Source: Escherichia coli (GTDB taxonomy: Bacteria > Pseudomonadota > Gammaproteobacteria > Enterobacterales > Enterobacteriaceae). Taken from it: a stretch of DNA of 64,000 nt. The position numbers and the translations under genes are program-made. Below the pieces are notes generated by a model. It ran no database searches and was not told the DNA's origin. It was given only the letters and a program-made list of their open reading frames with translations. Below, piece after piece: positions 1 through 64,000 of the stretch (positions within the stretch are counted from its first letter, which is position 1; the number at the start of each line of letters is the position of its first letter). The DNA lies in NCBI RefSeq assembly GCF_024700885.2, contig NZ_CP117016.1. One strand, given 5' to 3'.

Positions 1-411
1 ACGGTGAGCGGCACCTGGAAAACCAACCTCACGCCGGACAAACTGGGCGTGGTGGCGCTGGACCCGGATGCACTCTCCATCAGTGGTTTGCACAACTACG
101 TGAAGTATCTGAAGTCGAGCGGTCAGGATGCCGGGCGTTATCAGCTCAACATGTGGAGCAAAATCTTCCAGCCGCTATCCGTGGCGGTGATGATGCTGAT
201 GGCGCTGTCGTTCATCTTTGGCCCACTGCGTAGCGTACCGATGGGTGTGCGTGTGGTCACCGGTATTAGCTTCGGTTTTGTCTTCTACGTACTGGACCAG
301 ATCTTCGGCCCGCTGACGTTGGTTTATGGCATCCCGCCGATCATCGGCGCACTGTTGCCAAGCGCTAGCTTCTTCTTAATCAGCCTGTGGCTGTTAATGA
401 GAAAATCGTAA
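1..411 (+). CDS. lptG: LPS export permease LptG, 3' portion (5' end outside window)
   Basis: 135-aa C-terminal translation is hydrophobic and matches my recollection of LptG (YjgQ); conserved neighbourhood with yjgR and ahr. Confidence 0.8.
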   Translation, partial: TVSGTWKTNLTPDKLGVVALDPDALSISGLHNYVKYLKSSGQDAGRYQLNMWSKIFQPLSVAVMMLMALSFIFGPLRSVPMGVRVVTGISFGFVFYVLDQIFGPLTLVYGIPPIIGALLPSASFFLISLWLLMRKS

Positions 412-425
412 CCGAATGAACGAAT

Positions 426-453
426 AAAGGGAGCGAAAGCTCCCTTTATTATT
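426..453 (+). terminator. Rho-independent terminator after lptG
   Basis: Hairpin aaagggagc-gaaa-gctcccttt followed by a T-rich tract, directly after the lptG stop. Confidence 0.55.
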
Positions 454-571
454 GTTAGCATAGTGTGCTTCGTTCATTTATGAAAAATCATTAAAATTCA
501 ATATATTGCAGTGGTGTGGGCATAATAAGACGCGCCAGCGTCGCATCAGGCAAAGACAAATCGCACCTGGC

Positions 572-2074
572 TTACCTTTTTCTCCCCCCCAGCAAACTCC
601 CCAACATTCCACGCACAATCTGATTCGTCACCTGGCGGGCGGCGCTTTTCGCCATTGTTTGCACAACACCATCTTTCTTCCCGCCGCGTGGTCCGGTAGT
701 GCCGAACAAAATATCCTTCAATCCACCAAGAATGCCGTCATCTACCGCTACCTCTTTCCCTTTCGCGGGGGGATTATTTTGCTGCTCGGTGCTTGCCTGT
801 ACGCCTTTTTGCAACATCTCATAGGCGGATTCCCGGTCCACGTCATCCTCGTACTTGCCATACACCGGAGAGTGATTAATCAAGCCATTACGCTCATCTT
901 CCGTCACCGGTCCCATCCGCGAACAAGGCGCAATCACCATCGCCCGTTCCACCACAGAAGGACTTCCTTTTGCATCGAGAAACGAGATTAACGCCTCGCC
1001 GGTCCCCAGTTCCTGGATTGCCTTTTCCGTATCAAATGCAGGGGTGGGGCGCATGGTTTGCGCCGCAGCTTTTACCGCTTTCTGATCTTTGGGCGTAAAA
1101 GCACGCAAAGCGTGTTGAACGCGATTACCGAGCTGGCCGAGCACATTATCTGGAATATCAGACGGGTTTTGCGAAACGAACCAGACGCCCACGCCTTTTG
1201 AGCGAATAAGCCTTATCACCTGCTCAATCTTATCCAGCAGTACCTGCGGGGCATCGTTAAATAGCAGATGTGCCTCGTCGAAGAAAAACACCAGTTTTGG
1301 TTTCTCCAGATCGCCCGCTTCCGGCAATTGTTCATACAACTCTGAAAGCATCCACAGCAGGCTGGCGGCGTACAGTTTCGGCATCTGATAAAGTTTCTCG
1401 GCGCTGAGGATATTGATAACGCCTTTACCGTTGGCATCGGTGCGCATCCAGTCTTTGATATCCAGCATCGGCTCACCAAAGAAGTGTGCTGCGCCTTGCT
1501 GTTCCAGCGACAACAGCCCGCGCTGGATGGCACCAACCGATGCGCTACTGATATTTCCGTACTGATTCTGGAAGGATTTGGCGTTATCGCCGATGTACTG
1601 GGTAATTGCCCGCAGATCTTTAAAGTCGAGCAGTAACAGCCCCTGATCGTCAGCAATGCGGAAAATGATATCCAGCACGCCAGATTGCACATCGTTGAGA
1701 TTCAACAGTCGCGCCAGCAACAGCGGTCCCAGATCCGAAACCGTCGCCCGCACCGGATGGCCTTTCTCGCCAAAGATATCCCACACCACCACCGGATTGG
1801 CATGCGGTTGCCAATCATTGACGCCGATATTTTTAAGCCTTGCGAGCAGTTTTTCCGACGCCGTTCCTGCCTGCGCGATACCGGTCAGATCGCCTTTCAC
1901 ATCAGCCATAAACACCGGCACGCCGATTTCCGACAATGACTCTGCCAGTTTTTGCAGCGTAACGGTTTTACCCGTCCCCGTTGCGCCGGTAATCAGCCCG
2001 TGACGGTTCGCCATTCCCGGCAGTAAAAACAGTTCTGTGTCCGGCGTGCGGGCAATTAACAGGGGTTCGCTCAT
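572..2074 (-). CDS. yjgR: YjgR, DUF853-family P-loop NTPase
   Basis: 516-aa ORF with Walker A (GATGTGKT); start moved to [11 protein letters not shown], which has an SD (ggagg) upstream. Confidence 0.8.
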
Positions 2075-2203
2075 GAGATTTCCTCCAGTTTCCTGCCTGG
2101 AGTATAGGCAACGGCTGCGCACTCTTCACCGCTAAATTCAGCAGATTGCGAGACGCCTTCCAAAGAGATTTAAGTGCCGGGCGACAGGCACCCGGCAAAG
2201 GGA

Positions 2204-3223
2204 TCAGAAGTCGGCTTTCAGGACCACTCGGTAGCGCGCTTTACCATCGCGTACATGCTGAATGGCGTCGTTAATTTTCGACATCGGGAACAATTCGGTA
2301 GTCGGCGCAACCTTGCTGCGGGCGGCAAAGCGCATCAGCTTACGCAACTCATAAGGCGTGCCGGTAGCAGAACCAGAGACGCTGCGGTCGCCCGCAATTA
2401 ACGTAAAGGCCGGAACAGACAGCGGCGTGAGAACCGCACCGACCGTATGGAAATTACCGCCGTACGTCAGCGCTTCAAAATAAGGCTGCCAGTCGAGGCT
2501 GACGTTGACGGTGTTGATAATGAGATCAAACTGCCCCGCCAGTGCTTTCAGTGCCTGCGGATCGCGGCTATTCACCACTTTATCGGCACCCATCGCCAGT
2601 ACTTCCTGCTCTTTCGCCGGATTCGAACTAAAGGCTGTCACCTCGCATCCCATTGCGTGCAGAAGTTTTATAGCGATATGCCCCAGCCCGCCAATACCAA
2701 TTACCCCAACGCGGCTGGTGGCAGTGATATGGTGCATTAACAGTGGTTTGAAGACCGTGATACCACCGCACAACAGCGGCCCGGCGGACTCGATATCAAT
2801 ATTTTCTGGCAGTGGAATCACCCATTGCCAGTCCGCACGCAACTTCTCGGCAAAGCCACCGCGATTCATAATCGTCGGCACCGCACCTTGCTCACAGTTG
2901 ATCTGATTACCGCTAATACAGGCATCGCAATGCCCGCAGCTACGCGCCGTCCAGCCAATCCCGACACGCTGACCGACCTGCAAACCTTTATCCTGCGCGG
3001 CGCTCCCGAGCGCCACCACGCGACCAATCACCTCATGCCCGGCAACCAGCGGATATTGTGAAAATCCCCATTCGTTATCGATCATCGACAGATCGGAATG
3101 GCAGATCCCGCAGTAATCCACCTGCACTTCAACATCTTGTGGCTTCAGTTCACCGGGATCGTACTCATAAACTTCCAGTTCGCCGCCTGCTTCTTTTGCG
3201 GCATAGCTTTTTATCATCGACAT
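2204..3223 (-). CDS. ahr: NADPH-dependent aldehyde reductase Ahr (Zn-dependent alcohol dehydrogenase family)
   Basis: Translation carries the zinc-ADH motifs ([22 protein letters not shown]); start chosen at MSMIKSY. Confidence 0.85.
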
Positions 3224-3418
3224 TTTTTGGTCCTTCTCTGGTGTTGTCTGGGAAGTGTAGAGCATGGCAGGGCGGGGTGCCTGGAGTGTGACAAAGGTTA
3301 CACATCGCTGTATGCAATGCTGAAAATTTCAGCACTTAGCGAGGTGCGAGCAAGCTGGCGCTTGCATGGTGGCGTGCGACAGGTATAATCCACAACGTTT
3401 TCCGCATACCTCTTCAGT

Positions 3419-3503
3419 GCCGAAGTGGCGAAATCGGTAGACGCAGTTGATTCAAAATCAACCGTAGAAATACGTGCCGGTTCGAGTCCGGCCTTCGGCA
3501 CCA
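3419..3503 (+). tRNA. leuX: tRNA-Leu (anticodon CAA)
   Basis: 85-nt sequence GCCGAAGTGG...TTCGAGTCCGGCCTTCGGCACCA with a CAA anticodon loop and long variable arm; genomic position after ahr. Confidence 0.9.
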
Positions 3504-4016
3504 AGTCACTAAATTCCTTACAATACAGGTAGTTAGACAATAAAATCTGTCTCTTTTGCCTGTAAGAAATGCTCTGTTATGTCCCTTGAAAAAGCCGCTG
3601 TGGTTGATAGTGGTAATTGGGATGTTAACTCATAGCGGCGTGTAGTTCCAAGCGTCAAACACGTACTGACTCAACTTGAAAGCTATGACGTAGCCACTGT
3701 CTCTAAACAATCCCAAAAACTTTTAGTGAAGCGCATTTTAGCCCGATGCCCCCGTTCTGCCGCTGTCGCGAGACGCCGCAGGGGATAAACAGGTTTATGG
3801 TGGTCACGGTACTTGCAGACCATATGCAAGCTCTGCCAGCGGTTCGGCCTCGCTCCCCTTGGGTACATGGTCATCCTGATAAGCCTCACTAACTGACATA
3901 ACTGTGATGTAGTCGCCAGAGGCTCCGCTTGTTGTCTTACCACCAACGGGGCTTTATGGATTCTATTGCGGTATGTTTGAAAGTGCGCGGGGGTTCATTC
4001 CCGCGCGTCCGGCGCT

Positions 4017-4931
4017 TTATGGTAAGTATTTAAGTATTTCTGCTGCCCAGTTTACACGGTGGATGACACGGGCATGGTGCAAGTTTCCGTCTAGTATTTC
4101 GGCTTTAGTTAGCTGGGATAACTGCTGCCAATTATTGTTAAGTATATAAGTTGCGTTATTACATTGTGAGCTTTCTAGCACGTAAATGTTTTGGCCTGTG
4201 AACCCAAATATCACGTAGCCTTGGAACCCAGCTTGCCCAACCGCTACGAAATCTGGTTTTTTACTATTGATAAGTTCAAGTCTGCCTTCAACAACAGCGG
4301 TATTGCCCTTTCCCCTGATCTTAATAGCTGAAAGGATTTTTGAGCCGATAGTACTCCAAGGCTGTTGACCCTGAGGCAGGAGGCTCCAGTTTAGTTTTAT
4401 AGATTTACTTTTAACGATGGTATTAAGTTGGTCGTCAACAGTTTCGCACAACCCAAAAAGCTCTAAAAAAAGATTAATGCAGTGAGCCACTAACTCTTTG
4501 TTGTTAGCTGTCAAACTTAGCTTTGGAGAGATGATCAACTTCTCCCCTTGAAGATTCTCTACAATCTTTAACTCTATGCTTGGTGGAGGGGTGAGGATTC
4601 TCTTGTAGCGCTTATACTCAATTTCACGAGTGTCAGTAACTTCTTGAGTTGCGCCCCCTCCGATCCATTGCTTTCTAGTCCATGAAATTTGTCTGTATGC
4701 AGTTTCTTTAGGTGCTGTTTTGTCAGGTACTGATTTGCCATTAGCATTGAATCTGGTTATTGGCCCTAAAATCTTGGGGAGGACTTCTTCACCTAAAGCT
4801 CTTTGACTTGAGAAACCAATAGAGTCCGTTTTCCCCGCATCTGGCAAAGAATGTGCAATGTAGATATCACGGCCATCAAAGTTAGGTATGTAATTATCAA
4901 TATTTCGAATACGCTTTTTCTGAATAAGCAT
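4017..4931 (-). CDS. Hypothetical protein, 304 aa, no family recognised
   Basis: Long ORF in AT-rich island DNA; no motif I can assign. Confidence 0.6.
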   Translation of the reverse strand: MLIQKKRIRNIDNYIPNFDGRDIYIAHSLPDAGKTDSIGFSSQRALGEEVLPKILGPITRFNANGKSVPDKTAPKETAYRQISWTRKQWIGGGATQEVTDTREIEYKRYKRILTPPPSIELKIVENLQGEKLIISPKLSLTANNKELVAHCINLFLELFGLCETVDDQLNTIVKSKSIKLNWSLLPQGQQPWSTIGSKILSAIKIRGKGNTAVVEGRLELINSKKPDFVAVGQAGFQGYVIFGFTGQNIYVLESSQCNNATYILNNNWQQLSQLTKAEILDGNLHHARVIHRVNWAAEILKYLP

Positions 4932-4994
4932 GGATCGTTCCTTTTGATTTTATCTTACTGTTTACATAACCAACCAAGCCGGGCACAATCGAGC

Positions 4995-5094
4995 CGTTAG
5001 AAACGATAGTGAGGCTAACAATCGTTATGAGTTTGCAGACTCATGGCGGTCATGCTTCATAGACCGGATTCACGCAGGTGACTCCGGTTTTTTT
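4995..5094 (+). ncRNA. Candidate small structured RNA with intrinsic terminator
   Basis: Three consecutive hairpins by eye (aacgat/atcgtt; atgagt/actcat; ccgga/tccgg) ending in a 7-T run at 5088-5094; possible sigma70-like promoter (tttaca-17 bp-cacaat) upstream. Confidence 0.3.
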
Positions 5095-5906
5095 ATGCCC
5101 ATCATTTATACATGAGCACAACATATAGGGTGTGTTAATAAGATTACCCCCTACATGTTCAGCATTCTAGTTAGGATTCTTTGCAGTACAAGGGGTGATT
5201 TTGAGGTTAAATTGAGGTTGTCAAAGGGAAATTTCGACCAACCCTACGTGCCGTAAGGCTTAGGCTGTATGTCAATGTTTCAGAAAAAAAATGAAAATTT
5301 GATCGAGTGCTGATTTCTTTAGCACGAGAACATGAGATCGAACCAAAATATTGCAAAGTTTTGAACAAAACTTGAGCTGCCTCGTGTCTCCATAGCCAAG
5401 ACGAATGCAGTTTAAATAAGCTAAGTCAGCTCTCAAAAGTCCTTTATGACCCGAACCAAAAATTGTACCTCTTAAACCCCCACCGCAAGCGGCTCTCCGG
5501 GGTTTGTGCGCGTGGAGTAATGCGATTGTACTGGGTATGTGCGCACAACCCTCTACAAGCCGCATTCTACCGTTAGCCTATAGCTGAATCCCCGGCTTGA
5601 AAAATTGCACGCTTATGGTTGCCCCTCCCTCAACTGTATAGCTCGCCCGCGCCCCCGTGCGCATGTGCGTGCCCGCGCGTCAGGGGTCGCTGAGAAAACC
5701 CTAAGATTTTGCTCATCCGAGACAACCGTTGCAGGCGCGCGTTGCCGGGGCACACTGTTAGTGTTTGATGGTGTCATCAATCGACCGTTTTCTGGCACCT
5801 CCCAATCGCACGCTTTCACACTGTTGGAAAAATAGCCTTGGCTTTTCTGGCAGGCCATCCTAATGTTGGCCTCGTTTTCTGGCAGGGGTCAGATGGGGAG
5901 ATAACA

Positions 5907-6467
5907 ATGGCAACTTTTGGCTACGGACGTGTTTCGACATCGCAGCAGGATACTGAGAACCAACGGCTGGAGCTTGGGCAGGCTGGGTGGCAAATTGATT
6001 ACTGGTTTGCCGATGTTGTTAGCGGGAAGGTTCCGGCAATGCAACGTAAAGCATTTTCTGAAATGCTCAATAAAATCCGCGATGGTGAAACGTTGGTGGT
6101 AGCGAAGCTTGATCGTCTGGGGCGTGATGCGATTGACGTCCTGCAAACGGTAAGGGCGCTGGCTGACCGTAATATCAAGGTTCTTGTCCACCAGCTTGGT
6201 AACACAGATCTCACTTCTGCCGCTGGGAAGTTGCTATTATCTATGCTCGCCGCGGTTGCGGAGATGGAGCGTGATCTGCTGATTGAGCGCACTCAGGCGG
6301 GACTATCACGAGCAAAAGCCGAAGGTAAGAAATTGGGCAGACCTCCTAAAATCGCGTCAGAAGCCCGTAGAGAGATTTTAGAGAAAAAGAATAGCGGTTT
6401 GAGTATCAGTGCGTTAGCGCGTCAATATGGCGTTTCAAGAGCGACTGTAGCAGCTATTACCGATTGA
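5907..6467 (+). CDS. Small serine recombinase (resolvase/invertase family)
   Basis: N-terminal GYGRVSTSQQ catalytic-serine motif and C-terminal HTH (LSISALARQYGVSRATV); start at MATFGYGRVS with SD ggggag. Confidence 0.85.
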   Translation: MATFGYGRVSTSQQDTENQRLELGQAGWQIDYWFADVVSGKVPAMQRKAFSEMLNKIRDGETLVVAKLDRLGRDAIDVLQTVRALADRNIKVLVHQLGNTDLTSAAGKLLLSMLAAVAEMERDLLIERTQAGLSRAKAEGKKLGRPPKIASEARREILEKKNSGLSISALARQYGVSRATVAAITD

Positions 6468-6480
6468 ATATGGAGAGTTT

Positions 6481-7326
6481 ATGGCTTACACAGCAACTGT
6501 TATCCCTGTAATGATTGCTTCTCCTGGTGATGTCGCTGAAGAGAGACAAGTCATTCGTGAAATGATCCATGAGTGGAATGATATAAATTCAGCTCGTTCA
6601 AAAGTAATGTTGACACCAATTGGATGGGAAACTCATACATCACCCGAATTAGGAGTTAGGCCTCAGAAGTTGATTAATCAAAGATTATTAGTAGATTGTG
6701 ATTTATTAATCGGTGTGTTTTGGACTCGTCTAGGCTCACCGACTGGGAACGAGGCCAGCGGAACAGTCGAAGAAATCCACCGTCATTTGAATGCGGGAAA
6801 ACCGGCAATGATTTACTTTTCCTCAAAGCCTGTTGCCCCTGAAAGCCTTGATAGAGAACAATATGAGTCTCTTAAATTGTTCAAAACTGAGTGCATGCAA
6901 AAGGGATTGATAGAGTCTTTTAATGACTTATCTGATTTCAAAGACAAAGTCCGTAGGCAACTTTCGATAATTATTTCTAGTAGCCCTTATTTGTCTTCTC
7001 TTATATCTACCATTAACAATTCTCCTGATGCGAATACAAGTCAATCTTTGCCAGAAAGTAATTTGTCCGCCGATGCACTCAGTTTGCTGAAATTGGCATG
7101 TGTCGATGATAGCGGAACAATTTATGTGATAAGGCATTTAGGTGGCACGGATATTCAAGCGGGAAATCAATCCTTTGGTGGAAGTTCGGCTAGAGAGGTA
7201 GCCCGTTGGGAGGGCGCACTTAACGAACTGTTATCCTTTGATTATGTGATTGAAAGAGGGGCAAAAGGACAAATGTATTATGTTACTCATAAAGGCTGGA
7301 CATTTCTTGAATCTTTAAATGAATAA
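6481..7326 (+). CDS. Hypothetical protein, 281 aa; N-terminal motif resembles DUF4062/TIR-like domains (tentative)
   Basis: Starts 13 bp after the recombinase stop with its own SD (ggagag); N-terminus VMIASPGDVAEERQVI fits a strand-SxxD-x-EER pattern; C-terminal half unassigned. Confidence 0.6.
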   Translation: MAYTATVIPVMIASPGDVAEERQVIREMIHEWNDINSARSKVMLTPIGWETHTSPELGVRPQKLINQRLLVDCDLLIGVFWTRLGSPTGNEASGTVEEIHRHLNAGKPAMIYFSSKPVAPESLDREQYESLKLFKTECMQKGLIESFNDLSDFKDKVRRQLSIIISSSPYLSSLISTINNSPDANTSQSLPESNLSADALSLLKLACVDDSGTIYVIRHLGGTDIQAGNQSFGGSSAREVARWEGALNELLSFDYVIERGAKGQMYYVTHKGWTFLESLNE

Positions 7327-7386
7327 TTAAATGCGAGGCCATTACATAAGTTTATTTTTGATGTGAGGGTGAATTCCCTCACATTT

Positions 7387-7881
7387 TTATTCGAAAGAGG
7401 CCGCAATGACTTCTCCTGTTTTTGCGTTGAAAACACAAAAGTATTGAAGCGGAGCTAGCATCCCCAAGCCGTTAACTACCTTAGCTTGTTGCCCAAATGC
7501 CTGAATAATCTTCGCATTCTCATCGTGCCAGAGATAAGTATTAAATACAGGCGCTTCGCTTTCTTGCCACACATGGCGAAACTTCGCTTTCTCATCCATT
7601 ACCTTTTTGCACTCCCTGACCGGGTTATGGTGCGTTTTCGCATAGCATTCCGGGTTGTCATCTGCACATACGATATCTTTTCGTGCTGTCTGATGCTCAG
7701 CACCTACAGCAGAAAAGGCGCATACGCCCAGCACCAATGAGAGAGTGCCCAGAGCACCCCATACAGTTGCGCGTAGCGTGCTGATGTGCTGCTTTGATAC
7801 AGCATGGGCAACTACACTATAACTGGCCCAGCTAATCGCGGCTCCCGCTGCAATCGGTAGTAAAAAGTCTGCTCCCGTCAT
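7387..7881 (-). CDS. Hypothetical membrane protein (two predicted TM helices plus Cys-containing soluble domain)
   Basis: ORF with hydrophobic N-terminal segments; start set at MTGADFLL with SD gaggga. Confidence 0.5.
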   Translation of the reverse strand: MTGADFLLPIAAGAAISWASYSVVAHAVSKQHISTLRATVWGALGTLSLVLGVCAFSAVGAEHQTARKDIVCADDNPECYAKTHHNPVRECKKVMDEKAKFRHVWQESEAPVFNTYLWHDENAKIIQAFGQQAKVVNGLGMLAPLQYFCVFNAKTGEVIAASFE

Positions 7882-8121
7882 GATTCCCTCACTTTCCAAA
7901 CCACATCGCGCCTGATAGCGAACGCTGGTGACGCCCAACCGATGATGATCATCATACTTGTTGGGTTTTAAATGTCACCATTGGTGTTTGTTTTGAATCA
8001 AAAAGGATTGTCATGATACAGCCGATGAATGCTAGTGACTAAGCTCGCTGACGTGAGATTGGATTCAAAATATCTCATATGGAGCGTGGCCTTACAGTGG
8101 TCAAAATTGCACATTCAGTGC

Positions 8122-8586
8122 ATGAAAAAATCCCTGAGAATACAGTTTGGCGAGCGGGTAAAAGAACTGCGCATTGCCACCGGATTGAGCCAGGAGGCCT
8201 TTGCCGATCGGTGCGGGTTTGCACGTAGTTATATGAGCAGAATTGAACGTGGTGGCTCTAATGCGTCTCTGGATGCGATTGAGGTGCTGGCTAACGCTCT
8301 GAGCGTTGAGCCGTGGCAGTTGTTAGCGCCTGGCCCATCTGAAGATAACGACTCGGAACTGTTGGTTCCATACGCAGCCGATGGTTCCTGTTTTCACCCC
8401 GGTTTGGCGAGCACCCGTGATGGCTCGTTTGGCGTAGGTGATAAAGCGGCTCAGAAGCGTTTTGGCACGTTTGCTGAAGCTCTTGAGTATCTTCGTAGCA
8501 TGGAGACAGCAAAATGGCGTAGGCCTAATCCTAGCGGCAACTGGGGTATCGTATCAGCGGTTCGGTGGGACAAACTGAGAAAGTAG
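8122..8586 (+). CDS. XRE-family HTH transcriptional regulator with unassigned C-terminal domain
   Basis: N-terminal HTH (LRIATGLSQEAFADRCGFARSYMSRIERG); start at MKKSLRIQ. Confidence 0.6.
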   Translation: MKKSLRIQFGERVKELRIATGLSQEAFADRCGFARSYMSRIERGGSNASLDAIEVLANALSVEPWQLLAPGPSEDNDSELLVPYAADGSCFHPGLASTRDGSFGVGDKAAQKRFGTFAEALEYLRSMETAKWRRPNPSGNWGIVSAVRWDKLRK

Positions 8587-9076
8587 CTCAAGTGTAAGTT
8601 TATGAATTTTCATGCTGTATGGATGAACAGTATTCATTAGATGCTGATAGTCTTATGTTTCATCAGCCCTTTGTTTCTATAAGAGTGAATAAAACAGCAA
8701 AATGCGGGTGCGTTACGTAGGCGTTACGGTGGCGTTTCGCTTTGGCTCTTAATGGCTTAATTCATATAAATAACATTGAGTTAAATAGTTATTCTGAACA
8801 AGGTCTGCCGGGGTCTAACTGGTTTCAAAATCCGAACGCAGTGGCGTTTATTCAACGTCCACATAGCTGACAAATGTTCTTTCCTCCCGACTCGGCAGAC
8901 CTCCAGAAACATTAAAAGGCAGGTATGGCACGTTGATGTTTTATGCCGCCACGAACACTCGGTTTGATTCCGTCCAGCGGATCAAACTTAATATGTAGCC
9001 CCTAGAACAAAAAGGTCCTACGATTGCTCTCTTAACAGCTAACAGGAACGTGATTACAGCAGGTTATAGAGACTTA

Positions 9077-9101
9077 GGTTCGAGTCCGGCCTTCGGCACC
9101 A
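9077..9101 (+). repeat. Direct repeat of leuX 3' end (att core copy)
   Basis: 25/25 identity to 3479-3503. Confidence 0.85.
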
Positions 9102-9115
9102 AAAGTATGTAAATA

Positions 9116-9138
9116 GACCTCAACTGAGGTCTTTTTTT
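9116..9138 (+). terminator. Native leuX Rho-independent terminator, displaced 5.6 kb from the tRNA
   Basis: Hairpin gacctc-aact-gaggtc followed by TTTTTTT, immediately after the second copy of the tRNA 3' end. Confidence 0.6.
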
Positions 9139-9287
9139 ATGCCTGAAATCCAGTGTTTATCTATCTTTCCCGCTATATTAACTCTCTCAAGGTCAACCGA
9201 TATCAACGTACATCTACCAACATATGTTGGTACAGATGATGGTATTTCCGGTTCGATAATGCTTGTACCAACAGGGAGGGAATACGC

Positions 9288-9878
9288 ATGGCATTAACAG
9301 ATATCAAAGTCAGAGCAGCCAAGCCAACGGATAAGCAATATAAGCTGACTGATGGTGGCGGTATGCATCTGCTTGTCCATCCAAATGGTTCTAAGTACTG
9401 GCGTTTGCAGTACCGTTATGAGGGAAAGCAAAAAATGCTGGCACTTGGGGTTTATCCTGAAATCACACTAGCGGATGCCAGAGTACGTCGTGACGAGGCG
9501 CGTAAGCTGCTTGCGAATGGCGTCGATCCGGGAGACAAAAAGAAAAATGATAAGGTTGAACAGAGTAAAGCACGAACCTTTAAAGAAGTCGCGATTGAGT
9601 GGCATGGCACCAATAAAAAGTGGTCTGAAGATCACGCCCATCGTGTGCTAAAAAGTCTTGAAGATAATCTTTTTGCAGCGCTTGGTGAACGTAATATCGC
9701 TGAGTTAAAAACTCGAGATTTATTAGCACCTATTGTTCCTTTAACCATCCGCAATGGCCAACGGTTTACAGAGCATAATACGAATAGCCGTAGAGCCAGC
9801 CAGTTACGGTGGTCGCGATGGTGTGTCCGCCAGAAAATCACCACGAATACCAGAATCGCGGCACTGACCAGAAAATGA
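9288..9878 (+). pseudogene. P4-type tyrosine integrase (IntB-like), N-terminal ~150 aa only
   Basis: MALTD.KVRAAKPTDK...YWRLQYRYEGKQKMLALGVYPE matches the P4-integrase N-terminal arm; similarity is lost near 9740 and the catalytic domain is absent. Confidence 0.75.
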
Positions 9879-10406
9879 TAAACAGGAAACACGGGGAGGT
9901 TCACTTTGCTTTCTCCTGTAGTATTTTCTGTAGGTTCTGAACCGGTTCGAGCGGGGTTGTGAGGCTGATGGCAATCCCCGGGCTCTTCCTGCATGTTACA
10001 CTGGTACTGCAACAGGGGGCCTTCGCTCCTATGACATTACTCAGTATTTTCACTACTACACCCCATCTGCCATCCATAACAACCGATTCACCCCCTCGGG
10101 AGGCGTTGTTGCCCGTCACCCGGACAGGCATCGTTATGGACTTCTCTTGTTGCACGATCGATCAATTGTTATGCATGCTGACACCACTACCCCGGTGGGT
10201 ATGACCGATGCCTTTCTCACTCTCTTCCCGGTCATCGTCGGCCTTCCCCGTTATTGTGGCGTGTCGGCACCATCGACGGCATTTCGATGGCTGCTCAGTG
10301 TTCACTCACGTTACGGCCCGCATAACCCATTGACTTCCTGAAGAAGTCGTTTCAGGGAGAGATTCAGCCCTTTTGTTACCTCCTGGACCGCTTCCTGTCC
10401 TTCCAG

Positions 10407-10681
10407 TTGGAGCGAGAGTTAGTCGGGGCGGACTTTCACCGACGGAAAGATCGTGCATTTCAAGGCACACACAACAATATCTGCGAGCGTGCTATCCGTC
10501 CGGTCGTTATGGGACGAAAGGCCTGGTTGTTCGCTGGTTCACTGATGGCCGGGAACCGAGCGGCACAGATAATGAGCCTTCTGGAAACAGCAGTCTGGAG
10601 CCACATGCTTGGCTGACGGACGTCCTAACGCGTCTGCCCGGAGTGGCCGGAGGAGAGGTTGGCAGAGTTACTGCCTCTTGA
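10407..10681 (+). pseudogene. IS66-family transposase (TnpC) C-terminal fragment
   Basis: ERAIRPVVMGRKAWLFAGS motif in one frame, continuation in another. Confidence 0.55.
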
Positions 10682-11045
10682 GGGCTTTACCTTCTTTGGG
10701 TAAGTGATACCTGCCGTCAGGTGTTTGTGCACCGGGCCATAACCTGCAGTTGGGAATTGAACGCCTGACAACAGGAAATGAGCTAGAGCAGTAAACACGC
10801 GGGCTGACAATGGGTCAGAATATGAGTCTGCCCGGCGTTATTCTTGGGGTCAGTACTTCAGATCCAGCCTCCGGTACCAGACTAGCTAGCCCCTACGCAA
10901 CCAAATAAATCAACCATCGTAAGAGTGCAATCGTTCATATACACTGCCGGTGATGGGCGGAAAAATGCGTTAATGTTGAGTTCCTCGAACCCTTACCAAT
11001 TAAGGGACATAGCCAGATACGCAACTGGCTGATGCAAGCAGTCTG

Positions 11046-11358
11046 ATGTCTTTAGATTCGCTGGCCTGCGGGCATGACAATGTCAAACAGTCAAAGATTG
11101 TGGCGTTGACGGTCAGTCTGGGTCGTAAAAACTTCCTGTTCTTCGGCTCTGACCATGGTGGTGAGCGGGGAGCGCTACTGTACAGCCTGATCGGGACGTG
11201 CAAACTGAATGACGTGGATCCAGAAAGCTACCTTCGCCATGTGCTTGGCGTCATAGCAGACTGGCCGGTCAACCGGGTCAGCGAACTGCTTCCGTGGCGT
11301 ATAGCACTGCCAGCTGAATAACACATCCCCGTCAATACGGCCCTCGCTGTACGCTTAC
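11046..11358 (+). mobile_element. IS66-family 3' remnant (TnpC C-terminus plus terminal repeat ending ...GTACGCTTAC)
   Basis: GRKNFLFFGSDHGGERGALLYSLIGTCKLNDVDPESYL; the same end sequence recurs at the other IS66 copies. Confidence 0.65.
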
Positions 11359-11434
11359 GATTAGTGGTGGTGTCTTCCAGTGCGAGGAGCAGCGGATGAG
11401 CCTCACATGCCCTTGCAGTGGCGGTAAATCCGGC

Positions 11435-11808
11435 TTAGGCAATGGCTTCCGGGGACACAGACGGGTTACGTATCAGGCGGTACGCACTTTCAACCTGAGC
11501 AGTGGAGTGGGATGATTTCACAATAGAAAGACCTGCATGCTGAGCGAGAGAAGAGGCCAGTGACACAAGGCGTCGTGTACGACGCGGATCACCGAGACGG
11601 GCATGTCCAAACTGCTCGTTATCCCATGAATAACAATCAGAAAGTACCATAACAGACCCGAAGAAAATGAAATATAAGAGAAGATCAACGGGTGAAGAAA
11701 AAGTTCAAAAAATCGCTGCCGGGGAGGAAGGAAACTACCGAATGGAAAGAGTCCCCCTAAAGCAGACTGACAGACATCACAAATCCCCGGGTGGGGATTT
11801 GTGTATAA
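11435..11808 (-). mobile_element. IS4-family (IS50-like) 5' remnant: transposase N-terminal fragment plus terminal inverted repeat
   Basis: ARLGDPRRTRRLV...AYRLIRNPSVSPEAI resembles the Tn5/IS50 transposase N-terminus; CTGTCTCTTATACACAAATCC end at ~11787-11808. Confidence 0.55.
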
Positions 11809-12113
11809 GAGACAGCCTGATAGGGGGGCGCATACATTATGCATACATACTCTCGGATATTGTAAAAGTTTTTTATATAATTACTAAGTTAGCTACCATC
11901 AATAAAATATTGACGTTAGCAGGTAACATCAACTTAATATATAAAAATATTCTTAGGTGAAAGTAACTGTTCAAGATAAAATAAAATCATCGCTTAAAAA
12001 GAAAAACACTCTCTTTGTTATATACGTACTCTGATAAATGCCAGATAAAACTATTAATTTTCATAAAAATATAATGCCATATATTATGATGCTATACATC
12101 TTACATATTCAAT

Positions 12114-12878
12114 TCAGATATATTTTAATTTTTCCGATAGTTCTTGACACGCATCAAGAACCAAAGTTGAATAATATTCAATTTTTTCTTTAGGTATCTG
12201 AATTTCCACGCCACTAATGCTGATAGCTGCAATTACTTCACGAGTCTGATTAAATACCGGAGCAGCAATACAATAAATTCCCGGTGAATCCTCTGCGTTA
12301 TCAAAAGCCCATCCACGTTCACGAATACGTGCAAATTCCTGTATTAGATCAGATTTACGAGTGATAGTTGTTTGCGTAAATCGTGGCAACGTTTCCTCAG
12401 GCAACAATGTGTCAATGACGTCTTGAGGTAACCACGCACATAAAGCCTTACCAACTCCAGAACTATGGAGTGGCAACTTCTTGCCTACCCACGTTCTGAT
12501 GCCAATTGGTTGTGTACTCTCGAGTTTCAAAATATAGATTGGAGCGACTTCATCGAGAATGCCCAGATGGCAGATAAGATCAGTACTGTCTCTCAGTTTT
12601 TCTAGAACCGGCCTCGCTACCTTACTGATGTCAAACTGCTCCAGAGATCGATTCCCCCATTCATACAATTTCAGCCCAAGAAAAAAACGCCCTCTTTCCT
12701 GACGTAACAGATGATGTTCGACAAGGGCATTCAGTAAAGATGATGTGCTGCTTTTTGGCAGATCCAGATCCTGCTGGATCTGGCTGAAGGTGGCGCCTGG
12801 AGAGCTAAAAAGGTAATTGCAGACTCTGACAGTTTTATCGAGTGCTGGTACCGATGTTCTGATGGTTTGATTATTCAT
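12114..12878 (-). CDS. IclR-family transcriptional regulator
   Basis: Family call from HTH-plus-ligand-domain organisation; start chosen at MNNQTIR (alternative upstream ATGs at 12920 and 12950). Confidence 0.7.
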   Translation of the reverse strand: MNNQTIRTSVPALDKTVRVCNYLFSSPGATFSQIQQDLDLPKSSTSSLLNALVEHHLLRQERGRFFLGLKLYEWGNRSLEQFDISKVARPVLEKLRDSTDLICHLGILDEVAPIYILKLESTQPIGIRTWVGKKLPLHSSGVGKALCAWLPQDVIDTLLPEETLPRFTQTTITRKSDLIQEFARIRERGWAFDNAEDSPGIYCIAAPVFNQTREVIAAISISGVEIQIPKEKIEYYSTLVLDACQELSEKLKYI

Positions 12879-13117
12879 AAAAAAATATGATTCCTTACAA
12901 TACTGAATAGTATACCCCATTCCCCCTTGATGCGCAGCGGCGCTTAGCACACATATTATACATGGCCTCCGCGTACCGGCATGCCTCTATAAACCTGACT
13001 TATTTCACACTTTTCATATCGCATTGTAAAAACATTTGACATGCAAAACCTGAATTTGATTCACTTTATTCAGCATAAAGAACTTATGTTCCATATACAG
13101 AACTTAGTGAGAGTGAT

Positions 13118-14017
13118 ATGTTGACAGCGTTTAGAGGTATTTTCCCGCCAGTTCCTACAATTGTTGACGCACAAGGGAAACTAGATAAGGCTGGCATGGC
13201 CCGGATGATCGACCATGTTTTAGAAAATGGTGCAAACGGGATGTTGATCCTTGGCAGTGGGGGAGAATTCTCACAATTTTCTTCCCAGCAACGAAAAGAG
13301 ATAGCTGCATTTTGCTTAAGTCATGTAGATGGCAAAGTGCCTGTTCTGGTGGGGATCGCCTGCGCGGGAACTGCAGAAACTATTGATTTAGGACATCATG
13401 CACAGGAGCACGGAGCTGATGGTGTGATGGTGGTGAATCCGTATTATGCAAAACTCAGCGATGATGCCCGGTTTATGCATTACAAATCTATTGCCGATTC
13501 ACTTAAAATTCCAGTGTTTCTCTATAACTTTCCTGATCTGACCGGTCAGGATATTGGGCTTGAGGTCATTACCCGGCTGGCCCGGGAAGTTCCAAATATC
13601 GTGGGTATCAAGGATACCATCGATAATATCAGCCATACCCGGGAAGTCATCAACCGTGTACATGCTTTTCGTCCGGATTTCATTATATTCAGCGGATATG
13701 ACGAATATATGCTGGATACCCTGTTACTGGGCGGCCATGGTGGTATTCCGGCGACATTCAATTTTGCTCCAAATATCACACGTGGTATTTATCAGGCCGT
13801 TATGGAAAATGATCTTGATAAAGCACGTTCTTTTCAGCAACAACTGGCAAAACTGTCTCCGTTATACACACTGGAGCAGCCTTTCTTTGGCGTGATAAAA
13901 ACTGCCATCAAACTGAGTGGACTGGACATATCTACTGCAGTTATGGCACCGGCTCTTCCGCTCAGTGATGACAAGGTCGCCAGGGTGAAAGCCATTCTGG
14001 AACACATTCACCAGTGA
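13118..14017 (+). CDS. DapA/DHDPS-family aldolase or dehydratase
   Basis: Family-level similarity (GSGGE, PVFLYNFP, KDT motifs) in the 299-aa translation. Confidence 0.7.
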   Translation: MLTAFRGIFPPVPTIVDAQGKLDKAGMARMIDHVLENGANGMLILGSGGEFSQFSSQQRKEIAAFCLSHVDGKVPVLVGIACAGTAETIDLGHHAQEHGADGVMVVNPYYAKLSDDARFMHYKSIADSLKIPVFLYNFPDLTGQDIGLEVITRLAREVPNIVGIKDTIDNISHTREVINRVHAFRPDFIIFSGYDEYMLDTLLLGGHGGIPATFNFAPNITRGIYQAVMENDLDKARSFQQQLAKLSPLYTLEQPFFGVIKTAIKLSGLDISTAVMAPALPLSDDKVARVKAILEHIHQ

Positions 14018-14033
14018 TTACGAGGATCGTAAG

Positions 14034-15551
14034 ATGAATAAGACTCCGATACTCAAATTAAATAACTCGGATGATGTCGTTATTGCCAGGACAGAACTTC
14101 CTGCCGGAAGCTGGCTGGAATCTGAAAGTATGGAAACACGTGACCTTATTCCGGCAGGGCACAAAATTGCTCTTCGGGATATTCCGGCCGGCAGTGCCGT
14201 TAAACGCTATGGACAGATAATCGGTTTTGCGACCCGTGACATCCGACAGGGCGAACATATTCATGTGCATAATCTCGGTATGGGGAGTTTTGAGCGTGAT
14301 TATGCCTGGGGGATAGACAGTCATCTTCCGGAAAAGGATGTTCATCAGGATACCTTTATGGGGATCCGCAGAAAAGACGGACGGGTGGCAACCCGTAATT
14401 ATATTGGTGTACTGAGTTCTGTAAACTGTAGTGCAACCGTAGTAAGGGCAATTGAAGATCATTTCCGTACCCGTGGTCTCAGTGATTACCCTAATGTGGA
14501 TGGTATTGTTGCCCTCCCACAAAGTTTTGGTTGTGCCTTTGGCTCTGACAGCGAAATGATGAAAGTCATGCGGAGGACAATGGCAGGCTATGCCACGCAC
14601 GCGAACTTTGCCGGGATCGTGATCGTGGGACTGGGATGTGAATCATTCCAGATTAAGGACATGATGAATGCCCACGGATTACATGAAAGTCCTGTATTCC
14701 ATACAATGACTATTCAGGAAAGCGGCGGAACACGTAACGCTATAGAAAAAGGTATTTCCTTCATTCTCGACATGCTCCCGGAAGCCAACAATGTCAAACG
14801 AGAACCAGTTCCGGTATCAGAAATCATTCTGGCTCTTGAGTGTGGCGGCTCTGATAGCTATTCAGGAATTTCCGCTAATCCGGCTCTCGGGTACGCAGTT
14901 GATCGCCTGGTTCGCCAGGGAGGAACGGCTATTCTGTCGGAAACATCGGAAATTTATGGAGCAGAACACCTTCTGACACGCCGTGCCATTAGTCGCGAAG
15001 TTGGCGAGAAACTAATCCGCAGAATTAAGTGGTGGGAAGAGTACTGTAAACGTACAGGGAGTGAAATGAATAACAACCCTTCTGCAGGTAATAAAGCGGG
15101 GGGACTGACCACTGTTCTGGAGAAATCGCTGGGAGGGATAGCAAAAGCTGGTACAACCAGCTTAATGGATGTATATGAATATGCTGAACCGGTGACAGCA
15201 AAAGGGCTTGTCTTTATGGATACCCCCGGATATGACCCGATGGCAGTAACCGGACAAATCGCCGGAGGAGCCAACCTGCTGTGTTTTACCACGGGCAGGG
15301 GATCTGCCTTTGGCGCAAAACCCACTCCTTGTCTGAAACTGTCAACCAATAACGCACTATGGCAACGGCAGCGCGACGACATGGATTTAAACTGTGGCAC
15401 GATTGTTGATGGCGAAGAAACAATAGAACAGGTTGGAGAACGTATTTATCAGAGAATTATTGAGCTGGCTTCAGGTCATCGTAGTCGAAGTGAAGAGCTG
15501 GGTTATGGGAGCCAGGAATTCGTTCCCTGGATAATGAACTCAATCATGTAA
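14034..15551 (+). CDS. UxaA/GarD-family sugar-acid dehydratase (SAF N-domain)
   Basis: 505-aa protein with altronate/galactarate dehydratase architecture. Confidence 0.7.
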   Translation: MNKTPILKLNNSDDVVIARTELPAGSWLESESMETRDLIPAGHKIALRDIPAGSAVKRYGQIIGFATRDIRQGEHIHVHNLGMGSFERDYAWGIDSHLPEKDVHQDTFMGIRRKDGRVATRNYIGVLSSVNCSATVVRAIEDHFRTRGLSDYPNVDGIVALPQSFGCAFGSDSEMMKVMRRTMAGYATHANFAGIVIVGLGCESFQIKDMMNAHGLHESPVFHTMTIQESGGTRNAIEKGISFILDMLPEANNVKREPVPVSEIILALECGGSDSYSGISANPALGYAVDRLVRQGGTAILSETSEIYGAEHLLTRRAISREVGEKLIRRIKWWEEYCKRTGSEMNNNPSAGNKAGGLTTVLEKSLGGIAKAGTTSLMDVYEYAEPVTAKGLVFMDTPGYDPMAVTGQIAGGANLLCFTTGRGSAFGAKPTPCLKLSTNNALWQRQRDDMDLNCGTIVDGEETIEQVGERIYQRIIELASGHRSRSEELGYGSQEFVPWIMNSIM

Positions 15552-15628
15552 TAACTACAGGCATAATTTGTTTTGCCCGGAAATAAGGAAACAAACTGAA
15601 TCCTGTTTTTGATAATTAGAGGTGAATA

Positions 15629-16636
15629 ATGGAACGTAAACCAGTACTGGGCATTTTTTTAGGTGAAGCTGCCGGCATTGGACCTGAACTGGTTGCCAAA
15701 GTCGTAGCTGATGGTACTGTCTATAAATATTGCAGACCTGTTCTGATTGGCGATGCCCGGGTACTTGCTCTTGGGCAAGAGATTGCTGGTGTGGATTTTC
15801 AGTGGGATGTCATCAGTGATCCCACTGAAGCTGACTGGACTACGGGAAATGTACCATTACTTGATTTGAAAAATTTTAATCCCGAAAAACTAACTATGGG
15901 CACCATTGACACTGCCTCAGGTTATGCAACAGGAGAATCACTGGTAACCTGTATGTCATTACTTAAATCAGGTAAAATTGACGGTTTTGTTTTCGCTCCA
16001 CTCAATAAAGAAGCGTTCAAGAAGGGGGGCTGGGATATTGAGGACGAACATTATCTCTTTGCTGAGCAGTTAGGATACTTGGATAAACCACGTGGCCTGT
16101 TGAATGTCCTTGATGACCTCTGGGTTTTTCGCGTGACGGGACATATTCCATTCAAAGATATTGCCAGCCATATTACACCAGAAAATGTCAGTCGTTCGAT
16201 TCAGTTATGCTACGATACATTAAAGATGGCGGGTTATAAATCACCTCGCATTGCAGTTGCGGCACTAAATCCTCATGCTGGTGATGGTGGTACATGTGGC
16301 ACTGAGGAAATAGATGTACTTATCCCTGTAATTGAAATGTTTCGGGAGAAAGGAATGGATATGTACGGTCCTGTCCCAGGGGACACCATCTTTATTCATG
16401 CATTTAATCATGAATATGATGCGATCGTTACCCTGTTCCATGATCAAGGACAAATTGCCACCAAGCTTCATTCCTTTGATGTGGGCATAACTGTAGCCGC
16501 CGGGCTTCCATTTGCTATAACAACACCGGAACATGGCACTGCATTTGATATTGCAGGTAAGGGGATCGCAAAAACAATGGCTACAGAGAGGGCTATTGCT
16601 GTTGCAGCCAGAATGGCATCAACAACACAGAAATAA
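15629..16636 (+). CDS. PdxA-family NAD-dependent dehydrogenase
   Basis: 335 aa; family-level match to 4-hydroxythreonine-4-phosphate dehydrogenase-like proteins. Confidence 0.65.
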   Translation: MERKPVLGIFLGEAAGIGPELVAKVVADGTVYKYCRPVLIGDARVLALGQEIAGVDFQWDVISDPTEADWTTGNVPLLDLKNFNPEKLTMGTIDTASGYATGESLVTCMSLLKSGKIDGFVFAPLNKEAFKKGGWDIEDEHYLFAEQLGYLDKPRGLLNVLDDLWVFRVTGHIPFKDIASHITPENVSRSIQLCYDTLKMAGYKSPRIAVAALNPHAGDGGTCGTEEIDVLIPVIEMFREKGMDMYGPVPGDTIFIHAFNHEYDAIVTLFHDQGQIATKLHSFDVGITVAAGLPFAITTPEHGTAFDIAGKGIAKTMATERAIAVAARMASTTQK

Positions 16637-16937
16637 TTTTTATAATAGCAGATAATAATACAATATATAACTTATATTGAGGGATATAGATATTATCTGC
16701 ATTAAAATGAGCTTTATAAAATGTCTTTATAAAGTTATCGCAAGTAATAGTGACTGTTTAAAATAGCAATAGACTATTTTATCTTCTAAGGAATACGATA
16801 CAGTCTATTGTTGGACTTATAGGAGCACTACTTCTCGGAACTATTCTTTGTTAGTAATTTCGCAATCAATATCCAGAAAGTAAAATCAAATTTTAACATA
16901 TTTAGTCTAATAGGTGTATTATTAAAGGAGAATAATT

Positions 16938-18203
16938 ATGTCCGCCTATGAGAAAGCAACAAATATAAGATGGAGAATATTTTTTGTACTTTTCCTTCTT
17001 GTTGTTGTCAGTATGATTGATCGAGCCTCAATATCTATAGCTATGCCTACTATTGCTAAAGATCTGGGATTAAGCGATACGATGCAAGGACTAATCTTGA
17101 GTGGTTTTTTCTGGACTTATGCATGCATGCAAATACCGGGTGGATTTTTAGCCGATAAATTTGGGGCAAGAATTATATTAGCATGCTCGGCAATACTTTG
17201 GGGAACTGCAGAAGCACTATTAGGGTTATGCCCAACAGGCTTTGCCTTACTTGCTGCTAATCTATTGCTTGGTGCAAGTGAAGCACCTGTATTTCCTTCT
17301 GGAGCCAGACTGAATGCAATCTGGCTTAACAAAAATGAAAGAGCTCGGGGAGCAACACTAATGGATGCAGGAGGGCCATTTGGTGCTGCAATTGGAGGAA
17401 TATTAGTAGCTGAAATGATGTTATATTTTACATCATGGCGGATTACCTTCATTATTTGTGGCATCGCAGCTATAACTCTGGGGCTAATCGCATACTGGGT
17501 TATTCGCGACAGGCCTGAAGATTCGCCAAGAGTGAATAACAAAGAACTGGGAATCATTAATCTCGATCGTGTTGTACAAGATACAGTAGAAGAAAATAAT
17601 GATCCCTTATTAAAAGTGATTCCACTACGTTCCTTCATCGGCATGCTTCTAGGCCGTTGTTCATGGGCTATGTGTTTCTTTGGTTTATTAACATGGGGGC
17701 CGGGATATCTTACACGAGCATTAAACCTGGATTTAAAAGCCGTTGGGTTTGCCACAATGATCGTTTTCTGTGCAGGTGGTTGTGGTAGCCTTTGTGGAGG
17801 ATGGCTCGCAGATAAACTTGCAAGTAAAGGGTTCGGACAGGCTAGATCATGTAAATTTCTATTAACAGTGTCAGGTATCTGCACGCTTATATCATTTGCT
17901 TTATTACCAAGTATTCCTGACGTAAAAACATCGATTATTTTACTGTCCTGCGCTGCATTTGTTTTAATGTGGGGAAGTATGTACTGGACATTCCCTCCTT
18001 TACTGGCACCCCGTTCTCGCGTAGCTACCGTCGGAGGAATGATGAATATGGCGGGAAGTGTTGGGGGCATTTGCATTCCTTTATTAGTAGGACTTATTTT
18101 AGATGTAACAAATTCATTCAATCCTGTACTCTATTTCTTTGCTGGTTGCGCAGTGATATTTATTTTAATGACAAACATTATTGATTTACGACACGTGCGA
18201 TAG
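16938..18203 (+). CDS. MFS transporter
   Basis: 421 aa, multi-pass hydrophobic; strong SD aaggag. Confidence 0.7.
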   Translation: MSAYEKATNIRWRIFFVLFLLVVVSMIDRASISIAMPTIAKDLGLSDTMQGLILSGFFWTYACMQIPGGFLADKFGARIILACSAILWGTAEALLGLCPTGFALLAANLLLGASEAPVFPSGARLNAIWLNKNERARGATLMDAGGPFGAAIGGILVAEMMLYFTSWRITFIICGIAAITLGLIAYWVIRDRPEDSPRVNNKELGIINLDRVVQDTVEENNDPLLKVIPLRSFIGMLLGRCSWAMCFFGLLTWGPGYLTRALNLDLKAVGFATMIVFCAGGCGSLCGGWLADKLASKGFGQARSCKFLLTVSGICTLISFALLPSIPDVKTSIILLSCAAFVLMWGSMYWTFPPLLAPRSRVATVGGMMNMAGSVGGICIPLLVGLILDVTNSFNPVLYFFAGCAVIFILMTNIIDLRHVR

Positions 18204-18212
18204 GAGATAAAT

Positions 18213-19169
18213 ATGAACATTAAGCCACTAAATTTATATGATGGTCCTGTAATCGATGCTCATCATCATTTCTGGGATCCGATAAAAAACGATCATCCTT
18301 GGTTGAAACCGGATGTTTTAATTCCTTTTAGATATGGTGATTATACAGCCATTAAGAGAAAATATTATCCAGAAGATTATTTTGCAGATGTAGGTGATAT
18401 TAATATTGTTGAAACATGTTATATGGAAACTGAATGGAATCCAACGGATCCATGTGGTGAAAGCGATTTCATTACATCAGTGGCAAAAATGACAGGTTAT
18501 CCAAATGCTGTTGTCGGTCAGGCTTGGTTAAACCATGATGATATAGATTCTGTATTAAAAATGCAGAGCTCATATAAGCTAATGCGAAGCATCAGACATA
18601 AACCTGAAGGCCCGGATAAACCAGAAGATGTTGGACAGTATACCACACTGATGAGTGATGAAAAATGGCGATATGGCTATTCGTTACTTTCGAAATATAA
18701 TTTAATGTTTGACCTTCAGACCCAGTGGTGGAACCTGCATGAAGCAGTAAAACTTGCAAATGATTTTCCAGATACAGTCATAATACTTAACCATACAGGA
18801 CTTCCTGCACAACGATCTGCTGAAGGGCTTGCCGGTTGGCATTCAGCAATGGCTTCTTTAGCTGAGTGTCAAAATGTTATGGTCAAAATTTCGGGAATAG
18901 GTTTAAAAGGAATCCCATGGACAATGGAGAATAATTTATGGATTATATCTGAAACCTTATCAATGTTTGGTCCTGACAGGGTAATGTTTGCAAGCAATTT
19001 CCCCGTAGATAGCCTTTGTGGCAGCTTTACTAATATATTCCATGGTTTTATGACAGTGTGTGAAATGAAAGGATATTCGCATGCCGCTCAGCGGAAGATG
19101 TTTCATGACAATTGTAAGAGAATTTATCGAACAATCCCACCACATAAATTGAAAGAAAAGCATAGCTAA
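18213..19169 (+). CDS. Amidohydrolase-2 family metal-dependent hydrolase (possible lactonase or lactone isomerase)
   Basis: 318 aa with N-terminal DAHHH motif typical of TIM-barrel amidohydrolases. Confidence 0.6.
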   Translation: MNIKPLNLYDGPVIDAHHHFWDPIKNDHPWLKPDVLIPFRYGDYTAIKRKYYPEDYFADVGDINIVETCYMETEWNPTDPCGESDFITSVAKMTGYPNAVVGQAWLNHDDIDSVLKMQSSYKLMRSIRHKPEGPDKPEDVGQYTTLMSDEKWRYGYSLLSKYNLMFDLQTQWWNLHEAVKLANDFPDTVIILNHTGLPAQRSAEGLAGWHSAMASLAECQNVMVKISGIGLKGIPWTMENNLWIISETLSMFGPDRVMFASNFPVDSLCGSFTNIFHGFMTVCEMKGYSHAAQRKMFHDNCKRIYRTIPPHKLKEKHS

Positions 19170-19676
19170 TAACCATACAACAAAACCTGATATTTATTGT
19201 GATATATAACGTATCAAACTTTATAACTTTTAAATATATGTTATGTTCATACTATGTCGAATGATAGTGCTCAAGTAGCACATCTAAAAAGACAATGCAA
19301 AACAGTAATAACCCCCCTTGCTAAAAAAAGGGGGGTATCATCCCTACACCGTCTCCAAAGGAGATGGAGATAGTTCCTATAAGGTCATAGCCTAAAAAAT
19401 ACCTATGACGGAATATCTCAACTTACTCACCACAATTAAAAAGAGACAAAATGACATGGAGTTTATGTGACCTCATCCCATTTTGCACAGCCTCCATTGT
19501 TCTGACATTGACGGCAGGTTGCCGCTTTATATCCGGCTTTATTGCAGCCATAAAGTTATGTGCCACTATATAATTCTCTGACTCACACTTCATTTACTGC
19601 ACGGGCTTCAAGCCCAAACCTCATGCAGGTTTAGTGAGTCCCAATCTTACCTGTCTTTATCATCTGTCACGAACGA

Positions 19677-21249
<1,573 letters not shown>

Positions 21250-21297
21250 TGAAATTCCTGAGAGAATAGTGGACACCAAATATGGTGGACGCTATCC

Positions 21298-21702
21298 ATG
21301 AAATCATTAACCGCAGTGCGTAAAAAAAGCCCTAATTATCCCGTTGAGTTCAAAATCAAAATGGTTGAACTCTCGCATCGACCAGAGATCTCCGTAGCGC
21401 AACTCGCTCGTGAGCATGGGATCAACGATAATTTGCTGTTCAAGTGGCGCCAGTACTGGCGCGAAGGAAAACTACGTCCTCCTTCAACAACAGAAAACAA
21501 CGTGCCTGAGCTGCTCCCGATAACACTTGATGCCGAAGATGTTGTCCCTACAACCTCCCCCCGGTCACAACCTGTAGCTGCTGCGACACCTGAATCACTC
21601 AATATCAGCTGTGAAGTGACGTTCCGGCACGGATCACTCCGTCTGAATGGTGCCATCAGCGAAAATATCCTGAACCTGCTGATACGGGAGCTCAAACGTT
21701 GA
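21298..21702 (+). CDS. IS66 OrfA
   Basis: 134 aa; IS66-family accessory protein motif AREHGINDNLLFKWRQ. Confidence 0.7.
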   Translation: MKSLTAVRKKSPNYPVEFKIKMVELSHRPEISVAQLAREHGINDNLLFKWRQYWREGKLRPPSTTENNVPELLPITLDAEDVVPTTSPRSQPVAAATPESLNISCEVTFRHGSLRLNGAISENILNLLIRELKR

Positions 21703-22046
21703 TCCCATTACCATCAGGGACAAAGATCTGGCTGGTCGCTGGCATCACCGATATGAGAAACGGCTTCAACGGCCTGGCGGCAAAGGTGCAGACGACGCTG
21801 AAAGACGATCCGATGTCAGGTCACGTTTTTATCTTCCGTGGGCGTAATGGCAGTCAGGTAAAGCTCCTCTGGTCTACCGGCGATGGACTGTGTCTGCTGA
21901 CCAAACGGCTGGAGCGCGGCCGCTTCGCCTGGCCGTCAGCCCGGGATGGCAAAGTGTTCCTCACACCGGCACAGCTGGCGATGCTGCTGGAAGGTATCGA
22001 CTGGCGGCAGCCTAAAAGACTACTTACGTCCCTGACTATGTTGTAA
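21699..22046 (+). CDS. IS66 OrfB (TnpB)
   Basis: 115 aa; overlaps orfA by 4 bp as is typical. Confidence 0.7.
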   Translation: MIPLPSGTKIWLVAGITDMRNGFNGLAAKVQTTLKDDPMSGHVFIFRGRNGSQVKLLWSTGDGLCLLTKRLERGRFAWPSARDGKVFLTPAQLAMLLEGIDWRQPKRLLTSLTML

Positions 22047-22094
22047 GCCTCTTTATCCTGGTCGACGCTGAATGAGCCTGGTAATATACCCGGT

Positions 22095-23519
22095 ATGAGC
22101 AGCTCACTTCCTGACGATATCAATGCACTGAAACGTCTCCTTGCCGAACAGGAGGCGCTGAACCGTGCCCTGCAGGAAAAGCTGAACGAGCGTGAACGCG
22201 AAATAGACCATCTGCAGGCACAGCTGGATAAGCTGCGCCGGATGAACTTCGGCAGCCGCTCGGAAAAAGTCTCCCGTCGTATCGCACAGATGGAAGCTGA
22301 CCTGAAGGCACTTCAGAAAGAAAGTGATACCCTTACCGGTCGGGTTGACGACCCGGCCGTGCAGCGCCCGCTGCGTCAAACCCGCACCCGCAAACCGTTC
22401 CCCGAATCACTCCCCCGCGATGAAAAACGGCTGCTGCCGGCAGCGTCATGCTGCCCGGAATGTGGAGGCTCGCTGAGCTATCTGGGTGAGGATGCCGCCG
22501 AACAGCTGGAGTTGATGCGCAGCGCCTTCCGGGTTATCCGGACTGTACGTGAAAAGCATGCCTGTACTCAGTGCGATGCCATCGTGCAGGCCCCCGCGCC
22601 TTCACGGCCCATCGAGCGGGGTATCGCAGGACCGGGGCTGCTGGCCCGCGTGCTGATCTCAAAGTATGCAGAGCACACCCCGCTGTACCGCCAGTCTGAA
22701 ATGTACGGCCGCCAGGGCGTGGAGCTGAGTCGTTCACTGCTGTCGGGCTGGGTGGATGCATGCTGCCGGCTACTGTCACCGCTGGAAGAAGCGCTTCAGG
22801 ACTATGTGCTGACTGACGGTAAGCTCCATGCTGATGACACGCCTGTCCCGGTGCTGTTGCCAGGCAATAAGAAAACGAAGACCGGGCGGTTATGGACCTA
22901 CGTTCGTGACGACCGTAACGCCGGGTCAACGCTGGCGCCGGCGGTGTGGTTCGCTTACAGCCCGGACAGAAAAGGCATCCATCCGCAGACCCATCTTGCG
23001 GGGTTCAGTGGTGTACTGCAGGCGGATGCATACGCCGGGTTCAACGAGCTGTACCGGGATGGCCGGATAACGGAAGCCGCCTGTTGGGCTCACGCCCGCC
23101 GTAAAATCCACGATGTGCACGTTCGCACCCCGTCAGCCCTGACGGAGGAAGCGCTGAAACGGATCGGCGAACTGTACGCCATCGAGGCAGAGATAAGGGG
23201 AATGACGGCGGAGCAGCGCCTTGCCGAACGTCAGTTGAAAACGAAACCGCTGCTGAAATCCCTGGAAAGCTGGCTGCGTGAAAAGATGAAAACCCTGTCG
23301 CGACACTCAGAACTGGCGAAAGCGTTCGCATACGCCCTGAACCAGTGGCCGGCGCTGACGTACTATGCAGATGATGGCTGGGCTGAGGCGGACAATAACA
23401 TCGCTGAAAATGCGTTGCGGATGGTCAGTCTGGGCCGCAAAAACTCTTATGACCTTTGTCAAATATTAAGCCCAAAAAGACCTACGCAGCTCCGGGAGCT
23501 TCGTTATATCGCGGATTAA
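22095..23519 (+). pseudogene. IS66 TnpC transposase, interrupted after codon GRKN (~23444) by IS110 insertion; C-terminus resumes at 24897-25079
   Basis: Homology ends at ...MVSLGRKN and resumes at GGERGALLYSLIGTCKLNGVEPESYL on the far side of the insertion. Confidence 0.75.
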
Positions 23520-24896
23520 AGAACCTGAAACAGTCAGACTGTATCTTGGATTTTACAAACTCTTATTCGGGGATTTTAGCCCCATGACGATTTACGCAGT
23601 GAGCTGGCCTCTTTCTACGTGCAGGTATTAGCGCATTCTGGCTTCCCTGAATTCTTTTTCGAGGATCACTCATTCCGTGTCTGACTGCTTCAGGGTTTAA
23701 TTTTGCTTCTGCTGACTGAATGATGATTGGGCAGCAAGTGCAATATCCCACATAAATCCAGTCAACTCACGAGCCACCGCCGTAATGGCTACTTGTGATT
23801 TTTTCCCTTTTGCTGTCAGAGTTCGGTAACGAGAACACAATCGTTGTTGAGCTTTCCATGCAATATCTTTGGAATATTGTGTTACAGAGTCCGGTCGGTA
23901 ATATATAAGCCATGCACCAACTTTTGCAGGTGTACGATAAGACCAGGCGGCTTCGTAAAGCAGACGTCTCAGTTCGCTGTTTCCAACTTTTGTTATTCCT
24001 CTGGGACGAATACTGTTTCCACTGGAATATTCACCTGGCACCAGTCCCAGAAAAGCCATGAGCTGTTTGGGATTGGAAAATCGCGAAAAATCACCCAGTT
24101 CAGCAACCAGGGTTATTGCAATTAGCTGACCAACACCTTTTAGAGCCTGCAACTGGCAGACCAGATTGCACAGAGACCACTCAGGTAACAGGCGAGATAT
24201 TTCCTGGTCGAGTTGAAGTATGCGATCTTCAATCTGCTCCAGACTTTGACAATAGTGTTGAAAAGCAATCTGCTGAGATGGCTGACTAAATGATTGATTA
24301 GCTAACCAGGTTCGATGTTTGCCGGTCCAGTGCTTCCCTGCATAACGTTTGTCTGTTCGCAATAGCATGCTCAGAATTCGCTGTCGGGCAACTCTGCTGT
24401 CTCGTTTAGCTGCTGCACGGGCTCTGATTAGATCCCGCATAGCTTCATGAGTCAGGTCAGGGATCCAGACAGGGGTAAGTTCACCAGCCCGCAGTAACCT
24501 GGCAAGAGAAATTGCGTCCCGATGATCATTTTTGATTCTGTCTGTCGGTGATTTTGGTATCCGGGAAGGGGCAATAACCTGGAATTTTATATTCATCGCT
24601 GTGAGTTGATGATATAGCCCAAAACCACAGGGGCCAGCCTCATAGCAGGAAAGAATGTTTCCGTAAAGTCCCTGCAATTTCTGAAATAATCGACGTACAG
24701 CCTGGGCTTCGTTGTTAATCGTACCATAATAACGAACTTCGCCAAGCCGTTCAGGTGCAGCAATAGCAACCGCCAACGTTTCTTTATGTACATCCAGCCC
24801 GATGTAAGCTGCAATATTTTCCGAATGCATAATGACCTCCTCTGGAATATCCCACCAATGCTATAGTGAGTATATAAAGGTCATACCATCTACCTG
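23445..24896 (-). mobile_element. IS110-family element (~1.45 kb) inserted in IS66 tnpC
   Basis: Boundaries inferred from where IS66 tnpC homology breaks and resumes; carries the 377-aa transposase. Confidence 0.65.
23697..24830 (-). CDS. IS110-family transposase
   Basis: 377 aa; N-terminal YIGLDVHK (DEDD-type) and C-terminal LKGVG.LIAITLVAELGDFSRF motif. Confidence 0.75.
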   Translation of the reverse strand: MHSENIAAYIGLDVHKETLAVAIAAPERLGEVRYYGTINNEAQAVRRLFQKLQGLYGNILSCYEAGPCGFGLYHQLTAMNIKFQVIAPSRIPKSPTDRIKNDHRDAISLARLLRAGELTPVWIPDLTHEAMRDLIRARAAAKRDSRVARQRILSMLLRTDKRYAGKHWTGKHRTWLANQSFSQPSQQIAFQHYCQSLEQIEDRILQLDQEISRLLPEWSLCNLVCQLQALKGVGQLIAITLVAELGDFSRFSNPKQLMAFLGLVPGEYSSGNSIRPRGITKVGNSELRRLLYEAAWSYRTPAKVGAWLIYYRPDSVTQYSKDIAWKAQQRLCSRYRTLTAKGKKSQVAITAVARELTGFMWDIALAAQSSFSQQKQN

Positions 24897-25124
24897 TTCT
24901 TCGGTTCGGATCATGGAGGAGAGCGGGGAGCGCTGCTGTACAGCCTGATCGGGACGTGCAAACTGAACGGAGTGGAGCCAGAAAGCTACCTCCGCTATGT
25001 CCTTGACGTCATAGCCGACTGGCCGATAAACCGGGTCGGCGAACTGCTCCCCTGGCGCGTAGCACTGCCGACTGAATAACACATCCCCGTCAATACGGTT
25101 CTTGCTGCACGCTTACAGTTCGTA

Positions 25125-25770
25125 AACGTCCGATAGCGATGATCTGAAGTGCACTATTTGCAGCACGCTCCCCACCCCGATTAAGTCGGTAACGGTTCAT
25201 TTTTTTAGAAGATACGGTAACCGAGTTGACACCACACAGCACCGCAAAACCTGATTCTATTCTTAGCCGTTGGGGATTATCTCCGGCAGTGATGAGCAAC
25301 TGCGAAGCGCTTTCGTATCCAACAGCATTACGTTTAATCAGTTCAGGTGCCAGTTCATCGACAATTGCCGCAATCATGACATCAAGGTCGGCGATTTCAT
25401 CATGTAACTCGAAATAGCGTCAGGCAAGTGATTTCAATGCAATGCGATAAACGTTGGTAACATTACGATATTCACTGGCACTAGGCTTCCAGGATCCCGG
25501 AGTCCTGATAAGTTGCATACGTGTCATATTTCTGAGTGGTTCGCGTAATTCATCCGGTGCAGAGATAATATAGGAATGGATAATCTGGAGAGCGACTCTG
25601 CAGGCTGATATTGCGGTTTTGCGGCAAGTTTTTGGCATCCGCTTCTACGCCAAATACCTGAAGTAGGAATGGATGCGTTAGCAGCATACATCCGGATCTG
25701 CGCGGGGAATAGCCGGAAACGGCTATCCCTACCACAATAGCTAACTTTGTAATAGTGCCCTTTTAGGCTC
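25125..25770 (-). pseudogene. Degenerate IS110-family transposase remnant
   Basis: Fragments in two frames with the IS110 C-terminal-domain pattern (FAVLCGVNSV..SSKKMNRYRLNRGGERAANSAL). Confidence 0.4.
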
Positions 25771-26800
25771 ATGTACTCTGACGTAATTCTATCTGGTAGT
25801 TGAATTGCACGATACGCGACTCTTCTGATTCATCATGATTATTATTCAATAGCCCAATCAGTAACTTACCCGTCTCTATCCCCATTTTTTTGTAGTCAAT
25901 ACGGATGGATGTCAAGGTTGGGTGTGTTTGATCGCAATTGTCTGAACCATCAAGACAAGCTACAGCGATATTTTCAGGAATTTTTAACAAACGCCGCTGG
26001 CACTCAAACATGATACCCAGCGCAATCTCTTCGTGGCTGCAAATCACAGCATCCAGCTCTGGTTGTCGCAGTAATATCTCGTTTAATGCGTAACGCCCCA
26101 ATTGCAGACTTGCGGCATCCGGCATGGTGATAACAAGATCAGAGTTCTGGTAATGGCTCAACATTGCTTTATGCCAGCCGTTCAGTTGCTGACGTTGCAG
26201 GCGGTTGTCCATATGCGCACCGATAAATCCGATATTCTTATAACCCTGTTCCAGCAGATGTTCGGTCAGTTTATGTGATGCTTCAAAAAATGCTGTTTCG
26301 ATGGTAATTTGAGCCGGACTGAAAGGGGAACCGACAACGTTAATGGTAGGTATATTTGTTTTCTCGAGTATCTGGTGAGTTTTATCAGCCAACTGAGAAC
26401 CAAAAATAACTAACGCCGCCGGGTTGCCTTGAAGAAGCGTCATCAGAATTTCAGCTTCTTTGAGCTGATTATACTCATGACACCCAAGCAGTAGCTGGAA
26501 TTCATTTTTATTAAGCACCTGCTGCAACGACTGCATAAAGCGGGAGCTGGCTTTATCTGTCAGGGAAGGAACCAGTACGGCGACTGTATCACTGTGACCA
26601 GATGCAAGGGCGCCAGCAGTTCTGTTGGGAATATAACCCAACTCTTCTACGGCCTGTTCTATCTTTTCCCTCAGCTTGTCAGATACCTGTTCCGGTGTTC
26701 TCAGCGCACGGGAAACGGTCATGGTTCCGACACCTGCAAAGTTAGCGACCTCCTGCAGCGTCACCCGTCCGGTACCACGGCGCTTACGTGTTTTTTCCAT
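25769..26800 (-). CDS. LacI-family transcriptional regulator
   Basis: N-terminal HTH VTLQEVANFAGVGTMTVSRAL plus periplasmic-binding-like domain. Confidence 0.8.
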   Translation of the reverse strand: MEKTRKRRGTGRVTLQEVANFAGVGTMTVSRALRTPEQVSDKLREKIEQAVEELGYIPNRTAGALASGHSDTVAVLVPSLTDKASSRFMQSLQQVLNKNEFQLLLGCHEYNQLKEAEILMTLLQGNPAALVIFGSQLADKTHQILEKTNIPTINVVGSPFSPAQITIETAFFEASHKLTEHLLEQGYKNIGFIGAHMDNRLQRQQLNGWHKAMLSHYQNSDLVITMPDAASLQLGRYALNEILLRQPELDAVICSHEEIALGIMFECQRRLLKIPENIAVACLDGSDNCDQTHPTLTSIRIDYKKMGIETGKLLIGLLNNNHDESEESRIVQFNYQIELRQST

Positions 26801-27070
26801 TTCGACTCCATGGATAATTACAACCAGCTGTTTTCATTACTTTTATTTCACCATTACTCTTTCCAGTTTTTGCCCACGGTAGCAAATATCCTGTTGCATT
26901 GTATATGCAGGAACCGAATATAGCCAAAGCATGGCGGCAGAGAAATGATAGCGCTATCACAAAGATTGATAGCGTTATCAGATAGCGCTATCAAATGCGA
27001 CAATCATCACATTAATTAATGCGTAAAATATCTACTCTCCTGTTAATTATCATCGGGAGTTATCAGTAGC

Positions 27071-27514
27071 ATGTTAAAAAATCTATTAAATACAGAGGTC
27101 GTTCAGGTCGTGGAACAGGCCAAAGACTGGCGGGAAGCCGTGGCGATTTCATGCCGGCCGTTGATTGAAAACGGTTCTATCGAACCGCGTTATGTTGATG
27201 CGATCTATCGCTCGCACGACACTATCGGTCCGTACTATGTGGTTGGCCCTGGTATTGCGATGCCTCATGCGCGCCCGGAAGAGGGAGCTAACAAGCTGTC
27301 ATTAGCACTGACCCTGATCCCTTCAGGTGTGAATTTTGATGCCGATGAAAACGATCCAGTGAAATTACTGATTGTGCTGGCTGCAACCGACAGTACCAGC
27401 CACATTGAAGCGATTTCTCAACTCGCCAAGTTATTCGATAACGAAAAAGACATACAGGCCATTTTGATGGCCAAAACGACGCAGGACATTTTGTCTGTTA
27501 TTGCGCGCTATTAA
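27071..27514 (+). CDS. PTS EIIA component (ascorbate/mannitol-type)
   Basis: 147 aa with GIAMPHAR phosphorylation-site motif. Confidence 0.75.
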   Translation: MLKNLLNTEVVQVVEQAKDWREAVAISCRPLIENGSIEPRYVDAIYRSHDTIGPYYVVGPGIAMPHARPEEGANKLSLALTLIPSGVNFDADENDPVKLLIVLAATDSTSHIEAISQLAKLFDNEKDIQAILMAKTTQDILSVIARY

Positions 27515-27529
27515 TCCAGAGGAACATTT

Positions 27530-27817
27530 ATGAAAATTACAGTGGTTTGCGGTAACGGCTTAGGCACCAGCCTGATGATGGAAATGAGCATTAAAAGCAT
27601 TTTGAAGGATTTGTCCGTCAGCGCTGATGTTGATCACGTCGACCTGGGCTCCGCGAAAGGGACGTCGAGTGATATCTATGTCGGCACCAAAGACATTGCC
27701 GAGCAGTTAGTCGCGCAGTCTGTCGCAGGCAAAATCGTCGCACTGGAAAATATGATTGATAAGAAAGCCATGAGAGAACGTTTATCCGTGGTATTAAACG
27801 AATTAGGCGCACTGTAA
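27530..27817 (+). CDS. PTS EIIB component
   Basis: 95 aa with N-terminal VVCGNGLGTS Cys motif. Confidence 0.75.
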   Translation: MKITVVCGNGLGTSLMMEMSIKSILKDLSVSADVDHVDLGSAKGTSSDIYVGTKDIAEQLVAQSVAGKIVALENMIDKKAMRERLSVVLNELGAL

Positions 27818-27829
27818 GCTGGGGGCGAT

Positions 27830-29086
27830 ATGGATTTCTTTCGTTTTTTGATGAGCGATGTACTTTCCGAACCCGCAGTGCTGGTCGGTTTAATCGCCCT
27901 GATTGGCCTGATTGCACAGAAAAAACCGGTAACCGAATGCATTAAAGGTACCGTCAAGACCATTATGGGGTTTGTGATTTTAGGCGCAGGGGCGGGTTTA
28001 GTTGTGTCGTCACTGGGTGACTTCGCAAACATTTTCCAGCATGCCTTTGGTATTCAGGGTGTAGTGCCGAACAATGAAGCCATTGTTTCCGTAGCGCAGA
28101 AAAGCTTCGGGAAAGAAATGGCGATGATTATGTTCTTTGCGATGGTTATCAACATTATGATTGCCCGTTTCACACCGTGGAAATTTATCTTCCTGACCGG
28201 TCATCACACGTTGTTTATGTCGATGATGGTAGCGGTAATTCTGGCAACAGCAGGCATGACCGGCATTACGCTTATAGCCGTTGGCTCTTTGGTTGTTGGC
28301 GTGGCAATGGTCTTTTTCCCGGCTATTGCGCATCCGTACATGAAGAAAGTGACCGGTTCTGATGACGTTGCCATCGGCCACTTCTCAACATTATCTTATG
28401 TATTGGCCGGTTTCATCGGCAGCAAGTTTGGTAATAAAGAGCACTCGACTGAAGACATGAATGTGCCGAAAAGTCTGCTGTTCTTGCGCGACACGCCGGT
28501 TGCTATCTCTTTTACCATGAGCATAATTTTCCTGGTGACGTGCCTGTTTGCGGGTGCAGATGCGGTGAAAGAGCTTAGCGGTGGTAAAAACTGGTTCATG
28601 TTCTCTATCATGCAATCCATTACCTTCGCAGCTGGCGTGTACATCATTCTGCAGGGTGTGCGCATGGTGATTGCGGAGATTGTCCCGGCATTCAAAGGTA
28701 TTTCAGACAAGCTGGTTCCGAATGCCAGACCTGCTCTCGATTGCCCGGTCGTCTTCCCTTACGCACCTAACGCTGTACTGGTTGGTTTCCTGAGTAGCTT
28801 TGCTGCAGGTTTAATCGGTATGTTCACGTTGTATCTGCTGAACATGATCGTGATTATTCCTGGTGTGGTGCCGCACTTCTTCGTAGGTGCAGCTGCAGGG
28901 GTATTCGGTAATGCAACGGGTGGACGTCGTGGTGCGATTTTGGGTGCCTTCGCTCAAGGCTTGCTTATTACCTTCCTGCCAGTATTCTTATTGCCGGTGC
29001 TGGGTGATATTGGTTTTGCTAACACCACCTTCAGTGATGCTGACTTTGGCGCACTGGGTATTTTGTTAGGGATTATCGTTCGCTAA
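27830..29086 (+). CDS. PTS EIIC permease (SgaT/UlaA family)
   Basis: 418 aa polytopic membrane protein immediately after IIA and IIB. Confidence 0.75.
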   Translation: MDFFRFLMSDVLSEPAVLVGLIALIGLIAQKKPVTECIKGTVKTIMGFVILGAGAGLVVSSLGDFANIFQHAFGIQGVVPNNEAIVSVAQKSFGKEMAMIMFFAMVINIMIARFTPWKFIFLTGHHTLFMSMMVAVILATAGMTGITLIAVGSLVVGVAMVFFPAIAHPYMKKVTGSDDVAIGHFSTLSYVLAGFIGSKFGNKEHSTEDMNVPKSLLFLRDTPVAISFTMSIIFLVTCLFAGADAVKELSGGKNWFMFSIMQSITFAAGVYIILQGVRMVIAEIVPAFKGISDKLVPNARPALDCPVVFPYAPNAVLVGFLSSFAAGLIGMFTLYLLNMIVIIPGVVPHFFVGAAAGVFGNATGGRRGAILGAFAQGLLITFLPVFLLPVLGDIGFANTTFSDADFGALGILLGIIVR

Positions 29087-29332
29087 TATTTTGATGACAT
29101 TAATATCCTCCAGGATTTCAGGAACGTGGAGGATATTAATTCCTCTTATTTTCTCCATTTTTCTTTCTTCCAGTCAGGACTGCATCCGATTAATCGTAAG
29201 CGCTCCGAGAAGTACGTAGCGTAAGGATTATTTTACAGCTGAGAAGTTTCAGTGCAGCAGTTCATGCACACGGTTCGACGGCTAGTCATTGATCTTCATA
29301 ATTACCTCGCGTAAAAAACGGGGTAAGGCCGC

Positions 29333-29524
29333 TCATCCCAGCGTCATCTCCACAGGTAATAATTCAACGCCAATGCCAGAAGAGTTCGTTAACGGAAGAC
29401 GCCGTGATATACGCCCTTTGATCAGCGAGAGCCTGAGCCATTTGAACAGAAGATTATCATTGATATCATGCTCCCGGGCAATACGGGCAACAGAACCCCT
29501 TGGTTGTAAAGCCAGTGTAACCAT
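29333..29524 (-). pseudogene. IS66-like OrfA fragment
   Basis: ARIAREHDINDNLLFKW motif. Confidence 0.4.
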
Positions 29525-30008
29525 TTGAAGTTTAAACTCATTTGAAAATGACCTGCGGGGTTCAGCTGATAATGTTTTTTGTTCTATAACAGGTGTCCAC
29601 TTGTTGAAAAGGTGGGTACCTATGTTACCAATACAGGCTTAATGGCTACATACAGCAGTCGGTTTACGCATACACTTTTATAGTGCACTCCGGCCTCATG
29701 AATATAACGGTGGATTACCGCCGAACGAATCGGAAAATAGATACTGGAAAAAATCTGAAATTGTGACCAGTTTTTGTTGACCACTACAAATAAATAAAAG
29801 AGTTGCAGTGCTTGCTCGGTAAGAAAACAATGGAAGTTGAGATCCTAAAAGAAGCTGTGGAGTACACCACTCTACAGTAGTTGCGCAAATTTGGAGTGGA
29901 CGATAATGTGATCGTCTATAAGGGCAACGCTATCATAGTATTGTCCTGGCGGGTAAAAAAACGCGCTTACATTAACGATAAGCGCGCCGCTGTTCAGGCC
30001 TTAAGTGG

Positions 30009-31022
30009 TTATTCAATTCCTGTGGTGACTGTAAAAGTGCGTGTTTGCTGCGGTGCAACCTGAATCAGCGTGCCATTACGTTGCGCGGCAAGATACCCCT
30101 CAGGCCGACAGGTTGCAGGTAATGCAAAGGCGGCTACCTGTTGCTCGCCGTTATAAAGGATCCAGCGTGTCACATAATTTAGTTCGGCACTGGAGAAACG
30201 AGTAACAAACGTAGTGCCATCGGGAGCGATCATGCGAAACTCTGGCTGATCTGTGTAAGCGTCCAGTTTGTCTGCAAAGAAGACTATTTCTGGATCATAA
30301 AATTCCGGTTGATTCAGCGTCGACAGAGAGGCTTCTCCCTGCATAATCCGTTGATTAAACGCCAGCCACTGAGCGGTGGGATTAACATGCGAAGGTACTG
30401 ATTCACGCAACCTTAATATTTCGTCCGGTATATTCTGGCTGAACGTAGCATTTGGTATATATGCATAATTCATGTGGCACATATATTGTAGTGGCATATC
30501 TACAGAAGCCAGATTGGTTACGGCCATCTTAATATCGAACAATGTAGAGGATTTGTGAAGGACCACTGTTGGCTGAGCCAGATAATGATGCCCGAACCCC
30601 ATTACATACTCGCAACGCCCGGTAAGGCGTAACATATCTCCCTCTAATTCCATCCATGCTTCATCCATCGCGGCACAGGCCATTTCACCGTGTAGCAGAT
30701 GAGTATCTTCCGCAGATGGGCAGCCATTAGCCAGCAAACCTGAATGAAAGGCAAAACAGCCATAGGTTTCTATCACCTCTGTCGCCGGTTTAGGCTGGCG
30801 AAACATATTGCACATGGTGAGACTGTGTCCATCAAATTGCGCATCCCAAATCATCTGCCCCATCCAGGGAAGAATAATTAAATGTCCACGACTGTTTGCA
30901 ATTTTAAGCCCCTCGACACCACTGTCATAGCGAAAAGACGTGACAGTAAAATCACTATTTTCCAGCAAGATACGAGGTTTTTCGCCAAAAAGCGCCCGCC
31001 ACAAATAAATACGCGTACTCAT
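30009..31022 (-). CDS. deoX: DeoX-like protein of the deoxyribose operon
   Basis: 337 aa; operon position after deoK and deoP as I recall for the Salmonella/ExPEC deoQKPX locus; SD aggag. Confidence 0.6.
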   Translation of the reverse strand: MSTRIYLWRALFGEKPRILLENSDFTVTSFRYDSGVEGLKIANSRGHLIILPWMGQMIWDAQFDGHSLTMCNMFRQPKPATEVIETYGCFAFHSGLLANGCPSAEDTHLLHGEMACAAMDEAWMELEGDMLRLTGRCEYVMGFGHHYLAQPTVVLHKSSTLFDIKMAVTNLASVDMPLQYMCHMNYAYIPNATFSQNIPDEILRLRESVPSHVNPTAQWLAFNQRIMQGEASLSTLNQPEFYDPEIVFFADKLDAYTDQPEFRMIAPDGTTFVTRFSSAELNYVTRWILYNGEQQVAAFALPATCRPEGYLAAQRNGTLIQVAPQQTRTFTVTTGIE

Positions 31023-31033
31023 AACGATTCTCC

Positions 31034-32350
31034 TCAGGACTCTGTGACTTCAGCCAGTGCATTACGTACTTTGCTTTCACGCCAGAAGTAGACTCCGACA
31101 TAGACAAAGCAGAGCATAGAAACCAGGAATGAAAGCTGAAGTGAGTGGAACATATCTGCAATATATCCCTGAATTGCCGGAACCACCGCGGCGCCGACAA
31201 TAGCCATAACAATGACTGCTCCTGCCATTTCTGTATGTTCGTTATCAACTGTATCCAGTGTTCCTGCATAGATCGTCGCCCAGCAAGGGCCAAACAAAAC
31301 ACTTACCAGGACGGCGACATAGACCGCGCTGAAACTTGGAGCCAGTGCAACATATGCCAGGAACAGCGCCCCTATAACGGAATAGAGAATCAATACTTTT
31401 TCCGGATTAAAACGCGTCATAAGGATGTTGGCTATAAACTTGCCAATAAAGAAGCAGGCAAAGCTATAGACCATGAAGTTTGAAGCATCACGTTCGTTGA
31501 TATCGCCCAACTCCAGTGCCAGACGGATGGTAAATGACCATACTGCGACCTGCATACCCACATAAAGGAATTGAGCCACAATACCACGACGAAAGCGCGA
31601 ATTTTTAGCCAGATAGCGCAGCGTATCCATTGCTGACGGGCGTTTATGGTGACTTGTCTGTGCCACTTTACAGGTTGGGAAGCGGGTTAAAAGGAACAAC
31701 ACCATGACCACAACCAGAATCATAATCATATACTTATACGGTTCAAGGGTGTTCTCTAACATCAGCACCTTAAAGTTGTGAATTTGCTCGGCGTTCATTC
31801 CGGACATCTGCTTCTCAAGGCTTTCCCCCTCGGAGAAAACCAGATATTTGCCCAATAAAATACCAGACGCAGCACCAATCGGATAAAAGGTCTGGCTGAT
31901 ATTGAGCCGCAATGTGGCATAGGCTTTTGGACCGATCATTGAACTGTATGTGTTCGCTGCAGTTTCAAGGAAACTCAGGCCAATCGCAATCGCAAAAATA
32001 GCTGCAAGGAACATAGTGTAGGTTGCCATATGCGAGGCAGGGAAAAAAAGTGTACAACCACCAATATACAGCGTCAGGCCAATTAAAATTGCCACCTTAT
32101 AACTGGTCTTTTTAATCACAAGGGATGCTGGTATTGCAATTAAAAAATAACCTCCATAAAATGCGCTCTGCACCAATGCTGAAGCAAAGTTACTTAGCGA
32201 AAATACACTTTTGAATTGAGTGATTAATATGTCATTTAATGCAGCTGCGCATCCCCATAGCGGGAATAAACACGATAACAAAATAAACTGGAACAAGGGA
32301 GTCTTATTCAGATATCCATCAGGCATCTGAATGATGTTTTTATCGTTCAT
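31034..32350 (-). CDS. deoP: Deoxyribose permease (FucP-type MFS)
   Basis: 438 aa MFS permease between deoK and deoX. Confidence 0.7.
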   Translation of the reverse strand: MNDKNIIQMPDGYLNKTPLFQFILLSCLFPLWGCAAALNDILITQFKSVFSLSNFASALVQSAFYGGYFLIAIPASLVIKKTSYKVAILIGLTLYIGGCTLFFPASHMATYTMFLAAIFAIAIGLSFLETAANTYSSMIGPKAYATLRLNISQTFYPIGAASGILLGKYLVFSEGESLEKQMSGMNAEQIHNFKVLMLENTLEPYKYMIMILVVVMVLFLLTRFPTCKVAQTSHHKRPSAMDTLRYLAKNSRFRRGIVAQFLYVGMQVAVWSFTIRLALELGDINERDASNFMVYSFACFFIGKFIANILMTRFNPEKVLILYSVIGALFLAYVALAPSFSAVYVAVLVSVLFGPCWATIYAGTLDTVDNEHTEMAGAVIVMAIVGAAVVPAIQGYIADMFHSLQLSFLVSMLCFVYVGVYFWRESKVRNALAEVTES

Positions 32351-32377
32351 AGTGCTACCTTTAACTGTGCAGGATGA

Positions 32378-33298
32378 TTATTCGTTTAAGGTTAAAAATT
32401 CATTAAATTGTTCAATACTCGGATAAGATGATTGCGTACCTTTCCCTGTGACGCTGAAAGCGGCAAAGAGAGCGGCTTTTTTCAAAGCGGCTTCAACATC
32501 ACCGCTTTGAACATAATAATGGGAAAAGCAACCAATAAATGCGTCACCAGCGCCACTAGTATCAACAGCATTTACTTTGAATGCAGGAACATGGACTTCC
32601 TGATCGCGGGTCATCCATAATGCGCCTTTTTCGCTCATGGTAACAATAATATTGTTCAGCCCTTTATCAACTAACGAACGTGCGGCCAAACGAATATGAT
32701 CATAAGTATCAACCGACATACCGGTTAATATTTCCAGTTCTGTTTCATTCGGGATAAAGAAATCACATTTGCAGGCATAAGACATATCTAACTCACGCAA
32801 TGCCGGAGCCGGATTTAATAACACTTCAATACCATTTATCTTACCAAACTCAATCGCGTGGTAAACTGTTTCCAGTTGAACTTCCAGTTGTAAAACGATC
32901 AATTTGCATTTTTTCAGATCTTCTGCAGCTCGATCGATATCTTCCGGGGAAAGAAATTTATTCGCTCCCTTAATTATTAATATACTATTGCTCGAGTTGG
33001 CATTAACAAAGATCGGTGCAACACCACTGCTGGTACAGGGGACCTTCTCAACATAAGTGGTATTAATTCCCCATGATTCAAGATTACGAATAGTATTATC
33101 CGCAAAAATATCATCACCTACTTTAGTCAGCATCAGGACTTTTGAATTCAATTTAGCCGCCGCCACCGCTTGATTAGCACCTTTCCCACCACATCCGATT
33201 TTGAAGGCAGGTGCTTCCAGAGTTTCTCCTTCTTTAGGCATCTGATTAGTGTAAGTAATGAGATCCACCATATTGGAACCAATAACTGCAATGTCCAT
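32378..33298 (-). CDS. deoK: Deoxyribokinase (ribokinase/PfkB family)
   Basis: PfkB signatures (GGKGANQA, DTSGAGDAF); start at MDIAVIG with SD agagg. Confidence 0.75.
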   Translation of the reverse strand: MDIAVIGSNMVDLITYTNQMPKEGETLEAPAFKIGCGGKGANQAVAAAKLNSKVLMLTKVGDDIFADNTIRNLESWGINTTYVEKVPCTSSGVAPIFVNANSSNSILIIKGANKFLSPEDIDRAAEDLKKCKLIVLQLEVQLETVYHAIEFGKINGIEVLLNPAPALRELDMSYACKCDFFIPNETELEILTGMSVDTYDHIRLAARSLVDKGLNNIIVTMSEKGALWMTRDQEVHVPAFKVNAVDTSGAGDAFIGCFSHYYVQSGDVEAALKKAALFAAFSVTGKGTQSSYPSIEQFNEFLTLNE

Positions 33299-33603
33299 TT
33301 CACTACCTCTTATAAACTTTCGCATAACAATGGTATTTAAATAACATTAGCATGTTACTTTTGCATCATTTGTGACTGAGATCGCGATTAGCACATCAAC
33401 CCGATGTTTATTTAATAGACTTCCAGTCTCATCACTCAGGCCAACACTATCTAATCATAAGCAACCTAACAAGATTAGTGCCCAAAACTCAGCAGCCTAT
33501 ACCCTTTTCATTTCAAAGGGTCGGTCGTATAGTATGGTAATGAAAACAATGTTTACTAACGCCAAAATGTTATTTTTATAACATTCTTACGGAGAGAGAG
33601 TTG

Positions 33604-34386
33604 ATGGAAACGAAGCAAAAAGAGCGTATCCGACGTTTGATGGAACTGCTTAAGAAAACTGACAGAATCCATTTGAAAGACGCAGCGCGAATGCTGGAAG
33701 TTTCTGTAATGACTATTCGTCGCGATCTCCATCAGGAAGATGAACCTCTGCCACTGACCCTACTGGGTGGCTATATTGTAATGGTGAATAAACCCGCGCC
33801 ATCCATGCCAGTAATCCATGACGTTCCAAAAAATCATCGTGATGACTTACCTATTGCAATTCTGGCTGCCGGAATGGTTAATGAAAATGATCTGATCTTC
33901 TTTGATAATGGCCAGGAGATACCACTCGTTATAAGCATGATCCCGGATGCAATCACCTTCACCGGCATCTGTTACTCACATCGCGTCTTTGTTGCGTTGA
34001 ATGAAAAGCCTAATGTAACAGCAATACTTTGTGGTGGTACGTATCGTGCCAGAAGTGATGCTTTTTACGATGCCAGTAACTCTTCGCCATTAGACTCTCT
34101 CAATCCGCGAAAAATATTTATTTCCGCCAGCGGTGTGCATAATCACTTTGGCGTCAGCTGGTTTAACCCTGAAGATCTTGCCACTAAGCGTAAAGCGATG
34201 AACCGTGGACTACGGAAAATTTTGCTCGCCCGCCACGCGTTGTTCGATGAAGTGGCCTCTGCCAGCCTTGCACCGATCTCTGCATTTGACGTTCTGATTA
34301 GCGATCGTCCGTTACCGGCAGATTATGTTACGCACTGCCAGAATGGTTCTGTAAAGATCATTACACCTGATTCAGAAGACGAATGA
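33604..34386 (+). CDS. deoQ: DeoR-family repressor
   Basis: N-terminal HTH and C-terminal sugar-phosphate-binding domain; divergent from deoK. Confidence 0.7.
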   Translation: METKQKERIRRLMELLKKTDRIHLKDAARMLEVSVMTIRRDLHQEDEPLPLTLLGGYIVMVNKPAPSMPVIHDVPKNHRDDLPIAILAAGMVNENDLIFFDNGQEIPLVISMIPDAITFTGICYSHRVFVALNEKPNVTAILCGGTYRARSDAFYDASNSSPLDSLNPRKIFISASGVHNHFGVSWFNPEDLATKRKAMNRGLRKILLARHALFDEVASASLAPISAFDVLISDRPLPADYVTHCQNGSVKIITPDSEDE

Positions 34387-35431
34387 CTTACTGAAAAAAC
34401 ACCACAATCTTGTTAAACATCGTCGGATTGGACTGATTACGTTGCACTTTCACCACATATTCCAGCTTATCTATTTGGCTTATCACCTACTCCAGACGCT
34501 GGTCATCCTTGACCAGTAGCCAGATATGGCTTTTGTCGCAGTCCTGAATCGGCAGGCAGAGAATGTCTTCAACGTTAAGAGCGCGACGGGCAAAAGCCCA
34601 CAAAGGTGAGTCATTACACCCGGATGGTAAACAGGCACTTCCTTGTTGTAGAAGCCGTTATATTGCCCATAATGTCTGGGTTTTTAATGCATACTGGGTA
34701 ACAACCGGACGAATCTTCGAATATCACTGGCGCTGCCAGCCGGTTTGAATTCATCTCACAACCCTGCATAGAGCGAATCTCCTGCCTGCACGTCACTCCA
34801 CTCCATGGTATCAACTTCACACTCTTTATCTGCGGCTAGCTTCAGCCACCAGATAAGCATCGACTATGAAAGATGAGCCATGACAACATAACGTTGGTAA
34901 CGCTCTGACGCCTTAATGGAAGATGCCTGCCACCATAGGGAATGTAAACGACTGAAGTGTGGCCTTTAATGCCGTGAACGGCTCATGGTCTCCTGGCACG
35001 GTTGCCGCCCCAACCTGTAACAACATTCCACAGTACAATGTCTGCCAGAGTCAGAGCCTCCCATGCTTGTTGTAGTAACTCTACCAGTTACGAACATCCT
35101 TCCTCAAAATTGTTGTCATATCTCGCATGGAAGAAAAGATCCTGGCTAAGGAGCAACACACAACGTATTGCGGAACTTGCATATTTTTCCTGTAACTAGT
35201 GTATTACCACATATGGTAATAGCTACCTGTGTGGTTTCGCTGGATAGCAAGGGGATTTATTCGCAAGTAAAATGCCTGATAAAATACACGAATCTAGTAA
35301 TCATCAATATTTACTCTGGTCGAATGACGCGTGAAAGTGGACGGCCAACAGACGCAGTCAGTGATCTACAGCCTGTTGAATAAAACCCCGGATGCTTCCC
35401 CCGATTCTGCAAGTAATACTTCGGTTATTTG

Positions 35432-35537
35432 CACTATTTTATCCCTGTTGAATTTGGTTAAGCCGGTGCAGACGCGCCGGGAAACGCACACCTGAACCGG
35501 CACAATAAAATACAATACAACCCCCTGTTACTGGAGA
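35432..35537 (+). repeat. 106-bp exact repeat (second copy at 49603-49708)
   Basis: Identical strings cactattttatccctgttgaatttggttaagccggtgcag...ccccctgttactggaga at both places. Confidence 0.8.
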
Positions 35538-35837
35538 AATGCCTGCGCCGGGGTCCGATATGGCAGTATTGTTGCAGCCTGCGGCATGGCTCAGGGGATG
35601 GATTTGATGGGCAATATGGCTCCGTTTATTCTGCGTGGTGTCACGCTGAAAGGGATTGATAGCGTCATGTTCGCGAAAGAGAAAAGAGCAGCAATCTGGC
35701 AACAGGCGGTATAGTATTTGCCAGAGTCCAGAATGGATAGTCTCACTACCGTTTATCCGCTCAGTGACGCCATCACTGTGGCTGAAAAACTTCTGAGTGG
35801 CGGAATTCGCGGTCGTGCAGTCATTCAATATAGCTAA
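35523..35837 (+). pseudogene. YhdH/AcuI-like quinone oxidoreductase, C-terminal remnant with frameshift
   Basis: ...PFILRGVTLKGIDSVM... then, in another frame, ...AEKLLSGGIRGRAVIQYS*. Confidence 0.5.
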
Positions 35838-35894
35838 TTAGATGGATGCCGAGCTCAGGCTTAGTATAATAAGTTTTAGGGGCTGCGGCCCCTT

Positions 35895-36551
35895 TTACTG
35901 GCCAGTTGTTGCTTCCTGAGAAGACTGATAGCGTACCGAGGTTTTGAAATAGCTCCAGAAGTCGTACACTGGCTCAGTAGAACAATATAGTTTGGAACGC
36001 ATTACCGCACCTTCCCAGCCACTCCAGAAAATAGCCGCCAGTTGTGTATTATTCATATTTGAACTTATTTCGCCTGAAGATAACGCGTCGGACAGGCAGG
36101 CCGCAACAAGTGCCTGCCAGCTCTCAAGAATATTCTGTAGTACTTTAATGAAGGATTGGGGAAGCCCCGGACTCTCCTGCATCATATTTCCAACCAGGCA
36201 GCCGCGGGTAAAATTGTATTTTTTAATCCCCTCACAGGCATCATTGATGAAATTTTCCAGACGTACCATTGGTGTGCAGGATGATTCATGTAGATGTTTT
36301 TTGAGTTTATGCTCGAAGAAACTGTCATAGGCGTTCAGAACGGTCTGAGCATAATCCTCTTTACTCTTAAAGTAGTAATAAAATGAGCCTTTAGGGACAT
36401 TGGCATTTTTAACAATGGCATCGACTCCCGTCGCAAGAAAACCATTCTGCGTCAGCAGTTCAAGGCCACTGCGGATCAGATCATTACGAGTATCTGCATA
36501 GGTACTTTCTGTCTTTCGCGGCCTTCCCCGGCCACGATTTTCGCCTGTCAT
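35895..36551 (-). CDS. TetR/AcrR-family transcriptional regulator
   Basis: HTH (LIRSGLELLTQNGFLATGVDAIVKNANVPKGSFYYYF); start at MTGENRG with SD aggag. Confidence 0.75.
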   Translation of the reverse strand: MTGENRGRGRPRKTESTYADTRNDLIRSGLELLTQNGFLATGVDAIVKNANVPKGSFYYYFKSKEDYAQTVLNAYDSFFEHKLKKHLHESSCTPMVRLENFINDACEGIKKYNFTRGCLVGNMMQESPGLPQSFIKVLQNILESWQALVAACLSDALSSGEISSNMNNTQLAAIFWSGWEGAVMRSKLYCSTEPVYDFWSYFKTSVRYQSSQEATTGQ

Positions 36552-36798
36552 GACCCATCTCCTACATTTTATTAACGCAAAAGAATAAGTGATTTTGCGC
36601 GAGAGCTTCAATCAGTTTATCCCCGCAGTGGCAAAGTGTTCGCTTTTGCCGACTGGACAGTGGCAGTGCCTGTCGCTACTGCGCCATCGCTGAACAGTGC
36701 AGAATTAGCAACGTTTGCTTTTGGCACAAAGCATACGCCCATTCTCACGCGAATGCTTTGCCCTTGACTTGCCAACAACCGAATCGCTTGCTCTGCAG

Positions 36799-38076
36799 CT
36801 ATGTTTTTTTATTAGAATATTCGCCACTAAATAAATTATAATAAGTTGATTTTATTAGATATCTATCAGAATCTATATGGTCAGCACGAGTTGCATGCTC
36901 TAATGTTTCAAATGCCAGGGTATGTGCGGCTTCAGCAAATATCCCTGGCCAACCTTTACTCAGCATCGACAGTCCTTTAAGGACTCTTATCTGAATCTCC
37001 CTCATACTGGCACCATCGCGCGCGACAGGTGAGAAAAAGTCTTCCAGTAGATCGTTATTCTGAAGTGGTGCAACATGTACTGAAGGATATTTCACTTCTA
37101 TTTCATCAGATTTATTCTGCGCGTAAGTGGAAAGTATACGAACACCTCTGCCAATGACATCAATGGCGGTTCCAGGATCGTTCACTGCAGGGGAAAGGGC
37201 CCGGCAGGCTATTTCGGCCATGACGCTAAGACAAAATCGAGGATCCTGAGCAAATGAACGTGCATCCGAGACAATAATCGTCTCAAGTAAATCGGTGCTG
37301 ATTGACGACTCCTGGCCCTGACTCAGGTACAAAACTGGCATGGACGGATGTATGAAACTGCCTGGCTGCGCCACGAGGTATACATGACGGGGATCATTGG
37401 TCAGCAGCTTGCTAAGTTTCACCATATCAATATATTCAACATAGCCAATCTTCTTCGGATAAACTGCAACCGTTCCTTTCGGCTGTTCATTGTTCTCAAG
37501 CCATGGATATCCGCCGAGACAGGGATTTCTTGCTCTCGCAATAAATGTTTCGATGGCCGCCTGTTCTACTTGTGCCGTTGTCTCACCAACCCTCCCCAGA
37601 GAGGTCAAATGCTGTATCCAGCGAAGCAATGTGATGAGGATTAAGGCAATGACAACCAGTGTGACAATGAATAAAATGACTCTCCCCCTTTCTCCATAAG
37701 CTCCCATATTGAGGGCAATAATCCCTACCAGACTGAAGAGAAAAGAACCGATGAAGGTGGCCAGTACATTTTGTGTGGTGACGTCTTCAACAACTAAACG
37801 CGTAGCTCTGGGAGTCACATTAGTAGTGGCTGAACCGTAGGCTGTGACCATGATACTCAGCGAAAATGTGGTCACTGCCAGCATACTCGATGCCAGTATG
37901 TTCAGAATGTTATCGACTGCTTCCGCACCAACCTTCACGGAAACCGACTCAGGTATCATTGATTTAAAAAGAATTGATAAAAGGGCCGTTATTATCGCGA
38001 CAATTGCGAATAACGTTGCCCTGAACCATAGTTTTTTAATTGTCTGCTTCAGCATCCATTTCCAGCGTGAAATCAT
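36799..38076 (-). CDS. DUF2254-family membrane protein
   Basis: Multi-TM N-terminal half plus soluble domain; start ambiguous (38091 or 38076). Confidence 0.55.
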   Translation of the reverse strand: MISRWKWMLKQTIKKLWFRATLFAIVAIITALLSILFKSMIPESVSVKVGAEAVDNILNILASSMLAVTTFSLSIMVTAYGSATTNVTPRATRLVVEDVTTQNVLATFIGSFLFSLVGIIALNMGAYGERGRVILFIVTLVVIALILITLLRWIQHLTSLGRVGETTAQVEQAAIETFIARARNPCLGGYPWLENNEQPKGTVAVYPKKIGYVEYIDMVKLSKLLTNDPRHVYLVAQPGSFIHPSMPVLYLSQGQESSISTDLLETIIVSDARSFAQDPRFCLSVMAEIACRALSPAVNDPGTAIDVIGRGVRILSTYAQNKSDEIEVKYPSVHVAPLQNNDLLEDFFSPVARDGASMREIQIRVLKGLSMLSKGWPGIFAEAAHTLAFETLEHATRADHIDSDRYLIKSTYYNLFSGEYSNKKT

Positions 38077-38138
38077 TCTGCATTCCCTCATATTGCGGCC
38101 GGGATAATAATTGCCGCCCCCAGGACGGCATGTTGCTA

Positions 38139-40142
38139 TTAACGAACCAGGTGCAGGAAGTGCAGATGTTTTTCGTACTGGTCCAGTATGTCATTAATCA
38201 GCTGTTCCTGGTTCCAGCCCATCACATCATAATTTTGACCGCCTTCTTTGAGATAAACCTCAGCGCGATAATATCGATGTTGTTCAGTCTGCTGCTCATC
38301 ATTATCCATTGCGGCGAGCGCGAAGGTCGGTGAGATATACCCGCGAAGCCTCACTTCATATATAAAATTCAGCTCGTTGCCCAAATCGACTTCAAGACGA
38401 ATACGATCGTCGACTGCATCACTAATGTGGCTTATCGTCCCCTGCTTGTTCAGTTCCTCCTGAACCAGCGTCATGGCGGGCTGGATAACGTCGTCCATAA
38501 AACGTTTCACAAGAGATCGCTTCGGCAGATACGCGATATTGCGTAACCTTCTCTGCCAAGGAATTGGGTTACGTGCAGCCGTAGGAGCAATTGTCGCCAT
38601 GCTCAGGCTTTCACGCTTGGTCAAATCCCGGCGCAAAGCTTTTAAAAGTCCGTATATAGATATTAGTAAGATCACTGAGAAGGGCAATGCACTCGCTATT
38701 GTCACCGTTTGCAGCGCACTTAGCCCTCCGGCAAGGAGAAGCGCAATTGCAACAATGCCCATGAGCGAGGCCCAGAATATTCGCTGCCAGACGGGTGTGT
38801 TTGCCACTCCACCTGATGCCAGAGTATCCACAACCATTGCCCCCGAATCAGCAGACGTTACAAAGAAGACGATGACCATCGCCATTGCAATGAATGACAG
38901 CACAGAAGAGAACGGGAAATGCTCCAGGAAATTAAACAGGGCCAGCGCCACATCCTGCTGAACAGTATTGGCGAGGTCTGTGGCCCCCTGGTTCATAATG
39001 AGATAGATCGCGCTGTTACCAAACACCGTCATCCACATTAGCGTAAAACCCGCGGGAACAAACAGCACGCCGGTGACAAACTCGCGAATGGTTCGCCCGC
39101 GGGAGACTCGTGCGATGAACATCCCCACAAACGGCGACCATGAAAGCCACCATCCCCAGTACAGTAATGTCCAGCCCCCCAGCCAGTTGCTCGACTTGGG
39201 CTCATACGCGTAAAGGTTGAACGTTTTACTCACCAGTTCCGAAAGATAACCGCCCGTATTTTCCACAAATGACTTCAGCAGAAGCACGGTTGGTCCCAGA
39301 CACAGGACCAGCGCCAGGAGCAACAAAGCCAGACCCAGATTGAGTTCAGACAGGATACGTATTCCCTTATCCAGACCGGACACCACTGAAATCGTCGCTA
39401 ACCCCGTGATGACCACGATCAGAATTACCTGCACCGTTTCATTGATGGGCACCCCGAAAAGATGGTTCAAACCGGCATTCACCTGCAAAACACCGTAACC
39501 CAGTGATGTCGCAACGCCAAAGACCGTGCCTATAACAGCGAAAATATCAACCGCATGTCCTACAGGTCCGTATATGCGATCGCCAATAATGGGATAGAGT
39601 GCGGAGCGCAGAGTTAAAGGCAGACCGTGACGGTAACTGAAGAACGCCAGAATCAGCGCCACAATGGCATAAATTGCCCATGCGTGCAGTCCCCAGTGGA
39701 AAAAGGTCAGACGCATTGCTTCCTTAGCTGCCGCAACGGTTTCTGGAGTGCCAACGGGTGGCGAAAGATAATGCATTACAGGTTCGGCAACGCCAAAGAA
39801 CATCAGGCCGATCCCCATCCCTGCCGAAAAAAGCATCGCAAACCAGGAGTGGTAGCTGAAATCAGGCTGCGCATGGTCCGGGCCCAGCTTGATATCACCG
39901 TAGCGTGAGAGTCCAAGGAACGTGACACTCAGTAAAATCAGGGCCACAGCAAGGATGTAGAACCAGCTGGCATTCGTGAAGATTTGTTGCTGAAGTAGTT
40001 TAAAATTTTTGTCGGCGACATCCGGGAATACGGCGGCAAAGGCGACAAGAAGGAAAATTAGCAAAGCAGATGTAAAGAATACCGCTTTGTTAATCTGACT
40101 TGTAGACTTCTTTGGGATTGTATCATTTTCACTCATAATCAT
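38139..40142 (-). CDS. BCCT-family betaine/carnitine/choline transporter
   Basis: 667 aa; BetT-like polytopic protein with long C-terminal cytoplasmic tail. Confidence 0.75.
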   Translation of the reverse strand: MIMSENDTIPKKSTSQINKAVFFTSALLIFLLVAFAAVFPDVADKNFKLLQQQIFTNASWFYILAVALILLSVTFLGLSRYGDIKLGPDHAQPDFSYHSWFAMLFSAGMGIGLMFFGVAEPVMHYLSPPVGTPETVAAAKEAMRLTFFHWGLHAWAIYAIVALILAFFSYRHGLPLTLRSALYPIIGDRIYGPVGHAVDIFAVIGTVFGVATSLGYGVLQVNAGLNHLFGVPINETVQVILIVVITGLATISVVSGLDKGIRILSELNLGLALLLLALVLCLGPTVLLLKSFVENTGGYLSELVSKTFNLYAYEPKSSNWLGGWTLLYWGWWLSWSPFVGMFIARVSRGRTIREFVTGVLFVPAGFTLMWMTVFGNSAIYLIMNQGATDLANTVQQDVALALFNFLEHFPFSSVLSFIAMAMVIVFFVTSADSGAMVVDTLASGGVANTPVWQRIFWASLMGIVAIALLLAGGLSALQTVTIASALPFSVILLISIYGLLKALRRDLTKRESLSMATIAPTAARNPIPWQRRLRNIAYLPKRSLVKRFMDDVIQPAMTLVQEELNKQGTISHISDAVDDRIRLEVDLGNELNFIYEVRLRGYISPTFALAAMDNDEQQTEQHRYYRAEVYLKEGGQNYDVMGWNQEQLINDILDQYEKHLHFLHLVR

Positions 40143-40246
40143 TTATTCCATTAATTAAATTCGCACTGGATAGAAGGTACTACCTCTCACAAAGTAGCAA
40201 AGTTCAACTGGCTATGCGGCGTTAATCGGAATGCATGGTGGAATGT

Positions 40247-41493
40247 TGAGGTGTACTGGCAATAGCGGACACTACCATTTGTTCTTTTTTTAAGCAGCCA
40301 TCTGATGATATTTTTCCCTGAAGGCTGCCGGGGAGATATTCCCCAGACGAGAGTGACGACGCTGACGATTGTAGAAAATCTCAATGTATTCCCGTATTAC
40401 TGAGATGGCTTCATCCCGGTTATTAAAACGATAGTGGCTCAGGCTCTCATTTTTCAGCGTTCCCCAGAAGCTTTCCATCGGAGCGTTGTCGTAACAGTTA
40501 CCTTTACGCGACATTGATGTTTTCAGACCAAACTGCTCCTGTATGACACGGTAATCGTATGCGCAGTACTGTGAACCTCGATCAGAGTGGTGGATTAGCC
40601 CGGCAGGTGGGCGCTGGCTCCTGAGCGCCATAAACAGGGCTTTACCTGTCAGCTCTTTTGTCATGCGCTCTCCCATGGCGTAGCCGACAATTTCGCACGT
40701 ATAAACATCTTTGATGCCAGCGAGGTACAACCATCCCTCCTGTGTGGCAACATACGTCAGGTCCGCCACCCAGACCTGATTTGGTGCTGTAGGAGCGAAC
40801 GTCTGGTTCAGCAGATTTGGCGCAACTGGCAGATTGTGGTTCGAGTTCGTAGTCGCTCTGAACTTGCGTTTCTGCTTACAGCGTAGCCTTAGCTCCTTAC
40901 GAAGACGTGCCAGTCGGTCACGACCAACGATGATGCCATTCTCTGCCAGCTCCGTCTGGAGCTGCCGGGTTCCATATGTTTCGCGAGTGCGGATATGCGC
41001 CACCTTAATCTCCAGTTTTAGCCGCTCATCACTTTGTTTTCTGTCTGAGGGTTCATGCTGTACCCAGTTGTAATAACCGCTCCTGGATACACCAAATACC
41101 TGACACATCGCTTCAATGGGAAATTGTTGTCGCCATTGTTCGATTAACGCGTATTTTTCAGCGACTCCTGTGCAATTTAATATATCTCGCTCAAGGCGAG
41201 CTTCATTTAACGCCTTACGCAGTTGCAGAATTTCAGATTCCAGTTCAGCCACCGTGCGGGAACCAGGAGTACCGAGCCCTTTTCTGGCGGCGGTAACCCA
41301 TTGTCCTAAAGTGCCTTCAGGAAGAGATAATCGGGAAGCACCTTCACTGATCGAAAGTTGATTTTCAAGAACCGTTCTGACAGCTTCGGCTTTGAACTCT
41401 TTAGAGTAACGTTGGGTTTTTCTGCTCATTATTAGCTCCTTCTGATGCCATTCTATTTCAGGAAGGAGTGTCCGTTAAACTCAGGCTACCTCA
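40247..41493 (-). mobile_element. IS3-family insertion sequence (1247 bp), imperfect terminal IRs TGAGGT...CGGACACT
   Basis: Terminal repeats at 40247-40276 and 41464-41493; internal transposase. Confidence 0.7.
40290..41429 (-). CDS. IS3-family transposase encoded as a single fused OrfAB reading frame (379 aa)
   Basis: N-terminal HTH and C-terminal DDE integrase core (ADLTYV, HHSDRGSQY, YDNAPMESFW) in one uninterrupted frame. Confidence 0.75.
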   Translation of the reverse strand: MSRKTQRYSKEFKAEAVRTVLENQLSISEGASRLSLPEGTLGQWVTAARKGLGTPGSRTVAELESEILQLRKALNEARLERDILNCTGVAEKYALIEQWRQQFPIEAMCQVFGVSRSGYYNWVQHEPSDRKQSDERLKLEIKVAHIRTRETYGTRQLQTELAENGIIVGRDRLARLRKELRLRCKQKRKFRATTNSNHNLPVAPNLLNQTFAPTAPNQVWVADLTYVATQEGWLYLAGIKDVYTCEIVGYAMGERMTKELTGKALFMALRSQRPPAGLIHHSDRGSQYCAYDYRVIQEQFGLKTSMSRKGNCYDNAPMESFWGTLKNESLSHYRFNNRDEAISVIREYIEIFYNRQRRHSRLGNISPAAFREKYHQMAA

Positions 41494-41575
41494 TTGGTTC
41501 CCACTACTTATTTGGTGGACACCACTTTGTCTAATTCGTCAGATTCTGACCAGACGGTTCAGGCTGTACGCTTAC
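41494..41575 (-). mobile_element. Orphan IS66-family terminal fragment (82 bp)
   Basis: Same 82-bp string as 49521-49602, the left end of the IS66 copy at 47315-49602, ending ...GTACGCTTAC. Confidence 0.7.
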
Positions 41576-41609
41576 AAACAACTAGTGGAAATACTTGTAC
41601 TTTATAATT

Positions 41610-42554
41610 TCAAGGGTACGGGTCCGCTTCGTTTGATTTGCGTGTTTTTAACAATTTTAAAACCCAGACATACTGTTCCGGATGTGGCCCCACCAAAATT
41701 TCCACTGTTTTGTTCATTTGTCGGGCAATCATTTTATTGTCCGCGCTGGCAATGCAAGCATCCATTGGTGGCCGAATTTCAATAGTCAGGAGATGTTTTT
41801 TTTCATCATAAACCGGGAAAAGTGGTATAATCATAGCCTGACTGATGTTCATCAGACGTCCAATGATTGGTAATGTCGCTTTATAGGTCGCAAAAAAATC
41901 AGCAAATTCACTGTATTCAGGACCATGATCCTGATCTGGGAGGTAATATCCCCAGTATCCCTGGCGTACTGACTGAATAAATGGTTTTATCCCATCCTCC
42001 CGGGCATGTAAGCGCCCCCCGAATTTACGCCGTACTGAATTCCAGACATAATCAATCACTGGATTTCGTTGCTGATGAAACATGGCGGCCATTTTTTTTC
42101 CCTGAGCTGCCAGCAACATTGCAGGAATATCCACGCTCCAGCCATGGGGAACCAGAAAAATCACATTTCTATTATTGTGTCGAATTTCCTCAAGAATTTC
42201 GAGGCCTTTCCAGAACACTCGTTTCTGGAACTTTTCCGGACCACGAATTGCCAGTTCTGCCATCATCACTATGGATTGCAATGCTGTGGCAAACATTTTG
42301 TCGACAATTATTTCCCGTTCTGTATCACTCTTTTCTGGGAAACAAAGCGATAAATTAATCGTCGCCCTGCGACGAGCTTTTTTGCTCAATCTGCCCACCC
42401 AACGCCCTATTTTTGCCAAGACAGGATCTCTGAATGAAGGGGGAAACATTGAAATACCTGCAATCATTCCCAAAAGGAACCATGTAGACCAGTAAACAGG
42501 GGAAAGGTAATTTTTCTTAAATTCAGGAATAAACTCAGATTTATATTTTTTCAT
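41610..42554 (-). CDS. Lipid A secondary acyltransferase (LpxL/LpxM family, MsbB2-like)
   Basis: 314 aa; LpxM-family call on overall similarity (acyltransferase H-box region around VPHGWS); adjacency to a virK-like gene as on Shigella virulence plasmids. Confidence 0.7.
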   Translation of the reverse strand: MKKYKSEFIPEFKKNYLSPVYWSTWFLLGMIAGISMFPPSFRDPVLAKIGRWVGRLSKKARRRATINLSLCFPEKSDTEREIIVDKMFATALQSIVMMAELAIRGPEKFQKRVFWKGLEILEEIRHNNRNVIFLVPHGWSVDIPAMLLAAQGKKMAAMFHQQRNPVIDYVWNSVRRKFGGRLHAREDGIKPFIQSVRQGYWGYYLPDQDHGPEYSEFADFFATYKATLPIIGRLMNISQAMIIPLFPVYDEKKHLLTIEIRPPMDACIASADNKMIARQMNKTVEILVGPHPEQYVWVLKLLKTRKSNEADPYP

Positions 42555-42618
42555 TATTTAGTGCGAATGCCTCTACCAAAATTATCATTACTGTTTTATT
42601 CAGAGAATACATCAAACC

Positions 42619-43233
42619 TTAATTTAAATTCTGATGTTCTGAGTGTACAGGATATGCATCCAAAGAGCGGATAGTAGTTTCATGGATATAATCCAGCAAA
42701 GCGTATCGTTTTCGGTACTCAGAGCGTTTTTTACTGGCTATATCGCTTAGCGGCTTTCGAATCACCTGGGTTGGTAATCTGTACCAGTCACCACAGGTTT
42801 TTCCTGCTACAGACTCCCAGAAATCACTATAGACCGCAACAAAGGTTTTGCGTTTCTGATACCAGTATCTCAATTGCCGGAAAACATGACTGTGCTCACT
42901 GACTGCCAGACACTCAGAGATATTGCAAGCTTTCATCAACGCACAAAATGCTTCAAAAATAATCCGTTTTGGGAAAATCCCATAACAGGCCCGGGTTGCG
43001 CACCGAATAACATCAGGTCCGGTATTTTTAGGGGCTCCCTGTAATCCGCCAATAAAAGCAATGTGTCCATTTTGAGTCAGAATGACTGAAAATGTTAACC
43101 GGGCAATAACTGTTTTATTGTAAAACAATGACAACATCAACTCTCCTTCCCGGTCAAAACCACTGGGAGAACACTGGATATCAAAATTCTCTCCATCTTT
43201 CCCGATGAATTGGACTAATGATACCGATTTTTG
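42619..43233 (-). pseudogene. VirK-like (DUF535) gene, 5'-truncated at the IS1 boundary
   Basis: C-terminal 173 aa (IGGLQG, ACYGIFPKRI, RKTFVAVYSDFW); ORF runs into the IS1 end at 43234. Confidence 0.55.
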
Positions 43234-43288
43234 GGTAATGCTGCCAACTTACTGATTTAGTGTATGATGGTGATTTTAAGGTGCTTGC

Positions 43289-43564
43289 GTGGCTTCCATT
43301 TCCATCAGATGTCCTTCCTGCTCCGCTACTGAAGGCGTGGTGCGTAACGGCAAAAGCACTGCCGGACATCAGCGCTATCTCTGCTCTCATTGCCGTAAAA
43401 CATGGCAACTACAGTTCACTTACACCGCCTCTCAGCCCGGTACGCACCAGAAAATCATTGATATGGCCATGAATGGCGTCGGATGTCGCGCCAGTGCACG
43501 CATTATGGGCGTTGGCCTCAACACGGTTTTACGTCACTTAAAAAACTCAGGTCGCAGTCGGTAA
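43289..43564 (+). CDS. insA: IS1 InsA
   Basis: [30 protein letters not shown]... Confidence 0.85.
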
Positions 43565-43986
43565 CCTCGCGCATACAACCGGGCAGTGATGTGATTGTCT
43601 GCGCTGAAATGGACGAACAGTGGGGCTACGTCGGTGCTAAATCACGTCAGCGCTGGCTGTTTTACGCGTATGACAGGATACGGAGGACGGTTGTGGCGCA
43701 CGTCTTCGGTGAACGCACTCTGGCCACACTGGAGCGTCTTCTGAGCCTGCTGTCGGCCTTTGAGGTCGTGGTATAGATGACGGATGGCTGGCCGCTGTAT
43801 GAATCACGCCTGAAGGGAAAGCTGCACGTTATCAGCAAGCGTTACACTCAGCGCATTGAGCGACATAATCTGAATCTGAGACAACATCTGGCAAGGCTGG
43901 GACGGAAGTCACTGTCGTTCTCAAAATCGGTGGAGCTGCATGACAAGGTCATCGGGCATTATCTGAACATAAAACACTATCAGTAA
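43483..43986 (+). pseudogene. insB: IS1 InsB with in-frame TAG stop at 43774-43776
   Basis: Translation reads ...[18 protein letters not shown] across the stop; canonical IS1 has W at this position as I recall it. Confidence 0.7.
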
Positions 43987-44071
43987 GTTGGAGTCATTAC
44001 CTCCTCCCGAACTCAAAGCTATCATACAGATAATTACTGGTTAACCCTATATAGGGCATTTTAAAGTGTTG

Positions 44072-44400
44072 TGATCTTACCCAGCAATAGTGGACACGCG
44101 GCTAAGTGAGTAAACTCTCAGTCAGAGGTGACTCACAAGACAAAACAGTTTCAACCAGTAAAAAAACGTAAACACCATTCGCATGAATTTCGTAGTTAAG
44201 ATCTGAAGCTTGCAGAATGCATCGGTGTTACTGCCGGAGTCCGTGAACTTAGTCTGCATGAATCACCACAGCTTTACATCTGTCGCAGTAAACAGCAAAA
44301 TCAGCAAACTTACTTAATTATATCGAGTGCGATTACAATCGCTGGCGATGGTACAGTTGGTGTGGCGGTCTCAGTCCGGAACAATTTGAAAATCAGAATC
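44072..44400 (+). mobile_element. IS3 internal-deletion relic (left IR, 5' of orfA, fused to the 3' end region)
   Basis: TGATCTTACCCAGCAATAGTGGACACGCGGCTAAGTGAG... followed by degenerate orfA 5' sequence and then orfB 3' sequence. Confidence 0.55.
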
Positions 44401-44710
44401 TCACTTAAAACGGCATCCATTTTACAAAAGATGGCCGTCTGTGTATTTATAATGAATACCTTCTACATGTTTAGAGTGCATAATCCACGACAAGGCGATA
44501 TCCTAAAAATTAGCTAGCAGGCAACTTTGATGGCATAGATAATGTTTTTAGTAAAAAAGAGTTGACTTAATATAATACAGCCTCTTCCTACATAAGAAGG
44601 AATGTGCTCACAAAAAAAAACATTAGTCTGCTTCCTGTTCTTACAATAATCAGTATTATGTATTTTATTTATATAGCAAAATATGCTTGTTACACCTGTC
44701 ATAATTAGGC

Positions 44711-45004
44711 ATGGTAAAATTATTGACTGAACCCTGGGGGAGAAAGATGCACAGTGATTATTATAATATGGTTTTTGGTGAAAAATTGGCCAATATTTTA
44801 TATGAAGCTAACTCTCAATTTTTTTACGAGAGAAATGTCATAGAAGAGGCAGTCAACGCTTTATTCTGTGAGCGTGAAATAATAAACAACAAGAACATAA
44901 TAAAGAAGCTGATGTTCTTTTTGTCAGATGTTAATCACACCAAGAAAGATGTTGTTCAGAGCGCACTTAATATTATCATTGACATTACATCAGGTGATAT
45001 TTGA
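44711..45004 (+). CDS. Hypothetical small protein (97 aa), AT-rich
   Basis: ORF only; no recognisable motif; weak support. Confidence 0.25.
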   Translation: MVKLLTEPWGRKMHSDYYNMVFGEKLANILYEANSQFFYERNVIEEAVNALFCEREIINNKNIIKKLMFFLSDVNHTKKDVVQSALNIIIDITSGDI

Positions 45005-45261
45005 GATTTTACATAAAAGATAATCTCTCAAGGAGTCTTATCTGAAAACGAAATATATAGTCCCTCTCGTTTTGTAATATCGATTGGCTTTGTTGAATCG
45101 GTTACGTACCCCGGAGCCGGTCATATTTTCAGGTAATACACACGCTTTCAGACATTTCGGCTTTCGTCATTTTGGTATCATGGGCATAGCTTCTGCTACC
45201 TGACCATCATAATCACGCAGCTTCAGTGAAGCAGTGACCACCTGTTTAACCCGGTGTATCG

Positions 45262-45486
45262 TTATGATCTTATCCAGCAATAATGGACACGCGGCTAAGT
45301 GAACCGCCCCGGGTTTCCTGGAGAGTGTTTTATCTGTGAACTCAGGCTGCCAGATCATCGTTTCCGATGGAAGCATAATAAGCTTTTTCTGCTTCTGCCG
45401 GTGGGATATGGCCCTGCCTTTCCAGCAATCGTCGATTGTTATACCAGTCCACCCACGTGAGTGTGGTCAGCTCATCATACTGACAC
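45262..45486 (-). mobile_element. IS3-family (IS629-like) 3' fragment abutting a second IS3 left-IR copy
   Basis: Minus-strand frame encodes ...WVDWYNNRRLLERQGHIPPAEAEKAYYASIGNDDLAA; end sequence TGAACCGCCCCGGGTTTCCTGGAGAG. Confidence 0.5.
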
Positions 45487-45754
45487 GTGCATTACCCCTA
45501 CCGCGATAATGCAACCGTACAATATAGGGCGTTTCCTAAACGCAGCCCTCATCACTCCAATCCAACAAGACACAGCATTTTTGATCACGAAGAAAGACAA
45601 ATAATTTCCGTAAATGTTTCCGTTGTTACAAATAACAACAGTGTTTTACATTTCTTTGGCCTCAGGCCCGCGCATGTTGCCATTCGATGTCATTTTCCTG
45701 ACTCGTTTCTTCTTTATGGTGTAGTGTGATCTTCACTTTATGGATGCTAACAAT

Positions 45755-47113
45755 ATGAAAAGAAAAATTATTCCCGTGCTAATCGGTTGTACGCTCTCTT
45801 TCTCTGCCCTGGCGGCACAACCTACGGCTGAGCGCTATGTCGTCAGTTTTCCAGAAGGCACGCACGTGAACTACGCCGGCGCATTTGCCAGTGCATTCCC
45901 GAACGGCCTTCCGGTTGGGATAGGTTCTGGCCTGCTGTTCACCGGTAAACAGGGCGATGCCCTGACATTCGCAACCATTACCGATCGCGGTCCGAACGCG
46001 GATTCACCGAAAGAGGGGAAAAACGAAACTAAAATTTTCGTTACGCCAGATTTCGCGCCGCTGCTGATGACGATTCGTGTACAAAACGGCAAAGCGGAGG
46101 CCATCGATCCCCGTCCTCTGCATGACGATAAAGGCGCGATCAACGGTCTGCCGCTGGCAAGCGACGTGATTGGCTCCACCAATGAAGTGGCCTTCAGCGA
46201 CACGTTACATAGACTGAAGGGGGATAATCGCGGGCTGGATACGGAAGGGATCACTCCGGATGGTAAAGGAGGTTACTGGCTGTGCGATGAGTATGGCCCG
46301 TTCCTGATTAACATCGACAGTAAAGGGAAAATCCTGGCAATCCACGGTCCGCAGGCGGCGGAAGAGGAAAAAGCGATTGCGGGCGGTTTGCCAAATATCC
46401 TCAAATGGCGTCAGGCGAACCGCGGCTTTGAAGGCCTCACCCGTATGCCGGACGGGCGTATTATTGTCGCCGTGCAAAGTACGCTGGATATCGACGCTAA
46501 GAGCAAGAAAAAGGCGCTGTTTACGCGTCTGGTGAGCTTCGATCCGGCAAGCGGAAAAACCGCGATGTACGGTTATCCCATCGACAGCGCGGCCTACAGC
46601 AAAAACAGCGACGCTAAAATCGGAGACATCGTGGCGCTCGATAACCAGCACATCCTGCTGATCGAACAGGGAAGAGATAAAAACAACAGAATGCGTAACC
46701 TGATTTACGAGGTCGATCTCAATAAGGCGAGCGACCTGTCAGGCTTCGACAAGCCGGGTGAGTATCCGGAGTTTGATGATGAGAAAACCCTGTCACAGCG
46801 CGGCATTACCCTTGCGCAGAAAACGCAGGTTGTTGATCTGCGCTCCTTGGGCTGGCAGCAGGAGAAGGCTGAAGGGTTGGCGCTGATCGACAGCAAAACG
46901 CTGGCGGTGGCGAACGATAACGACTTTGGCGTGAAGGTGGCGATGCAACATCCGGTCGAGGGCAAGACATTCAAGGATTATCGGGTGAACGCGGAAGGAA
47001 AGCTGACGCTTGACGACAAGCAGGTTGAAACGACCCTCAGAGTGAAGCCACTGGAGAAACCGGAGTCTGACAGTGAACTGTGGATTGTGACGCTGCCGGA
47101 AGCGTTGAAATAA
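45755..47113 (+). CDS. Secreted phytase-like esterase family protein (signal peptide)
   Basis: N-terminal signal sequence MKRKIIPVLIGCTLSFSALAA; family call is tentative. Confidence 0.55.
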   Translation: MKRKIIPVLIGCTLSFSALAAQPTAERYVVSFPEGTHVNYAGAFASAFPNGLPVGIGSGLLFTGKQGDALTFATITDRGPNADSPKEGKNETKIFVTPDFAPLLMTIRVQNGKAEAIDPRPLHDDKGAINGLPLASDVIGSTNEVAFSDTLHRLKGDNRGLDTEGITPDGKGGYWLCDEYGPFLINIDSKGKILAIHGPQAAEEEKAIAGGLPNILKWRQANRGFEGLTRMPDGRIIVAVQSTLDIDAKSKKKALFTRLVSFDPASGKTAMYGYPIDSAAYSKNSDAKIGDIVALDNQHILLIEQGRDKNNRMRNLIYEVDLNKASDLSGFDKPGEYPEFDDEKTLSQRGITLAQKTQVVDLRSLGWQQEKAEGLALIDSKTLAVANDNDFGVKVAMQHPVEGKTFKDYRVNAEGKLTLDDKQVETTLRVKPLEKPESDSELWIVTLPEALK

Positions 47114-47314
47114 GTTTATAAGGTACGGACAGCAGTATCGCTTAGTTTTTCAAATTCATGTATGTGAACAATATTGGGGTTCCGGCGTAGACCCCCAATG
47201 AAAGCGTCACCACGTGAAAACATGCCTGCACGGTTTACACGTCATCCCATGGTGGCAGCCGGTTAACTTTCCTGCGCCACCAGTGGAAAAAGGCCATAAG
47301 CAGTCCGAACAAAA

Positions 47315-49602
47315 GTAAGCGTACAGCGAGGGCCGTATTGACGGGGATGTGTTATTCAGCTGGCAGTGCTATGCGCCACGGAAGCAGTTCGCTGACCCGG
47401 TTGACCGGCCAGTCTGCTATGACGCCAGGCACATGGCGAAGGTAGCTTTCTGGATCCACGTCATTCAGTTTGCACGTCCCGATCAGGCTGTACAGTAGCG
47501 CTCCCCGCTCACCACCATGGCCAGAGCCGAAGAACAGGGTCTTCATCTTTTCACGCAACCAGCTTTCCAGGGATTTCAACAGCGGTTTCGTTTTTCGCTG
47601 ACGTTCAGCAAGCCGCTGCTCTGCCGGCATTCCCCTTATATCCGCCTCTATGGCGTACAACTGACCGATCTGCTCCAGGGCTTCTTCCGTCAGTGCTGAC
47701 GGGATGCGGACGTGCACATCGTGGATCTTTCGGCGGGCATGAGCCCAGCAGGCAGCTTCCGTTATCCCACCATTGCGATACAGCTCGTTGAACCCGGCGT
47801 ACGCATCCGCTTGCAGCACACCGCTGAAGCAAGCAAGATGAGTCTGCGGATGGATGCCTTTTCTGTCCGGGCTGTAAGCGAACCTCACTGCAGGTGCCAA
47901 CGCTGACCCGGCATTGCGGTCATCACGAACATACGCCCACAACCGCCCGGTCTTCGTCTTCTTATTACCCGGCAGCAGTACCTGGACCGGGGTATCATCG
48001 GCATGGAGTTTGCCGTCAGTCATGACATAGCCATGAAGCGCCTCTTCCAGCGGAGACAGCAGCCGGCAGCATGCATCCACCCAGCCCGACAGCAGTGAAC
48101 GGCTCAGCTCCACACCTTGCCGGCCGTATATTTCTGACTGGCAATACAGCGGGGTGTGCTCTGCATACTTCGAGGTCAGCACGCGGGCCAGCAGCCCCGG
48201 TCCGGCGATACCCCGCTCGATGGGCCGCGAAGGTGCAGGTGCCTGCACGATGGCATCGCACTGAGTACAGGCATGTTTTTCCCGTACCGTCCGGATAACC
48301 CGGAAGGCGCTACGCATCAACTCCAGCTGTTCGGCGGTATCCTCGCCCAGATAGCTCAGTGAACCGCCGCAGTTCGGGCAGCACGGCGCCGCAGGCAACA
48401 GTCGCTTTTCGTCACGGGGTAGTGATTCAGGGAACGGCTTACGGGTGCGGGTCTGACGCAACGGACGCTGTACTGCCGGGTCATACACCCTACCAGTCAG
48501 CGTATCGCTCTCTTTCTGAAGCCGGTTCAGATCGGCTTCCATTTGTGCGATACGGCGGGAGACTTTTTCGGAACGACTGCCGAAGTTCATCCGGCGGAGT
48601 TTATCCAGCTGCGCCTGCAGATGTCTATTTCGCGCTCCCGGTTGCTCAGCTTTTCCTGCAGGGCGTGGATCAGCGCTTCCTGTTCGGCCAGGCGCTGTTT
48701 CAGCAGGAAGATGTCGTCAGAAGAGATTTCGTTCATAAGCCCGTATTTTACCGGGCTTATTCTGTGACAACCAGGATAAAGAGATTTACAGCATGGTCAG
48801 GGAGGTCAGCAGCCGCTTGGGCTGTCGCCAGTCGATACCTTCCAGCAGCATCGCCAGCTGCGCCTGCGTAAGGAACACTTTGCCATCACGGGCTGACGGC
48901 CAGGCGAAGCGCCCACGCTCCAGCCGTTTGGTCAGGAGGCACAGTCCGTCACCGGTGGACCACAGCAGTTTAACCTGACTGCCGCTGCGGCCCCGGAAAA
49001 TGAAAACATGGCCGGACATGGGATCGTCTTTCAGCGCCGTCTGTACTTTCGCAGCCAGGCCGTTGAAGCCATTTCTCATATCGGTGATACCGGCAACCAG
49101 CCAAATTTTGGTCCCGGAAGGTAACGGGATCATCGCTTCAGTTCCTGTATCAGCAGAGTCAGGAGCTTTTCGCTGACATTGCCATTGAAGCGGAGCGTCC
49201 CGTGCCGGAACGTTACCTCACAGCTGATACTGAGGGTTTCCGGGTCCTCTGCGAGCGATTCTGGCTGTTCGGCAGCTGCATCGGGAGTCACAGGAAGTAG
49301 CTGGGGGCTCTCTGAAGAAGGTAATAGCAGCTTTCCCTCGCGCCATTGTTGTCGCCATTTGAACAACAGATTGGCGTTAATGCCATTTTCAAGAGCAAGT
49401 TTTGAGATGGATATCCCGGGTTCACAGGAGGCAGCAACGAGCTGCTGTTTAAATTCGGGAGGATAATTAGGGCAGCCTTTTCACCTGCCGGGAGTCACAT
49501 TTTTCTGCATATCTGACACTTTGGTTCCCACTACTTATTTGGTGGACACCACTTTGTCTAATTCGTCAGATTCTGACCAGACGGTTCAGGCTGTACGCTT
49601 AC
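47315..49602 (-). mobile_element. IS66-family element, degenerate (tnpC frameshifted with an internal deletion)
   Basis: Ends GTAAGCGTAC... and ...GTACGCTTAC; orfA 49130-49366, orfB 48786-49133, tnpC pieces 47352-48590 and ~48600-48760. Confidence 0.75.
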
Positions 49603-49708
49603 CACTATTTTATCCCTGTTGAATTTGGTTAAGCCGGTGCAGACGCGCCGGGAAACGCACACCTGAACCGGCACAATAAAATACAATACAACCCCCTGTT
49701 ACTGGAGA
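49603..49708 (+). repeat. Second copy of the 106-bp repeat, directly abutting the IS66 end
   Basis: Identical to 35432-35537. Confidence 0.8.
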
Positions 49709-49864
49709 TACGAATGGAATGACGAGGCAGCCTGTCAGTCACAGGGGGCTGTTGGCATAAAATCAACGGAAAGGCCACCAACACCGGAATTAAGCTCCAC
49801 AGTCCCCGCACTGGCAATCCATTCCCGGGAAAGGCATCACCGCAAACTGCTCCGGAGGCAACCA

Positions 49865-50299
49865 TTACAGCCTCTGTAACGGATTATCAGCCCTGGCATC
49901 TTCCGACGGCACCTCCTGCCGCCCCCACGCCCTGCTGTATACCCCGGTACCGCAGCGTGGGCAGCACTTTTCCCCCTCATAATCTTCGTCACACATCACA
50001 CAAAACCACTTTCTCACCTTCACCGTATAATCCGGAACCGTCATGCCCTGCAGATGCAAACGACGGGCCTCTTTCTCCGCCGGGTCAAGCCAGGTACATC
50101 GCAGCAGGATTTTTTCAGCGACAGTCATCTGGTCATGTTCAAACCACGGTGGTTGTCCGTCATTGCCCCGCTGAAGTGTTAACGGGCATCCACAGGACAC
50201 ACAGCACAAAACGTCCTGTCGGTTGTGCTTCGCAGCTTCTTTCGCCGTAACAAAATGGCCTTTGCTGTCATTCGCCATATAACAGTTCAGAATTCGCAT
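49865..50299 (-). CDS. Zinc-ribbon hypothetical protein (paralog 1)
   Basis: CxxC pairs (CCVSCGC, CVMCDEDYEGEKCCPRCG); start set at MRILNCYM. Confidence 0.5.
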   Translation of the reverse strand: MRILNCYMANDSKGHFVTAKEAAKHNRQDVLCCVSCGCPLTLQRGNDGQPPWFEHDQMTVAEKILLRCTWLDPAEKEARRLHLQGMTVPDYTVKVRKWFCVMCDEDYEGEKCCPRCGTGVYSRAWGRQEVPSEDARADNPLQRL

Positions 50300-50694
50300 A
50301 TTTCCTCCTGAGTTGTCCGGGGAATACTGAATCCTCCGGTCTGGCAGTGTGTGCAGTACTGCTCCCCATAATAATCGTGGTGACATTGTCTGCAGTGCCA
50401 GCTGGCTTTACGCACCACGGGTAAGGCATCCGATACGAATTGCTGCAGACGTTTAATCAACTGTATTTCTCTGCGCTCCGGCCTGACATAAGGGCACTGT
50501 TGACCGTGCTCTGTCAGCCTGTCGTCAGTGTGTTCAAACCAGGGAAGTTCAGTGTCGTATTGCGGATGGTATCTGAGTGCACTGCCACACAAGTGGCAGG
50601 TGTAGTTAGCATAAGGTGCGTCCTGTGCAGTACGGGCGCCCGTCAGACGTCCGTTGCCATCAAGAGCGATAAAGGATTTTGCGTACATAGTCAT
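50287..50694 (-). CDS. Zinc-ribbon hypothetical protein (paralog 2)
   Basis: CxxC pairs (CHLCGS, CRQCHHDYYGEQYCTHC); shares the WFEH motif with paralog 1. Confidence 0.55.
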   Translation of the reverse strand: MTMYAKSFIALDGNGRLTGARTAQDAPYANYTCHLCGSALRYHPQYDTELPWFEHTDDRLTEHGQQCPYVRPERREIQLIKRLQQFVSDALPVVRKASWHCRQCHHDYYGEQYCTHCQTGGFSIPRTTQEEICEF

Positions 50695-50947
50695 ATTCCT
50701 TAGCCGCCAGACGACACGCAGGCAACAGCCGTCCCGGTACGGGCAGCGTGGTCAGGGTGTGAATGGCGGTTCAGTTAAAATCTGGACTGGAGTTTGGGTA
50801 AAGCAGGCTGGTTGCTGTTACAGCACTGTGGTTGTCACACAATGGAACACTGACGTAAAAAACAGTCAGTGGGCGAGTGGATACATCGTTGCCGCCAGAC
50901 AACAACCCATACTTTTGGTTTGCCGGATATTGGCGCGCCAGTCGTGC

Positions 50948-51517
50948 TCAACTCCGGCTACAGCCAAAATTGCGCTCACCGGTGCAGTGAGCTTTGGTAT
51001 GCTCTTTCGCCAGATAGTCAGCACGTTCCAGCACTTGCTGAAAGCCGGTGTCATCATTACGCGCCAGCCACACCGCCGGCCAGGCCGGAAAATGCACCAG
51101 CGTGGCATGGCACCCGACATCCACTCCCAGGGCACTGCACCACGCCTGTTTAATCATCCCGGCCAGAGACTCCGGAGCGCGGTAATCACCGGCACGACAC
51201 CAGGTATCCCGGTTGACCAGCAGCATCAGGTGATAGTGTTTTTTACCTTTGAACTCCCCAAACTCCCGGGCCCAGACGTAATGCAGGGGGGTGGGATGCA
51301 CGCGTTTACCTTTCCGATGCTTACGTTTCTGGTAAGCGTCGATTCGGGCTTTCAGGGCATTGATGAAGCGGGATATCACAGCTGCGTCCGTTGCTGCCGG
51401 TACATCCGGGAGACGCAGGTCAACCCGCAATGCCGTCAGGCGGGGATGAACATTCAGTGCGTGCCGCACCGTCTCACGAATACGTTGCTGCCAGAAGGGG
51501 TTGTATTTGTAGGTCAT
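50948..51517 (-). CDS. YagK/YfjJ-family (inovirus Gp2-like) protein
   Basis: Start set at MTYKYNPFWQQRIRETV; prophage-remnant family. Confidence 0.6.
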   Translation of the reverse strand: MTYKYNPFWQQRIRETVRHALNVHPRLTALRVDLRLPDVPAATDAAVISRFINALKARIDAYQKRKHRKGKRVHPTPLHYVWAREFGEFKGKKHYHLMLLVNRDTWCRAGDYRAPESLAGMIKQAWCSALGVDVGCHATLVHFPAWPAVWLARNDDTGFQQVLERADYLAKEHTKAHCTGERNFGCSRS

Positions 51518-51712
51518 GGTTAAATCTCCGTATGGTTCATACGGAATAGCCACGTCGTAAAAAATGCGCAGAGTCCCTGAAGTGACCTCCGGCAGGACAC
51601 TGTCTCAGGCACTCTGTGATAACCCGAACGGTCGTCTCCGGACTGACGGTTGAATTTTCAGCGTCGTTTTTTAATGTAAAAAACCGGTTACGGGTAAGGC
51701 TGTGAGGAGGGA

Positions 51713-51916
51713 GTGATGGTGATACGCAAAAAGAAGTGCAGGGATTGTGGAAACGCGATTACTCATAATACAGTGTGTTGCCCGTATTGTGGTTCTGTCG
51801 ACCCCTTCGGCTACTACCGGAATACAGACCGTATCGTTACCATACTGCTGGCGCTGATTATTGTGGTCCTGCTGACTACTGTCAGCGTCAGTGTGTGTAT
51901 ACTGTGTAGCTGGTGA
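51713..51916 (+). CDS. Small zinc-ribbon plus TM protein (67 aa), hypothetical
   Basis: CRDCGN...CCPYCGS followed by a hydrophobic tail. Confidence 0.3.
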   Translation: MMVIRKKKCRDCGNAITHNTVCCPYCGSVDPFGYYRNTDRIVTILLALIIVVLLTTVSVSVCILCSW

Positions 51917-53144
51917 GATAACGGTTCATGTATCCCCTGAGCTGACAGTGTACCGTGTATATTAAGCGTAACCGACAGGTTCTCCTTCATACCATATTAA
52001 ATTTTCCAGGGATTGCCGCTGCCTTATTTCGTCTCATACAGGAAAACTCATCTGGGTTTCTGACAAATACGCGAAACTCACAGCCCCTCAATATCAACCA
52101 CACGTTGTAAGCCGGTAATACCTGAAAATCAGCCTATTACCGCCCACGCCTCCGGCACCATTCCCTTTTGATTTCGAATTCTTTGTTGTCGCTATACCGC
52201 TTAATGTTCCCGGTCCTCCGGTGCAGATAACACCGGAGTCATCGTAGCGCTGCTTCAATATTCAGGTGACATATTTCCAGACGGAAGCCGGCGCGCGATC
52301 GTAAAGTTTGTTCATTGTCAGTTCTGCCAGCCGGTTGTCAACGGCAGAGTTAAAGGCTTCCAGCTCCGCAAGGGTAAGTTTATAACGCGTGTGGGAATTC
52401 ACTTTTCCCGCGTCTCCTGACGTATTACGGGCTGCCACTTACCTGGTGTCCCGCAATACAGCCTTAGTGTTCCGTTATCGGGGATCCGGACGCACCGCAA
52501 CAACCGGGGAAGTATTTCTGGTTTAGAGCATTGTCAAGAGGGATTTCTCAGCCCCTCACTCACCGCTCAGTCTCAGGGCAGGAGCATTAATACGCTCAGT
52601 TCATGTCTTATACAGGAATGGGCACAGGGGGAGCTGGCGTGTCACTGCTGATTTTACGCATCAGCGTTCATGTATCTGCACTCTGATACATGAACGATTC
52701 ACAGCGCTCTGTTACCGGAGAGATTTACTCTCTTAGCTTACTCTGGCAAATCCTTTACGTTACTCTCTGATGACTTCTTATATTTATAATACCAATCAGA
52801 CAGCCTTATCCCATCGGTGATATCAGTCTCCTCCTCGCCAGGAACGGGCTGACTCACTGTAACCACCTCCGAAAACAACTCTGCAATTATCAGAACGCCT
52901 GCTTCTCTCCCTGTCCTCACGAAAACTATCCCCTCTTTATCGCGCGTGCGTGCGGAAGCATCTTTTCGCAACAACCACCCGGTATACCGGTACGGCTCAG
53001 CCACCGCAACCTCCCCGTTTATCTCCTGGCGGTCACATTCCCGATTATTTTTTACGTTTCTCCCCGGTTGTTATGCCGGTGAAGGTGGCGCGCTGTTTTC
53101 ATGACCACACCGGCTGGTTTAACAACATCCGGAGGAACATTCTC

Positions 53145-53351
53145 ATGGCTACCCCAGTTTCACTGATGGATGACCAGATGGTCGACATGGCATTTATCAC
53201 TCAACTGAACGGCCTGACAGATAAGTGGTTTTACAGGCTCATCAGGGATGGGGCCTTTCCGGCTCCCATCAAGCTGGGCCGCAGCTCCCGCTGGCTGAAA
53301 AGTGAAGTGGAAGCCTGGCTACAGGCGCGTATTGCACAGCCCCGCCCGTAA
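53145..53351 (+). CDS. alpA: AlpA-family phage transcriptional regulator
   Basis: AFITQLNGLTDKWFYRLIRDGAFPAPIKLGRSSRWLKSEVEAWL; SD ggagga. Confidence 0.75.
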   Translation: MATPVSLMDDQMVDMAFITQLNGLTDKWFYRLIRDGAFPAPIKLGRSSRWLKSEVEAWLQARIAQPRP

Positions 53352-53445
53352 TTTCTGACCGTTATCCGTTCACCCGCAGCAGACGTAATCCCCGGCCTGC
53401 CGGCGGCATTCTGCTGCCTGTTATATCCCCGTGAGGAATATGAAA

Positions 53446-54048
53446 ATGAAACAACAGTATCAGACCCGCTACGAATGGCTCCACGAAAGCTACCAGAAAT
53501 GGCTGACCGGCTTCACCCGGCACGCCGTATCCTGGGGCGTGTGTCATCCGAATATCTACTACTTCCATAATCTGACGCCCGGTTGGGTGTCATTCAATGG
53601 TGAAAAACCGGAGATTGCCATCGTACCCCAGAGCCTGCACCGGCTGATTTATGGCCCTGACAAACGGGCCACGCCGCCCCTGGATGATGATCTGATTGTG
53701 AATTTATGCACCAGTGAACATCTGCTGGTTCATCATCCGATGCTGGAAGGCATTCTCCTGTCTGAATGTGAACGTCTGAGGCAGCGTTCTCTGGCAAATA
53801 AACTGATCAGCCTCTTCCGTCAGTTTGGTGGCACGGAGTTGCGCCTCAAACTGGTCTGGCTTTGCTGGCTTGATTTAATGACCGGAAACAGCCTTGAAGA
53901 CTGGAAAGAGAACCTGAAACGGAAATCAGAAAAAGAGCTGGAGGAATGGATCATCAACCGTCAGAGGCAGAGCGCAGCACTGACGGATCTGATGGATCAG
54001 TACGTGCTCCTGGCATACCGCACAACGGTTGACGATAGCCGCAACTGA
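53446..54048 (+). CDS. Hypothetical protein (~200 aa)
   Basis: ORF after alpA; start ambiguous (53431, 53440 or 53446). Confidence 0.45.
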   Translation: MKQQYQTRYEWLHESYQKWLTGFTRHAVSWGVCHPNIYYFHNLTPGWVSFNGEKPEIAIVPQSLHRLIYGPDKRATPPLDDDLIVNLCTSEHLLVHHPMLEGILLSECERLRQRSLANKLISLFRQFGGTELRLKLVWLCWLDLMTGNSLEDWKENLKRKSEKELEEWIINRQRQSAALTDLMDQYVLLAYRTTVDDSRN

Positions 54049-55233
54049 TGCCGGTTGCTTCCGGAAGGTGTGACAAAATACGGAAATGATGATGCTCCCG
54101 GCCCCGCATGCTCACCTGCAGAGCGTGTTCGTCGTCATCATACTGAGCCATGACGGGCGTCTTAAGGGCATCCTGTCATTGCTGAGCAGGCAACACCACC
54201 AGAGGAGCCACGGACAGGGATGTTCTTTACAGCCCGATACACGCCAGGTTCTCAGCAGACTGAATGTGCAGGTGCGGTTATTCACCAGAAATGGCATGCT
54301 GCGGTACATACCCATCCTGGTGACAATATGTACGTGGCGACAGCGATCCCGGCACTGTGGAAGAGACTCACTCAGCCTGCAGGATATTCTTTCCGGCATC
54401 CGGGAATGTCCGCCTGAATGCAAACAGGATGATATTTGAATCCGTAATACTGTTCTTTCATCATAAATAATTTATGCAGATACAGTTAACCGTTACAGTA
54501 GCCGGTTTGTTTTACCGGGAAATAATATCCGTCAGACTGATGCCGGAACATATCTGAAACACGTTATGATGTTTTGTTATCAGAAATGTTGTATATTCTT
54601 ATCCGTGGCGACAGTTTAATGCCCTCTGGTATCACCTTGGATTTGCCCCTATATTTACGGGACACGCCTCTTTTCATTGTGCTCCTTTTCAGACTTCATT
54701 TTCCGTAAGTGTTCCCCGGCATAAAGGAGGTACCTTTCTGGCGTTTATAACTCTCTTTATCGGTGACGCCGGTAATACAGGGAATACCACACCGACAAAC
54801 GAGGTATTAACAGACGATATTTCAGTGTCCATAATTTTTCTGTCCGGTTAAATAACGTCAGTCTGCTGCCCTCTGACTGTAATCATCAAAGCCGGAATGC
54901 ATACCGGGTTACAACGTAAAAAAAGTGATGCTGGCCCCCGGTGCAGCTGGCGGGCGAAACATGTTTACCTTTCAATACCCCCTGTCTGCAGTCTCCACTC
55001 TTCCATCCTCTTAAGCTACGTCGGCCACATGAGTGCACTTCCATGATAACAGGTATTCCTGTCAGCATAACGAAGCCGGTTACCTTCCCTTCCTCCTGCA
55101 TTTCCTGTCAGAATGACTGTACAGCGCGCAGATTGCCTTTTTATTGACCACCTTAATATACCATTATAAACTTCTTTTTATCATGTTATTATCACCTTAT
55201 TATGTTTAATTTTTAAGCAACCGGAGAAAGAGG

Positions 55234-56151
55234 ATGGTTCAGAAAATTTTGTCGGATAAGGTTATGAATGAAAGAACAAATGCGTATTACTCTTATTATC
55301 TTGGAGAGCGTAATATCTCCGTACTGCCCCTTAATGTTTATGATCCCCCGGAACGTTTTATCGCTTACATAAAAAAAAACAGAGAAAATCTGAACATCAC
55401 ACTTTCAGATTTTGAACTTGAACAAATCATTTCTGGTATGCGTCTGAAGGCACTGGCCTCCCTGGTGCCCCTGGAAAAAATATCCTGGATCGCGGGCAGT
55501 GAACGTGCATGCTTATTTTCCTGGTATCTGTTGATGCAGTTTATCCAGAATAACAGGACAAAAATAAGCGCAGACTTGCTTCAAAAGAATAAACTGTATC
55601 TTAAAGAAGAGTATTTAGAAGGGAATGCCTTCCCGTCGGACTCATCGACACAGTTCAGACAAATACTCAGAGTTCTCGATATTCTTTCTGATAAGAATTT
55701 GCGGGATGAGTGGATAATCCAGACCAAAGACAGATGGATGCGGGCATTTAAATCAAAGAGTCCTTTCAGTTACCTCCTCCCGGAGAACGAACATGAATGC
55801 ATATGGACATGGAATTATTTGAAGGGAAAAAATATTGCACTGGAAAAACTGGCCAGTTTTCCTGGTTCTGCTGATATTTACCACGCAATTCACCTTTCAT
55901 TTGACATATGGGTTACCTGTCCACTCACCTCACCTGACGATATAAAAAATTTCAGAAACAGTTTCAATAAGGCCAAGGCGCAGCGCAAGTACAAAAAAAT
56001 GCAGGAAGATAAAGTCAATGTACAGTTTTTTCTTGACGCAGAAACCAGGGCGCAGCTCAAAGAATTATCGAGGGTCAGAAGACTCAGTACCGGCGAAATG
56101 CTGCATGACCTGATTGTTGAAGAGTATAAAAGGTACCGACATTCCAGATAA
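55234..56151 (+). CDS. Hypothetical protein, 305 aa, AT-rich, C-terminal ribbon-helix-helix-like segment
   Basis: Strong SD (gagaaagagg); C-terminus VNVQFFLDAETRAQLKELSRVRRLSTGEMLHDLI looks like strand-helix. Confidence 0.55.
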   Translation: MVQKILSDKVMNERTNAYYSYYLGERNISVLPLNVYDPPERFIAYIKKNRENLNITLSDFELEQIISGMRLKALASLVPLEKISWIAGSERACLFSWYLLMQFIQNNRTKISADLLQKNKLYLKEEYLEGNAFPSDSSTQFRQILRVLDILSDKNLRDEWIIQTKDRWMRAFKSKSPFSYLLPENEHECIWTWNYLKGKNIALEKLASFPGSADIYHAIHLSFDIWVTCPLTSPDDIKNFRNSFNKAKAQRKYKKMQEDKVNVQFFLDAETRAQLKELSRVRRLSTGEMLHDLIVEEYKRYRHSR

Positions 56152-56235
56152 TTTCAGACATATATTATCTCCGTGAGTCCCCCACCACCTTTCCGGTGTG
56201 CGGGGGTTTTGTCTTTTTTCACCGGGAATACATGT

Positions 56236-57108
56236 ATGAATCCGTCTGATGCCATTGAGGCAATTGAAAAACCGCTCTCCTCCCTGCCTTACTCACTTTC
56301 CCGTCACATCCTGGAACATCTGCGCAAACTCACCAGTCACGAACCCGTGATTGGCATTATGGGTAAAAGCGGGGCCGGTAAATCCTCACTCTGTAATGCA
56401 CTGTTTCAGGGGGAGGTCACCCCGGTCAGTGATGTTCACGCCGGCACCCGGGAAGTGCGGCGCTTCCGTCTGAGTGGCCACGGTCACAGCATGATTATCA
56501 CTGACCTGCCCGGGGTGGGCGAGAGCCGGGACAGGGATGCAGAGTATGAAGCCCTGTACCGTGACATTCTGCCTGAACTTGACCTGGTACTGTGGCTGAT
56601 TAAAGCCGATGACCGTGCCCTGTCTGTGGATGAGTATTTCTGGCGACACATCCTGCACCGGGGACATCAGCAGGTGCTGTTTGTGGTGACGCAGGCCGAC
56701 AAAACGGAGCCCTGCCATGAATGGGATATGGCCGGCATTCAGCCTTCTCCCGCACAGGCACAGAACATTCGTGAGAAAACAGATGCGGTATTCCGGCTGT
56801 TCCGGCCCGTACATCCGGTTGTGGCCGTATCGGCCTGCACCGGCTGGGAACTGGATACGCTGGTCAGTGCGCTCATGACAGCGCTTCCCGACCATGCCGC
56901 CAGTCCCCTGATGACCCGCCTGCAGGACGAGCTGCGCACGGAATCTGTCCGGTCTCAGGCCCGTGAACAGTTTACCGGTGCGGTGGACCGGATATTTGAC
57001 ACGGCGGAGAGCGTCTGTATTGCCTCTGTTGCACGCACGGTTCTGCGTGCCGTCCGTGACTCGGTGGTCTCTGTTGCCCGCGCTGTATGGAACTGGATTT
57101 TCTTCTGA
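56236..57108 (+). CDS. yeeP: YeeP/YkfA-family GTPase (50S ribosome-binding GTPase fold), apparently intact
   Basis: G1 motif GIMGKSGAGKSS and G3 DLPG; start set at MNPSDAIEA. Confidence 0.7.
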   Translation: MNPSDAIEAIEKPLSSLPYSLSRHILEHLRKLTSHEPVIGIMGKSGAGKSSLCNALFQGEVTPVSDVHAGTREVRRFRLSGHGHSMIITDLPGVGESRDRDAEYEALYRDILPELDLVLWLIKADDRALSVDEYFWRHILHRGHQQVLFVVTQADKTEPCHEWDMAGIQPSPAQAQNIREKTDAVFRLFRPVHPVVAVSACTGWELDTLVSALMTALPDHAASPLMTRLQDELRTESVRSQAREQFTGAVDRIFDTAESVCIASVARTVLRAVRDSVVSVARAVWNWIFF

Positions 57109-57227
57109 ACACTCTGCCAGGGGAAATGCCTGATTACATTGCGTTAACCAACTGAAAACATGACACAAACACCTCATGCCCCTCCTGTTTCTCTTGCGTG
57201 ACTGCTCTGCTGTTAATAGAATAAAAC

Positions 57228-57263
57228 GATCGATAAAACAGGTATCGATCGTTACTATCGATC
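57228..57263. promoter_or_regulatory. agn43 phase-variation switch: three GATC Dam sites in the OxyR-binding region
   Basis: GATC at 57228, 57247 and 57260 within cgatcgataaaacaggtatcgatcgttactatcgatcg, upstream of flu. Confidence 0.75.
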
Positions 57264-57422
57264 GTTTATAGTGGTTAATGGTCTGCGAAAAGGCAGCTGA
57301 ATCTCTTCATCATGCAGAACGGAATTGCACACAACGGACTGATACTTCTCTGGCGGATGAGAGAGGGGAAGCATTTATGTCCGGGAAAAACCACTTTATC
57401 TGACCATGCTGTTTTGTACCTG

Positions 57423-57457
57423 CCGGTATCCACATTTGTGGGTACCGGCTTTTTTAT
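57423..57457 (+). terminator. Rho-independent terminator-like hairpin in the agn43 leader
   Basis: 11-bp stem ccggtatccac...gtgggtaccgg with one G-U pair, then CTTTTTTATT, 24 bp upstream of the flu ATG. Confidence 0.6.
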
Positions 57458-57480
57458 TCACCCTCTGTAAGGAAAAGCTG

Positions 57481-60327
57481 ATGAAACGACATCTGAACAC
57501 CAGCTACAGGCTGGTATGGAATCACATTACGGGCACCCTGGTGGTGGCTTCCGAACTGGCGCGCTCACGGGGAAAACGCACCGGTGTGGCGGTTGCGCTG
57601 TCTCTTGCTGCTGTCACGTCAGTCCCGGTACTGGCTGCTGACACGGTCGTACAGGCGGGAGAAACCGTGAGCGGCGGAACACTGACAAATCATGACAACC
57701 AGATTGTCTTCGGTACGGCCAACGGAATGACCATCAGTACCGGTCTGGAGTATGGGCCGGATAACGAGGCCAATACCGGCGGACAATGGATACAAAATGG
57801 CGGTATCGCCAACAACACTACTGTCACCGGTGGTGGTCTTCAGAGAGTGAATGCCGGAGGAAGCGTTTCAGACACGGTTATCAGTGCCGGAGGCGGACAG
57901 AGCCTTCAGGGGCAGGCAGTGAACACCACTCTGAACGGCGGTGAGCAGTGGGTACATGAAGGCGGGATTGCAACGGGTACCGTCATTAATGAGAAGGGCT
58001 GGCAGGCCGTCAAATCCGGCGCAATGGCAACCGACACGGTTGTGAATACCGGCGCGGAAGGGGGACCGGATGCAGAAAATGGTGATACCGGGCAGTTTGT
58101 TCGCGGAAATGCCGTACGTACCACTATCAATGAAAATGGTCGTCAGATTGTGGCTGCTGAAGGAACAGCAAATACCACTGTGGTTTATGCCGGCGGCGAC
58201 CAGACGGTACACGGGCATGCGCTGGATACCACACTGAATGGCGGTTACCAGTATGTGCACAACGGAGGCACAGCCTCTGACACGGTTGTAAACAGTGACG
58301 GCTGGCAGATTGTCAAGGAAGGTGGTCTGGCGGATTTCACCACCGTTAACCAGAAAGGCAAACTGCAGGTGAACGCCGGTGGTACAGCCACGAATGTCAC
58401 CCTGAAGCAGGGAGGCGCACTGGTCACCAGTACGGCGGCAACCGTCACCGGCAGCAACCGTCTGGGCAATTTCACTGTGGAAAACGGTAATGCTGACGGT
58501 GTTGTTCTGGAGTCCGGTGGTCGCCTGGATGTACTGGAGGGCCATTCAGCCTGGAAAACACTGGTGGATGACGGCGGAACCCTGGCAGTGTCTGCCGGTG
58601 GTAAGGCAACAGATGTCACCATGACATCCGGTAGTGCCCTGATTGCAGACAGTGGTGCCACTGTTGAGGGGACCAATGCCAGCGGTAAGTTCAGTATTGA
58701 TGGCACATCCGGTCAGGCCAGCGGACTGCTGCTGGAAAATGGCGGCAGCTTTACGGTTAATGCCGGAGGACTGGCCAGCAACACCACTGTCGGACATCGT
58801 GGAACACTGACGCTGGCTGCCGGGGGAAGTCTGAGTGGCAGAACACAGCTCAGTAAAGGTGCCAGCATGGTACTGAATGGCGATGTGGTCAGTACCGGCG
58901 ATATTGTTAACGCAGGGGAGATTCGCTTTGATAATCAGACGACACCGGATGCCGCGCTGAGCCGTGCTGTTGCAAAAGGCGACTCCCCGGTAACGTTCCA
59001 TAAACTGACCACCAGTAACCTCACCGGTCAGGGTGGCACCATCAATATGCGTGTTCGCCTTGATGGCAGCAATACCTCTGACCAGCTGGTGATTAATGGT
59101 GGTCAGGCAACCGGCAAAACCTGGCTTGCGTTTACAAATGTCGGAAACAGTAACCTCGGGGTGGCAACCTCCGGACAGGGTATCCGGGTTGTGGATGCAC
59201 AGAATGGCGCCACCACAGAAGAAGGTGCGTTTGCCCTGAGTCGCCCGCTTCAGGCCGGCGCCTTTAACTACACCCTGAACCGTGACAGCGATGAAGACTG
59301 GTACCTGCGCAGTGAAAATGCTTATCGTGCTGAAGTCCCCCTGTATACATCCATGCTGACACAGGCAATGGACTATGACCGGATTCTGGCAGGCTCCCGC
59401 AGCCATCAGACCGGTGTAAACGGTGAAAATAACAGCGTCCGTCTCAGCATTCAGGGCGGTCATCTCGGTCACGATAACAACGGCGGTATTGCCCGTGGAG
59501 CCACGCCGGAAAGCAGCGGCAGCTATGGCTTCGTCCGTCTGGAGGGTGACCTGCTCAGAACAGAGGTTGCCGGTATGTCTCTGACGACAGGGGTGCATGG
59601 TGCCGCAGGCCATTCTTCCGTTGATGTTAAGGATGATGACGGTTCCCGCGCCGGCACGGTCCGGGATGATGCCGGCAGCCTGGGCGGATACCTGAATCTG
59701 ACACACACGTCCTCCGGCCTGTGGGCTGACATTGTGGCACAGGGAACCCGCCACAGCATGAAAGCGTCATCGGACAATAACGACTTCCGCGCCCGCGGCT
59801 GGGGCTGGCTGGGCTCACTGGAAACCGGTCTGCCCTTCAGTATCACTGACAACCTGATGCTGGAGCCACAACTGCAGTATACCTGGCAGGGACTTTCCCT
59901 GGATGACGGCCAGGATAACGCCGGTTATGTGAAGTTCGGGCATGGCAGTGCACAACATGTGCGTGCCGGTTTCCGTCTGGGCAGCCACAACGATATGAGC
60001 TTTGGTGAAGGCACCTCATCCCGTGACACCCTGCGCGACAGTGCAAAACACCGTGTGCGTGAACTGCCGGTGAACTGGTGGGTACAGCCTTCTGTTATCC
60101 GCACCTTCAGTTCCCGGGGTGACATGAGCATGGGGACAGCCGCCGCCGGCAGTAACATGACGTTCTCACCGTCCCGGAATGGCACGTCACTGGACCTGCA
60201 GGCCGGACTGGAAGCCCGTGTCCGGGAAAATATCACCCTGGGCGTTCAGGCCGGTTATGCCCACAGTGTCAGCGGCAGCAGCGCTGAAGGTTATAACGGT
60301 CAGGCCACGCTGAATGTGACTTTCTGA
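57481..60327 (+). CDS. flu: Antigen 43 autotransporter adhesin (948 aa)
   Basis: Signal peptide, repetitive beta-helix passenger (TVxNxGG repeats), C-terminal beta-barrel ending ...TLNVTF. Confidence 0.85.
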
Positions 60328-60361
60328 TAATCAGGTCACTCTCCTTCAGGCCCCGGTCATC

Positions 60362-60556
60362 ATGACCGGGGCTTTTTACTTTCAGGGAGCAACAGATATG
60401 CCGGGTTGTACATCACGTTTATTGCCCGAAGGCCCTTTCTCACGCGAACAGGCTGTTGCCGTCAAAACAGCTTACCGCAATGTATTTACTGAAGATGACC
60501 AGGGAACATATTCCCGGCTGGTTATCCGTAATGCTGAAGGTCAGTTGCGCTGGTGA
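60362..60556 (+). CDS. Small hypothetical protein (64 aa)
   Basis: ORF only, downstream of flu. Confidence 0.3.
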
Positions 60557-60710
60557 TGCCGGAACACAGCTTAATACTCAGCTCGCCAGTTAAGGGCTTC
60601 TCAGACAATAAACGTCATTCATTTCATCTGTCAGGCCGCGTCTTCTCCGGGAGACGCAGCTTTTTCATTTATTACACCAGTAAATCGTAACCACCGATAA
60701 GGAGCAAATT

Positions 60711-61529
60711 ATGCGACTAGCCAGTCGTTTTGGTTATGCGAACCAGATACGCCGTGACCGTCCGCTGACACACGAAGAACTGATGCACTATGTTCCCAGT
60801 ATTTTCGGTGAAGACCGGCATACTTCCCGCAGTAAACGATATGCGTACATTCCCACCATCACCGTACTGGAAAGCCTGCAGCAGGAAGGTTTTCAGCCAT
60901 TCTTCGCCTGCCAGACCCGCGTGCGCGACCCGGGCCGCCGGGGATACACAAAACACATGCTGCGTCTGCGGCGGGCCGGAGAGATAAACGGAGAACATGT
61001 CCCTGAAATTATTCTGCTCAACTCTCATGACGGTACCTCCAGCTACCAGATGCTGCCGGGTTACTTCAGATTCGTCTGCCAGAATGGCTGCGTCTGCGGT
61101 CAGTCTCTGGGGGAAGTGCGTGTTCCACACCGGGGAAATGTGGTGGAGAAAGTTATCGAAGGGGCTTACGAAGTGGTGGGGGTTTTTGACCGGATTGAGG
61201 AAAAGCGTGATGCCATGCAGTCGCTGGTCCTGCCGCCACCGGCACGCCAGGCGCTGGCACAGGCGGCACTGACTTACCGTTATGGTGACGAACATCAGCC
61301 AGTCACCACCGCTGACATTCTGACGCCACGACGCCGGGAGGATTACGGTAAGGACCTGTGGAGTACTTATCAGACCATCCAGGAGAATATGCTGAAAGGC
61401 GGGATTTCCGGCCGCAGTGCAAAAGGAAAACGTATCCACACCCGTGCCATTCACAACATCGACACCGATATTAAGCTCAACCGCGCATTGTGGGTAATGG
61501 CAGAAACGCTGCTGGAGAGCCTGCGCTGA
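60711..61529 (+). CDS. DUF932-family protein (YafZ/YfjQ-like)
   Basis: 272 aa; strong SD aaggag; conserved CP4-type module position. Confidence 0.7.
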   Translation: MRLASRFGYANQIRRDRPLTHEELMHYVPSIFGEDRHTSRSKRYAYIPTITVLESLQQEGFQPFFACQTRVRDPGRRGYTKHMLRLRRAGEINGEHVPEIILLNSHDGTSSYQMLPGYFRFVCQNGCVCGQSLGEVRVPHRGNVVEKVIEGAYEVVGVFDRIEEKRDAMQSLVLPPPARQALAQAALTYRYGDEHQPVTTADILTPRRREDYGKDLWSTYQTIQENMLKGGISGRSAKGKRIHTRAIHNIDTDIKLNRALWVMAETLLESLR

Positions 61530-61870
61530 TGCAGCATGTCCCTGAAGGCGTGATTCAGGCACCAGAATCACCCGACGCCCCGGAGGCGCTGCCGGGGTGT
61601 CGTTCCATTTCTGATGATGACCTGTGCGCCTGGTGTACCCGTCTGCTTTACCGTCCCGGAGAAATCAGTCTGTGCAGACTGAGTATACAGGCAATGGCAT
61701 CTGGCCATCCGTCTGTGACCGGAACGGTTACGCGTACGGCTGTCCGGAATTTCAGCCGAATATCATTCATCCCTGATATTACCGGGTCATCACGGTCAGT
61801 GATGAACGTGATGTTGCCAGGTCCCGACCTTTACTCCCTCTCATTTATTCACATTACAAGGATTTCATAC

Positions 61871-62344
61871 ATGAAAACATTGTCTCAGAACACCACCTCT
61901 TCGGCCTGTGCACCGGAGACTGACCTGCAACAACTGGTTGCCACCCTCGTCCCTGATGAACAGCGCATCAGCTTCTGGCCGCAGCACTTTGGCCTCATTC
62001 CACAGTGGGTGACCCTGGAGCCCCGTGTCTTCGGCTGGATGGACCGTCTGTGCGAAGACTACTGCGGTGGTATCTGGAATCTGTACACCCTGAACAACGG
62101 CGGGGCATTTATGGCACCCGAACCGGATGACGATGATGACGAAACATGGGTACTGTTCAATGCCATGAACGGTAACCGCGCTGAAATGAGTCCGGAAGCT
62201 GCCGGCATTGCTGCCTGTCTGATGACGTACAGTCATCATGCCTGTCGTACGGAGTGTTATGCCATGACGGTCCATTATTACCGGCTGCGGGATTACGCCC
62301 TGCAGCATCCGGAATGCAGCGCCATTATGCGCATCATCGACTGA
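61871..62344 (+). CDS. Antirestriction protein (KlcA/ArdB-like, YfjX/YafX family)
   Basis: ...AAGIAACLMTYSHHACR...YYRLRDYALQHPECSAIMRIID; start at MKTLSQNT (the frame is open upstream to 61490). Confidence 0.7.
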   Translation: MKTLSQNTTSSACAPETDLQQLVATLVPDEQRISFWPQHFGLIPQWVTLEPRVFGWMDRLCEDYCGGIWNLYTLNNGGAFMAPEPDDDDDETWVLFNAMNGNRAEMSPEAAGIAACLMTYSHHACRTECYAMTVHYYRLRDYALQHPECSAIMRIID

Positions 62345-62359
62345 ATGGAGAGAAGTACA

Positions 62360-62836
62360 ATGCAACAGCTTTCCTTTCTGCCCGGAGAGATGACGCCCGG
62401 CGAGCGCAGCCTCATTCAACGGGCCCTGAAAACCCTGGACCGCCATCTTCATGAACCCGGCGTGGCCTTCACCTCCACCCGTGCGGCACGAGAATGGCTG
62501 ATTCTGAACATGGCGGGACTGGAGCGTGAAGAGTTCCGGGTGCTGTATCTGAACAACCAGAATCAGCTGATTGCCGGTGAAACCCTCTTCACCGGCACCA
62601 TCAACCGCACGGAAGTCCATCCCCGTGAAGTGATTAAACGCGCCCTGTATCACAATGCCGCTGCTGTGGTGCTGGCACACAATCACCCGTCCGGTGAAGT
62701 CACACCCAGCAAGGCAGACCGCCTTATCACGGAACGTCTGGTACAGGCACTGGGCCTGGTGGATATCCGGGTGCCGGACCATCTGATAGTCGGTGGCAGC
62801 CAGGTTTTCTCCTTTGCCGAATATGGTCTGCTTTAA
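62360..62836 (+). CDS. RadC-like JAB-domain protein (YeeS/YkfG family)
   Basis: JAMM motif HNHPSGEVTPSKAD; start at MQQLSFLPGE with SD ggagagaag. Confidence 0.8.
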   Translation: MQQLSFLPGEMTPGERSLIQRALKTLDRHLHEPGVAFTSTRAAREWLILNMAGLEREEFRVLYLNNQNQLIAGETLFTGTINRTEVHPREVIKRALYHNAAAVVLAHNHPSGEVTPSKADRLITERLVQALGLVDIRVPDHLIVGGSQVFSFAEYGLL

Positions 62837-62898
62837 CCCGTCACAACCACATCACACCTGTTTTCACTTTTATCTTCTGTCTTCAGAGGTATCCCACT

Positions 62899-63120
62899 AT
62901 GAAAATCATCACCCGTGGCGAAGCCATGCGTATTCACCGTCAGCATCCGGCATCCCGTCTTTTTCCGTTCTGTACCGGCAAATACCGCTGGCACGGCAGT
63001 GCTGAAGCGTATACCGGTCGTGAAGTGCAGGATATTCCCGGTGTGCTGGCCGTGTTTGCAGAACGCCGTAAGGACAGTTTTGGTCCGTATGTCCGGCTGA
63101 TGAGCGTCACCCTGAACTGA
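62899..63120 (+). CDS. DUF987-family protein (YeeT-like)
   Basis: 73 aa; conserved position between the RadC-like gene and cbeA. Confidence 0.65.
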   Translation: MKIITRGEAMRIHRQHPASRLFPFCTGKYRWHGSAEAYTGREVQDIPGVLAVFAERRKDSFGPYVRLMSVTLN

Positions 63121-63282
63121 TGTTCCGTCACCCGGAAAACGAGTACGACTGGCTGAGCTCAGACGCCGCTGTGGATGAGGCCCTGCTCATCAACGAATAC
63201 ACCTTCACCGAAGCCGGTCTGTGCACCGGCTGACCCGTCATCGTTAAACTATCATTCACCGATTTTCTGTGAGGATTTTATC

Positions 63283-63651
63283 GTGTCAGACACACTTTCC
63301 GGGACAACGCATCCCGATGACAATGACGACCATCCCTGGTGGGGACTACCCTGCACAGTGACGCCCTGTTTCGGCGCCCGTCTGGTGCAGGAGGGTAACC
63401 GGTTGCATTACCTTGCCGACCGTGCCGGTATCAGAGGCCGGTTCAGAGATGCGGATGCGTACCCTCTGGACCAGGCCTTTCCGCTGCTGATGAAACAACT
63501 GAAATTAATGCTCACCAGTGGTGAACTGAATCCCCGCCATCAGCATACCGTGACACTGTATGCGAAGGGGCTGACCTGTGAAGCCGACACCCTCGGCTCC
63601 TGTGGTTACGTTTATCTGGCTGTTTATCCGACACCTGAAACGAAAAAGTAA
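63283..63651 (+). CDS. cbeA: CbeA/YeeU-family type IV antitoxin
   Basis: GTG start with SD gaggat; ...[33 protein letters not shown]...[31 protein letters not shown]. Confidence 0.8.
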
Positions 63652-63740
63652 ACCACCAGAATAACCTTCTGCTCCGGCCTGGTGTTTTCACCACGCCACT
63701 GTCCCATTTTTTATCTCTGCATATCAGGAAAATCTTCAGT

Positions 63741-64000
63741 ATGAAAACATTACCCGACACGCATGTACGGGAGGTATCGTGCTGCCCGTCTCCCGTCACC
63801 ATCTGGCAGACACTGCTCACCCGGTTACTGGACCAGCATTACAGCCTTACGCTGAATGACACACCGTTCGTGGATGAACGCGTGATTGAGCAGCATATTG
63901 AGGCAGGCATTTCACTGTGTGATGCAGTGAACTTTCTCGTGGAAAAATACGCACTGGTACGAACTGACCAGCCGGGATTCAGCGCAGGAGCCTCGTCGCA
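63741..64000 (+). CDS. cbtA: CbtA/YeeV-family toxin, 5' portion (runs off window end)
   Basis: [11 protein letters not shown]...[43 protein letters not shown]. Confidence 0.8.

Follow-up and report, generated by a model that had tools for sequence, protein, structure and literature searches.

The two identical 106-bp sequences at positions 35432-35537 and 49603-49708 of the window (the whole stretch of 64,000 nucleotides analysed here) are genuine scars of rearrangement, of an ordinary kind, in a pathogenicity island of Escherichia coli that is already known and widespread. In the favored reading, to which we assign a probability of about 70%, they are two partial copies of one island edge: the repeated sequence is the stretch of backbone between the insertion point of an IS66-family element and an illegitimate join to the gene acuI. 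Today the pair acts as a substrate for unequal crossing-over, as seen in a tandem array in a single public assembly, that of strain 20AR0734.

The repeats and the island that carries them

The window covers the pathogenicity island that E. coli carries at tRNA-Leu (leuX): the core genes lptG, yjgR and ahr come first, followed by tRNA-Leu (leuX, 3419-3503) and a large island, at the end of which lies a conserved backbone encoding zinc-ribbon proteins, an inovirus-Gp2-like protein, Hha, a GTPase, Ag43 and YeeU/CbtA. Islands at leuX with Fec, VirK, MsbB2 and Ag43 have been catalogued as PAI-CE10-leuX, PAI-ED1a-leuX and PAI-S88-leuX (reviewed in PMC7545054). The window shares with them the insertion site, the cargo (lpxM/msbB2 and virK, with fec in sister genomes) and the Ag43/YeeU-CbtA backbone, but in its version fec and most of the shf-capU-virK cluster have been lost at IS1; the 106-bp repeat pair is absent from that review. 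The chromosome of E. coli MLI114 matches the window at essentially 100%. For window 33000-52000, the best match is NZ_CP117013.1, where 19,002 bases cover the 19,001-base query; the one-base indel falls between window 42554 and 47113, so that the window is not byte-identical to MLI114. Two further matches lie elsewhere in the island: a group II intron D1-D4 fragment (10306-10445, minus strand, Rfam 66 bits) among IS and integrase fragments at the tRNA-proximal end, and an IS102 sRNA match (57226-57462, plus strand, Rfam 74.6 bits) immediately upstream of the backbone gene for the autotransporter Ag43.

The initial annotation had described the 106-bp copies as identical and as marks of rearrangement breakpoints in a genomic island, and both statements are borne out. 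The copies agree at 106 of 106 positions, with 0 bases of extension on either side. A second pair, 41494-41575 and 49521-49602, agrees at 82 of 82 positions. In the whole window, each sequence has exactly two copies, all of them on the plus strand, and a repeat search returned the same two families. Exact repeats of 82 and 106 bp cannot be due to chance in 64 kb. Nothing suggests a function of the 106 bp in its own right: it has no Rfam family match, a search for a promoter-like site in it found none, its one terminator-like site is at chance level, and its folding z-scores are -0.96 and -1.74.

Junctions were counted over 5426 complete E. coli genomes, 2786 of which contain the 106 bp, in up to five places per genome. 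With L and R denoting the backbone segments that flank it on the left and right, the junction IS66/106-R occurs in 1705 genomes, L-106/acuI' in 591 and uninterrupted L-106-R in 243; the whole 19-kb arrangement is present in 340. All four junction sequences are invariant across the lineages of the window, ST131 and O104:H4. Within the repeat, an AATAC microsatellite (window 35506-35515 and 49677-49686) has two units in the window and three in copy 1 of ST131, in which copy 2 carries C70T; the O104:H4 copies differ from each other at two positions. The copies have thus diverged independently in ST131 and O104:H4, which indicates that the 100% identity in the window is lineage-specific and that the duplication is old.

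From left to right, the window reads L-106, then acuI'-acuR-DUF2254-BCCT-IS600-(82 bp)-lpxM-virK'-IS1-...-esterase-IS66, then 106-R (Table 1). The homologous block measures 20.7 kb in ST131, with fec in place of lpxM-virK, and 30.5 kb in O104:H4, with the full shf-capU-virK-lpxM cluster and fec. Inside the window's block, a 42-nt direct repeat (44068-44109 and 45261-45302, 93% identical), apparently formed by IS3-type end fragments, brackets a YmgB/AriR-family gene (44711-45004).

Table 1. Features of the window that bear on the repeat pair (positions in the window)
Feature	Position	Strand	Remarks
Isolated IS66 IRR-end fragment	11135..11358	+	99% identical (inverted) to 47315-47538
Backbone segment L	35334..35431		decayed remnant of UCP030791-family gene; joins the 106 bp directly in uninterrupted alleles (NC101, strain 361 paralogue)
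106-bp repeat, copy 1	35432..35537		left contiguous with backbone segment L; right cut by acuI' junction
Cargo block	35538..49602		14,065 bp; unit including one repeat 14,171 bp
acuI', 3' fragment of acrylyl-CoA reductase gene	35538..35714	+	starts at about profile position 228 of 325
acuR, TetR-family acrylate utilisation regulator	35895..36551	-	
DUF2254 protein gene and BCCT transporter gene	36799..40136	-	
IS600 (IS3 family)	40247..41493	-	right end from genome matches; left end inferred from inverted repeat
Orphan 82-bp left end (IRL), ISEc8-like IS66	41494..41575	-	truncated by IS600; outer edge abuts lpxM downstream region (AAACAACT...)
lpxM (msbB2) and truncated virK	41610..43233	-	fragment of plasmid-type shf-capU-virK-lpxM cluster, cut by IS1 (43289-43986)
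Phytase-like esterase gene	45755..47113	+	always left of chimeric IS66
Chimeric, internally deleted IS66-family element	47315..49602	-	2288 bp versus 2442 bp; tnpB intact
IRR-end piece of a different IS66 species	47315..47538	-	224 bp; 87% identical to ISEc8 (pETEC_74 copy), 99% to 11135-11358
106-bp repeat, copy 2	49603..49708		right contiguous with zinc-ribbon/Gp2/Hha/Ag43 backbone (R); left cut by IS66 end

Two edges of different kinds

In strain NC101, L (from the equivalent of window 35371), the 106 bp and R (TACGAATGGAATGACG..., toward the zinc-ribbon genes) form one unbroken stretch. A diverged paralogue in strain 361 likewise has L, a ~70%-identical 106 bp and the start of R (TACGAATGGAATGACGA) in contiguity. 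Together with the ~243 genomes that share the contiguous arrangement, these alleles identify L-106-R as the ancestral edge of the backbone and, on sequence comparison, the 106 bp as conserved island backbone, not IS66 DNA. Strain DFL.5 carries the same island as the window (the left 12.3 kb are 99.94% identical) with one 106-bp copy and no insert. Its right flank, at 98.4%, is more diverged than the left, and the concentration of differences around the junction and in the right flank suggests that alleles were replaced; given this divergence, DFL.5 can be read neither as a clean deletion product nor as a precursor.

Three standard sources of flanking repeats were considered and rejected. Island att direct repeats, formed by duplication of a tRNA 3' end, do not apply, as no repeat family ties the 106 bp to the tRNA-Leu at 3419-3503 and both copies are internal to the island. 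A target-site duplication made by a transposase does not fit the length (106 bp versus 8 bp for IS66) or the left inner end, which is a truncated acuI and no IS end. A composite transposon is incompatible with the presence of an IS at the right end of the block only.

At the right edge of copy 1, the neighbor was described initially as a decayed oxidoreductase gene, correctly so: it is the AcuI fragment. A second fragment of acuI, 98.7% identical, is found on the porcine ETEC plasmid pU90-5 and reads through 35538 (...CACACTCTGC/AATGCCTGCG). A composite protein from the window and pU90-5 matches positions 141-282 of the 325-position NCBIfam profile AcuI, with the break near 228. At the 35537/35538 joint there is no IS end and no microhomology relative to both parental sequences; an AATG four bases downstream in the backbone was considered as microhomology and does not fit the observed joint. 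The joint is a blunt illegitimate junction. Neither parent of the 106/acuI' join is present among the 5426 genomes, and intact acuI occurs in no E. coli record.

The surroundings of this joint have been visited by further IS elements. In O104:H4 (HUSEC2011), 1070/13 and PO06101, ISEc23 lies four bases beyond the end of the 106 bp with an 8-bp target duplication (GGAGAAAT) around it, which shows that it inserted after the 106/acuI' junction had formed. The insertion (loci L006 5200-7860, L008 and L018 4779-7490) is equivalent to window 35534-35541, and the far flank of ISEc23 has been swapped in PO06101; two IS66-family insertions within ~110 bp may point to a local hot spot. On pU90-5, the acuI fragment (L010 3740-4077) is situated between an IS3-family element and an IS66 end and is adjoined by the heat-stable enterotoxin gene stb; this separate fragment implies repeated breakage of the acuI region by IS elements.

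The left edge of copy 2 is of a different kind. As the initial annotation had placed it, copy 2 starts on the first base after the IS66 terminus at 49602, which reads ...GGCTGTACGCTTAC, the reverse complement of the IS66-family end GTAAGCGTACAGCC. The terminal inverted repeats start with GTAAGCG (GTAAGCGTACAGCGAGG at 47315 and, as reverse complement, GTAAGCGTACAGCCTGA at 49602). The element has the GTAAGCGTACAGC... inverted ends, the tnpA-tnpB-tnpC order and matches to the Pfam domains DDE_Tnp_IS66 (partial), zf-IS66 and TnpB_IS66 of the IS66 family and its ISEc8-like members (a label taken from the RefSeq annotation of close matches). It departs from them in four respects: it is 2288 bp long, not 2442 bp as the reference copy on pETEC_74, it is a two-species chimera, its DDE domain is truncated, and it lacks an 8-bp target duplication. 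Outside the IRR-end piece it is 99.3% identical to the pETEC_74 copy of ISEc8, and ~148 bp are missing at the joint between the two parts. TnpB_IS66 is complete, the annotation marks a frameshift in tnpC, and the ORF of tnpA is shortened; TnpC has the domains zf-IS66 and DDE_Tnp_IS66, of which the latter covers only profile positions 1-222 of 284, positions 223-284 being missing. The element is probably immobile on its own.

Its flanks (GAACAAAA versus CACTATTT) do not match, and no pair of matching 8-bp flanks exists among all six IS66 ends in the window. The reciprocal junction of an insertion into the backbone (L, CACTATTT and the IRR of IS66) was found in none of the 5426 genomes, and a simple intact insertion is undocumented. 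Chimerism, mismatched flanks and the absent reciprocal junction together argue that two IS66 species recombined to give this element and that its left flank has been exchanged. A phytase-like esterase gene always precedes IS66 in the 1705 genomes with the IS66/106-R junction. Farther to the left, ISEc22 (IS66 family, 21217-25116), which is interrupted by ISEc45 (IS110 family), likewise has no target duplication (CTACGGCA versus AGTTCGTA).

Of the initial proposal that the repeats are footprints of IS66 activity, one part stands: copy 2 does owe its left edge to an IS66-family insertion, and a chimeric element lacking a target duplication fits IS66-IS66 recombination. The 106-bp duplication itself was not made by IS66, given that the 106 bp is backbone and that the other breakpoint, 35537/35538, is IS-free and lies inside acuI.

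The same proposal took in the 82-bp IS66 end that recurs at 41494-41575. It does lie beside an IS3-family element, IS600, as stated, but it is no product of recombination with the copy at 47315-49602: it is the IRL left over from another, independent ISEc8-like insertion downstream of the plasmid-derived lpxM, and IS600, rather than IS66, truncated that copy. It is identical to 49521-49602 simply because both sequences are ends of one IS type. Many genomes match 41300-41493 and then stop, which places the IS600 terminus at 41493. The element has the domains rve and HTH_Tnp_1, and both of its ends begin with TGAGGT...; its flanks, TGT and TTG, show no 3-bp target duplication if the putative left end is taken as its limit. 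These unduplicated flanks suggest that an IS600-associated deletion removed the rest of the orphan's IS66 copy. The IS600/82/lpxM arrangement recurs in 483 genomes, and plasmid p89_MLI108-3 has the unoccupied site in an intact shf-capU-virK-lpxM cluster. Two further candidates were set aside: H216, as a plasmid parent of the 82/lpxM junction, is uninformative, since it has the same IS600/82/lpxM arrangement on a 23-kb non-mobilisable contig that is probably chromosomal; and the IS66 end near lpxM on pETEC_74 is at a different site and does not represent the same event. Like other solo ends that nested IS insertions and deletions leave behind, the 82-bp IRL directly abuts the IS600 terminus, and nothing is unusual here. 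The IS600 transposase of the window (40290-41429, minus strand) is one fused 379-aa ORF (HTH_Tnp_1 and rve); in other genomes, IS600 is annotated with the usual two-frame arrangement and its programmed frameshift.

How the pair may have arisen

The favored reading would start from an L-106-R backbone, i.e. the decayed gene remnant, the 106 bp and the zinc-ribbon genes onward. The downstream copy would have lost L when an ISEc8-like IS66 inserted exactly at the L/106 boundary; the other flank of that element would later have been exchanged, making it a chimera. The upstream copy would have kept L-106 and lost R through a single blunt, IS-free join that put the 106 bp onto the middle of acuI, the partner presumably being the first gene of the cargo block in an island variant that already ended in IS66-106-R. 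From then on, the two copies would be short direct repeats, between which unequal crossing-over could amplify or delete the enclosed block. Both this order of events and the origin in a single crossover are what we infer from the junctions. Against the reading, neither a parent of the 106/acuI' join nor a reciprocal IS66 junction was found in the 5426 genomes, the diverged right flank of DFL.5 blocks a clean reading of that strain, and the amplification comes from one public assembly. Furthermore, the integration of a circle or an aberrant insertion would account just as well for an insert that lies between two copies of its target.

The first of these would be a Campbell-type event: a circle (106-acuI'...IS66), for instance one looped out of an amplified array, enters an L-106-R island by homologous recombination with its only 106-bp copy. 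A Campbell product would have precisely the geometry observed, the identity between the copies in the window is 100%, circles could be released from tandem arrays, which do exist, and DFL.5 provides a near-identical island lacking the block. Such integration may account for the spread of the block; it does not account for its origin, as the circle must already carry the illegitimate 106/acuI' join. Moreover, a circle or a plasmid-borne or relocated unit is unseen, and IS66/106/acuI' occurs in one of the 5426 genomes, only in the tandem array. As an explanation of the pair, we consider it unlikely. A stronger version, in which the 106-bp repeats define a translocatable unit (acuI'...fec/lpxM...IS66) that leaves as a circle and re-enters related 106-bp-bearing islands in a RecA-dependent manner, is decidedly improbable. 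If true, the unit would, with no recombinase of its own, spread iron-uptake and lipid-A-modifying genes among tRNA islands, and the fec copy number would be tunable under selection.

Aberrant or one-ended transposition of IS66 would have inserted the IRL end at 49602 and, with it, adjacent donor DNA as far back as the interior of acuI, producing a 106-bp staggered target duplication. It would explain why the insert stops precisely at an IS66 terminus on one side and at an arbitrary place within a gene on the other, with the target doubled on both sides. However, IS66-family insertions here give 8-bp duplications, as seen for ISEc23, and the element is chimeric with a truncated DDE domain. The IS66/106-R junction is also ~3x more widespread than 106/acuI' and is found in genomes that lack the latter, so that the two junctions need not share one event. 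To our knowledge, there is no precedent for a 106-bp duplication made by a DDE transposase. We regard this mechanism as very improbable. An assembly artefact, which the initial annotation had named as the way in which its reading might fail, or a chance repeat is effectively excluded: beyond the fact that repeats in general are classic misassembly sites nothing supports it, and independent complete genomes of various lineages and laboratories share the junctions (340 to 1705 genomes each), with lineage-specific differences between the copies.

Unequal crossing-over between the copies

Tandem gene amplification and deletion can proceed via unequal crossing-over between short direct repeats, the usual substrates being IS, rrn or REP copies. 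The junction predicted for such an event at the 106-bp pair, which joins the IS66 end, the repeat and acuI', was built and searched in the 5426 genomes. The single hit is strain 20AR0734 (urine, New Zealand), where it lies inside a tandem array: at 4261739-4324016 of NZ_CP187211.1, three 20.7-kb units, each acuI'-acuR-BCCT-IS600-fec-esterase-IS66 and 99.99% identical to one another, follow in tandem. They are delimited by four repeats at 4324016, 4303292, 4282567 and 4261844, spaced by 20,724, 20,725 and 20,723 bp. The two outermost repeats are an ordinary copy 1 and an ordinary copy 2. Each of the inner two lies between IS66 (left) and acuI' (right) and comprises 111 bp with copy-1 markers (C70 and three AATAC units), which places the crossover within the first 69 bp of the repeat. 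The system shares with other cases of tandem amplification or deletion the block flanked by direct repeats and the array with hybrid repeats at its internal joints; it differs from the usual ones in its substrate, which is only 106-111 bp of non-IS backbone.

The main practical value of these observations lies in annotation and assembly. The pair marks the border between variable cargo and conserved backbone in an island that is very common in E. coli, it accounts for the different sizes of the block (14, 21 and 30 kb), and it is a spot where short-read assemblies can collapse or misjoin. In the clinical urinary isolate 20AR0734, the pair can drive the triplication of a 20.7-kb segment with the ferric-citrate uptake operon; this strain is a small, concrete case of copy-number variation at a fitness locus. 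None of the observations requires new biology.

Follow-up and report, generated by a model that had tools for sequence, protein, structure and literature searches.

Elements of the IS3 family have imperfect inverted repeats with TG...CA termini, encode a transposase with an N-terminal HTH region and a C-terminal DDE (rve) core in two overlapping frames, orfA and orfB, which a programmed -1 frameshift at an A-rich slippery heptamer connects, and duplicate 3-4 bp of the target site. The ALIL pseudoknot (RF01497) is the frameshift stimulator of IS3411 and of at least 27 further IS elements, and frameshift pausing is thought to aid co-translational binding of the IS911 transposase in cis (PMC5009743). 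In engineered frame fusions of IS2 and IS911, OrfAB is the main product and the fused frames provide active transposase (PMC3219604, PMC2909936). Zipper-like mutations impair IS2 OrfAB (PMC3219604). Canonical IS600 reaches high copy number in Shigella (PMC7373316).

Here we analyzed an IS600 copy in a 64,000-nucleotide stretch of Escherichia coli DNA (the window). A preliminary description had reported an IS3-family element with one continuous 379-codon HTH-DDE frame and no slippery heptamer at the junction, and had proposed that it makes full-length transposase constitutively, as either a hyperactive copy or a non-regulated dead end. We find that the window element is a mutated copy of the known IS600 that is common in public genomes and generically annotated there.

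Results

A complete IS600 copy with a single transposase frame

The interval 40247-41493 singled out in the preliminary description has the exact ends of the element, which is complete and lies on the minus strand (Table 1). Its arms are 27-nt imperfect inverted repeats (TGAGGT...ACCTCA) with intact TG...CA termini. As the IS600 reference we used the 1264-bp plasmid copy of S. sonnei 53G, so named by RefSeq. The window element differs from it by one 17-nt deletion and four SNPs and is otherwise identical; with 4 substitutions over 1247 aligned positions and a single 17-nt gap, it lies within the at least 95% nucleotide identity used here to define IS600. The element sequence matched thousands of E. 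coli and Shigella records. In RefSeq, the 1264-bp relatives are named 'IS3-like element IS600 family transposase', and the protein identical to that of the window is WP_000088351.1, an 'IS3 family transposase' annotated as an ordinary CDS with no programmed frameshift.

The ORF encodes 379 aa, including the peptide quoted earlier (RLERDILNCTGVAEKYALIEQ). Pfam detected HTH_Tnp_1 (PF01527, residues 3-75, E = 2e-23), HTH_21 (PF13276, residues 134-190, E = 1e-12) and rve (PF00665, residues 214-312, E = 6e-26), as well as rve_2 and rve_3, all in this one frame. The DDE triad is intact, with D223 and D283 inside rve and E319 just downstream. The promoter-like site within IRL is the same as in canonical IS600 and is a weak prediction, the number of sites returned by the scan being that expected from shuffled sequences. 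A search of solved structures gave no PDB relative at E ≤ 0.001. Together with the inverted repeats, these domains bear out the assignment to the IS3 family with HTH and DDE regions in a single frame. The parental IS600 has the two-frame arrangement with -1 frameshifting, and its absence from the window copy is a secondary loss.

Table 1. Features of the fused IS600 copy and its surroundings, in window coordinates
Feature	Position	Strand	Remarks
BCCT-family transporter gene	38139..40142	minus	
IS600 derivative, complete	40247..41493	minus	1247 bp; canonical IS600, 1264 bp
IRR	40247..40273	minus	27 nt, same as canonical IS600
Fused orfA-orfB frame	40290..41429	minus	379 codons and stop
E319	40473..40475	minus	DDE triad
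rve (DDE) catalytic core	40494..40790	minus	Residues 214-312, Pfam
D283	40581..40583	minus	DDE triad
D223	40761..40763	minus	DDE triad
Deletion junction	41175..41177	minus	AAT codon (Asn85) across the join, which lies between 41176 and 41175
HTH_Tnp_1 DNA-binding and coiled-coil region	41205..41423	minus	Residues 3-75, Pfam
Promoter-like site within IRL	41450..41478	minus	TTAACG-17-TAGAAT; consensus scan, 9/12 matches
IRL	41467..41493	minus	27 nt, same as canonical IS600
Flank between lpxM and IRL, outside the IS	41494..41575	minus	82 nt, IS3-type-end-like remnant
lpxM	41610..42554	minus	
ORF upstream of lpxM	42619..43140	minus	173 aa

A 17-nt deletion fuses the frames

In canonical IS600, the orfA frame reads TTA AAA AAA GCA at the slippery site (heptamer A AAA AAA). 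A -1 slip yields OrfAB of 385 aa (...DILKKSNSVFCTGVAEK...), and orfA itself stops 14 codons later to give an OrfA of 100 aa. Alignment with IS600, which the preliminary description had suggested as a way to find the indel, located it here: the missing 17 nt are AAAAGCAACAGCGTATT, canonical positions 319-335. The region GATATATTAAAAAAAGCAACAGCGTATTTTGCACAGG of canonical IS600 reads GATATATTAAATTGCACAGG in the window copy, where GATATATTAAA is joined directly to TTGCACAGG. Neither an A6G nor an A7 heptamer is present at this junction, as had been noted; the A7 run went with the deletion. Since 17 is 18 minus 1, the deletion has the same effect on the frame as a -1 shift and places orfA and orfB in one frame. 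The 379-aa product corresponds to OrfAB with K85-F91 (KKSNSVF) replaced by N, and is thus six residues shorter. The fused copy is no longer able to yield OrfA. A search for direct repeats or quasi-palindromes that could have caused the deletion gave no convincing microhomology besides the A run. The comparison indicates that the fusion arose by mutation of one IS600 copy.

Besides the A7 run, the deletion took away the spacer and most of a downstream stem's 5' arm (7 of its 9 nt). In canonical IS600, a 9-bp stem (GCGTATTTT/AAAATACGC) is predicted beyond the slippery run, with a 6-nt spacer between the two. Folding gave the canonical 77-nt region a minimum free energy of -13.2 kcal/mol, against -4.8 for the window version, in which the stem is lost; compared with shuffled sequences, the stem-loop was non-significant (z = -1.24). 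The Rfam model RF01497 matched canonical IS600 at 328-430 with 14.3 bits (E = 0.84), below the threshold of 50 and to be read as a lead only. This weak match begins within the deleted segment, and the window copy gave no match to the model. The downstream stem probably stimulates -1 frameshifting in canonical IS600.

Reliable fused copies lie at one locus

We searched for the fused form with a 54-nt probe centred on the join, which cannot seed on canonical IS600. Of 5426 complete E. coli genomes, 460 (8.5%) had the exact junction, at 468 places in all, and 460 of the 461 junction-positive records matched at 99% identity or more. The junction form had a median of 1 and a maximum of 2 copies per genome, and many carriers were without any other IS600 sequence. 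The exact protein occurred in 3383 blocks of the collection in the index. All ten distinct contexts listed for it lie directly upstream of a BCCT-family transporter gene, and lpxM (msbB2) was called directly upstream of the IS in eight of them; of the two exceptions, L011 has IS1 in place of the left side and L013 has no genes called in the adjacent flanks. Allele P0005 is likewise at the lpxM-IS-BCCT locus. A probe for the junction between the lpxM-side flank and IRL hit 488 records at 80% coverage or more, approximately the 461 with the 17-nt deletion and the 29 with a sister allele described below.

Two deletion junctions were found in 7 records, in keeping with the 8 that have two lpxM-side flank junctions. 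CFSAN061761, the one two-copy record of the seven that was inspected, carries a second whole island at a distance of 1.27 Mb, and the transposase alleles of the two islands differ; its second copy reflects duplication or double acquisition of the island and not transposition of the IS. The deleted IS of TOE17 and of CB209 retains the lpxM flank and its right side is joined to a different region, which indicates the expected product of recombination between two IS600 copies. On the TOE17 record (L111, 3404545-3413941), the left side of the island is cut by IS1B beside aadA1, and on the right the deleted IS is joined to a C4-dicarboxylate transporter/hypT region, not to BCCT.

An active IS is expected at two or more independent sites, flanked by target duplications; in the 460 complete genomes, the fused form has one locus. 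Every reliable fused copy is at this locus, lpxM(msbB2)-IS-BCCT transporter.

Four records labelled as plasmids also carried the 1247-bp form. We rejected these as a sign of mobility, given that all four share the same lpxM-side junction; each of the three inspected contains the lpxM-IS(-BCCT) segment, and such records are probably fragments of the chromosome or circles formed by excision of the island.

Among metagenome contigs, a gapped pattern scan picked out 82. The 17-nt deletion was present in 29 of them, mostly with the flanks of the lpxM locus. Four to six deletion-bearing contigs had other flanks, among them L080, with a perfect 3-bp duplication (AAC/AAC). These contigs are short-read assemblies across a 1.25-kb repeat, and left and right flanks were paired in many combinations among them. 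In N32, a complete genome, the IS600 at the left flank of L080 is canonical, the two flanks of L052 belong to separate arrangements in complete genomes, and neither the L080 nor the L052 arrangement, the two compared in this way, was found in any complete genome. With flanks shuffled across contigs and L080 and L052 unmatched in complete genomes, we did not accept the new-flank contigs as evidence of transposition and attribute them to chimeric assembly through the repeat or to gene conversion; rare real transposition is possible behind some of them.

The insertion site and its island

At the locus, lpxM, the transposase gene and the BCCT gene follow one another in constant order on one strand, with 147 bp between the transposase and BCCT genes. 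No 3-bp target duplication is present at the window site, where the flanks are CAA and ACA in IS orientation, and the 3-4 bp duplication typical of the family is thus missing. Other IS600 copies have one, namely CTG (L002), ACC (L006) and TCT (L020). The missing duplication suggests that the copy at this site arose by recombination or by end-targeted insertion.

End-targeted insertion has been described for IS911. The reverse complement of the 82-nt flank next to IRL (TGGTTCCCAC...GGTGGACAC) resembles an IS3-type terminal repeat, which suggests end-targeted insertion here, and the flank may be an isolated IS end into which IS3-family elements tend to insert. Many IncF plasmids from E. coli, Klebsiella and Salmonella contain these 82 nt as well. 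In pPA45B, the one IncF plasmid inspected, a different IS3-family-type end (TGATCTTACCCACC...) abuts the flank at the same nucleotide.

A sister allele of 1261 bp occupies the same site in 29 complete genomes, including IAI39 (L018:2561-3821), NCTC86 (L019) and CE10. It has an intact A7 run with CAG deleted 4-6 nt downstream, within the spacer/stem, and PGAP annotates it as a frameshifted pseudogene. The locus is thus dimorphic, with both alleles altered within the same ~20 nt. No canonical, ancestral IS600 was found at the lpxM locus in complete genomes, where only the 3-nt and 17-nt deletion alleles occur; metagenome contig L039 has a canonical copy with both locus flanks and is perhaps chimeric.

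The locus belongs to a larger island, shf-capU-virK-lpxM-IS-BCCT-DUF2254 (shf, polysaccharide deacetylase), which we take to be a relative of shf-capU-virK-msbB2, a cluster found on virulence plasmids in Shigella and EAEC. The two island copies of CFSAN061761 (L113 3036504-3046557 and L001 4309265-4318605) differ in allele, and that in L113 is bracketed by IS3-family elements. The island was also found as a 21-kb circular 'plasmid' record, pEC11-5 (L004), and looks like a mobile or excisable unit itself. Upstream of lpxM, the window has a 173-aa ORF at the virK (DUF535) position of intact islands; in a genome whose context is 100% identical, PGAP has a DUF535 gene there that is truncated and frameshifted and lies beside IS1. 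The window island appears to be partly eroded on the virK side.

Age and selection of the fused allele

We recovered 21 haplotypes with the 17-nt deletion. The ORF is intact in 20 of them and frameshifted in one. The same locus also holds a haplotype (L003-L005, L063) that combines the deletion with canonical bases at all four SNP sites, and the deletion is therefore older than the four SNPs of the window copy. Among the 21 haplotypes, the variants were 21 nonsynonymous and 6 synonymous, where random change is expected to be 77% nonsynonymous. Canonical copies had the same ratio (41:11), so the comparison does not discriminate; within this limit, the variants gave no sign of selection maintaining the fused ORF.

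Other lesions in the recoding segment

Further IS600 derivatives have lesions at the same place. A 14-nt deletion in the EIEC pINV record CP119444.1 (L006:1501-2750) fuses the frames into 380 aa, with target duplication ACC; its junction was absent from the 5426 RefSeq E. coli genomes. A 13-nt deletion in plasmid CP065612.1 (L007:1501-2751) does not fuse them. An 80-nt deletion between 7-nt repeats GCGTTAA (P0057, L020:3937-5120) again gives a fused frame, of 358 aa, at one locus (a php/PTE gene) with duplication TCT. Each of these three deletions removed the slippery site. Three further lesions of this segment came from metagenome contigs: four clustered substitutions (GCAACTGTAGATT, in 13 contigs), a loss of 4 nt, and a loss of 3 nt distinct from that of the sister allele. 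In all, eight lesions lie in or across ~20 nt, comprising deletions of 3 (two different), 4, 13, 14, 17 and 80 nt and the substitution cluster, and three of the eight (14, 17 and 80 nt) fuse the frames independently. The 13- and 14-nt deletions were found with a gapped query and the 80-nt deletion by a protein search that favours fusions, and these finds are biased accordingly. The pattern scan, which is free of this particular bias, gave for complete elements 2 indel events in the 19-nt segment versus 3 in the remaining ~1200 nt, small numbers that are suggestive of an indel hotspot at the recoding signal.

P0071, a 391-aa RefSeq conceptual transposase, has a foreign IS3-family N-terminal region followed by IS600 OrfB. 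Its join falls exactly at the frameshift site (…EKEILKPSNSVFCTGV…), which suggests that two unlike IS elements recombined at their conserved recoding region.

Discussion

The window element is probably a degenerate, effectively immobile frame-fused IS600 copy carried as a passenger of its island, and most likely a relic that does not move and drifts neutrally. That no new insertions are seen argues that the fused copy is inactive or transposes very rarely; the intact ends, promoter-like site and DDE residues count against inactivity. Engineered fusions that preserve the OrfAB sequence are active, so loss of frameshift control alone cannot explain immobility. The residues lost lie directly after L84 of OrfAB, and by our reading of the heptads (V60, L63, I67, L70, L74, A77, R81, L84, and in native OrfAB N88 and F91) the L84 region would be the last turn of the coiled-coil. 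Haren et al. reportedly found in 1998 and 2000 that the leucine zipper is essential for IS911 activity. By analogy with the zipper requirement of IS911 and IS2, immobility is likely to result from loss of the zipper end.

We envisage that a 379-aa OrfAB* would be translated with no need for recoding and in the absence of the OrfA regulator. Loss of six residues at the C-terminal end of the leucine-zipper/coiled-coil would make multimerisation and end binding poorer, and the frameshift-associated pause favouring co-translational action in cis would be gone. The IS would then persist as a passenger, with the island as the unit that is inherited, duplicated and exchanged. Of the preliminary description, the fused frame that lacks a slippery site stands, and the full-length transposase does not, the product being six residues short of OrfAB.

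Is the fused copy instead a constitutively active or hyperactive source of transposase, transposing more than canonical IS600 or mobilising other copies in trans? Its inverted repeats, promoter-like site and DDE triad are intact, the fused frames of IS2 and IS911 made in the laboratory are active (PMC3219604, PMC2909936), and a few metagenome contigs have the deletion between other flanks, in one case with 3 bp duplicated. Against this, the 460 complete genomes have one copy each and at most two, the contexts inspected all belong to one island, many carriers have no other IS600 sequence, the flank pairings of the metagenome contigs are unreliable, and the protein is six residues short at the end of the coiled-coil. 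We consider such activity unlikely, and favour the dead end over the hyperactive copy of the two outcomes originally proposed: the fused form is locus-bound and mostly single-copy, and a non-regulated dead end fits the data. A similarly low probability attaches to the view that the recoding segment is a mutational or selective hotspot with recurrent escape from, or loss of, frameshift control, and that the 17-nt allele is a low-level transposase source acting in trans or by end-targeted insertion. Loot et al. reportedly found in 2002 that OrfAB-only IS911 carries out end-targeted insertion.

Retention of the element by the host, for example as transcription signals for the BCCT gene or as a DNA-binding regulator, would agree with an ORF intact in 20 of 21 haplotypes, with the constant one-strand order lpxM > transposase > BCCT and with the frequency of the allele (8.5% of complete genomes). 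The 21 nonsynonymous to 6 synonymous variants are those of random expectation, however, and hitch-hiking on the island accounts for the frequency. Moreover, the sister 3-nt-deletion allele, a pseudogene according to PGAP, occupies the same site in 29 genomes, and the fusion itself is therefore not required. Domestication is accordingly very unlikely. That the single frame stems from an error of sequencing or assembly, or is the norm in a single-ORF IS3 subgroup, as the preliminary description had allowed, is hardly conceivable: 460 complete genomes, all independent, and 29 contigs from metagenomes share the identical junction, and the closest relatives, a deletion and four SNPs apart, have A7, two frames and a programmed frameshift in RefSeq. 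The fusion is thus a mutation of an element whose near-identical relatives have two ORFs.

What thousands of assemblies call an 'IS3 family transposase' can be relabelled as a frame-fused IS600 that has lost 17 nt and is probably inert. Its confinement to one locus through at least 21 haplotypes is a population-scale argument that losing frameshift control alone yields no successful element. As a natural OrfAB-only, OrfA-less element, it could serve to test what the last zipper heptad, OrfA and frameshift pausing each contribute. The clustering of lesions in the recoding segment, if confirmed, merits a proper survey.

Compared with IS600 itself (IS3 family, IS3 group; Shigella sonnei and E. 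coli), the window copy has the same inverted repeats, domains and DDE triad, but is 17 nt shorter, has one ORF and no A7, has lost part of the stimulator and encodes a product with six residues fewer. Unlike multi-copy IS600 (PMC7373316), it is single-copy and locus-bound and has no 3-bp duplication at its site. ISSfl10 (376 aa) is an IS600 with a 27-nt in-frame deletion in the catalytic region and is still frameshift-dependent. The 14-nt and 80-nt derivatives resemble the window copy in having a deletion of 2 mod 3, no slippery site and fused frames, but they are independent, with other end points and loci, at one locus each and far rarer than the 17-nt form. Like the laboratory frame-fused OrfAB of IS911, IS2 and IS3 (PMC2909936, PMC3219604), the window copy needs no recoding and has lost OrfA; the laboratory fusions had one base added and left the OrfAB sequence unchanged, whereas the window copy has a natural 17-nt deletion and six residues fewer.

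Follow-up and report, generated by a model that had tools for sequence, protein, structure and literature searches.

A chromosomal msbB2–virK pair in a leuX island of Escherichia coli: the probable tail of an operon cut by an IS1-adjacent deletion

In the leuX island of an Escherichia coli chromosome, a gene for a late acyltransferase of lipid A stands beside the remains of a virK-like gene. The locus raises the question of how this pair relates to the msbB2 operon of Shigella virulence plasmids, how virK lost its upstream part, and whether the acyltransferase is still transcribed and changes lipid A. We analysed the whole stretch of 64,000 nucleotides in which the pair lies, referred to as the window.

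The acyltransferase gene and its place in the leuX island

The features needed to describe the locus are as follows.
3419..3503, plus strand: leuX, tRNA-Leu(CAA), attachment site of the island (ARAGORN; annotation of the identical MLI114 chromosome)
40247..41493, minus strand: IS600-type element of the IS3 family, just downstream of msbB2 (97.8% identity to pINV IS600)
41610..42554, minus strand: msbB2 (lpxM2), encoding a 314-aa lauroyl-Kdo2-lipid IVA myristoyltransferase paralogue (RefSeq WP_024946613.1)
42555..42618, minus strand: virK–msbB2 intergenic spacer of 64 bp
42619..43233, minus strand: remnant of virK, a pseudogene that retains codons 113-316 of 316 and, at 42619-42621, its native stop
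43234..44001, plus strand: IS1 copy of 768 bp, whose left inverted repeat (ggtaatgctgcc...) adjoins virK; left boundary of a 14.6-kb deletion

The tRNA-Leu(CAA) gene is the only tRNA gene found by ARAGORN in the window. After the genes lptG-yjgR-ahr-leuX, an IS-rich island extends up to the window's end, and the pair lies in the leuX island, as the first-pass annotation had placed it. The chromosome of E. coli MLI114 is 100% identical to the window over a 1.9-kb query (41400-43300), and its annotation gives lptG, yjgR, ahr and leuX followed by an IS-rich mosaic island that extends past Ag43 and yeeU. The last 25 nt of leuX (3479-3503) are directly repeated at 9077-9101, 5.6 kb downstream. Next to this second copy comes the start of a CE10-type island integrase, given as truncated in the MLI114 annotation; window 9077-9734 shares 99.8% identity with CE10. 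A small element of 5.6 kb appears to have been added at leuX, forming a tandem with the older island. Its genes are one of the recombinase family, one of HTH type and several hypothetical ones.

The msbB2 ORF has 314 codons, starts with ATG and is uninterrupted. Its product matches the Pfam profile PF03279 (Lip_A_acyltrans) from end to end, residues 10-304 covering profile positions 2-295 of 295 (E 6e-96, 321.5 bits versus a cutoff of 22.3), which bears out the earlier reading of an intact acyltransferase of the LpxL/LpxM family. The NCBIfam equivalog TIGR02208 (lipid_A_msbB) scores 444 bits and exceeds its cutoff of 336, whereas the LpxL and LpxP models remain far below theirs (175 bits versus 298, and 124 versus 517, respectively). 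The product shares 304 of 314 residues (97%) with LpxM/MsbB2 of S. flexneri pINV, and 70% with K-12 LpxM, most of the core being invariant. At the catalytic site, H137-G-W-S-V-D142 lines up with HGWAVD in K-12 LpxM, and the HX4D motif is invariant in the alignment. As read from the sequence, residues ~21-37 (YWSTWFLLGMIAGISMF) form a hydrophobic N-terminal membrane anchor, which is conserved with Shigella MsbB2. The only solved relative is the LpxM of Acinetobacter (5KN7). An enzyme of different acyl-chain or acceptor specificity, LpxL- or LpxP-like rather than a true LpxM, is highly improbable. All members of PF03279 share one fold and nothing more specific points that way, whereas the profile scores and the 97% identity to the characterised MsbB2 both argue against it.

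At the nucleotide level, msbB2 is 97.2-97.4% identical to the copies on 128 Shigella plasmids and 98-99.5% identical to those on E. coli plasmids. Its dN/dS relative to the Shigella allele is 0.17, hence the gene family is under purifying selection, as befits a functional enzyme family. We also considered the clade of Ecf4/MsbB2 from EHEC O157:H7. Ecf4 likewise provides a second LpxM, encoded on the plasmid pO157 by the last gene of an envelope operon of four genes, but it is only 65.8% identical to the window's protein and falls in a separate clade, which rules out that assignment. Because the identity is 97% to pINV MsbB2 and only 65.8% to Ecf4, the window's msbB2 is, judged by its sequence, a member of the Shigella/EAEC MsbB2 clade. 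The housekeeping LpxM (MsbB, b1855) belongs to the same family, has the same predicted reaction and keeps the HX4D motif. It differs in being a paralogue at another locus, nine residues longer and found in essentially all E. coli.

The closest known operon is that of pINV (S. flexneri pWR100/pCP301), with the order shf(pgdA)-rfbU(wabB/gtr4)-virK-msbB2. It shares with the window the gene order, the 64-bp spacer and a nearby IS600, the identity of msbB2 being 97% in amino acids and 97.4% in nucleotides. What is left of virK shares 94% identity with residues 113-316 of Shigella VirK, a protein of 316 aa. The pairing of acyltransferase and virK on Shigella virulence plasmids, to which the first-pass annotation likened the locus, is thus recognisable within the pINV order shf-capU-virK-lpxM, and alignment to Shigella msbB2 and virK reveals no low similarity. 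The same order, shf-capU-virK-lpxM, is found on E. coli plasmids. Different from pINV, the window's locus is chromosomal, it lacks shf, capU, virK codons 1-112 and the PhoP-dependent promoter, and its IS600 adjoins msbB2 in the opposite orientation. Relative to the pINV element, the IS600 copy lacks about 17 bp, which joins orfA and orfB in one ORF of 379 aa (40290-41429, minus strand) that needs no frameshift. This ORF is an intact IS3-family transposase in RefSeq (WP_000088351.1) and is conserved in sister genomes. A BCCT transporter gene comes next after the IS600 element on the downstream side of msbB2.

Chromosomal versions of the operon have been described. EAEC 042 has a chromosomal shf-rfbU-virK-msbB2 locus (PMC2808357), and in a review of the genomic islands of E. 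coli, VirK and MsbB2 appear among the cargo of both PAI-CE10-leuX and PAI-ED1a-leuX (PMC7545054). The island of CE10 has the order BCCT, IS600, lpxM, virK, capU, shf, IS3, fecEDCBA-RI, and then IS1, integrase and leuX. It agrees with the window in its flanks (BCCT transporter, IS600, lpxM2, virK) and in 99.8% identity over 1.8 kb, and is the direct intact counterpart of the window's locus, although its block is turned the other way with respect to leuX. The window carries a 14.6-kb IS1 deletion allele of it. RefSeq/PGAP already annotates the pair as lpxM and virK (incomplete). Both the gene pair and its location in the leuX island are therefore known and annotated, and neither is new here.

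The virK remnant and the 14.6-kb deletion

The translated minus strand of 42619-43233 matches DUF535 (PF04393) with an E value of 4e-68, but only at profile positions 91-278 of 281. Codons 1-112 with the native start are absent, and PGAP labels the remnant 'virK, incomplete, missing N-terminus', a pseudogene. Homology to virK ends exactly at 43233 and IS1 starts at 43234, so that the positions given for the pair in the first-pass annotation are exact. The earlier description of a DUF535 (VirK-like) neighbour is confirmed, and so is its truncation at IS1. The loss of a 5' half needs correction: 112 of the 316 codons (ca. 35%) are gone, and the loss came about by a large deletion instead of a simple insertion.

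The deletion can be read against a record of E. coli TUM2805 (NZ_CP128951.1 / AP026530.1), which is otherwise collinear. Window 36550-43233 aligns to positions 1017-7700 of this record at 99.7%, and window 43230-47928 to positions 22302-27001 at 99.9%. Orientation and both flanks are the same in the two sequences, and the deletion is their only difference. Specifically, positions 7701-22305 of the record (~14.6 kb) are missing from the window between 43233 and 43234. They contain virK codons 1-112, capU, shf, an intron-bearing IS remnant, fecIRABCDE and ykiE. Neither shf nor capU occurs anywhere in the 64-kb window. The lineage is without the island-borne fec operon for ferric-citrate uptake, which was lost in the same IS1 deletion as the 5' end of virK. 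The TUM2805 record itself is 655 kb long and typed as a non-mobilizable, untypable plasmid, yet its leuX-island content (BCCT, IS600, lpxM, virK, capU, shf, fec, YmgB) looks chromosomal. The record may represent a piece of a chromosome or else a secondary replicon of an unusual kind.

No target-site duplication is present at the ends of IS1, which are flanked by cgatttttg on one side and tcctcccga on the other. This is the signature of an intramolecular (adjacent) IS1 deletion, and IS1 intramolecular replicative deletions are expected to leave no duplication (PMC9330008). The 14.6-kb loss is an IS1-adjacent deletion of this kind, and the locus is a clean natural example of one. Two other histories were considered. 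A simple insertion of IS1 with the 5' part of virK lying beyond it is ruled out, as there is no target duplication and the region past IS1 is the YmgB/phytase-like one. An IS1-mediated inversion, suggested by the inverted block relative to CE10, is not needed, since TUM2805 shares the window's orientation and flanks and differs by the deletion only.

The insB gene of this IS1 copy has an in-frame TAG at 43774-43776, and PGAP describes it in the MLI114 annotation as 'IS1 family transposase; internal stop'. The copy is probably unable to transpose by itself, and on account of the internal stop the IS1::virK junction is probably fixed in place. Past IS1, the island carries two intact cargo genes, a paralogue of the YmgB/AriR-family biofilm and acid-response regulators (44711-45004) and a gene for a 457-aa secreted 'phytase-like esterase' (PF13449; 45740-47113).

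Taken as a whole, the locus is very probably the tail of a shf(pgdA)-capU(rfbU/wabB)-virK-msbB2 operon, in its leuX-island version, that was beheaded by an IS1 deletion. An IS1 originally located beyond the fec operon would have made the adjacent deletion of 14.6 kb. It would have taken with it virK codons 1-112, capU, shf together with the PhoP/Mg2+-regulated operon promoter, and fecIRABCDE, and left behind a virK pseudogene fused to the left end of IS1, followed by an undamaged msbB2.

The second acyltransferase gene is far more widespread than this allele. Of 5,426 complete E. coli genomes, 533 have lpxM2, at 503 places on chromosomes and 85 on plasmids. For the part of the operon that precedes it (virK 5' end, capU, shf), the count is 442 chromosomal places. 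The exact IS1::virK junction is present in ~44 of the 5,426 genomes, and its 100-bp sequence is 100% conserved in 42. The sources of the junction-bearing genomes are humans, dogs, a cat, wastewater and lettuce. In at least 25 of them the whole 1.9 kb is the same as in the window apart from a 1-bp deletion at 42795, which 22 of these carry. The 42795 deletion occurs in most junction-bearing genomes and puts the virK remnant out of frame. The unshifted version is found in the window, MLI114, 200164 and 20AR0300, which therefore represent the earlier state of the allele.

A separate truncation of virK is found in E. coli strain 315 (NZ_CM132958.1, 2436-3790), where the gene is cut ~12 bp from the window's junction by an IS1B that is associated with a tet(B)/tetR element. 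Two independent IS1 truncations so close together suggest a local hot spot for IS1 targeting.

Possible transcription of msbB2 after the loss of the operon promoter

The Shigella operon ends with msbB2. Its promoter or start lies ~100 bp upstream of shf, and its expression depends on PhoP and low Mg2+, according to three reports (PMC12562796, PMC5775216, PMC9496106). The housekeeping lpxM is not PhoP-regulated in Shigella (PMC9496106). In a further report, an insertion in pgdA/shf, the first gene, is described as polar on the downstream genes (PMC4267944). Going by the promoter position given in the first two reports (PMC12562796, PMC5775216), the PhoP-box region upstream of shf lies inside the 14.6-kb deletion and is absent from the window. 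Of the four co-oriented genes shf, capU/rfbU, virK and msbB2, only msbB2 and 65% of virK are left. As the native promoter was deleted, the control of msbB2 by PhoP and low Mg2+ must have been lost.

We then scanned 41300-44100 for promoter consensus sequences, and also inspected the virK remnant for translation signals. Two further features result.
43218..43247, minus strand: candidate hybrid promoter facing msbB2, with -35 TTGGCA (43247-43242), an 18-nt spacer and -10 TATCAT (43223-43218) (consensus scan)
43135..43148, minus strand: Shine-Dalgarno-like AAGGAG (43148-43143), then 5 nt and an in-frame ATG (43137-43135) (read from sequence)

The -35 element of the candidate promoter is within the left inverted repeat of IS1, and the -10 element within the virK remnant. 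With 10 of 12 positions matched it is the best consensus match in the scanned region, although it is a consensus match only and its 18-nt spacer is suboptimal. Seven sites with at least 9 of 12 matches were found in the region, versus 5.2 expected by chance. When the IS1 end was slid along the ancestral operon, a -10 this good arose at only 1.8% of the possible junction positions. The 64-bp spacer between virK and msbB2 contains no promoter-like site in the same consensus scan. IS1 has an outward -35 that forms hybrid promoters when a -10 is suitably spaced, as stated in a report citing Prentki et al. 1986 (PMC8764528), and the activation of afaA in ST131 is a case described there. The window's predicted promoter resembles these hybrids in combining an outward IS1 -35 with a flanking -10, but differs from them in its 18-nt spacer and in having msbB2 660 nt downstream, behind a pseudogene.

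In the proposed mechanism, msbB2 would be transcribed from the hybrid of the outward IS1 -35 and the virK -10, constitutively and independently of PhoP. We lean slightly towards the reading that msbB2 may still be transcribed at a low constitutive level from this predicted promoter, and the PhoP-dependent promoter may thus have been replaced by an IS-derived one. A leader of 680 nt through a pseudogene could be open to Rho-dependent polarity. The internal AAGGAG-N5-ATG could start a 172-aa C-terminal fragment of VirK, and its translation would lessen such polarity in the window's allele.

The competing reading, somewhat less probable but to be taken seriously, is that msbB2 has had no useful transcription since the promoter was lost, and that the gene is intact only because the IS1 deletion is recent, and will itself decay as virK does. 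According to two reports (PMC12562796, PMC4267944), transcription of the operon begins ahead of shf, and insertions in its upstream part have polar effects. The deletion of the PhoP-dependent promoter, shf and capU fits a silent msbB2, and so does the virK–msbB2 spacer without a promoter-like site. The event also looks young, with at least 25 junction-bearing genomes agreeing to 99.9-100% across 1.9 kb, and most sister genomes have the further frameshift in the virK remnant. The near-identity indicates that the event is recent, and an intact msbB2 ORF is thus uninformative on selection since the deletion. Compared with close intact alleles, lpxM2 has 2-5 differences, too few for statistical power on post-deletion selection, and hence only the long-range dN/dS against Shigella is informative.

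The acyltransferase gene itself may be decaying in some junction-bearing genomes, which would also fit a silent gene. In two of four other junction-bearing genomes examined, lpxM2 is annotated as a pseudogene with homopolymer indels. Strain 'ST648' (+T, +C) and CUVET21-37 (-T) have length changes in the T8 run at 42091-42098 and the C run at ~42010-42015 of msbB2. They may be real slippage or decay, or errors of long-read assembly. Two facts weigh against silence: such indels in homopolymers are typical long-read errors, and lpxM2 is the same as in the window in at least 25 junction-bearing genomes. A 10/12 hybrid promoter exactly at the IS1/virK junction, at one of the 1.8% of positions that would give it, also speaks against a silent gene and for the low-level transcription from the hybrid promoter that we favour.

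A stronger reading would have the deletion selected for making the Mg2+/PhoP-inducible msbB2 constitutive, with more hexa-acylation in all conditions and altered TLR4 stimulation or envelope robustness. The chance improbability of the hybrid promoter would fit this, as would the presence of the junction in ~44 complete genomes from varied sources and the independent IS1 truncation of virK in strain 315. The strain 315 junction, however, creates no comparable -10. The deletion also removed fec, capU and shf, so that selection may have acted on those losses or not at all, and the upstream part of the operon is still matched at ~440 chromosomal places. Moreover, most lipid A of E. coli is already hexa-acylated through the housekeeping LpxM. 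We regard selection for constitutive msbB2 as unlikely. The corresponding outcome, in which the deletion created a working IS1/virK hybrid promoter that switched msbB2 from Mg2+/PhoP-inducible to constitutive expression in this one lineage of ~44 complete genomes, and hexa-acylation or envelope robustness rose measurably, is improbable to the same degree.

Expected effect on lipid A

According to two papers (PMC9496106, PMC2808357, citing Goldman 2008 and D'Hauteville 2002), MsbB2 of S. flexneri is active and myristoylates penta-acyl lipid A, a step that the chromosomal MsbB1/LpxM also carries out. From the near-identity (97%) to this characterised enzyme, we infer myristoyl transfer by the window's MsbB2. 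It would move myristate from acyl-ACP to the 3'-secondary position of Kdo2-(lauroyl)-lipid IVA.

The housekeeping lpxM is present in 5,425 of the 5,426 complete E. coli genomes; therefore, the host almost certainly makes hexa-acyl lipid A already. As MsbB2 catalyses the same reaction as LpxM, it could only top up hexa-acylation where LpxM is limiting and would make no new lipid A species. If transcribed, msbB2 would back up LpxM redundantly and change the lipid A profile little, and its effect is probably small. The suggestion in the first-pass annotation that the gene could alter lipid A acylation and innate immune recognition is weakened, because the operon's regulation and partner genes are lost and LpxM is redundant with the enzyme. 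Altered immune recognition through msbB2 is possible in principle, and the effect here is likely small.

The overall importance of the locus is little, as the pair is already in RefSeq and the literature and the host keeps the housekeeping lpxM. The allele has a practical side for virulence-gene screens, in which a score of 'msbB2/virK present' counts it despite the decapitated operon and the missing fec.

Follow-up and report, generated by a model that had tools for sequence, protein, structure and literature searches.

The stretch of DNA analysed here, a window of 64 kb, corresponds to the leuX (tRNA-Leu) island of the E. coli chromosome. An insertion sequence of the IS1F type occupies positions 43234-44001 on the plus strand and abuts a remnant of virK, termed virK' (42619-43233, minus strand), which retains the 3' 615 of 951 nt, is cut exactly at the IS1 end and is annotated by PGAP as "incomplete; missing N-terminus". 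The initial annotation had described the 5' half of virK as missing; the gene is indeed truncated, although the loss comprises the first 112 codons (336 nt), or 35% of its length, rather than one half. The remnant adjoins an intact lpxM/msbB2 paralogue (41610-42554, minus strand), and the lpxM-virK' segment displays 98.7% identity to Shigella pINV. On the other side of the element, the older right flank of IS1F (44002-44408) contains a truncated hypothetical gene and IS3-family remnants, and the same flank is found in strains AR_0011 and TUM2805. A BLAST comparison with strain MLI114 revealed 99.998% identity over 64 kb, the sole difference being one A absent from a homopolymer run at position 44612, which is possibly a sequencing difference between the assemblies. 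Two 82-bp direct repeats are located at 41494-41575 and 49521-49602, each being 100% identical to the AR_0011 counterpart of the other. The first lies between an IS3-family transposase and lpxM, with the Shigella pINV homology starting right after it at position 41576, and is probably a solo IS66-type end fragment, while the second is located at the tnpA-proximal end of an IS66-family element.

The IS1 element comprises 768 bp with both ends complete, starting with GGTAATGCTG and ending with AGTCATTACC. The left terminal inverted repeat (IRL, 43234-43256, plus strand) begins at the junction 43233|43234, its first base being the deletion endpoint described below, and the right terminal inverted repeat (IRR, 43979-44001, minus strand) adjoins the right flank TCCTCCCGA; IRL and the reverse complement of the right end match at 20 of 23 positions. 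The insA gene (43289-43564, plus strand) is intact, with 91 codons, a GTG start, a TAA stop and matches to the Pfam families Zn_ribbon_InsA and HTH_Tnp_IS1. The A6C motif of programmed -1 frameshifting (AAAAAAC, 43540-43546, plus strand) is also intact, and the fused InsAB' frame that crosses it is open up to codon 162. Codon 163, counted in the 232-codon InsAB' frame (the IS1A length), is an amber codon (43774-43776, plus strand; TGG to TAG, W163*), which splits the DDE_Tnp_IS1 domain at profile positions 61/63 of 131. Pfam places the InsA zinc ribbon and the IS1 HTH upstream of TAG, along with the initial 61 of 131 DDE_Tnp_IS1 positions, and the orphaned 3' part of insB (43777-43986, plus strand) opens with an ATG right after the stop and comprises 69 codons covering profile positions 63-131. 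When the Trp codon is restored, the frame matches PF03811 (E = 1.5e-19), PF12759 (1.8e-27) and PF03400 (2.3e-74). The element thus displays the attributes of the IS1 family, namely a length of 768 bp, GGT(A/G)ATG-type ends of ~23 bp, an insA/insB' arrangement in -1 frame with A6C, and zinc ribbon, HTH and DDE domains, and it lacks those of an autonomous element, the InsAB' frame being interrupted at codon 163 of 232. PGAP annotates the CDS at the locus as a pseudogene ("programmed frameshift; internal stop"), and the internal stop is likewise flagged at this locus in MLI114, JE86-ST05 and AR_0011. A search of the 64-kb window for a second IS1 copy that might have acted as recombination partner identified only the copy at 43234-44001.

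Comparison with strains carrying intact virK, as recommended in the initial annotation, revealed the precursor arrangement in AR_0011. The order of genes in this strain is DUF2254, BCCT, IS3, lpxM, intact virK, capU, shf, IS3 and group II intron debris, fecEDCBA, fecRI, ykiE and IS1F, the latter also with an internal stop, followed by a right flank of the window type. Window positions 36550-43233 align with positions 1944-8628 of the AR_0011 locus (L012) at 99.7% identity, and positions 43230-49603 align with L012 23230-29605 at 99.8%. Four bases at the start of the second block overlap the left flank by chance, such that the element itself starts at 43234 (L012 23234). L012 8629-23233, a segment of 14,605 bp, is missing from the window, and the coordinates in strain 600468 reveal the same ~14.6 kb spacing. 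The earlier suggestion that one flank of the element had been deleted was therefore correct, since the two structures differ by one clean 14,605-bp deletion at the left terminus of IS1. The junction letters can be read directly from the alignment: the retained sequence ends in ...TTTTTG, the deleted segment extends from TGGAAAC... to ...GATTTC, and IS1 starts with GGTAATG. No base is shared across the edges and the junction therefore cannot be shifted, which places the endpoint at the terminal base of IRL without microhomology. The target site is AT-rich, with 24% GC within 25 bp on either side.

Each junction was counted across a set of 5,426 complete E. coli genomes. The left junction of the K-12 type, ykiE|IS1F, is present in 2,597 genomes and the right junction of the window, IS1F|TCCTCCCGA, in 2,070, whereas the left junction of the window, virK'|IS1, was found in 44 genomes at no less than 98.8% identity (41 of them at 100%), along with one unrelated IS1B junction. 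IS1F is located at the fec edge of the leuX island in about half of E. coli genomes, and the rarity of virK'|IS1 beside a common right junction identifies the virK' junction as the derived state. Intact virK and capU are found on ~400 chromosomes, several of them near a fec-IS1F junction. The IS1F copy in the window is 100% identical to the fec-linked copies of AR_0011 and TUM2805, which lie in the fecI-ykiE neighbourhood; the window itself has lost this neighbourhood through the deletion of fec. In AR_0011 and 600468 the distance from virK-capU to the right junction of IS1F is 14.6 kb, with both on the same strand. In strain ESY001 (NZ_CP086342.1) they instead lie at ~620.7 kb and 643.0 kb, at a distance of ~22 kb and on opposite strands, an arrangement that suggests an inversion in the region.

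It is very probable that the whole locus is explained by IS1F, an old isoform defective in its transposase, beside an IS1 adjacent deletion in an AR_0011-like ancestor. IS1 is known to promote adjacent deletions. Here the precursor is known, the endpoint coincides with the IS terminus, the IS is kept and the right flank is identical, and retention of an IS together with a deletion that starts from its terminal base and leaves the opposite flank unchanged constitutes the signature of IS-promoted adjacent deletion. We infer that the deletion was mediated by transposase, as an adjacent deletion through intramolecular transposition. In this mechanism, the left end of IS1F in the AR_0011-like ancestor would have been joined to an AT-rich site inside virK. 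The intervening 14,605 bp, comprising the first 336 nt of virK, capU, shf, the IS3 and group II intron debris, fecABCDE, fecIR and ykiE, would then have been lost. The outcome would be a direct fusion of virK' to IS1F, with the old right flank unaltered.

The flanks of the element are consistent with such a deletion but carry a longer history. The left 9-mer is CGATTTTTG (43225-43233) and the right 9-mer is TCCTCCCGA (44002-44010). A target-site duplication (TSD) of 8-10 bp, sought in any register within the two 25-bp flanks, was not found, the longest common string being 4 nt and out of register. The initial annotation had already reported that the 9-bp flanks do not match and had given the right 9-mer correctly, although its left 9-mer (gatttttgg) extended one base into the element. 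It had taken the missing TSD as a sign that one flank was probably deleted, and adjacent deletions are among the established causes of missing duplications (PMC11708052). A flank was deleted, but this is not the sole cause: in the precursor, which represents the common arrangement, the flanks are GGGGATTTC and TCCTCCCGA, and in K-12 they are GGGGATTTC and GACCATGTT, neither pair forming a TSD. As both arrangements already lack a TSD, its loss predates the virK event and is not due to the 14.6-kb deletion alone, and IS1F must also have undergone at least one earlier rearrangement.

A two-step route to the same structure is unlikely. IS1 would first have inserted into virK in direct orientation, duplicating CGATTTTTG, and RecA-dependent recombination with the fec-linked IS1F would subsequently have deleted 14.6 kb together with one IS; the incoming copy could have been IS1F mobilised in trans or another isoform. 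The product would be identical to the observed structure, the final structure being the same for both routes, and recombination between IS copies is a common cause of missing duplications. In addition, IS1 has entered virK independently elsewhere, with strain 315 and PRO_A-1370 both presenting IS1B beside virK. Against this, the predicted intermediate, a reciprocal junction of the IS1 right end, CGATTTTTG and the 5' part of virK, was absent from the 5,426 E. coli genomes and from the 72,556 plasmids of PLSDB, which is negative evidence. Furthermore, the IS1 left at the junction matches the precursor IS1F at 100% identity, including its private T319, such that an incomer of another isoform must have crossed over within the first few dozen bases. 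A match with apparent full coverage in PRO_A-1370 was considered as a candidate intermediate and rejected, as its pieces lie ~390 bp apart and reflect a different IS1B insertion.

Import of a ready-made virK'|IS1 junction from a pINV- or pAA-type plasmid carrying an IS1-flanked shf-capU-virK-msbB2 module, joined to the chromosome through recombination with IS1F, is highly improbable. The module of the Shigella plasmid pBS512_211 does lie between two direct IS1 copies, in the same orientation and only 2 nt from the window copy. However, the junction is covered by no plasmid in PLSDB, the best matches spanning the left or the right part only. Moreover, DUF2254, BCCT, IS3 and lpxM, to the left of virK', are collinear with AR_0011 at 99.7% identity, with intact virK at the same site in that strain, and a local deletion thus explains everything without plasmid import.

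As the initial annotation noted, insB contains a nonsense codon where Trp is expected: positions 43768-43779 read GTGGTATAGATG, and a single G-to-A change at 43775 (element position 542) distinguishes them from the TGG of IS1A and of the nearest intact relatives, the Shigella pINV IS1 copies. What had not been recognised is that the element is IS1F, whose reference copy has the stop. In alignments to reference IS1 elements, as the initial annotation had proposed, the copy is 99.35% identical to IS1F, with the same TAG, and 90.9% identical to IS1A; copies of one isoform are expected to share above ~95% of nucleotides and IS1A-E lie at ~90%. K-12 MG1655 has an identical GTGGTATAGATG in its reference IS1F, where insB7 (b4576) is curated as a pseudogene. 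The stop thus characterises an isoform already known and is not a strain-specific mutation. A sense-codon variant had been raised as a possible refutation and found no place in this comparison, since the closest intact copies read TGG and TAG is therefore a genuine nonsense change at a Trp codon. A sequencing or assembly error in an element that is really intact, to which the single base separating the window from intact Shigella IS1 copies might point, has a negligible chance of being correct, as K-12 MG1655 has the same base in its curated pseudogene, the identical copies of MLI114, TUM2805 and AR_0011 have TAG, and the exact TAG-centred 56-mer is found in 2,958 E. coli records in all.

The position of the stop suggests what the truncated protein may still do. 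The second catalytic Asp and the Glu of the IS1 D-D-E motif, reportedly defined by Ohta et al. in 2002, map to the downstream part, and the stop lies, in keeping with the Pfam domain split, just before the second Asp, in WMTDGW. The truncated transposase should therefore bind the ends of the element without catalysis. The TAG-ATG arrangement might additionally allow re-initiation and some residual activity of a split transposase, which we regard as a weaker extra possibility.

Both IS1F alleles found at the virK' junction contain the amber codon, as does the precursor copy, and the element was thus already defective at the time of the deletion. A transposase from another IS1 copy would then be required, and it was probably supplied in trans. 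In K-12 experiments, IS1F does not move alone, and no other IS1 is mobilised as readily by InsAB' provided in trans (PMC12903888, PMC12428005), IS1F accounting for 44% of events among the four otherwise immobile copies IS1B, C, D and F (PMC12903888). The element cannot transpose by itself, but IS1 transposase produced at other sites in the cell can still act on it. The fuller proposal, that the ends of a transposase-dead IS1F, acted upon by InsAB' from another copy, produced a natural 14.6-kb deletion of fec and shf-capU-virK in the leuX island, is advanced with slightly less than even confidence. If true, it would provide a natural counterpart of the trans-mobilisation demonstrated so far only with over-expressed transposase in K-12.

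The genomes that share the virK'|IS1 junction do not share a single IS1F allele. The K-12-type allele is found in 39 genomes at this locus and the window allele in a minority, and the deletion model therefore requires a later allelic exchange. When window positions 42795-52034 were compared with JE86-ST05 (L002), the 7.7 kb on the left side of IS1 showed 2 differences, while 58, among them an 18-bp indel (45282-45299), were counted to the right, starting at element position 156. So uneven a distribution indicates that a recombination boundary lies between 42795 and 43389, at the left part of IS1F or slightly within it, and such a boundary would explain how two IS1F alleles came to be associated with one deletion junction. 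Other variants were also observed at the same locus. Strain WWCOL-315 (L011 3081-3848) presents the same order of virK', IS1 and right flank with a chimeric IS1, in which the left ~450 nt are of the window type, including T319, and the right ~320 nt are IS1A-like. In this chimera TGG is restored and the transposase is annotated as intact; recombination with a different IS1 isoform apparently repaired the amber codon. CUVET21-37 and E17 display the same 98.8% junction identity as WWCOL-315. In strain 315 (L010 5466-10767), an IS1B-type element meets virK' 15 bp further in, leaving 600 nt of the gene, with tetR(B)-tet(B)-tetC and a further IS1 beyond it; here IS1F and its right flank have been replaced in an independent event mediated by IS1.

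Overall, the locus represents ordinary IS-mediated deletion and genome decay in a decaying island, involving an element that was already known. Once the element is recognised as IS1F, there is no reason to read the stop as an error or as a mutation private to one strain, and annotation pipelines already mark the pseudogene. Comparison with the precursor attributes the virK'|IS1 junction of 44 of the 5,426 genomes to one event. Through it, a lineage that includes human and animal E. coli isolates lost shf, capU and a functional virK along with the ferric-citrate uptake system. The junction could act as a lineage marker, and the locus offers a natural example of a non-autonomous IS that still shapes a genomic island.

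The closest known relative by name is the IS1F of K-12 MG1655 (NC_000913.3 4518472-4519239; insA7 b4294, insB7 pseudogene b4576), which shares with the window copy its length of 768 bp, 99.35% identity, the amber position, IRL and IRR, an intact A6C and the lack of a TSD, and which has the same left neighbour, fecI-ykiE, as the copies in the precursor genomes of the window. The two copies differ by 5 substitutions, at element positions 156, 210, 319, 677 and 703. At 4 of these 5 the window copy retains the state of IS1A and the pINV IS1, while the K-12 copy has changed, and the window copy is thus less decayed than the K-12 IS1F; unlike the latter, it has a private C319T, which replaces Pro with Ser in InsAB'. 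Their surroundings also differ, the left neighbour in the window being virK' instead of ykiE and the right neighbour not being yjhU. In the K-12 MG1655 locus (L006 4473-5260), the left ykiE junction is the one common to ~2,600 genomes and the right neighbour is yjhU instead, such that a second rearrangement likely affected the right end. A second adjacent deletion as the origin of the K-12 flank was tested by seeking yjhU downstream of IS1F in AR_0011, where it is absent.

By sequence, the iso-IS1 of Shigella pINV (pBS512_211, WP_094106546.1) is closer still, being 99.74% identical to the window copy with 2 nt differing and the same ends, and it is likewise tied to the shf-capU-virK-msbB2 module. 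It differs in having TGG at codon 163 (G542), C at position 319 and a transposase annotated as intact. In Shigella boydii pBS512_211 (L003 1441-8331), shf-capU-virK-msbB2 is located between two direct intact IS1 copies in a composite-transposon-like arrangement. Matching 9-bp flanks were found at none of the three IS1 copies inspected (two in pBS512_211 and one in L004).

The event itself resembles the classical IS1 adjacent deletions that arise by intramolecular replicative transposition, in which the IS is kept, the deletion starts at its terminus, the target is AT-rich and no TSD is formed. This contrasts with the classical cases in one respect, which is that the IS at the edge of the present deletion is without a transposase of its own.

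Follow-up and report, generated by a model that had tools for sequence, protein, structure and literature searches.

In the window, the whole stretch of 64,000 nucleotides of Escherichia coli DNA that was analysed, two direct copies of an IS3 left end enclose AT-rich DNA with an intact AriR-like gene. We consider it probable, though by no means certain, that this locus is a nested stack of fossil IS elements which originated on an IncF plasmid, and that the product of the enclosed gene is made and feeds into the Rcs phosphorelay. AriR/YmgB is a known family of regulators for stress and biofilm; AriR (YmgB) itself, a 'connector' protein of E. coli, is small and helical.

The enclosed ORF belongs to the AriR/YmgB family

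The original prediction had placed a 97-aa ORF of no known family in AT-rich DNA between the IS3 left ends. The ORF is indeed located there (44711..45004), within a non-IS cassette of ~0.6 kb and GC ~0.31 on the plus strand (44439..45065) that comprises the AriR-like gene and its flanking DNA up- and downstream; in a composition scan the GC content was 0.31-0.36 across 44350-45100. However, its family could be assigned. The profile search that had been suggested for the ORF matched Pfam PF10798 (YmgB/AriR) at positions 2-59 of the 59 in the profile, with 27.3 bits for an 85-aa and 26.7 bits for the 97-aa reading, a margin of only ~5 bits over the gathering cut-off of 22.3 bits. BLASTP aligned the protein end to end with AriR of K-12 (30% identity over 83 aa, E 3e-8), phmmer matched it to the AriR chain 2OXL (E 1.2e-3), and a search of NCBIfam gave no meaningful match. 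Thus, AriR-family homologues exist, although the original prediction had left room for there being none.

The AlphaFold2 model of the 85-aa protein (pLDDT 80.3, pTM 0.70) has four helices, and its top Foldseek match was 2oxl_A with a probability of 1.00, an rmsd of 0.9 Å over 57 columns and a TM of 0.86 on the target. For this predicted structure 2OXL was the sole meaningful fold match in the PDB, and the next match had an E of 1.8. In an alignment of 30 sequences the protein, a single domain of 85 aa, shows all 8 invariant residues (E28, A35, N48, K49, I51, D68, L74 and T81, including the NNKNII motif), which is weak evidence since the window protein was part of the alignment from which the invariant columns were derived; of the near-invariant columns 4 of 7 are present. 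By sequence and predicted fold, the window gene is a member of the AriR/YmgB family. RefSeq names WP_000239862.1 a 'biofilm development regulator YmgB/AriR family protein', so the assignment was already known and the finding is largely ordinary; as a discovery, ordinary IS wreckage around a gene with an assigned family matters little.

The conserved start, as judged by sequence comparison, is ATG 44747 (85 aa) and not ATG 44711 (97 aa). The gene spans 44747..45004 on the plus strand (85 codons plus stop), and a Shine-Dalgarno-like GGGGGAG, read directly, is located 4 nt before its ATG (44736..44742, plus strand). This element is kept as GGGGGA in a diverged lineage of the cassette, in which only ATG 44747 is in frame owing to a 1-nt indel that separates it from the other ATG; the 97-aa reading with ATG 44711 as start thus has no conserved frame. 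MHSDYY forms the N-terminus of the homologues P0032 and P0033. PGAP uses three different starts for the AriR-like gene; the annotation should read 85 aa with ATG 44747 as start.

Distribution and lineages of the cassette

The AriR-like cassette is present in single copy in 1,699 of 5,426 complete E. coli genomes (31%) and on ~49 IncF-type plasmids, and the exact protein is encoded on at least 1,000 contigs. With carriers at this frequency, any regulatory effect of the gene would matter widely. B/BL21-type laboratory strains, REL606, O26 and O103 are among the carriers; K-12 is without the gene. Copies of the mosaic are at least 98% identical, and all internal junctions are the same in chromosomes and IncFIA plasmids, which argues that the mosaic was assembled once.

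The only copy with 86% identity (CP073337.1, L009) was rejected as an assembly artefact, with indels everywhere and 31 annotated features in 70 kb. Likewise, P0039, P0040 and P0053, which had appeared as 'homologues' of 55-84%, turned out to be the same gene read with frameshifts. The '620 member sequences' given for P0028 refer to the whole 90% cluster including the window protein, and the P0028 variant itself is found on 3 contigs.

The diverged lineage (L011, L012 and L015) differs by 12% in DNA (88% identity) and retains 87% amino acid identity with the full frame kept. Its cassette has no IS3 and lies between an end of the Tn3 family and one that is IS1-like; the part common to both lineages reaches from 44496 to just past ...CCCTCTCG, with BLAST extending to 45069. 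Some plasmids have the AriR-like gene interrupted at codon 6 by a Tn3-family end, and a clean deletion is found in 414 of the 5,426 complete genomes. Since, in addition, K-12 is without it, the gene is dispensable.

Selection on the gene and signals for its expression

The original prediction had also called the DNA 'probably junk', on which the data point both ways. Wherever the cassette is present, i.e., in the 1,699 complete genomes, the ORF is intact, and none of the copies in 29 evenly sampled genomes bears a pseudogene flag. Between the two lineages there are 0 indels in the 258 nt of the ORF versus 5 events in the 251 nt upstream (calculated p ~0.03). Synonymous sites were saturated in long-range comparison to AriR, P0061 and P0065 (pS 0.80-0.86), with pN at 0.35-0.48. 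The conserved frame, start and Shine-Dalgarno element, the indel contrast and the long-range pN/pS speak for a genuine gene and not an ORF that arose by chance. On the other hand, recent purifying selection could not be demonstrated: dN/dS between the lineages was ~0.75 (3.5 synonymous and 11.5 non-synonymous changes), which is indistinguishable from neutrality and based on 15 substitutions only, and among the copies with 98-100% identity 3 of 5 substitutions are non-synonymous.

These values are also what a recently silenced or decaying remnant of the AriR family would show, an unexpressed hitch-hiker that is kept since the whole mosaic is young. We regard this as a serious alternative, yet clearly less probable than a gene whose product is made. 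It would agree with the frequent loss or disruption of the gene, and the high identity of the copies left little time for intactness to be tested. Furthermore, no convincing expression signals were found: a promoter scan of the plus strand upstream of the ORF gave nothing beyond chance as judged by shuffles, and nothing resembling a terminator hairpin was found behind the gene (z = -0.36). DNA with 31% GC is of the kind that is usually silenced by H-NS, which may hold for this gene as well. However, a decaying remnant is hard to reconcile with a frame, start and Shine-Dalgarno element that are kept at 12% DNA difference while the flanks accumulated 5-6 indels, or with the retention of all family-invariant residues and a confidently predicted AriR-like fold; the lack of pseudogene flags in the 29 sampled genomes speaks against it as well. 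By eye, a perfect TATAAT (44571-44576) and TGgTAAAAT (44712-44720) are conserved in both lineages, neither of which we claim as a promoter.

A nested stack of IS fragments

We return to the preferred reading, in which the gene is enclosed by a stack of fossil IS elements. The window of 64 kb contains exactly two occurrences of the IS3 left inverted repeat (IR) pattern TGATCTTACCCAGCAATAGTGGACACGCGGCTAAGTGA, both on the plus strand (44072-44109 with 0 mismatches, 45265-45302 with 2 mismatches by pattern search), while none is expected by chance (100 shuffles). A repeat search returned the pair as 42 nt with 93% identity, 1193 bp apart. Two direct copies ~1.2 kb apart had been predicted, and this arrangement holds.

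The first copy, relic A (44072..44425, plus strand), consists by BLAST against IS3 of K-12 of the left IR with IS3 nt 1-238 (44072-44309, 88.8% identity) joined to nt 1134-1245 (44314-44425, 83.9%). IS3 nt 239-1133 (895 bp) are gone, and conservation stops short of the final 13 nt of the right IR. Pseudogene fragments annotated by RefSeq span relic A. It is thus the IS3 deletion relic that had been proposed, with its end at ~44425-44438 instead of ~44400. The second copy, stub B, had been given as 45262-45298; it is present and oriented like relic A but starts at 45265 (45265..45302, plus strand; IS3 nt 1-38, 2 mismatches). Neither copy has two terminal IRs of the 5'-TG...CA-3' type with intact orfA and orfB, as a functional IS3 would. 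The terminal IRs and adjoining sequence of IS3 match the window copies at 84-95% (relic A at 84-89%), and no living copy closer to relic A than IS3 was seen in the 5,426 genomes.

Relic A abuts a 70-bp fragment of an omptin (OmpP/OmpT-like) protease gene of IncF-plasmid type (44002..44071, minus strand), which matches the intact omptin genes of ~690 plasmids at 95.7% identity. An intact gene reads ...AAAGTGTTG/TTTGTAGCC across the IS3 insertion point (slash), and TTG 44069-44071, the final 3 nt of the fragment, is native omptin sequence. On this sequence evidence the omptin gene is the native target of the first IS3-like insertion. To the left follows an IS1 pseudogene copy (IS1F-like; 43234..44001, plus strand) with 23-nt terminal inverted repeats (43234-43256 and 43979-44001), labelled by RefSeq 'IS1 family transposase, programmed frameshift; internal stop'.

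At the other end of the cassette, a ~200-bp terminal fragment of an IS903-like (IS5-family) element (45066..45264, minus strand) begins with its IR GGCTTTGTTGAAT and is cut by stub B. It is 73-76% identical to IS903B, and RefSeq labels it 'IS5/IS1182 family transposase, frameshifted, partial'. This fragment and the omptin fragment are absent from the original prediction. Stub B in turn is interrupted, as had been proposed, at about base 38 by an IS629/IS1203-like right-end fragment (45300..45478, minus strand), which was inserted at ~nt 35-38 and then truncated. Its right terminus (TGAACCGCCCCGGG...) runs from 45300 to ~45473-45478 with 95.5% identity to IS1203 from the terminus, and RefSeq labels it a partial IS3-family transposase. 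The junction is ambiguous by 3 nt since TGA is common to both elements. After 45478 chromosomal and IncFIA plasmid copies diverge. In comparison with IS3, IS629/IS1203 and IS903B, the window pieces are fragments without intact transposase; this result by BLAST and the frameshifted or partial flags of RefSeq bear out the term 'IS graveyard', and the IS pieces are incapable of further movement.

In most genomes the left neighbour of the mosaic is fec, in the window it is virK'/lpxM. A linkage of the AriR-like gene with the virK/lpxM locus was considered, as P0061 is also located near virK, but the two VirK proteins share only 52% identity and there is no common DNA; since fec replaces virK'/lpxM on the left in most genomes, this linkage is unsupported. 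A Hha/YmoA gene is present in the same island.

We propose that the plasmid omptin gene was hit by an IS3-like element, from which the middle and the right tip were subsequently lost. At a distance of about 0.6 kb, a second IS3-like copy would have struck an IS903-like element and was itself struck at nt 35-38 by an IS629-like element, and a deletion may then have removed most of these three elements. The mosaic, probably built once, would have spread as a unit to its present sites beside the fec iron-uptake island, or beside virK'-lpxM as in the window, on ~30% of E. coli chromosomes and some IncFIA/FIB plasmids. The locus is a tidy natural case of nested IS insertions.

Presence and absence of the segment between the IS3 ends

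In the natural short allele, the clean deletion of the 414 genomes, a segment of 1,196 bp is absent (44069..45264). It begins 3 bp ahead of the first IS3 left end and reaches up to, but not into, the second. The junction in strains H105 and STS63-2-E reads ...AAAGTG/TGATCTTATCC. The short allele is without the native omptin TTG and therefore a derived deletion, not an unoccupied site. A plain homologous crossover between the IR copies was rejected as its origin, as the junction is without TTG and has the B-type IR at both diagnostic positions. IS3-family transposases attack such terminus positions when forming figure-eight intermediates. Since one breakpoint of the deletion coincides exactly with the outer tip of an IS3 left end and the other is 3 bp external to its counterpart, these endpoints suggest IS3-family transposase chemistry, and a transposase acting in trans may have joined the two directly repeated left ends.

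The original prediction had raised the idea of a passenger gene between IS ends. The presence/absence polymorphism between the IS3 left ends agrees with it in part, but nothing points to a functional composite transposon, past or present. That the IS3 left ends form a still mobilisable, or at least once functional, composite transposon with the AriR-like gene as cargo is very unlikely in our view, even though two direct IS3-like copies flank the cassette, the DNA between them is present or absent in the population, and the block begins on its left precisely at the IS3 terminus both in the omptin and in an ester cyclase context. Relic A has neither a transposase nor a conserved right terminus, and the second copy is a 38-nt stub. 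The shared block stops inside the IS629 fragment and not at an IS3 end, the diverged lineage has the cassette without IS3, and the short allele represents a deletion. Functional outer ends, a flanking target-site duplication or an empty site were not found, the latter in a search of IncFIA plasmids with 0 of 2,376 records joining the two flanks. For the present locus a composite transposon is thus largely refuted.

We give hardly any credence to a small RNA or another small ORF (44362..44517, plus strand; 44514..44702, minus strand) as the functional product of the AT-rich DNA, since, although the conserved upstream region is long (~250 nt) and contains these ORFs, it has no Rfam match (best E 0.77, well below gathering) and no inverted repeats, the 62-aa antisense ORF of the other lineage has lost its start region to a 28-bp indel, the start of the 51-aa ORF is within the IS3 relic and thus outside the conserved cassette, and homologues exist for the AriR-like frame only.

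Proposed function and comparison with known systems

By homology at 30% identity, the window gene may encode a small AriR-like connector regulator. We propose that the 85-aa protein is made, forms an AriR-like helical dimer and acts by binding a host signalling protein, while its output would, by analogy to AriR, most plausibly run via the Rcs phosphorelay, with more capsule and less curli/biofilm as the result. AriR has two separate activities, activation of Rcs and binding of SpoT, of which the latter, together with ppGpp accumulation, requires R74; the variant R74G loses SpoT binding but keeps Rcs activation, and the AriR-Rcs mechanism is described as 'proposed' only (PMC10704370). In the window protein R74 is replaced by Q71 and the neighbouring near-invariant Glu by N75, so that this surface arginine of AriR proper is not present. 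Among the 30 aligned sequences Q at this position is confined to the window protein, P0032 and P0033, with R in all 27 others; an exchange of the adjacent Glu to N or D is likewise restricted to the window subfamily. Since R74 is exchanged in this subfamily only, the window protein probably does not act via SpoT/ppGpp.

The family member AriR of K-12 (88 aa versus 85 aa) shares with the window protein the NNKNII motif and a C-terminal D-V-(I/V)-x-x-x-L...T-x-D-D pattern, and in the 2OXL fold the same helical core is predicted. Its gene is also AT-rich (GC 35% versus 31%), but it scores 90 bits against PF10798 compared to 27 for the window protein. While ariR of K-12 (b1166) is part of the operon ycgZ-ymgA-ariR-ymgC adjoining and divergent from bluF/bluR, the window gene lies outside this operon, between IS relics in wreckage of plasmid origin, and is therefore a paralogue and not an orthologue. 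The ycgZ promoter contains a TGTACA-type palindrome; no inverted repeats or BluR-type palindrome were found upstream of the window gene. Due to its location outside the operon and the lack of this palindrome, control of the window gene by BluR/BluF is probably to be discounted.

If the SpoT/ppGpp arm was shed by the exchange of R74 to Q, the cassette might be a mobile 'Rcs-only' connector, through which IncF plasmids and the fec island would retune the envelope-stress, capsule and biofilm programme of their host. In combination with a short allele that records an IS3-family transposase reaction, this is an unlikely joint reading. A mobile AriR subfamily without the SpoT-binding residue would be a natural separation-of-function variant for the two proposed AriR outputs, Rcs and ppGpp. 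Among the papers searched there was none naming the protein accessions or a plasmid or island paralogue of AriR/YmgB.

The Hha/YmoA-type plasmid modulators are likewise small helical proteins on conjugative plasmids or genomic islands, and by analogy the window protein could tune chromosomal regulation as they do; this likeness is one of function alone, as the only significant family of the window protein is YmgB/AriR. Within this family an exhaustive search of 1.84 billion representatives returned only two distinct relatives, the P0061 and P0065 types, pointing to a tiny subfamily. Both have the same length and architecture as the window protein but retain the arginine equivalent to R74 of AriR, and neither has DNA-level homology to the window. 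The P0065 type (36% identity) is chromosomal, between ycgX and iraM in the canonical bluF-bluR-ycgX...icd locus. The P0061 type (46% identity) is carried by IncF plasmids such as pSA31IncF, and is thus plasmid-borne like the plasmid copies of the window gene; its cluster comprises genes for a shf-like deacetylase, MFS and SMR proteins, VirK, an IraM-like protein and a glycosyltransferase, so that a virK-family gene is nearby. By sequence, the P0061 and P0065 types are the closest true relatives of the window protein among the AriR-like paralogues of the E. coli pan-genome.

The AriR-like gene of the cassette

In the original prediction the AT-rich cassette held a 97-aa ORF of no known family, for which a profile search was proposed. 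That search matched Pfam family PF10798 (YmgB/AriR) with 26.7 bits for the 97-aa ORF and 27.3 bits for an 85-aa version, above the curated cut-off of 22.3 and across the whole 59-position profile; homologues exist, and the assignment as an orphan was wrong. Among PDB sequences phmmer returned the AriR/YmgB chain 2OXL (E 1.2e-3, 57 residues), while a better-scoring match to a 'de novo helical barrel' was dismissed as a repetitive helical artefact. K-12 AriR could be aligned by BLASTP over 83 of 85 residues (30% identity, E 3e-8), and the window protein retains all invariant columns of a 30-sequence family alignment, including the NNKNII motif. The AlphaFold2 model obtained from this alignment (pLDDT 80, pTM 0.70) consists of four helices, and its sole meaningful PDB match was again 2OXL (probability 1.00, rmsd 0.9 Å, TM 0.86 normalised to 2OXL). 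At the level of sequence and predicted fold, these data establish the window protein as an AriR-family member. The feature is already catalogued, as RefSeq names the product 'biofilm development regulator YmgB/AriR family protein' (WP_000239862.1, 97 aa; WP_223349491.1, 93 aa with a TTG start; WP_000555341.1, 85 aa). The subfamily may look like an orphan perhaps because the precomputed Pfam column of a large protein collection is empty for it.

A second cassette lineage is found on IncF plasmids (L011, L012, L015) and encodes the homologues P0032 and P0033 (87% identical). Its DNA is 88% identical to the window from 44496 to just past ...CCCTCTCG (BLAST reaches 45069); in this lineage a Tn3-family end limits the homology on the left, and an IS1-like end limits it on the right. 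ATG 44711 is out of frame there, shifted by an indel of 1 nt that lies between it and ATG 44747. The latter is kept together with the GGGGGA(G) in front of it, and P0032 and P0033 both begin with MHSDYY. Therefore, the gene comprises 85 codons (44747-45004, + strand). A 28-bp insertion/deletion separates the lineages at 44679-44706, 40 nt before the start codon, so that any promoter or leader element there differs between them. In some IncF plasmids codon 6 holds a Tn3-family transposon end (L016 860-920; window equivalent 44763/44764). These disrupted copies have neither the native start nor the upstream DNA, and gene callers add a new N-terminus from the transposon end (P0028).

The two lineages differ by 3.5 synonymous and 11.5 non-synonymous changes (dN/dS ~0.75), too few to separate constraint from neutrality. 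No indel is present in the 258 nt ORF, compared to five events in the 251 nt upstream (p ~0.03, calculated from the counts). In comparisons with the distant relatives P0061 and P0065 and with AriR, synonymous sites reach saturation (pS 0.80-0.86) at pN 0.35-0.48; these sequence comparisons show long-term purifying selection in the family and are silent on the present copy. Among copies within the block the ORF shows five substitutions, three of them non-synonymous. Overall, we regard the gene as intact and well formed; any function it has today is putative.

Insertion sequence remnants and history of the locus

The view of the surroundings as an IS graveyard was confirmed, since fragments of IS3, IS629/IS1203-like and IS903-like elements could be aligned, and the elements predicted (IS3 relic, second left IR, IS629-like fragment) hold, with positions shifted by a few bases. 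A pattern search over the 64 kb gave exactly two matches to the left inverted repeat of IS3, each on the + strand: 44072-44109 matches the query perfectly, and 45265-45302 has 2 mismatches. No match arose in 100 shuffles. Compared to a K-12 IS3 copy, the first relic comprises IS3 nt 1-238 (44072-44309, 88.8% identity) and nt 1134-1245 (44314-44425, 83.9%), and the final 13 nt of its right IR were unrecognisable in this alignment. The second copy is a stub (45265-45302) aligned to IS3 nt 1-38, and an IS629/IS1203-like right terminus runs from 45300 (95.5% identity over ~175 nt). At 45066-45264 an IS903-like element is represented by its terminal ~200 bp (IR GGCTTTGTTGAAT), which are 73-76% identical to IS903B and labelled 'IS5/IS1182 family transposase, partial' by RefSeq. 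The 70 bp at 44002-44071, which separate IS1 from the first IS3 end, are a fragment of an omptin (OmpP/OmpT-like) outer-membrane protease gene; this gene is intact on ~690 IncF-type plasmids, where ...AAAGTGTTG runs on into TTTGTAGCC. With all these fragments placed, the non-IS DNA is therefore restricted to ~44439-45065, with a GC content of ~0.31.

Chromosomes and IncFIA plasmids share every internal junction in identical form (IS3 relic, cassette, IS903', IS3 stub, IS629'), and on the plasmids the block has a truncated ester-cyclase gene on one side and the yacAB toxin-antitoxin genes on the other. Chromosome and IncFIA plasmid diverge on the left immediately outside the IS3 terminus and on the right after 45478, inside the IS629 fragment. 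Since no plasmid with the two flanks joined was found, the block arrived by rearrangement and not by simple insertion. Judging by its omptin fragment, the whole chromosomal module stems from an IncF plasmid. We propose that an IS3-like element entered the omptin gene, that the cassette came to be flanked by an IS903-like element, that a second IS3-like copy would then have entered IS903 and itself been entered by IS629 at nt 35-38, and that the remainder was probably lost through later deletion. A functional composite transposon of two IS3 ends and a passenger is not supported.

Past the stop codon by ~65 nt, after ...CCCTCTCGTT (45058-45071), four different IS junctions fall within a few bp. 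CCCTCTCGTT is directly followed by IS1A in E. coli B and, on Salmonella and E. coli plasmids, by an IS903B-like element; the IS1-like element of the diverged lineage starts 2 nt before that point, and the window's own IS903-like IR 14 nt beyond (compared at L003 ~6060-6075, L006 ~6985-7000 and L012 ~2700-2712). This clustering reflects either an insertion hot spot or the survivorship of events that spared the gene.

A short allele lacking 44069-45264 is present in 414 of 5,426 complete E. coli genomes, e.g. H105 and STS63-2-E. At the fec-IS1...phytase locus its junction joins ...AAAGTG to TGATCTTATCC (L030 2990-3010, L031), and the following 600 bp are 100% identical. As TTG (44069-44071) is native omptin sequence, the short allele is a deletion derived from the long allele. 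A plain crossover in the 38-nt IR homology was rejected, because TTG and, most likely, the IR bases of the first copy would remain. The deletion ends at the exact outer tip of the second left IR and 3 bp outside the first. In IS911 and IS3-family transposition, 3 bp outside the IR is the attack position in figure-eight formation, and 3 bp is also the IS3 target duplication length. Due to this offset, IS3-family transposase chemistry is suggested, and a transposase-mediated origin of the allele is plausible but unproven.

Chromosomal setting

The window is chromosomal E. coli DNA, and the locus sits inside a mosaic genomic island. In RefSeq, an lpxM paralogue, truncated virK, IS1 (pseudo) and small pseudogene fragments precede the AriR-like gene; after it come IS5/IS1182 and IS3-family fragments, a gene for a phytase-like esterase and IS66, and then an island of CP4 type that includes Hha, Ag43 and YeeU/CbtA. 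The region left of IS1 (41610-43140) holds an lpxM/msbB2-like second lipid A myristoyltransferase gene (314 aa) and virK truncated by IS1, a configuration common to 425 complete genomes; window 38000-44100 is 100% identical to strain MLI114 (NZ_CP117013.1). In most other strains of E. coli, fecIRABCDE-ykiE stands before this IS1 in place of virK'/lpxM. Another small horizontally carried regulator within the window is the Hha/YmoA-family nucleoid-associated protein encoded at 52263-52439 (- strand); its gene lies in the adjacent CP4-type island, as do Ag43, an antirestriction gene and the YeeU/CbtA toxin-antitoxin genes. A stretch of 53 bp (45496-45548) upstream of the phytase-like gene is 85% identical to a sequence on IncF plasmids carrying the diverged cassette (L011 209-261, L012 153-205), just upstream of a Tn3-family transposase fragment there.

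Proposed function and relation to known AriR proteins

A role as connector to the Rcs phosphorelay is proposed for AriR/YmgB, a small dimeric protein; its overexpression causes RcsB-dependent mucoidy, and R74G abolishes the SpoT arm but spares the Rcs arm (PMC10704370). The position of R74 is Q71 in the window protein and Q in P0032 and P0033, compared to R in the other 27 of the 30 aligned members, and the near-invariant Glu beside it is N or D in the same three proteins. If expressed, the window protein would act as a connector of the AriR type whose SpoT output is gone, leaving it at most a partner of the Rcs type or some other one. We infer a regulation independent of BluR/BluF, because the locus is different and no palindrome was seen upstream of the gene, and at 31% GC the gene may well be H-NS-silenced. 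While the identity of the DNA is very probable, this mode of action is put forward tentatively, as a possibility somewhat more doubtful than likely. Two small leads merit a record, the R74-to-Q substitution and the deletion delimited by the IRs.

The core cassette occurs in single copy in 1,699 of 5,426 complete E. coli genomes (1,689 chromosomal and 42 plasmid places, nearly all at least 99% identical) and on 49 PLSDB plasmids of Escherichia, Salmonella and Shigella; the exact window protein is found on at least 1,000 contigs. In most chromosomes the cassette comes after fecIRABCDE-ykiE-IS1, and in E. coli B the locus is cut by IS1A just after the AriR-like gene. Profile search recovered a wider AriR family of 456 proteins, and an exhaustive phmmer search of 1.84 billion representatives yielded two distinct relatives only, P0061 and P0065. 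The buffalo-derived IncF plasmid pSA31IncF (NZ_CP076277.1, L029, record 110026-123046) carries two AriR-like paralogues, one of the 46% P0061 type and one of the 88%-DNA lineage, with genes for an IraM-like anti-adaptor, VirK/YbjX, a shf-like deacetylase, SMR and MFS transporters and a glycosyltransferase, which together make up a plasmid-borne set of envelope genes and small modulators of stress signalling. P0065 (84 aa), a further AriR-like paralogue, lies in some E. coli between ycgX and iraM, near bluR/bluF (L024 2825-3079), where K-12 has tiny ORFs only (ymgK, a 36-aa hypothetical; L028 7010-7710). Compared to the window protein, P0065 shows 36% identity and belongs to the chromosomal bluF-bluR-ycgX...iraM-icd locus, while P0061 shows 46% identity and is carried on ~150-kb IncF plasmids amid shf-like deacetylase, MFS, SMR, VirK, IraM-like and glycosyltransferase genes.

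Follow-up and report, generated by a model that had tools for sequence, protein, structure and literature searches.

Genes that remain intact within IS-rich islands raise the question of what they encode, how they are regulated and where they came from. One such gene was analysed here within the window, i.e., the whole stretch of 64,000 nucleotides of Escherichia coli DNA under study, and the coordinates of its features are collected in Table 1. RefSeq already lists the gene under this family; it is an ordinary accessory gene, and its annotation gains nothing from the present work. The regulatory inference is the new point, and a modest one.

Table 1. Features at and around the gene, numbered from the first nucleotide of the window
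Feature	Position	Strand	Basis
IS1 copy, transposase with internal stop, truncates virK; upstream limit of the IS debris field	43233-44002	+	
3.2-kb block: IS fragments, gene, part of IS66 tnpC	45085-48291	+	Megablast against plasmid loci L001 and L002
IS5/IS1182-family transposase fragment	about 45129-45259	-	RefSeq annotation of the 100%-identical locus alone
IS3-family transposase fragment, C-terminal tail only	about 45342-45473	-	Translation ELTTLTWVDWYNNRRLLERQGHIPPAEAEKAYY / ELTTLTWVDWYNNRRLLERQGHIPPAEAEKAYYASIGNDDLAA; RefSeq 'IS3 family transposase, incomplete'
Captured segment: gene and ~155 bp of promoter	45600-47119	+	Blastn of 44000-49000 against 15 ortholog loci
Candidate Pho box (PhoB-site-like direct repeat) ATGTCAT-TTTC-CTGACTC, at the -35 position	45687-45704	+	Positional homology with ortholog boxes
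Putative -10 hexamer TATGGT, exactly 10 bp 3' of the candidate Pho box	45715-45720	+	Ortholog spacing
Shine-Dalgarno-like GGATG, 8 nt before ATG 45755	45742-45746	+	Ortholog conservation
PF13449 (Phytase-like) beta-propeller CDS, 452 aa	45755-47113, stop codon within	+	ORF, Pfam, RefSeq, SRL orf34 identity, dN/dS, AlphaFold
Predicted Sec (SPase I) signal peptide, residues 1-20 (MKRKIIPVLIGCTLSFSALA↓AQP)	45755-45814	+	Sequence features by inspection, AlphaFold confidence
IS66-family element	47352-49414	-	ORFs, RefSeq annotation, SRL PAI orf35-37 = L0015/L0014/L0013
IS66 tnpC (frameshifted)	47352-48736	-	
IS66 tnpB	48786-49133	-	
IS66 tnpA	49130-49414	-	

Reading frame, family and export signal

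The reading frame at its longest (45740-47113, + strand) comprises 457 codons, and translation from the ATG at 45755 (MKRKIIP...) gives an intact protein of 452 residues. This ATG is the RefSeq start too (WP_000823241/WP_000823242), and the sole start kept across the orthologs. The longer ORF was rejected, as the ATG at 45740 is not conserved (AAGGAC in the ortholog locus L004) and overlaps the Shine-Dalgarno sequence, at which 'GGATGCTAACAATATG' or 'GGACGCTAACAATATG' is conserved in the Enterobacter, Pantoea and Pluralibacter orthologs. A chance ORF is ruled out by hundreds of homologs and by dN/dS values of 0.08-0.19 against 18 orthologs (~0.09, range 0.08-0.1, against those of Enterobacter), and the gene is intact under purifying selection. 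In the SRL pathogenicity island of Shigella flexneri, the gene is known as orf34.

The preliminary description had placed the protein in the phytase-like family and had named a profile search as the refutation test of this placement. The search returned PF13449 ('Phytase-like / esterase-like activity of phytase') with 149.3 bits against a cut-off of 27.6 bits (E=2.9e-43), the match spanning profile positions 4-284 of 284 and protein residues 60-396, and the placement was thereby borne out. PF13449 was the only Pfam family found at E<=1, a threshold at which the beta-propeller phytase profile (PF02333, BPP) gave no match to the protein; no NCBIfam family matched it. The family name 'phytase-like' was assigned by computation, and the literature examined offered no single-domain member of PF13449 with characterised biochemistry. 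For the gene and its single-domain orthologs, the literature yielded annotation-level mentions and no experimental expression, regulation or activity.

By inspection, the N-terminus has the layout of a Sec-type signal peptide, comprising a basic n-region MKRK (KRK), the hydrophobic core IIPVLIGCTLSFS and the cleavage motif A-L-A↓A, and the 'AA' at positions 20-21 is conserved among the orthologs. In the AlphaFold model, residues 1-20 reach only low pLDDT and are disordered or helical, and the chain is well folded from residue 23. The N-terminus contains no twin-arginine motif. A lipobox-like 'LIGC' was also considered; a lipoprotein is unlikely because Cys12 is not conserved, its place being taken by T, S or A in the orthologs. 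The protein of 452 residues is probably Sec-exported and periplasmic, and these features of the intact ORF agree with the secreted protein of ~450 residues that had been described earlier.

Pho box and promoter architecture

A Pho box is defined as two 11-bp repeats with a conserved CTGTCAT (PMC2648988). Such a box (nTGTCAT-N4-cTGTCAy) was present in 76 of the 80 orthologous upstream regions, and the score was 13-17 of 18 in 72 of the 80. The best match to CTGTCATAWAWCTGTCAY reached at least 13/18 in 90% and at least 14/18 in 80% of these regions, as opposed to 1.4% and 0.2% of random 120-bp windows, and 1.4% and 0.7% of the upstream regions of 576 other long ORFs from the same loci. Comparison of the 74 distinct promoter strings showed near-invariant TGTCA cores and variable flanks, and in 68 of them exactly 10 bp separated the box from a downstream -10 hexamer (TAnnnT). 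A 44%-identical homolog from another lineage likewise displayed a 16/18 box with the 10-bp spacing. The box was absent from three or four orthologs (Pectobacterium zantedeschiae, P. betavasculorum, Samsonia and an Aeromonadaceae MAG).

In the phoA promoter, the box lies 10 bp upstream of the -10 hexamer. The promoter studied here resembles the phoA/pstS-type PhoB promoters of E. coli in its direct repeat of TGTCA 7-mers with 11-bp periodicity, which replaces the -35 element and lies 10 bp from the -10; it differs in that the second repeat of the window allele is degenerate, PhoB binding in the window being putative. The promoter of the orthologs, with a Pho box in place of the -35 and 10 bp from the -10, has a PhoB-activated type of architecture, as in phoA.

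The box in the window scores just 12/18, a level that is met by 7-10% of background regions and is weak alone, and it was called because of its positional homology with the ortholog boxes, not because of its own score. Its second repeat reads CTGACTC, as against CTGACAC in the Enterobacter allele. Position 17 of the box is T in all E. coli-type copies examined and A in 72 of the 74 distinct promoters; in E. coli, control by PhoB may thus have become weaker. The 5' leader of the E. coli copy also has a 5-bp insertion relative to Enterobacter. No sigma-70 consensus -35/-10 promoter was found anywhere in 45000-47500, and the + strand from 47113 to 47350 yielded no intrinsic terminator. Judged from its sequence, the window promoter looks phosphate-starvation controlled, and the conserved Pho box lends independent support to the earlier suggestion that the protein may act on phosphorylated substrates.

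An APEC pst-mutant array with probes from CFT073, EDL933, Sakai and K-12 reported c1153, which was induced there, as the only pathogen-specific ORF bearing a Pho box. c1153 is probably not the present gene, as the 45 kb of CFT073 in which it was estimated to lie have no annotated PF13449 gene. According to the literature, a cyanobacterial relative is induced under P limitation.

Island setting, distribution and origin

The gene is located in a leuX-inserted island, which also carries lpxM2, a virK remnant and Ag43. An IS3-family fragment lies upstream of it, and a DUF6404 fragment and an IS66 element lie downstream. The preliminary description had the gene flanked by IS3 and IS66 remnants; the flanks are real, but the IS66 element is nearly complete, with tnpC frameshifted and tnpB and tnpA intact, and is no relic. 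Since only short pieces of the flanking IS3 and IS5 remain in the window, the original junctions are probably lost.

The captured segment is the only part homologous to chromosomal loci of Enterobacter, Lelliottia and Pseudenterobacter, at 80-87% nucleotide identity. The ortholog is a chromosomal, monocistronic gene of environmental and plant-associated Enterobacterales, including Enterobacter, Pantoea, Scandinavium, Pluralibacter, Buttiauxella, Cedecea, Serratia, Yersinia, Pectobacterium and others. No conserved phosphate-related neighbours or operon partners were found in Enterobacterales, and the neighbours differ among [Enterobacter] lignolyticus, Pantoea and Enterobacter.

Megablast of positions 40000-53000 of the window identified the 3.2-kb block at the E. 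coli plasmid loci L001 and L002 with 99.1-99.2% identity. These plasmid copies abut an IS1 on one side and lie ~0.3 kb from another IS1 on the other, and 62 plasmids cover at least 80% of 45400-47300. The cargo is bounded by IS copies and present in unrelated replicons, as would be expected of an IS-mobilised unit. The proposal that the gene was acquired as IS-borne cargo is reasonable and shown in part, its support coming from the ends of the donor homology and from the plasmid block near IS1 copies.

Overall, the gene was found in 2262 of 5426 complete E. coli genomes (~42%), almost always single, chromosomal and at least 99% identical, and it was annotated as intact in the sampled matches among the 2262. 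A total of 2238 chromosomal places and 62 plasmids carry it. The carriers include ST131, ST95 and ST648, and the gene is common in human clinical lineages.

Fold, function and known relatives

AlphaFold models the protein as a beta-propeller (pLDDT 95.6), and no solved structure is closely related to it. A PDB sequence search with the single protein gave no match at E<=1, and a search with a 72-sequence profile gave generic NHL/'Pizza' blade matches together with marginal Drp35 and YjiK matches, and no active-site template. In the family alignment (72 sequences, 30-89% identity to the query), the near-invariant positions are mostly carboxylates plus Arg/Lys (D77, R78, D162, E164, E179, R223, E226, R258, D291, E304, E339, K371, E373, D388 and D390), and the query retains all positions that are at least 90% conserved. 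Among 25 distant homologs examined, the PF13449 domain is fused to UshA-type 5'-nucleotidase modules in three and to a ParB-like nuclease in one. Distant homologs also carry surface or secretion anchors, and one adjoins a ugp-like ABC transporter and a GDPD phosphodiesterase. The choice-of-anchor I fusion partner was discarded as a substrate clue, as it is an MSP130-type Ca2+-binding propeller whose enzymology is of no help.

The reading that we hold to be fairly probable is that of a PhoB-induced, Sec-exported, periplasmic and metal-dependent phosphohydrolase that scavenges phosphate and was captured from an Enterobacter-like donor. In this reading, a 1.5-kb piece of gene plus promoter passed from this donor (~90% amino-acid identity) into IS-rich DNA; the gene is now carried by leuX/SRL-type islands in both E. 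coli and Shigella, and by the plasmid block beside IS1 copies. Upon phosphate starvation, PhoB would induce the gene in E. coli, and phosphate would be released in the periplasm from exogenous organophosphates. Catalysis would be metal-dependent, probably with Ca2+; activity, metal and substrate are all predicted here, and a phosphodiester or nucleotide-type substrate is somewhat more likely than phytate.

A propeller without phosphohydrolase activity would be either a carboxyl-esterase/lactonase (SGL/Drp35/paraoxonase-like) or a non-catalytic periplasmic binder like the YjiK/SdiA-regulated domain. We consider this unlikely, since it leaves unexplained both the Pho box in 76 of 80 orthologous promoters and the fusions to 5'-nucleotidase modules and a nuclease, and since the similarity to SGL/Drp35/paraoxonase/YjiK-type families is confined to generic NHL-like blade motifs. 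The Pfam family name and the RefSeq product name would point to a genuine phytase, i.e., a Ca2+-dependent beta-propeller enzyme freeing phosphate from myo-inositol hexakisphosphate. The Pho box would suit such a phosphate-releasing enzyme, and the 80%-identical Pantoea brenneri ortholog (L005) is termed a 'phytase encoding sequence', by annotation only (PMC12697123). We nevertheless judge a true phytase to be quite improbable. As a separate observation, a phytate-hydrolysing P. brenneri strain without the ortholog gives an indirect hint on phytate hydrolysis.

The remaining alternatives concern the benefit of the gene to its present hosts. The E. coli/Shigella copy may be an unexpressed or unselected passenger of the IS and the island that brings these hosts no benefit, which we regard as rather unlikely. 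The gene stands alone among IS fragments and pseudogenes, and the position-17 substitution in the Pho box and the leader insertion are in line with a passenger. All E. coli copies are at least 99% identical; the acquisition is therefore recent, and the intact ORF is no proof of selection within E. coli. Against this, annotation gives an intact ORF in the sampled matches among ~2200 genomes, whereas its neighbours virK, IS1, IS66 tnpC and DUF6404 are broken, and the promoter core, the -10 hexamer and the Shine-Dalgarno sequence are retained. The dN/dS on the E. coli-Enterobacter branch is ~0.09, although most of that branch predates the capture. A virulence-associated enzyme acting on host phospholipids, phosphoinositides or nucleotides would account for the pathogenicity islands, i.e., the location in the Shigella SRL PAI and in the leuX island with lpxM2, the virK remnant and Ag43. 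It would also fit the frequency of the gene in human clinical E. coli, including ST131, ST95 and ST648, and the structural similarity to the Ca2+-activated nucleotidase/apyrase fold. This role appears very unlikely, as Enterobacterales from soil, plants and water have the orthologs as ordinary genes on their chromosomes, with apparent Pho control, no secretion-system or effector features are linked to the gene, and no link between the gene and virulence was found in the literature.

Returning to the phosphate-scavenging phosphohydrolase, we tentatively suggest a wider possibility, namely that single-domain PF13449 proteins form an unrecognised class of PhoB-controlled periplasmic propeller phosphohydrolases across Enterobacterales, one of which was captured by IS and occurs in ~40% of E. 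coli and in the SRL island. If true, a non-K-12 enzyme would be added to the ExPEC Pho regulon. The ancestral promoter has the layout of a textbook PhoB promoter, and the putative exported enzyme is encoded in ~42% of complete E. coli genomes as well as in the Shigella SRL island; were it an active phosphate-scavenging hydrolase, the Pho regulon of pathogenic E. coli would be wider than the K-12 model. The Pho regulon influences the virulence of ExPEC and APEC (PMC2648988). An active protein would further offer a small, soluble, single-domain entry point to the real activity of PF13449, a family of >2000 sequence clusters whose name comes from prediction.

In comparison with known systems, PF13449, WP_000823241/WP_000823242 and SRL orf34 represent the same family and the same gene, with no difference in identity. 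Approximately half of the 452 residues align with the YjiK C-terminal/SdiA-regulated domain (PF06977; 3QQZ) and with glutaminyl cyclases (3MBR, 3NOK) at 11-17% identity. The chemistry of the glutaminyl cyclases is unrelated, and we know of no Pho regulation of either YjiK or bacterial glutaminyl cyclases. The SCAN-1/CANT1 apyrase (PDB 2H2N) belongs to a eukaryotic family and shows 13% identity, a level at which no sequence-level relationship was detected. The Bacillus-type beta-propeller phytase (BPP, PF02333) is likewise exported, has a beta-propeller fold rich in conserved carboxylates and serves phosphate acquisition, a role that is here predicted for the present protein. The PhoX and Psip1 alkaline phosphatases are Pho-regulated, exported, metal-dependent beta-propeller phosphatases, which the window protein would resemble in its predicted regulation and activity, and Psip1 illustrates that more propeller phosphatase families have been recognised only recently (PMC11098088).

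The phytase-like gene and its predicted exported product

The preliminary description had placed a signal-peptide, phytase-like protein between IS3 and IS66 remnants as IS-borne cargo. The feature is real and correctly located, with an IS3-family fragment upstream and an IS66 element downstream. Translation from the ATG at 45755 yields 452 aa with the N-terminus MKRKIIPVLIGCTLSFSALAAQP. This start is conserved among orthologs and is the RefSeq start of both WP_000823241.1 (100%-identical chromosome, strain MLI114) and WP_000823242.1 (plasmids). The upstream ATG at 45740 was rejected, because it falls within GGATGCTAACAAT, a conserved Shine-Dalgarno stretch, and is replaced by a non-ATG codon in locus L004. 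All three regions typical of Sec signal peptides are recognisable at the N-terminus, where Ala-Ala at 20-21 is conserved, and the AlphaFold model was poorly defined over residues 1-20 only, being confident from residue 23 on. A lipoprotein is unlikely because Cys12 of the lipobox-like LIGC is T, S or A in orthologs. Compared pairwise with 18 orthologs, the window gene has dN/dS values of 0.08-0.19, which indicate that the protein is under purifying selection.

Features of the window around the phytase-like gene
Feature	Position	Strand	Remarks
tRNA-Leu(CAA) (leuX)	3419-3503		island insertion site
Second lpxM (lpxM/msbB2-like lipid A acyltransferase)	41610-42554	-	PF03279, E=6e-96
virK (DUF535) copy	42619-43232	-	N-terminus cut off by IS1
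IS1	43233-44002		truncates virK
YmgB/AriR-family gene (biofilm/acid-resistance regulator)	44711-45004	+	97 aa
Pho box	45687-45704		ATGTCATTTTCCTGACTC
Spacer			GTTTCTTCTT, between Pho box and hexamer
Hexamer	45715-45720		TATGGT
Phytase-like ORF	45740-47113	+	
DUF6404-family fragment	47235-47312	-	short; between phytase-like stop codon and IS66
DUF7828 + zinc-ribbon (Zn_ribbon_11) genes	49865-50386, 50287-50694	-	two adjacent paralogs
YagK/YfjJ-family ('inovirus Gp2 family') gene	50948-51553		adjoins DUF7828 pair

Island setting, distribution and origin

The gene region sits in a chromosomal island inserted at leuX, adjoining ahr, yjgR and lptG; the whole mosaic region from 3504 on belongs to it and runs beyond the window end. 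The lpxM/msbB2-like gene and the truncated virK appear to be the remains of the shf-capU-virK-msbB2 locus of Shigella/EAEC plasmids and the SRL island. The YmgB/AriR-family gene lies a short way upstream of the phytase-like gene, flanked by IS fragments, in a markedly AT-rich patch (G+C 0.32-0.36), and is absent from the plasmid copies of the gene block; IS3- and IS5-family fragments follow it. The DUF6404 fragment has no homology to the DNA 3' of the ortholog in Enterobacter, which carries a cobW/yjiA-like gene there, and beyond the fragment lies the IS66 element with a frameshifted tnpC. The DUF7828 ORFs overlap by 100 nt when counted from the first possible starts, and by ~13 nt by the RefSeq calls at an identical locus. 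Ag43 and a CP4-like module are located farther along the island.

Of 5426 complete E. coli genomes, 2262 carry the 1.5-kb gene-plus-promoter segment, at 2238 chromosomal and 66 plasmid places (median one copy), with all matching records but one at least 99% identical; the surrounding 7-kb block occurred in 1682 genomes. The closest proteins outside E. coli are encoded on chromosomes of the Enterobacter cloacae complex, Lelliottia and Pseudenterobacter (86-90% amino acid identity), followed by Pantoea, Scandinavium, Pluralibacter, Yokenella and Mixta (77-82%) and by Buttiauxella, Cedecea, Cronobacter, Serratia, Yersinia, Pectobacterium and Brenneria (60-67%). The Pantoea agglomerans ortholog L022 resides on a 548-kb megaplasmid (NZ_CP090208.1, plasmid unnamed1), not on the chromosome.

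Nucleotide homology between the window and the Enterobacter, Lelliottia and Pseudenterobacter chromosomes was restricted to 45600-47119, ending at most 6 bases past the stop codon, which indicates capture of a single gene together with ~155 bp of the DNA preceding it. At 0.53-0.54 G+C, the gene differs clearly from the AT-rich DNA upstream (0.32-0.46). Plasmids repeatedly carry, at 99% identity, a 3.2-kb block (45085-48291) made up of IS fragments, the gene and a portion of IS66 tnpC; one side abuts an IS1 copy and the other lies ~0.3 kb from another, so that IS-borne cargo appears a fair description. Locus L007 (CAJKJS010000287.1, 2971 bp) comes from a MAG labelled 'uncultured Ruminococcaceae bacterium' and matches 45354-48324 at 99.4% identity; it is almost certainly a mis-binned contig of E. 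coli island DNA. Contig L033 (CACSKA010000015.1) is labelled Chryseobacterium sp. 18061, and its ortholog is 78% identical and has a Pho-box promoter of the enterobacterial type, which suggests a mislabelled or contaminated assembly.

Family, fold and predicted function

The family tentatively named in the preliminary description was right: PF13449 ('Phytase-like / esterase-like activity of phytase') was the only Pfam match, covering the whole profile at 149.3 bits (threshold 27.6; E=2.9e-43), and the profile search returned no other family in its place. NCBIfam held no model for the protein. The family is large, as 2057 clusters (50% identity) scored E<=0.001. AlphaFold2, run on a 72-sequence alignment, gave an all-beta propeller with insertions (pLDDT 95.6, pTM 0.92). 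Five groups of four strands, each starting with a conserved x-[DE]-G (residues about 57, 162, 224, 288 and 372), suggest a five-bladed core in this model; it also shows two insertions, a hairpin at 103-147 and a helical one at 328-365, and a beta appendage at the C-terminus. Foldseek against the PDB retrieved generic propellers only (TM <= 0.37), with neither beta-propeller phytase nor PhoX among the best 60 structural matches, and sequence and profile searches of the PDB found no true relative.

No characterised single-domain PF13449 protein was found in the literature searched. Among distant homologs, the domain was fused to UshA-type 5'-nucleotidase modules in 3 of 25 examined and elsewhere to a ParB-like nuclease; S-layer or T9SS anchors were also present, and one homolog neighbours a ugp-like transporter and GDPD. 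Together with the Pho box and export, this circumstantial evidence points to phosphate scavenging. We consider it rather probable that the product would be a periplasmic, metal-dependent phosphohydrolase induced through PhoB; among possible substrates, nucleotides or diesters are somewhat favoured. The family-conserved residues are mostly carboxylates and Arg/Lys, as would be expected for a metal-dependent phosphoesterase, although this is not proof.

A true phytase is very unlikely, given that Pfam gave no PF02333 match, that no phytase stood among those 60 structural neighbours, and that the ortholog is missing from one of four Pantoea brenneri strains that hydrolyse phytate, all of which possess the histidine-acid phosphatase (PMC12697123); locus L005 is from one of these genomes. 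It is unlikely that the product is a binding protein or a non-phosphate esterase or lactonase. It is rather doubtful that the gene is a passenger silent in E. coli, a reading compatible with the ancestral function. The SRL pathogenicity island of Shigella flexneri carries the same gene as orf34, followed by the same IS66 genes (PMC6980539). A host-directed virulence enzyme is highly improbable. The gene itself is already annotated and extremely common. What is new, if modest, is the inference from the conserved Pho box, which makes the gene's function directly testable.

Pho box in the orthologous and window promoters

The ortholog upstream regions are otherwise unalignable across genera, and nearly all hold the direct repeat nTGTCAT-N4-cTGTCAy. 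A Pho box has been defined as a pair of 11-bp repeats in which CTGTCAT is conserved (Blanco et al., as quoted in PMC2648988). Matches out of 18 to the E. coli consensus CTGTCATAWAWCTGTCAY were scored, taking the best within 120 bp before the start codon. A score of at least 13 was reached by 90% of 80 ortholog loci, 1.4% of random 120-bp windows from the same loci and 1.4% of regions upstream of 576 other long ORFs; for at least 14, the values were 80%, 0.2% and 0.7%. In a comparison of 74 distinct promoter strings, the box was almost invariant at positions 3-7 and 13-17 and its flanks were variable; the distance from box end to ATG was 43-62 bp, except in L062 (83 bp), and a TAnnnT-type hexamer lay exactly 10 bp past the box in 68. 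A 44%-identical homolog from another lineage showed a 16/18 box with the same spacing.

Orthologs L058, L061 and L072 (Pectobacterium zantedeschiae, P. betavasculorum and Samsonia erythrinae) lack the box and have a different upstream sequence in common; they may be co-transcribed with an upstream gene or otherwise regulated. Upstream of a 42%-identical homolog with a TTG start and an AGGAGG ribosome-binding site, beside ugp-like and GDPD genes, L091 contains repeated TTAACA-like hexamers (5600-5783) that resemble Bacillus PhoP boxes, unlike enterobacterial Pho boxes.

The window box scored 12/18, a level reached by 7-10% of background regions. All five E. coli-type copies examined (the window copy, plasmid loci L001 and L002, L003 and L007) carry T at box position 17 (CTGACTC), where 72 of the 74 distinct promoters have A, and the E. 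coli-type leader is 5 bp longer than in Enterobacter orthologs; the substitution and longer leader may reflect weakened PhoB control after capture. Ancestral Pho control is therefore well supported; that E. coli has retained it is plausible, though uncertain. A consensus scan across 45000-47500 detected no sigma-70 promoter, which is consistent with the Pho box replacing the -35 element. Such replacement is typical of PhoB-activated promoters such as phoA, in which the spacing from box to hexamer is as in the ortholog promoters, and the latter present the same architecture.
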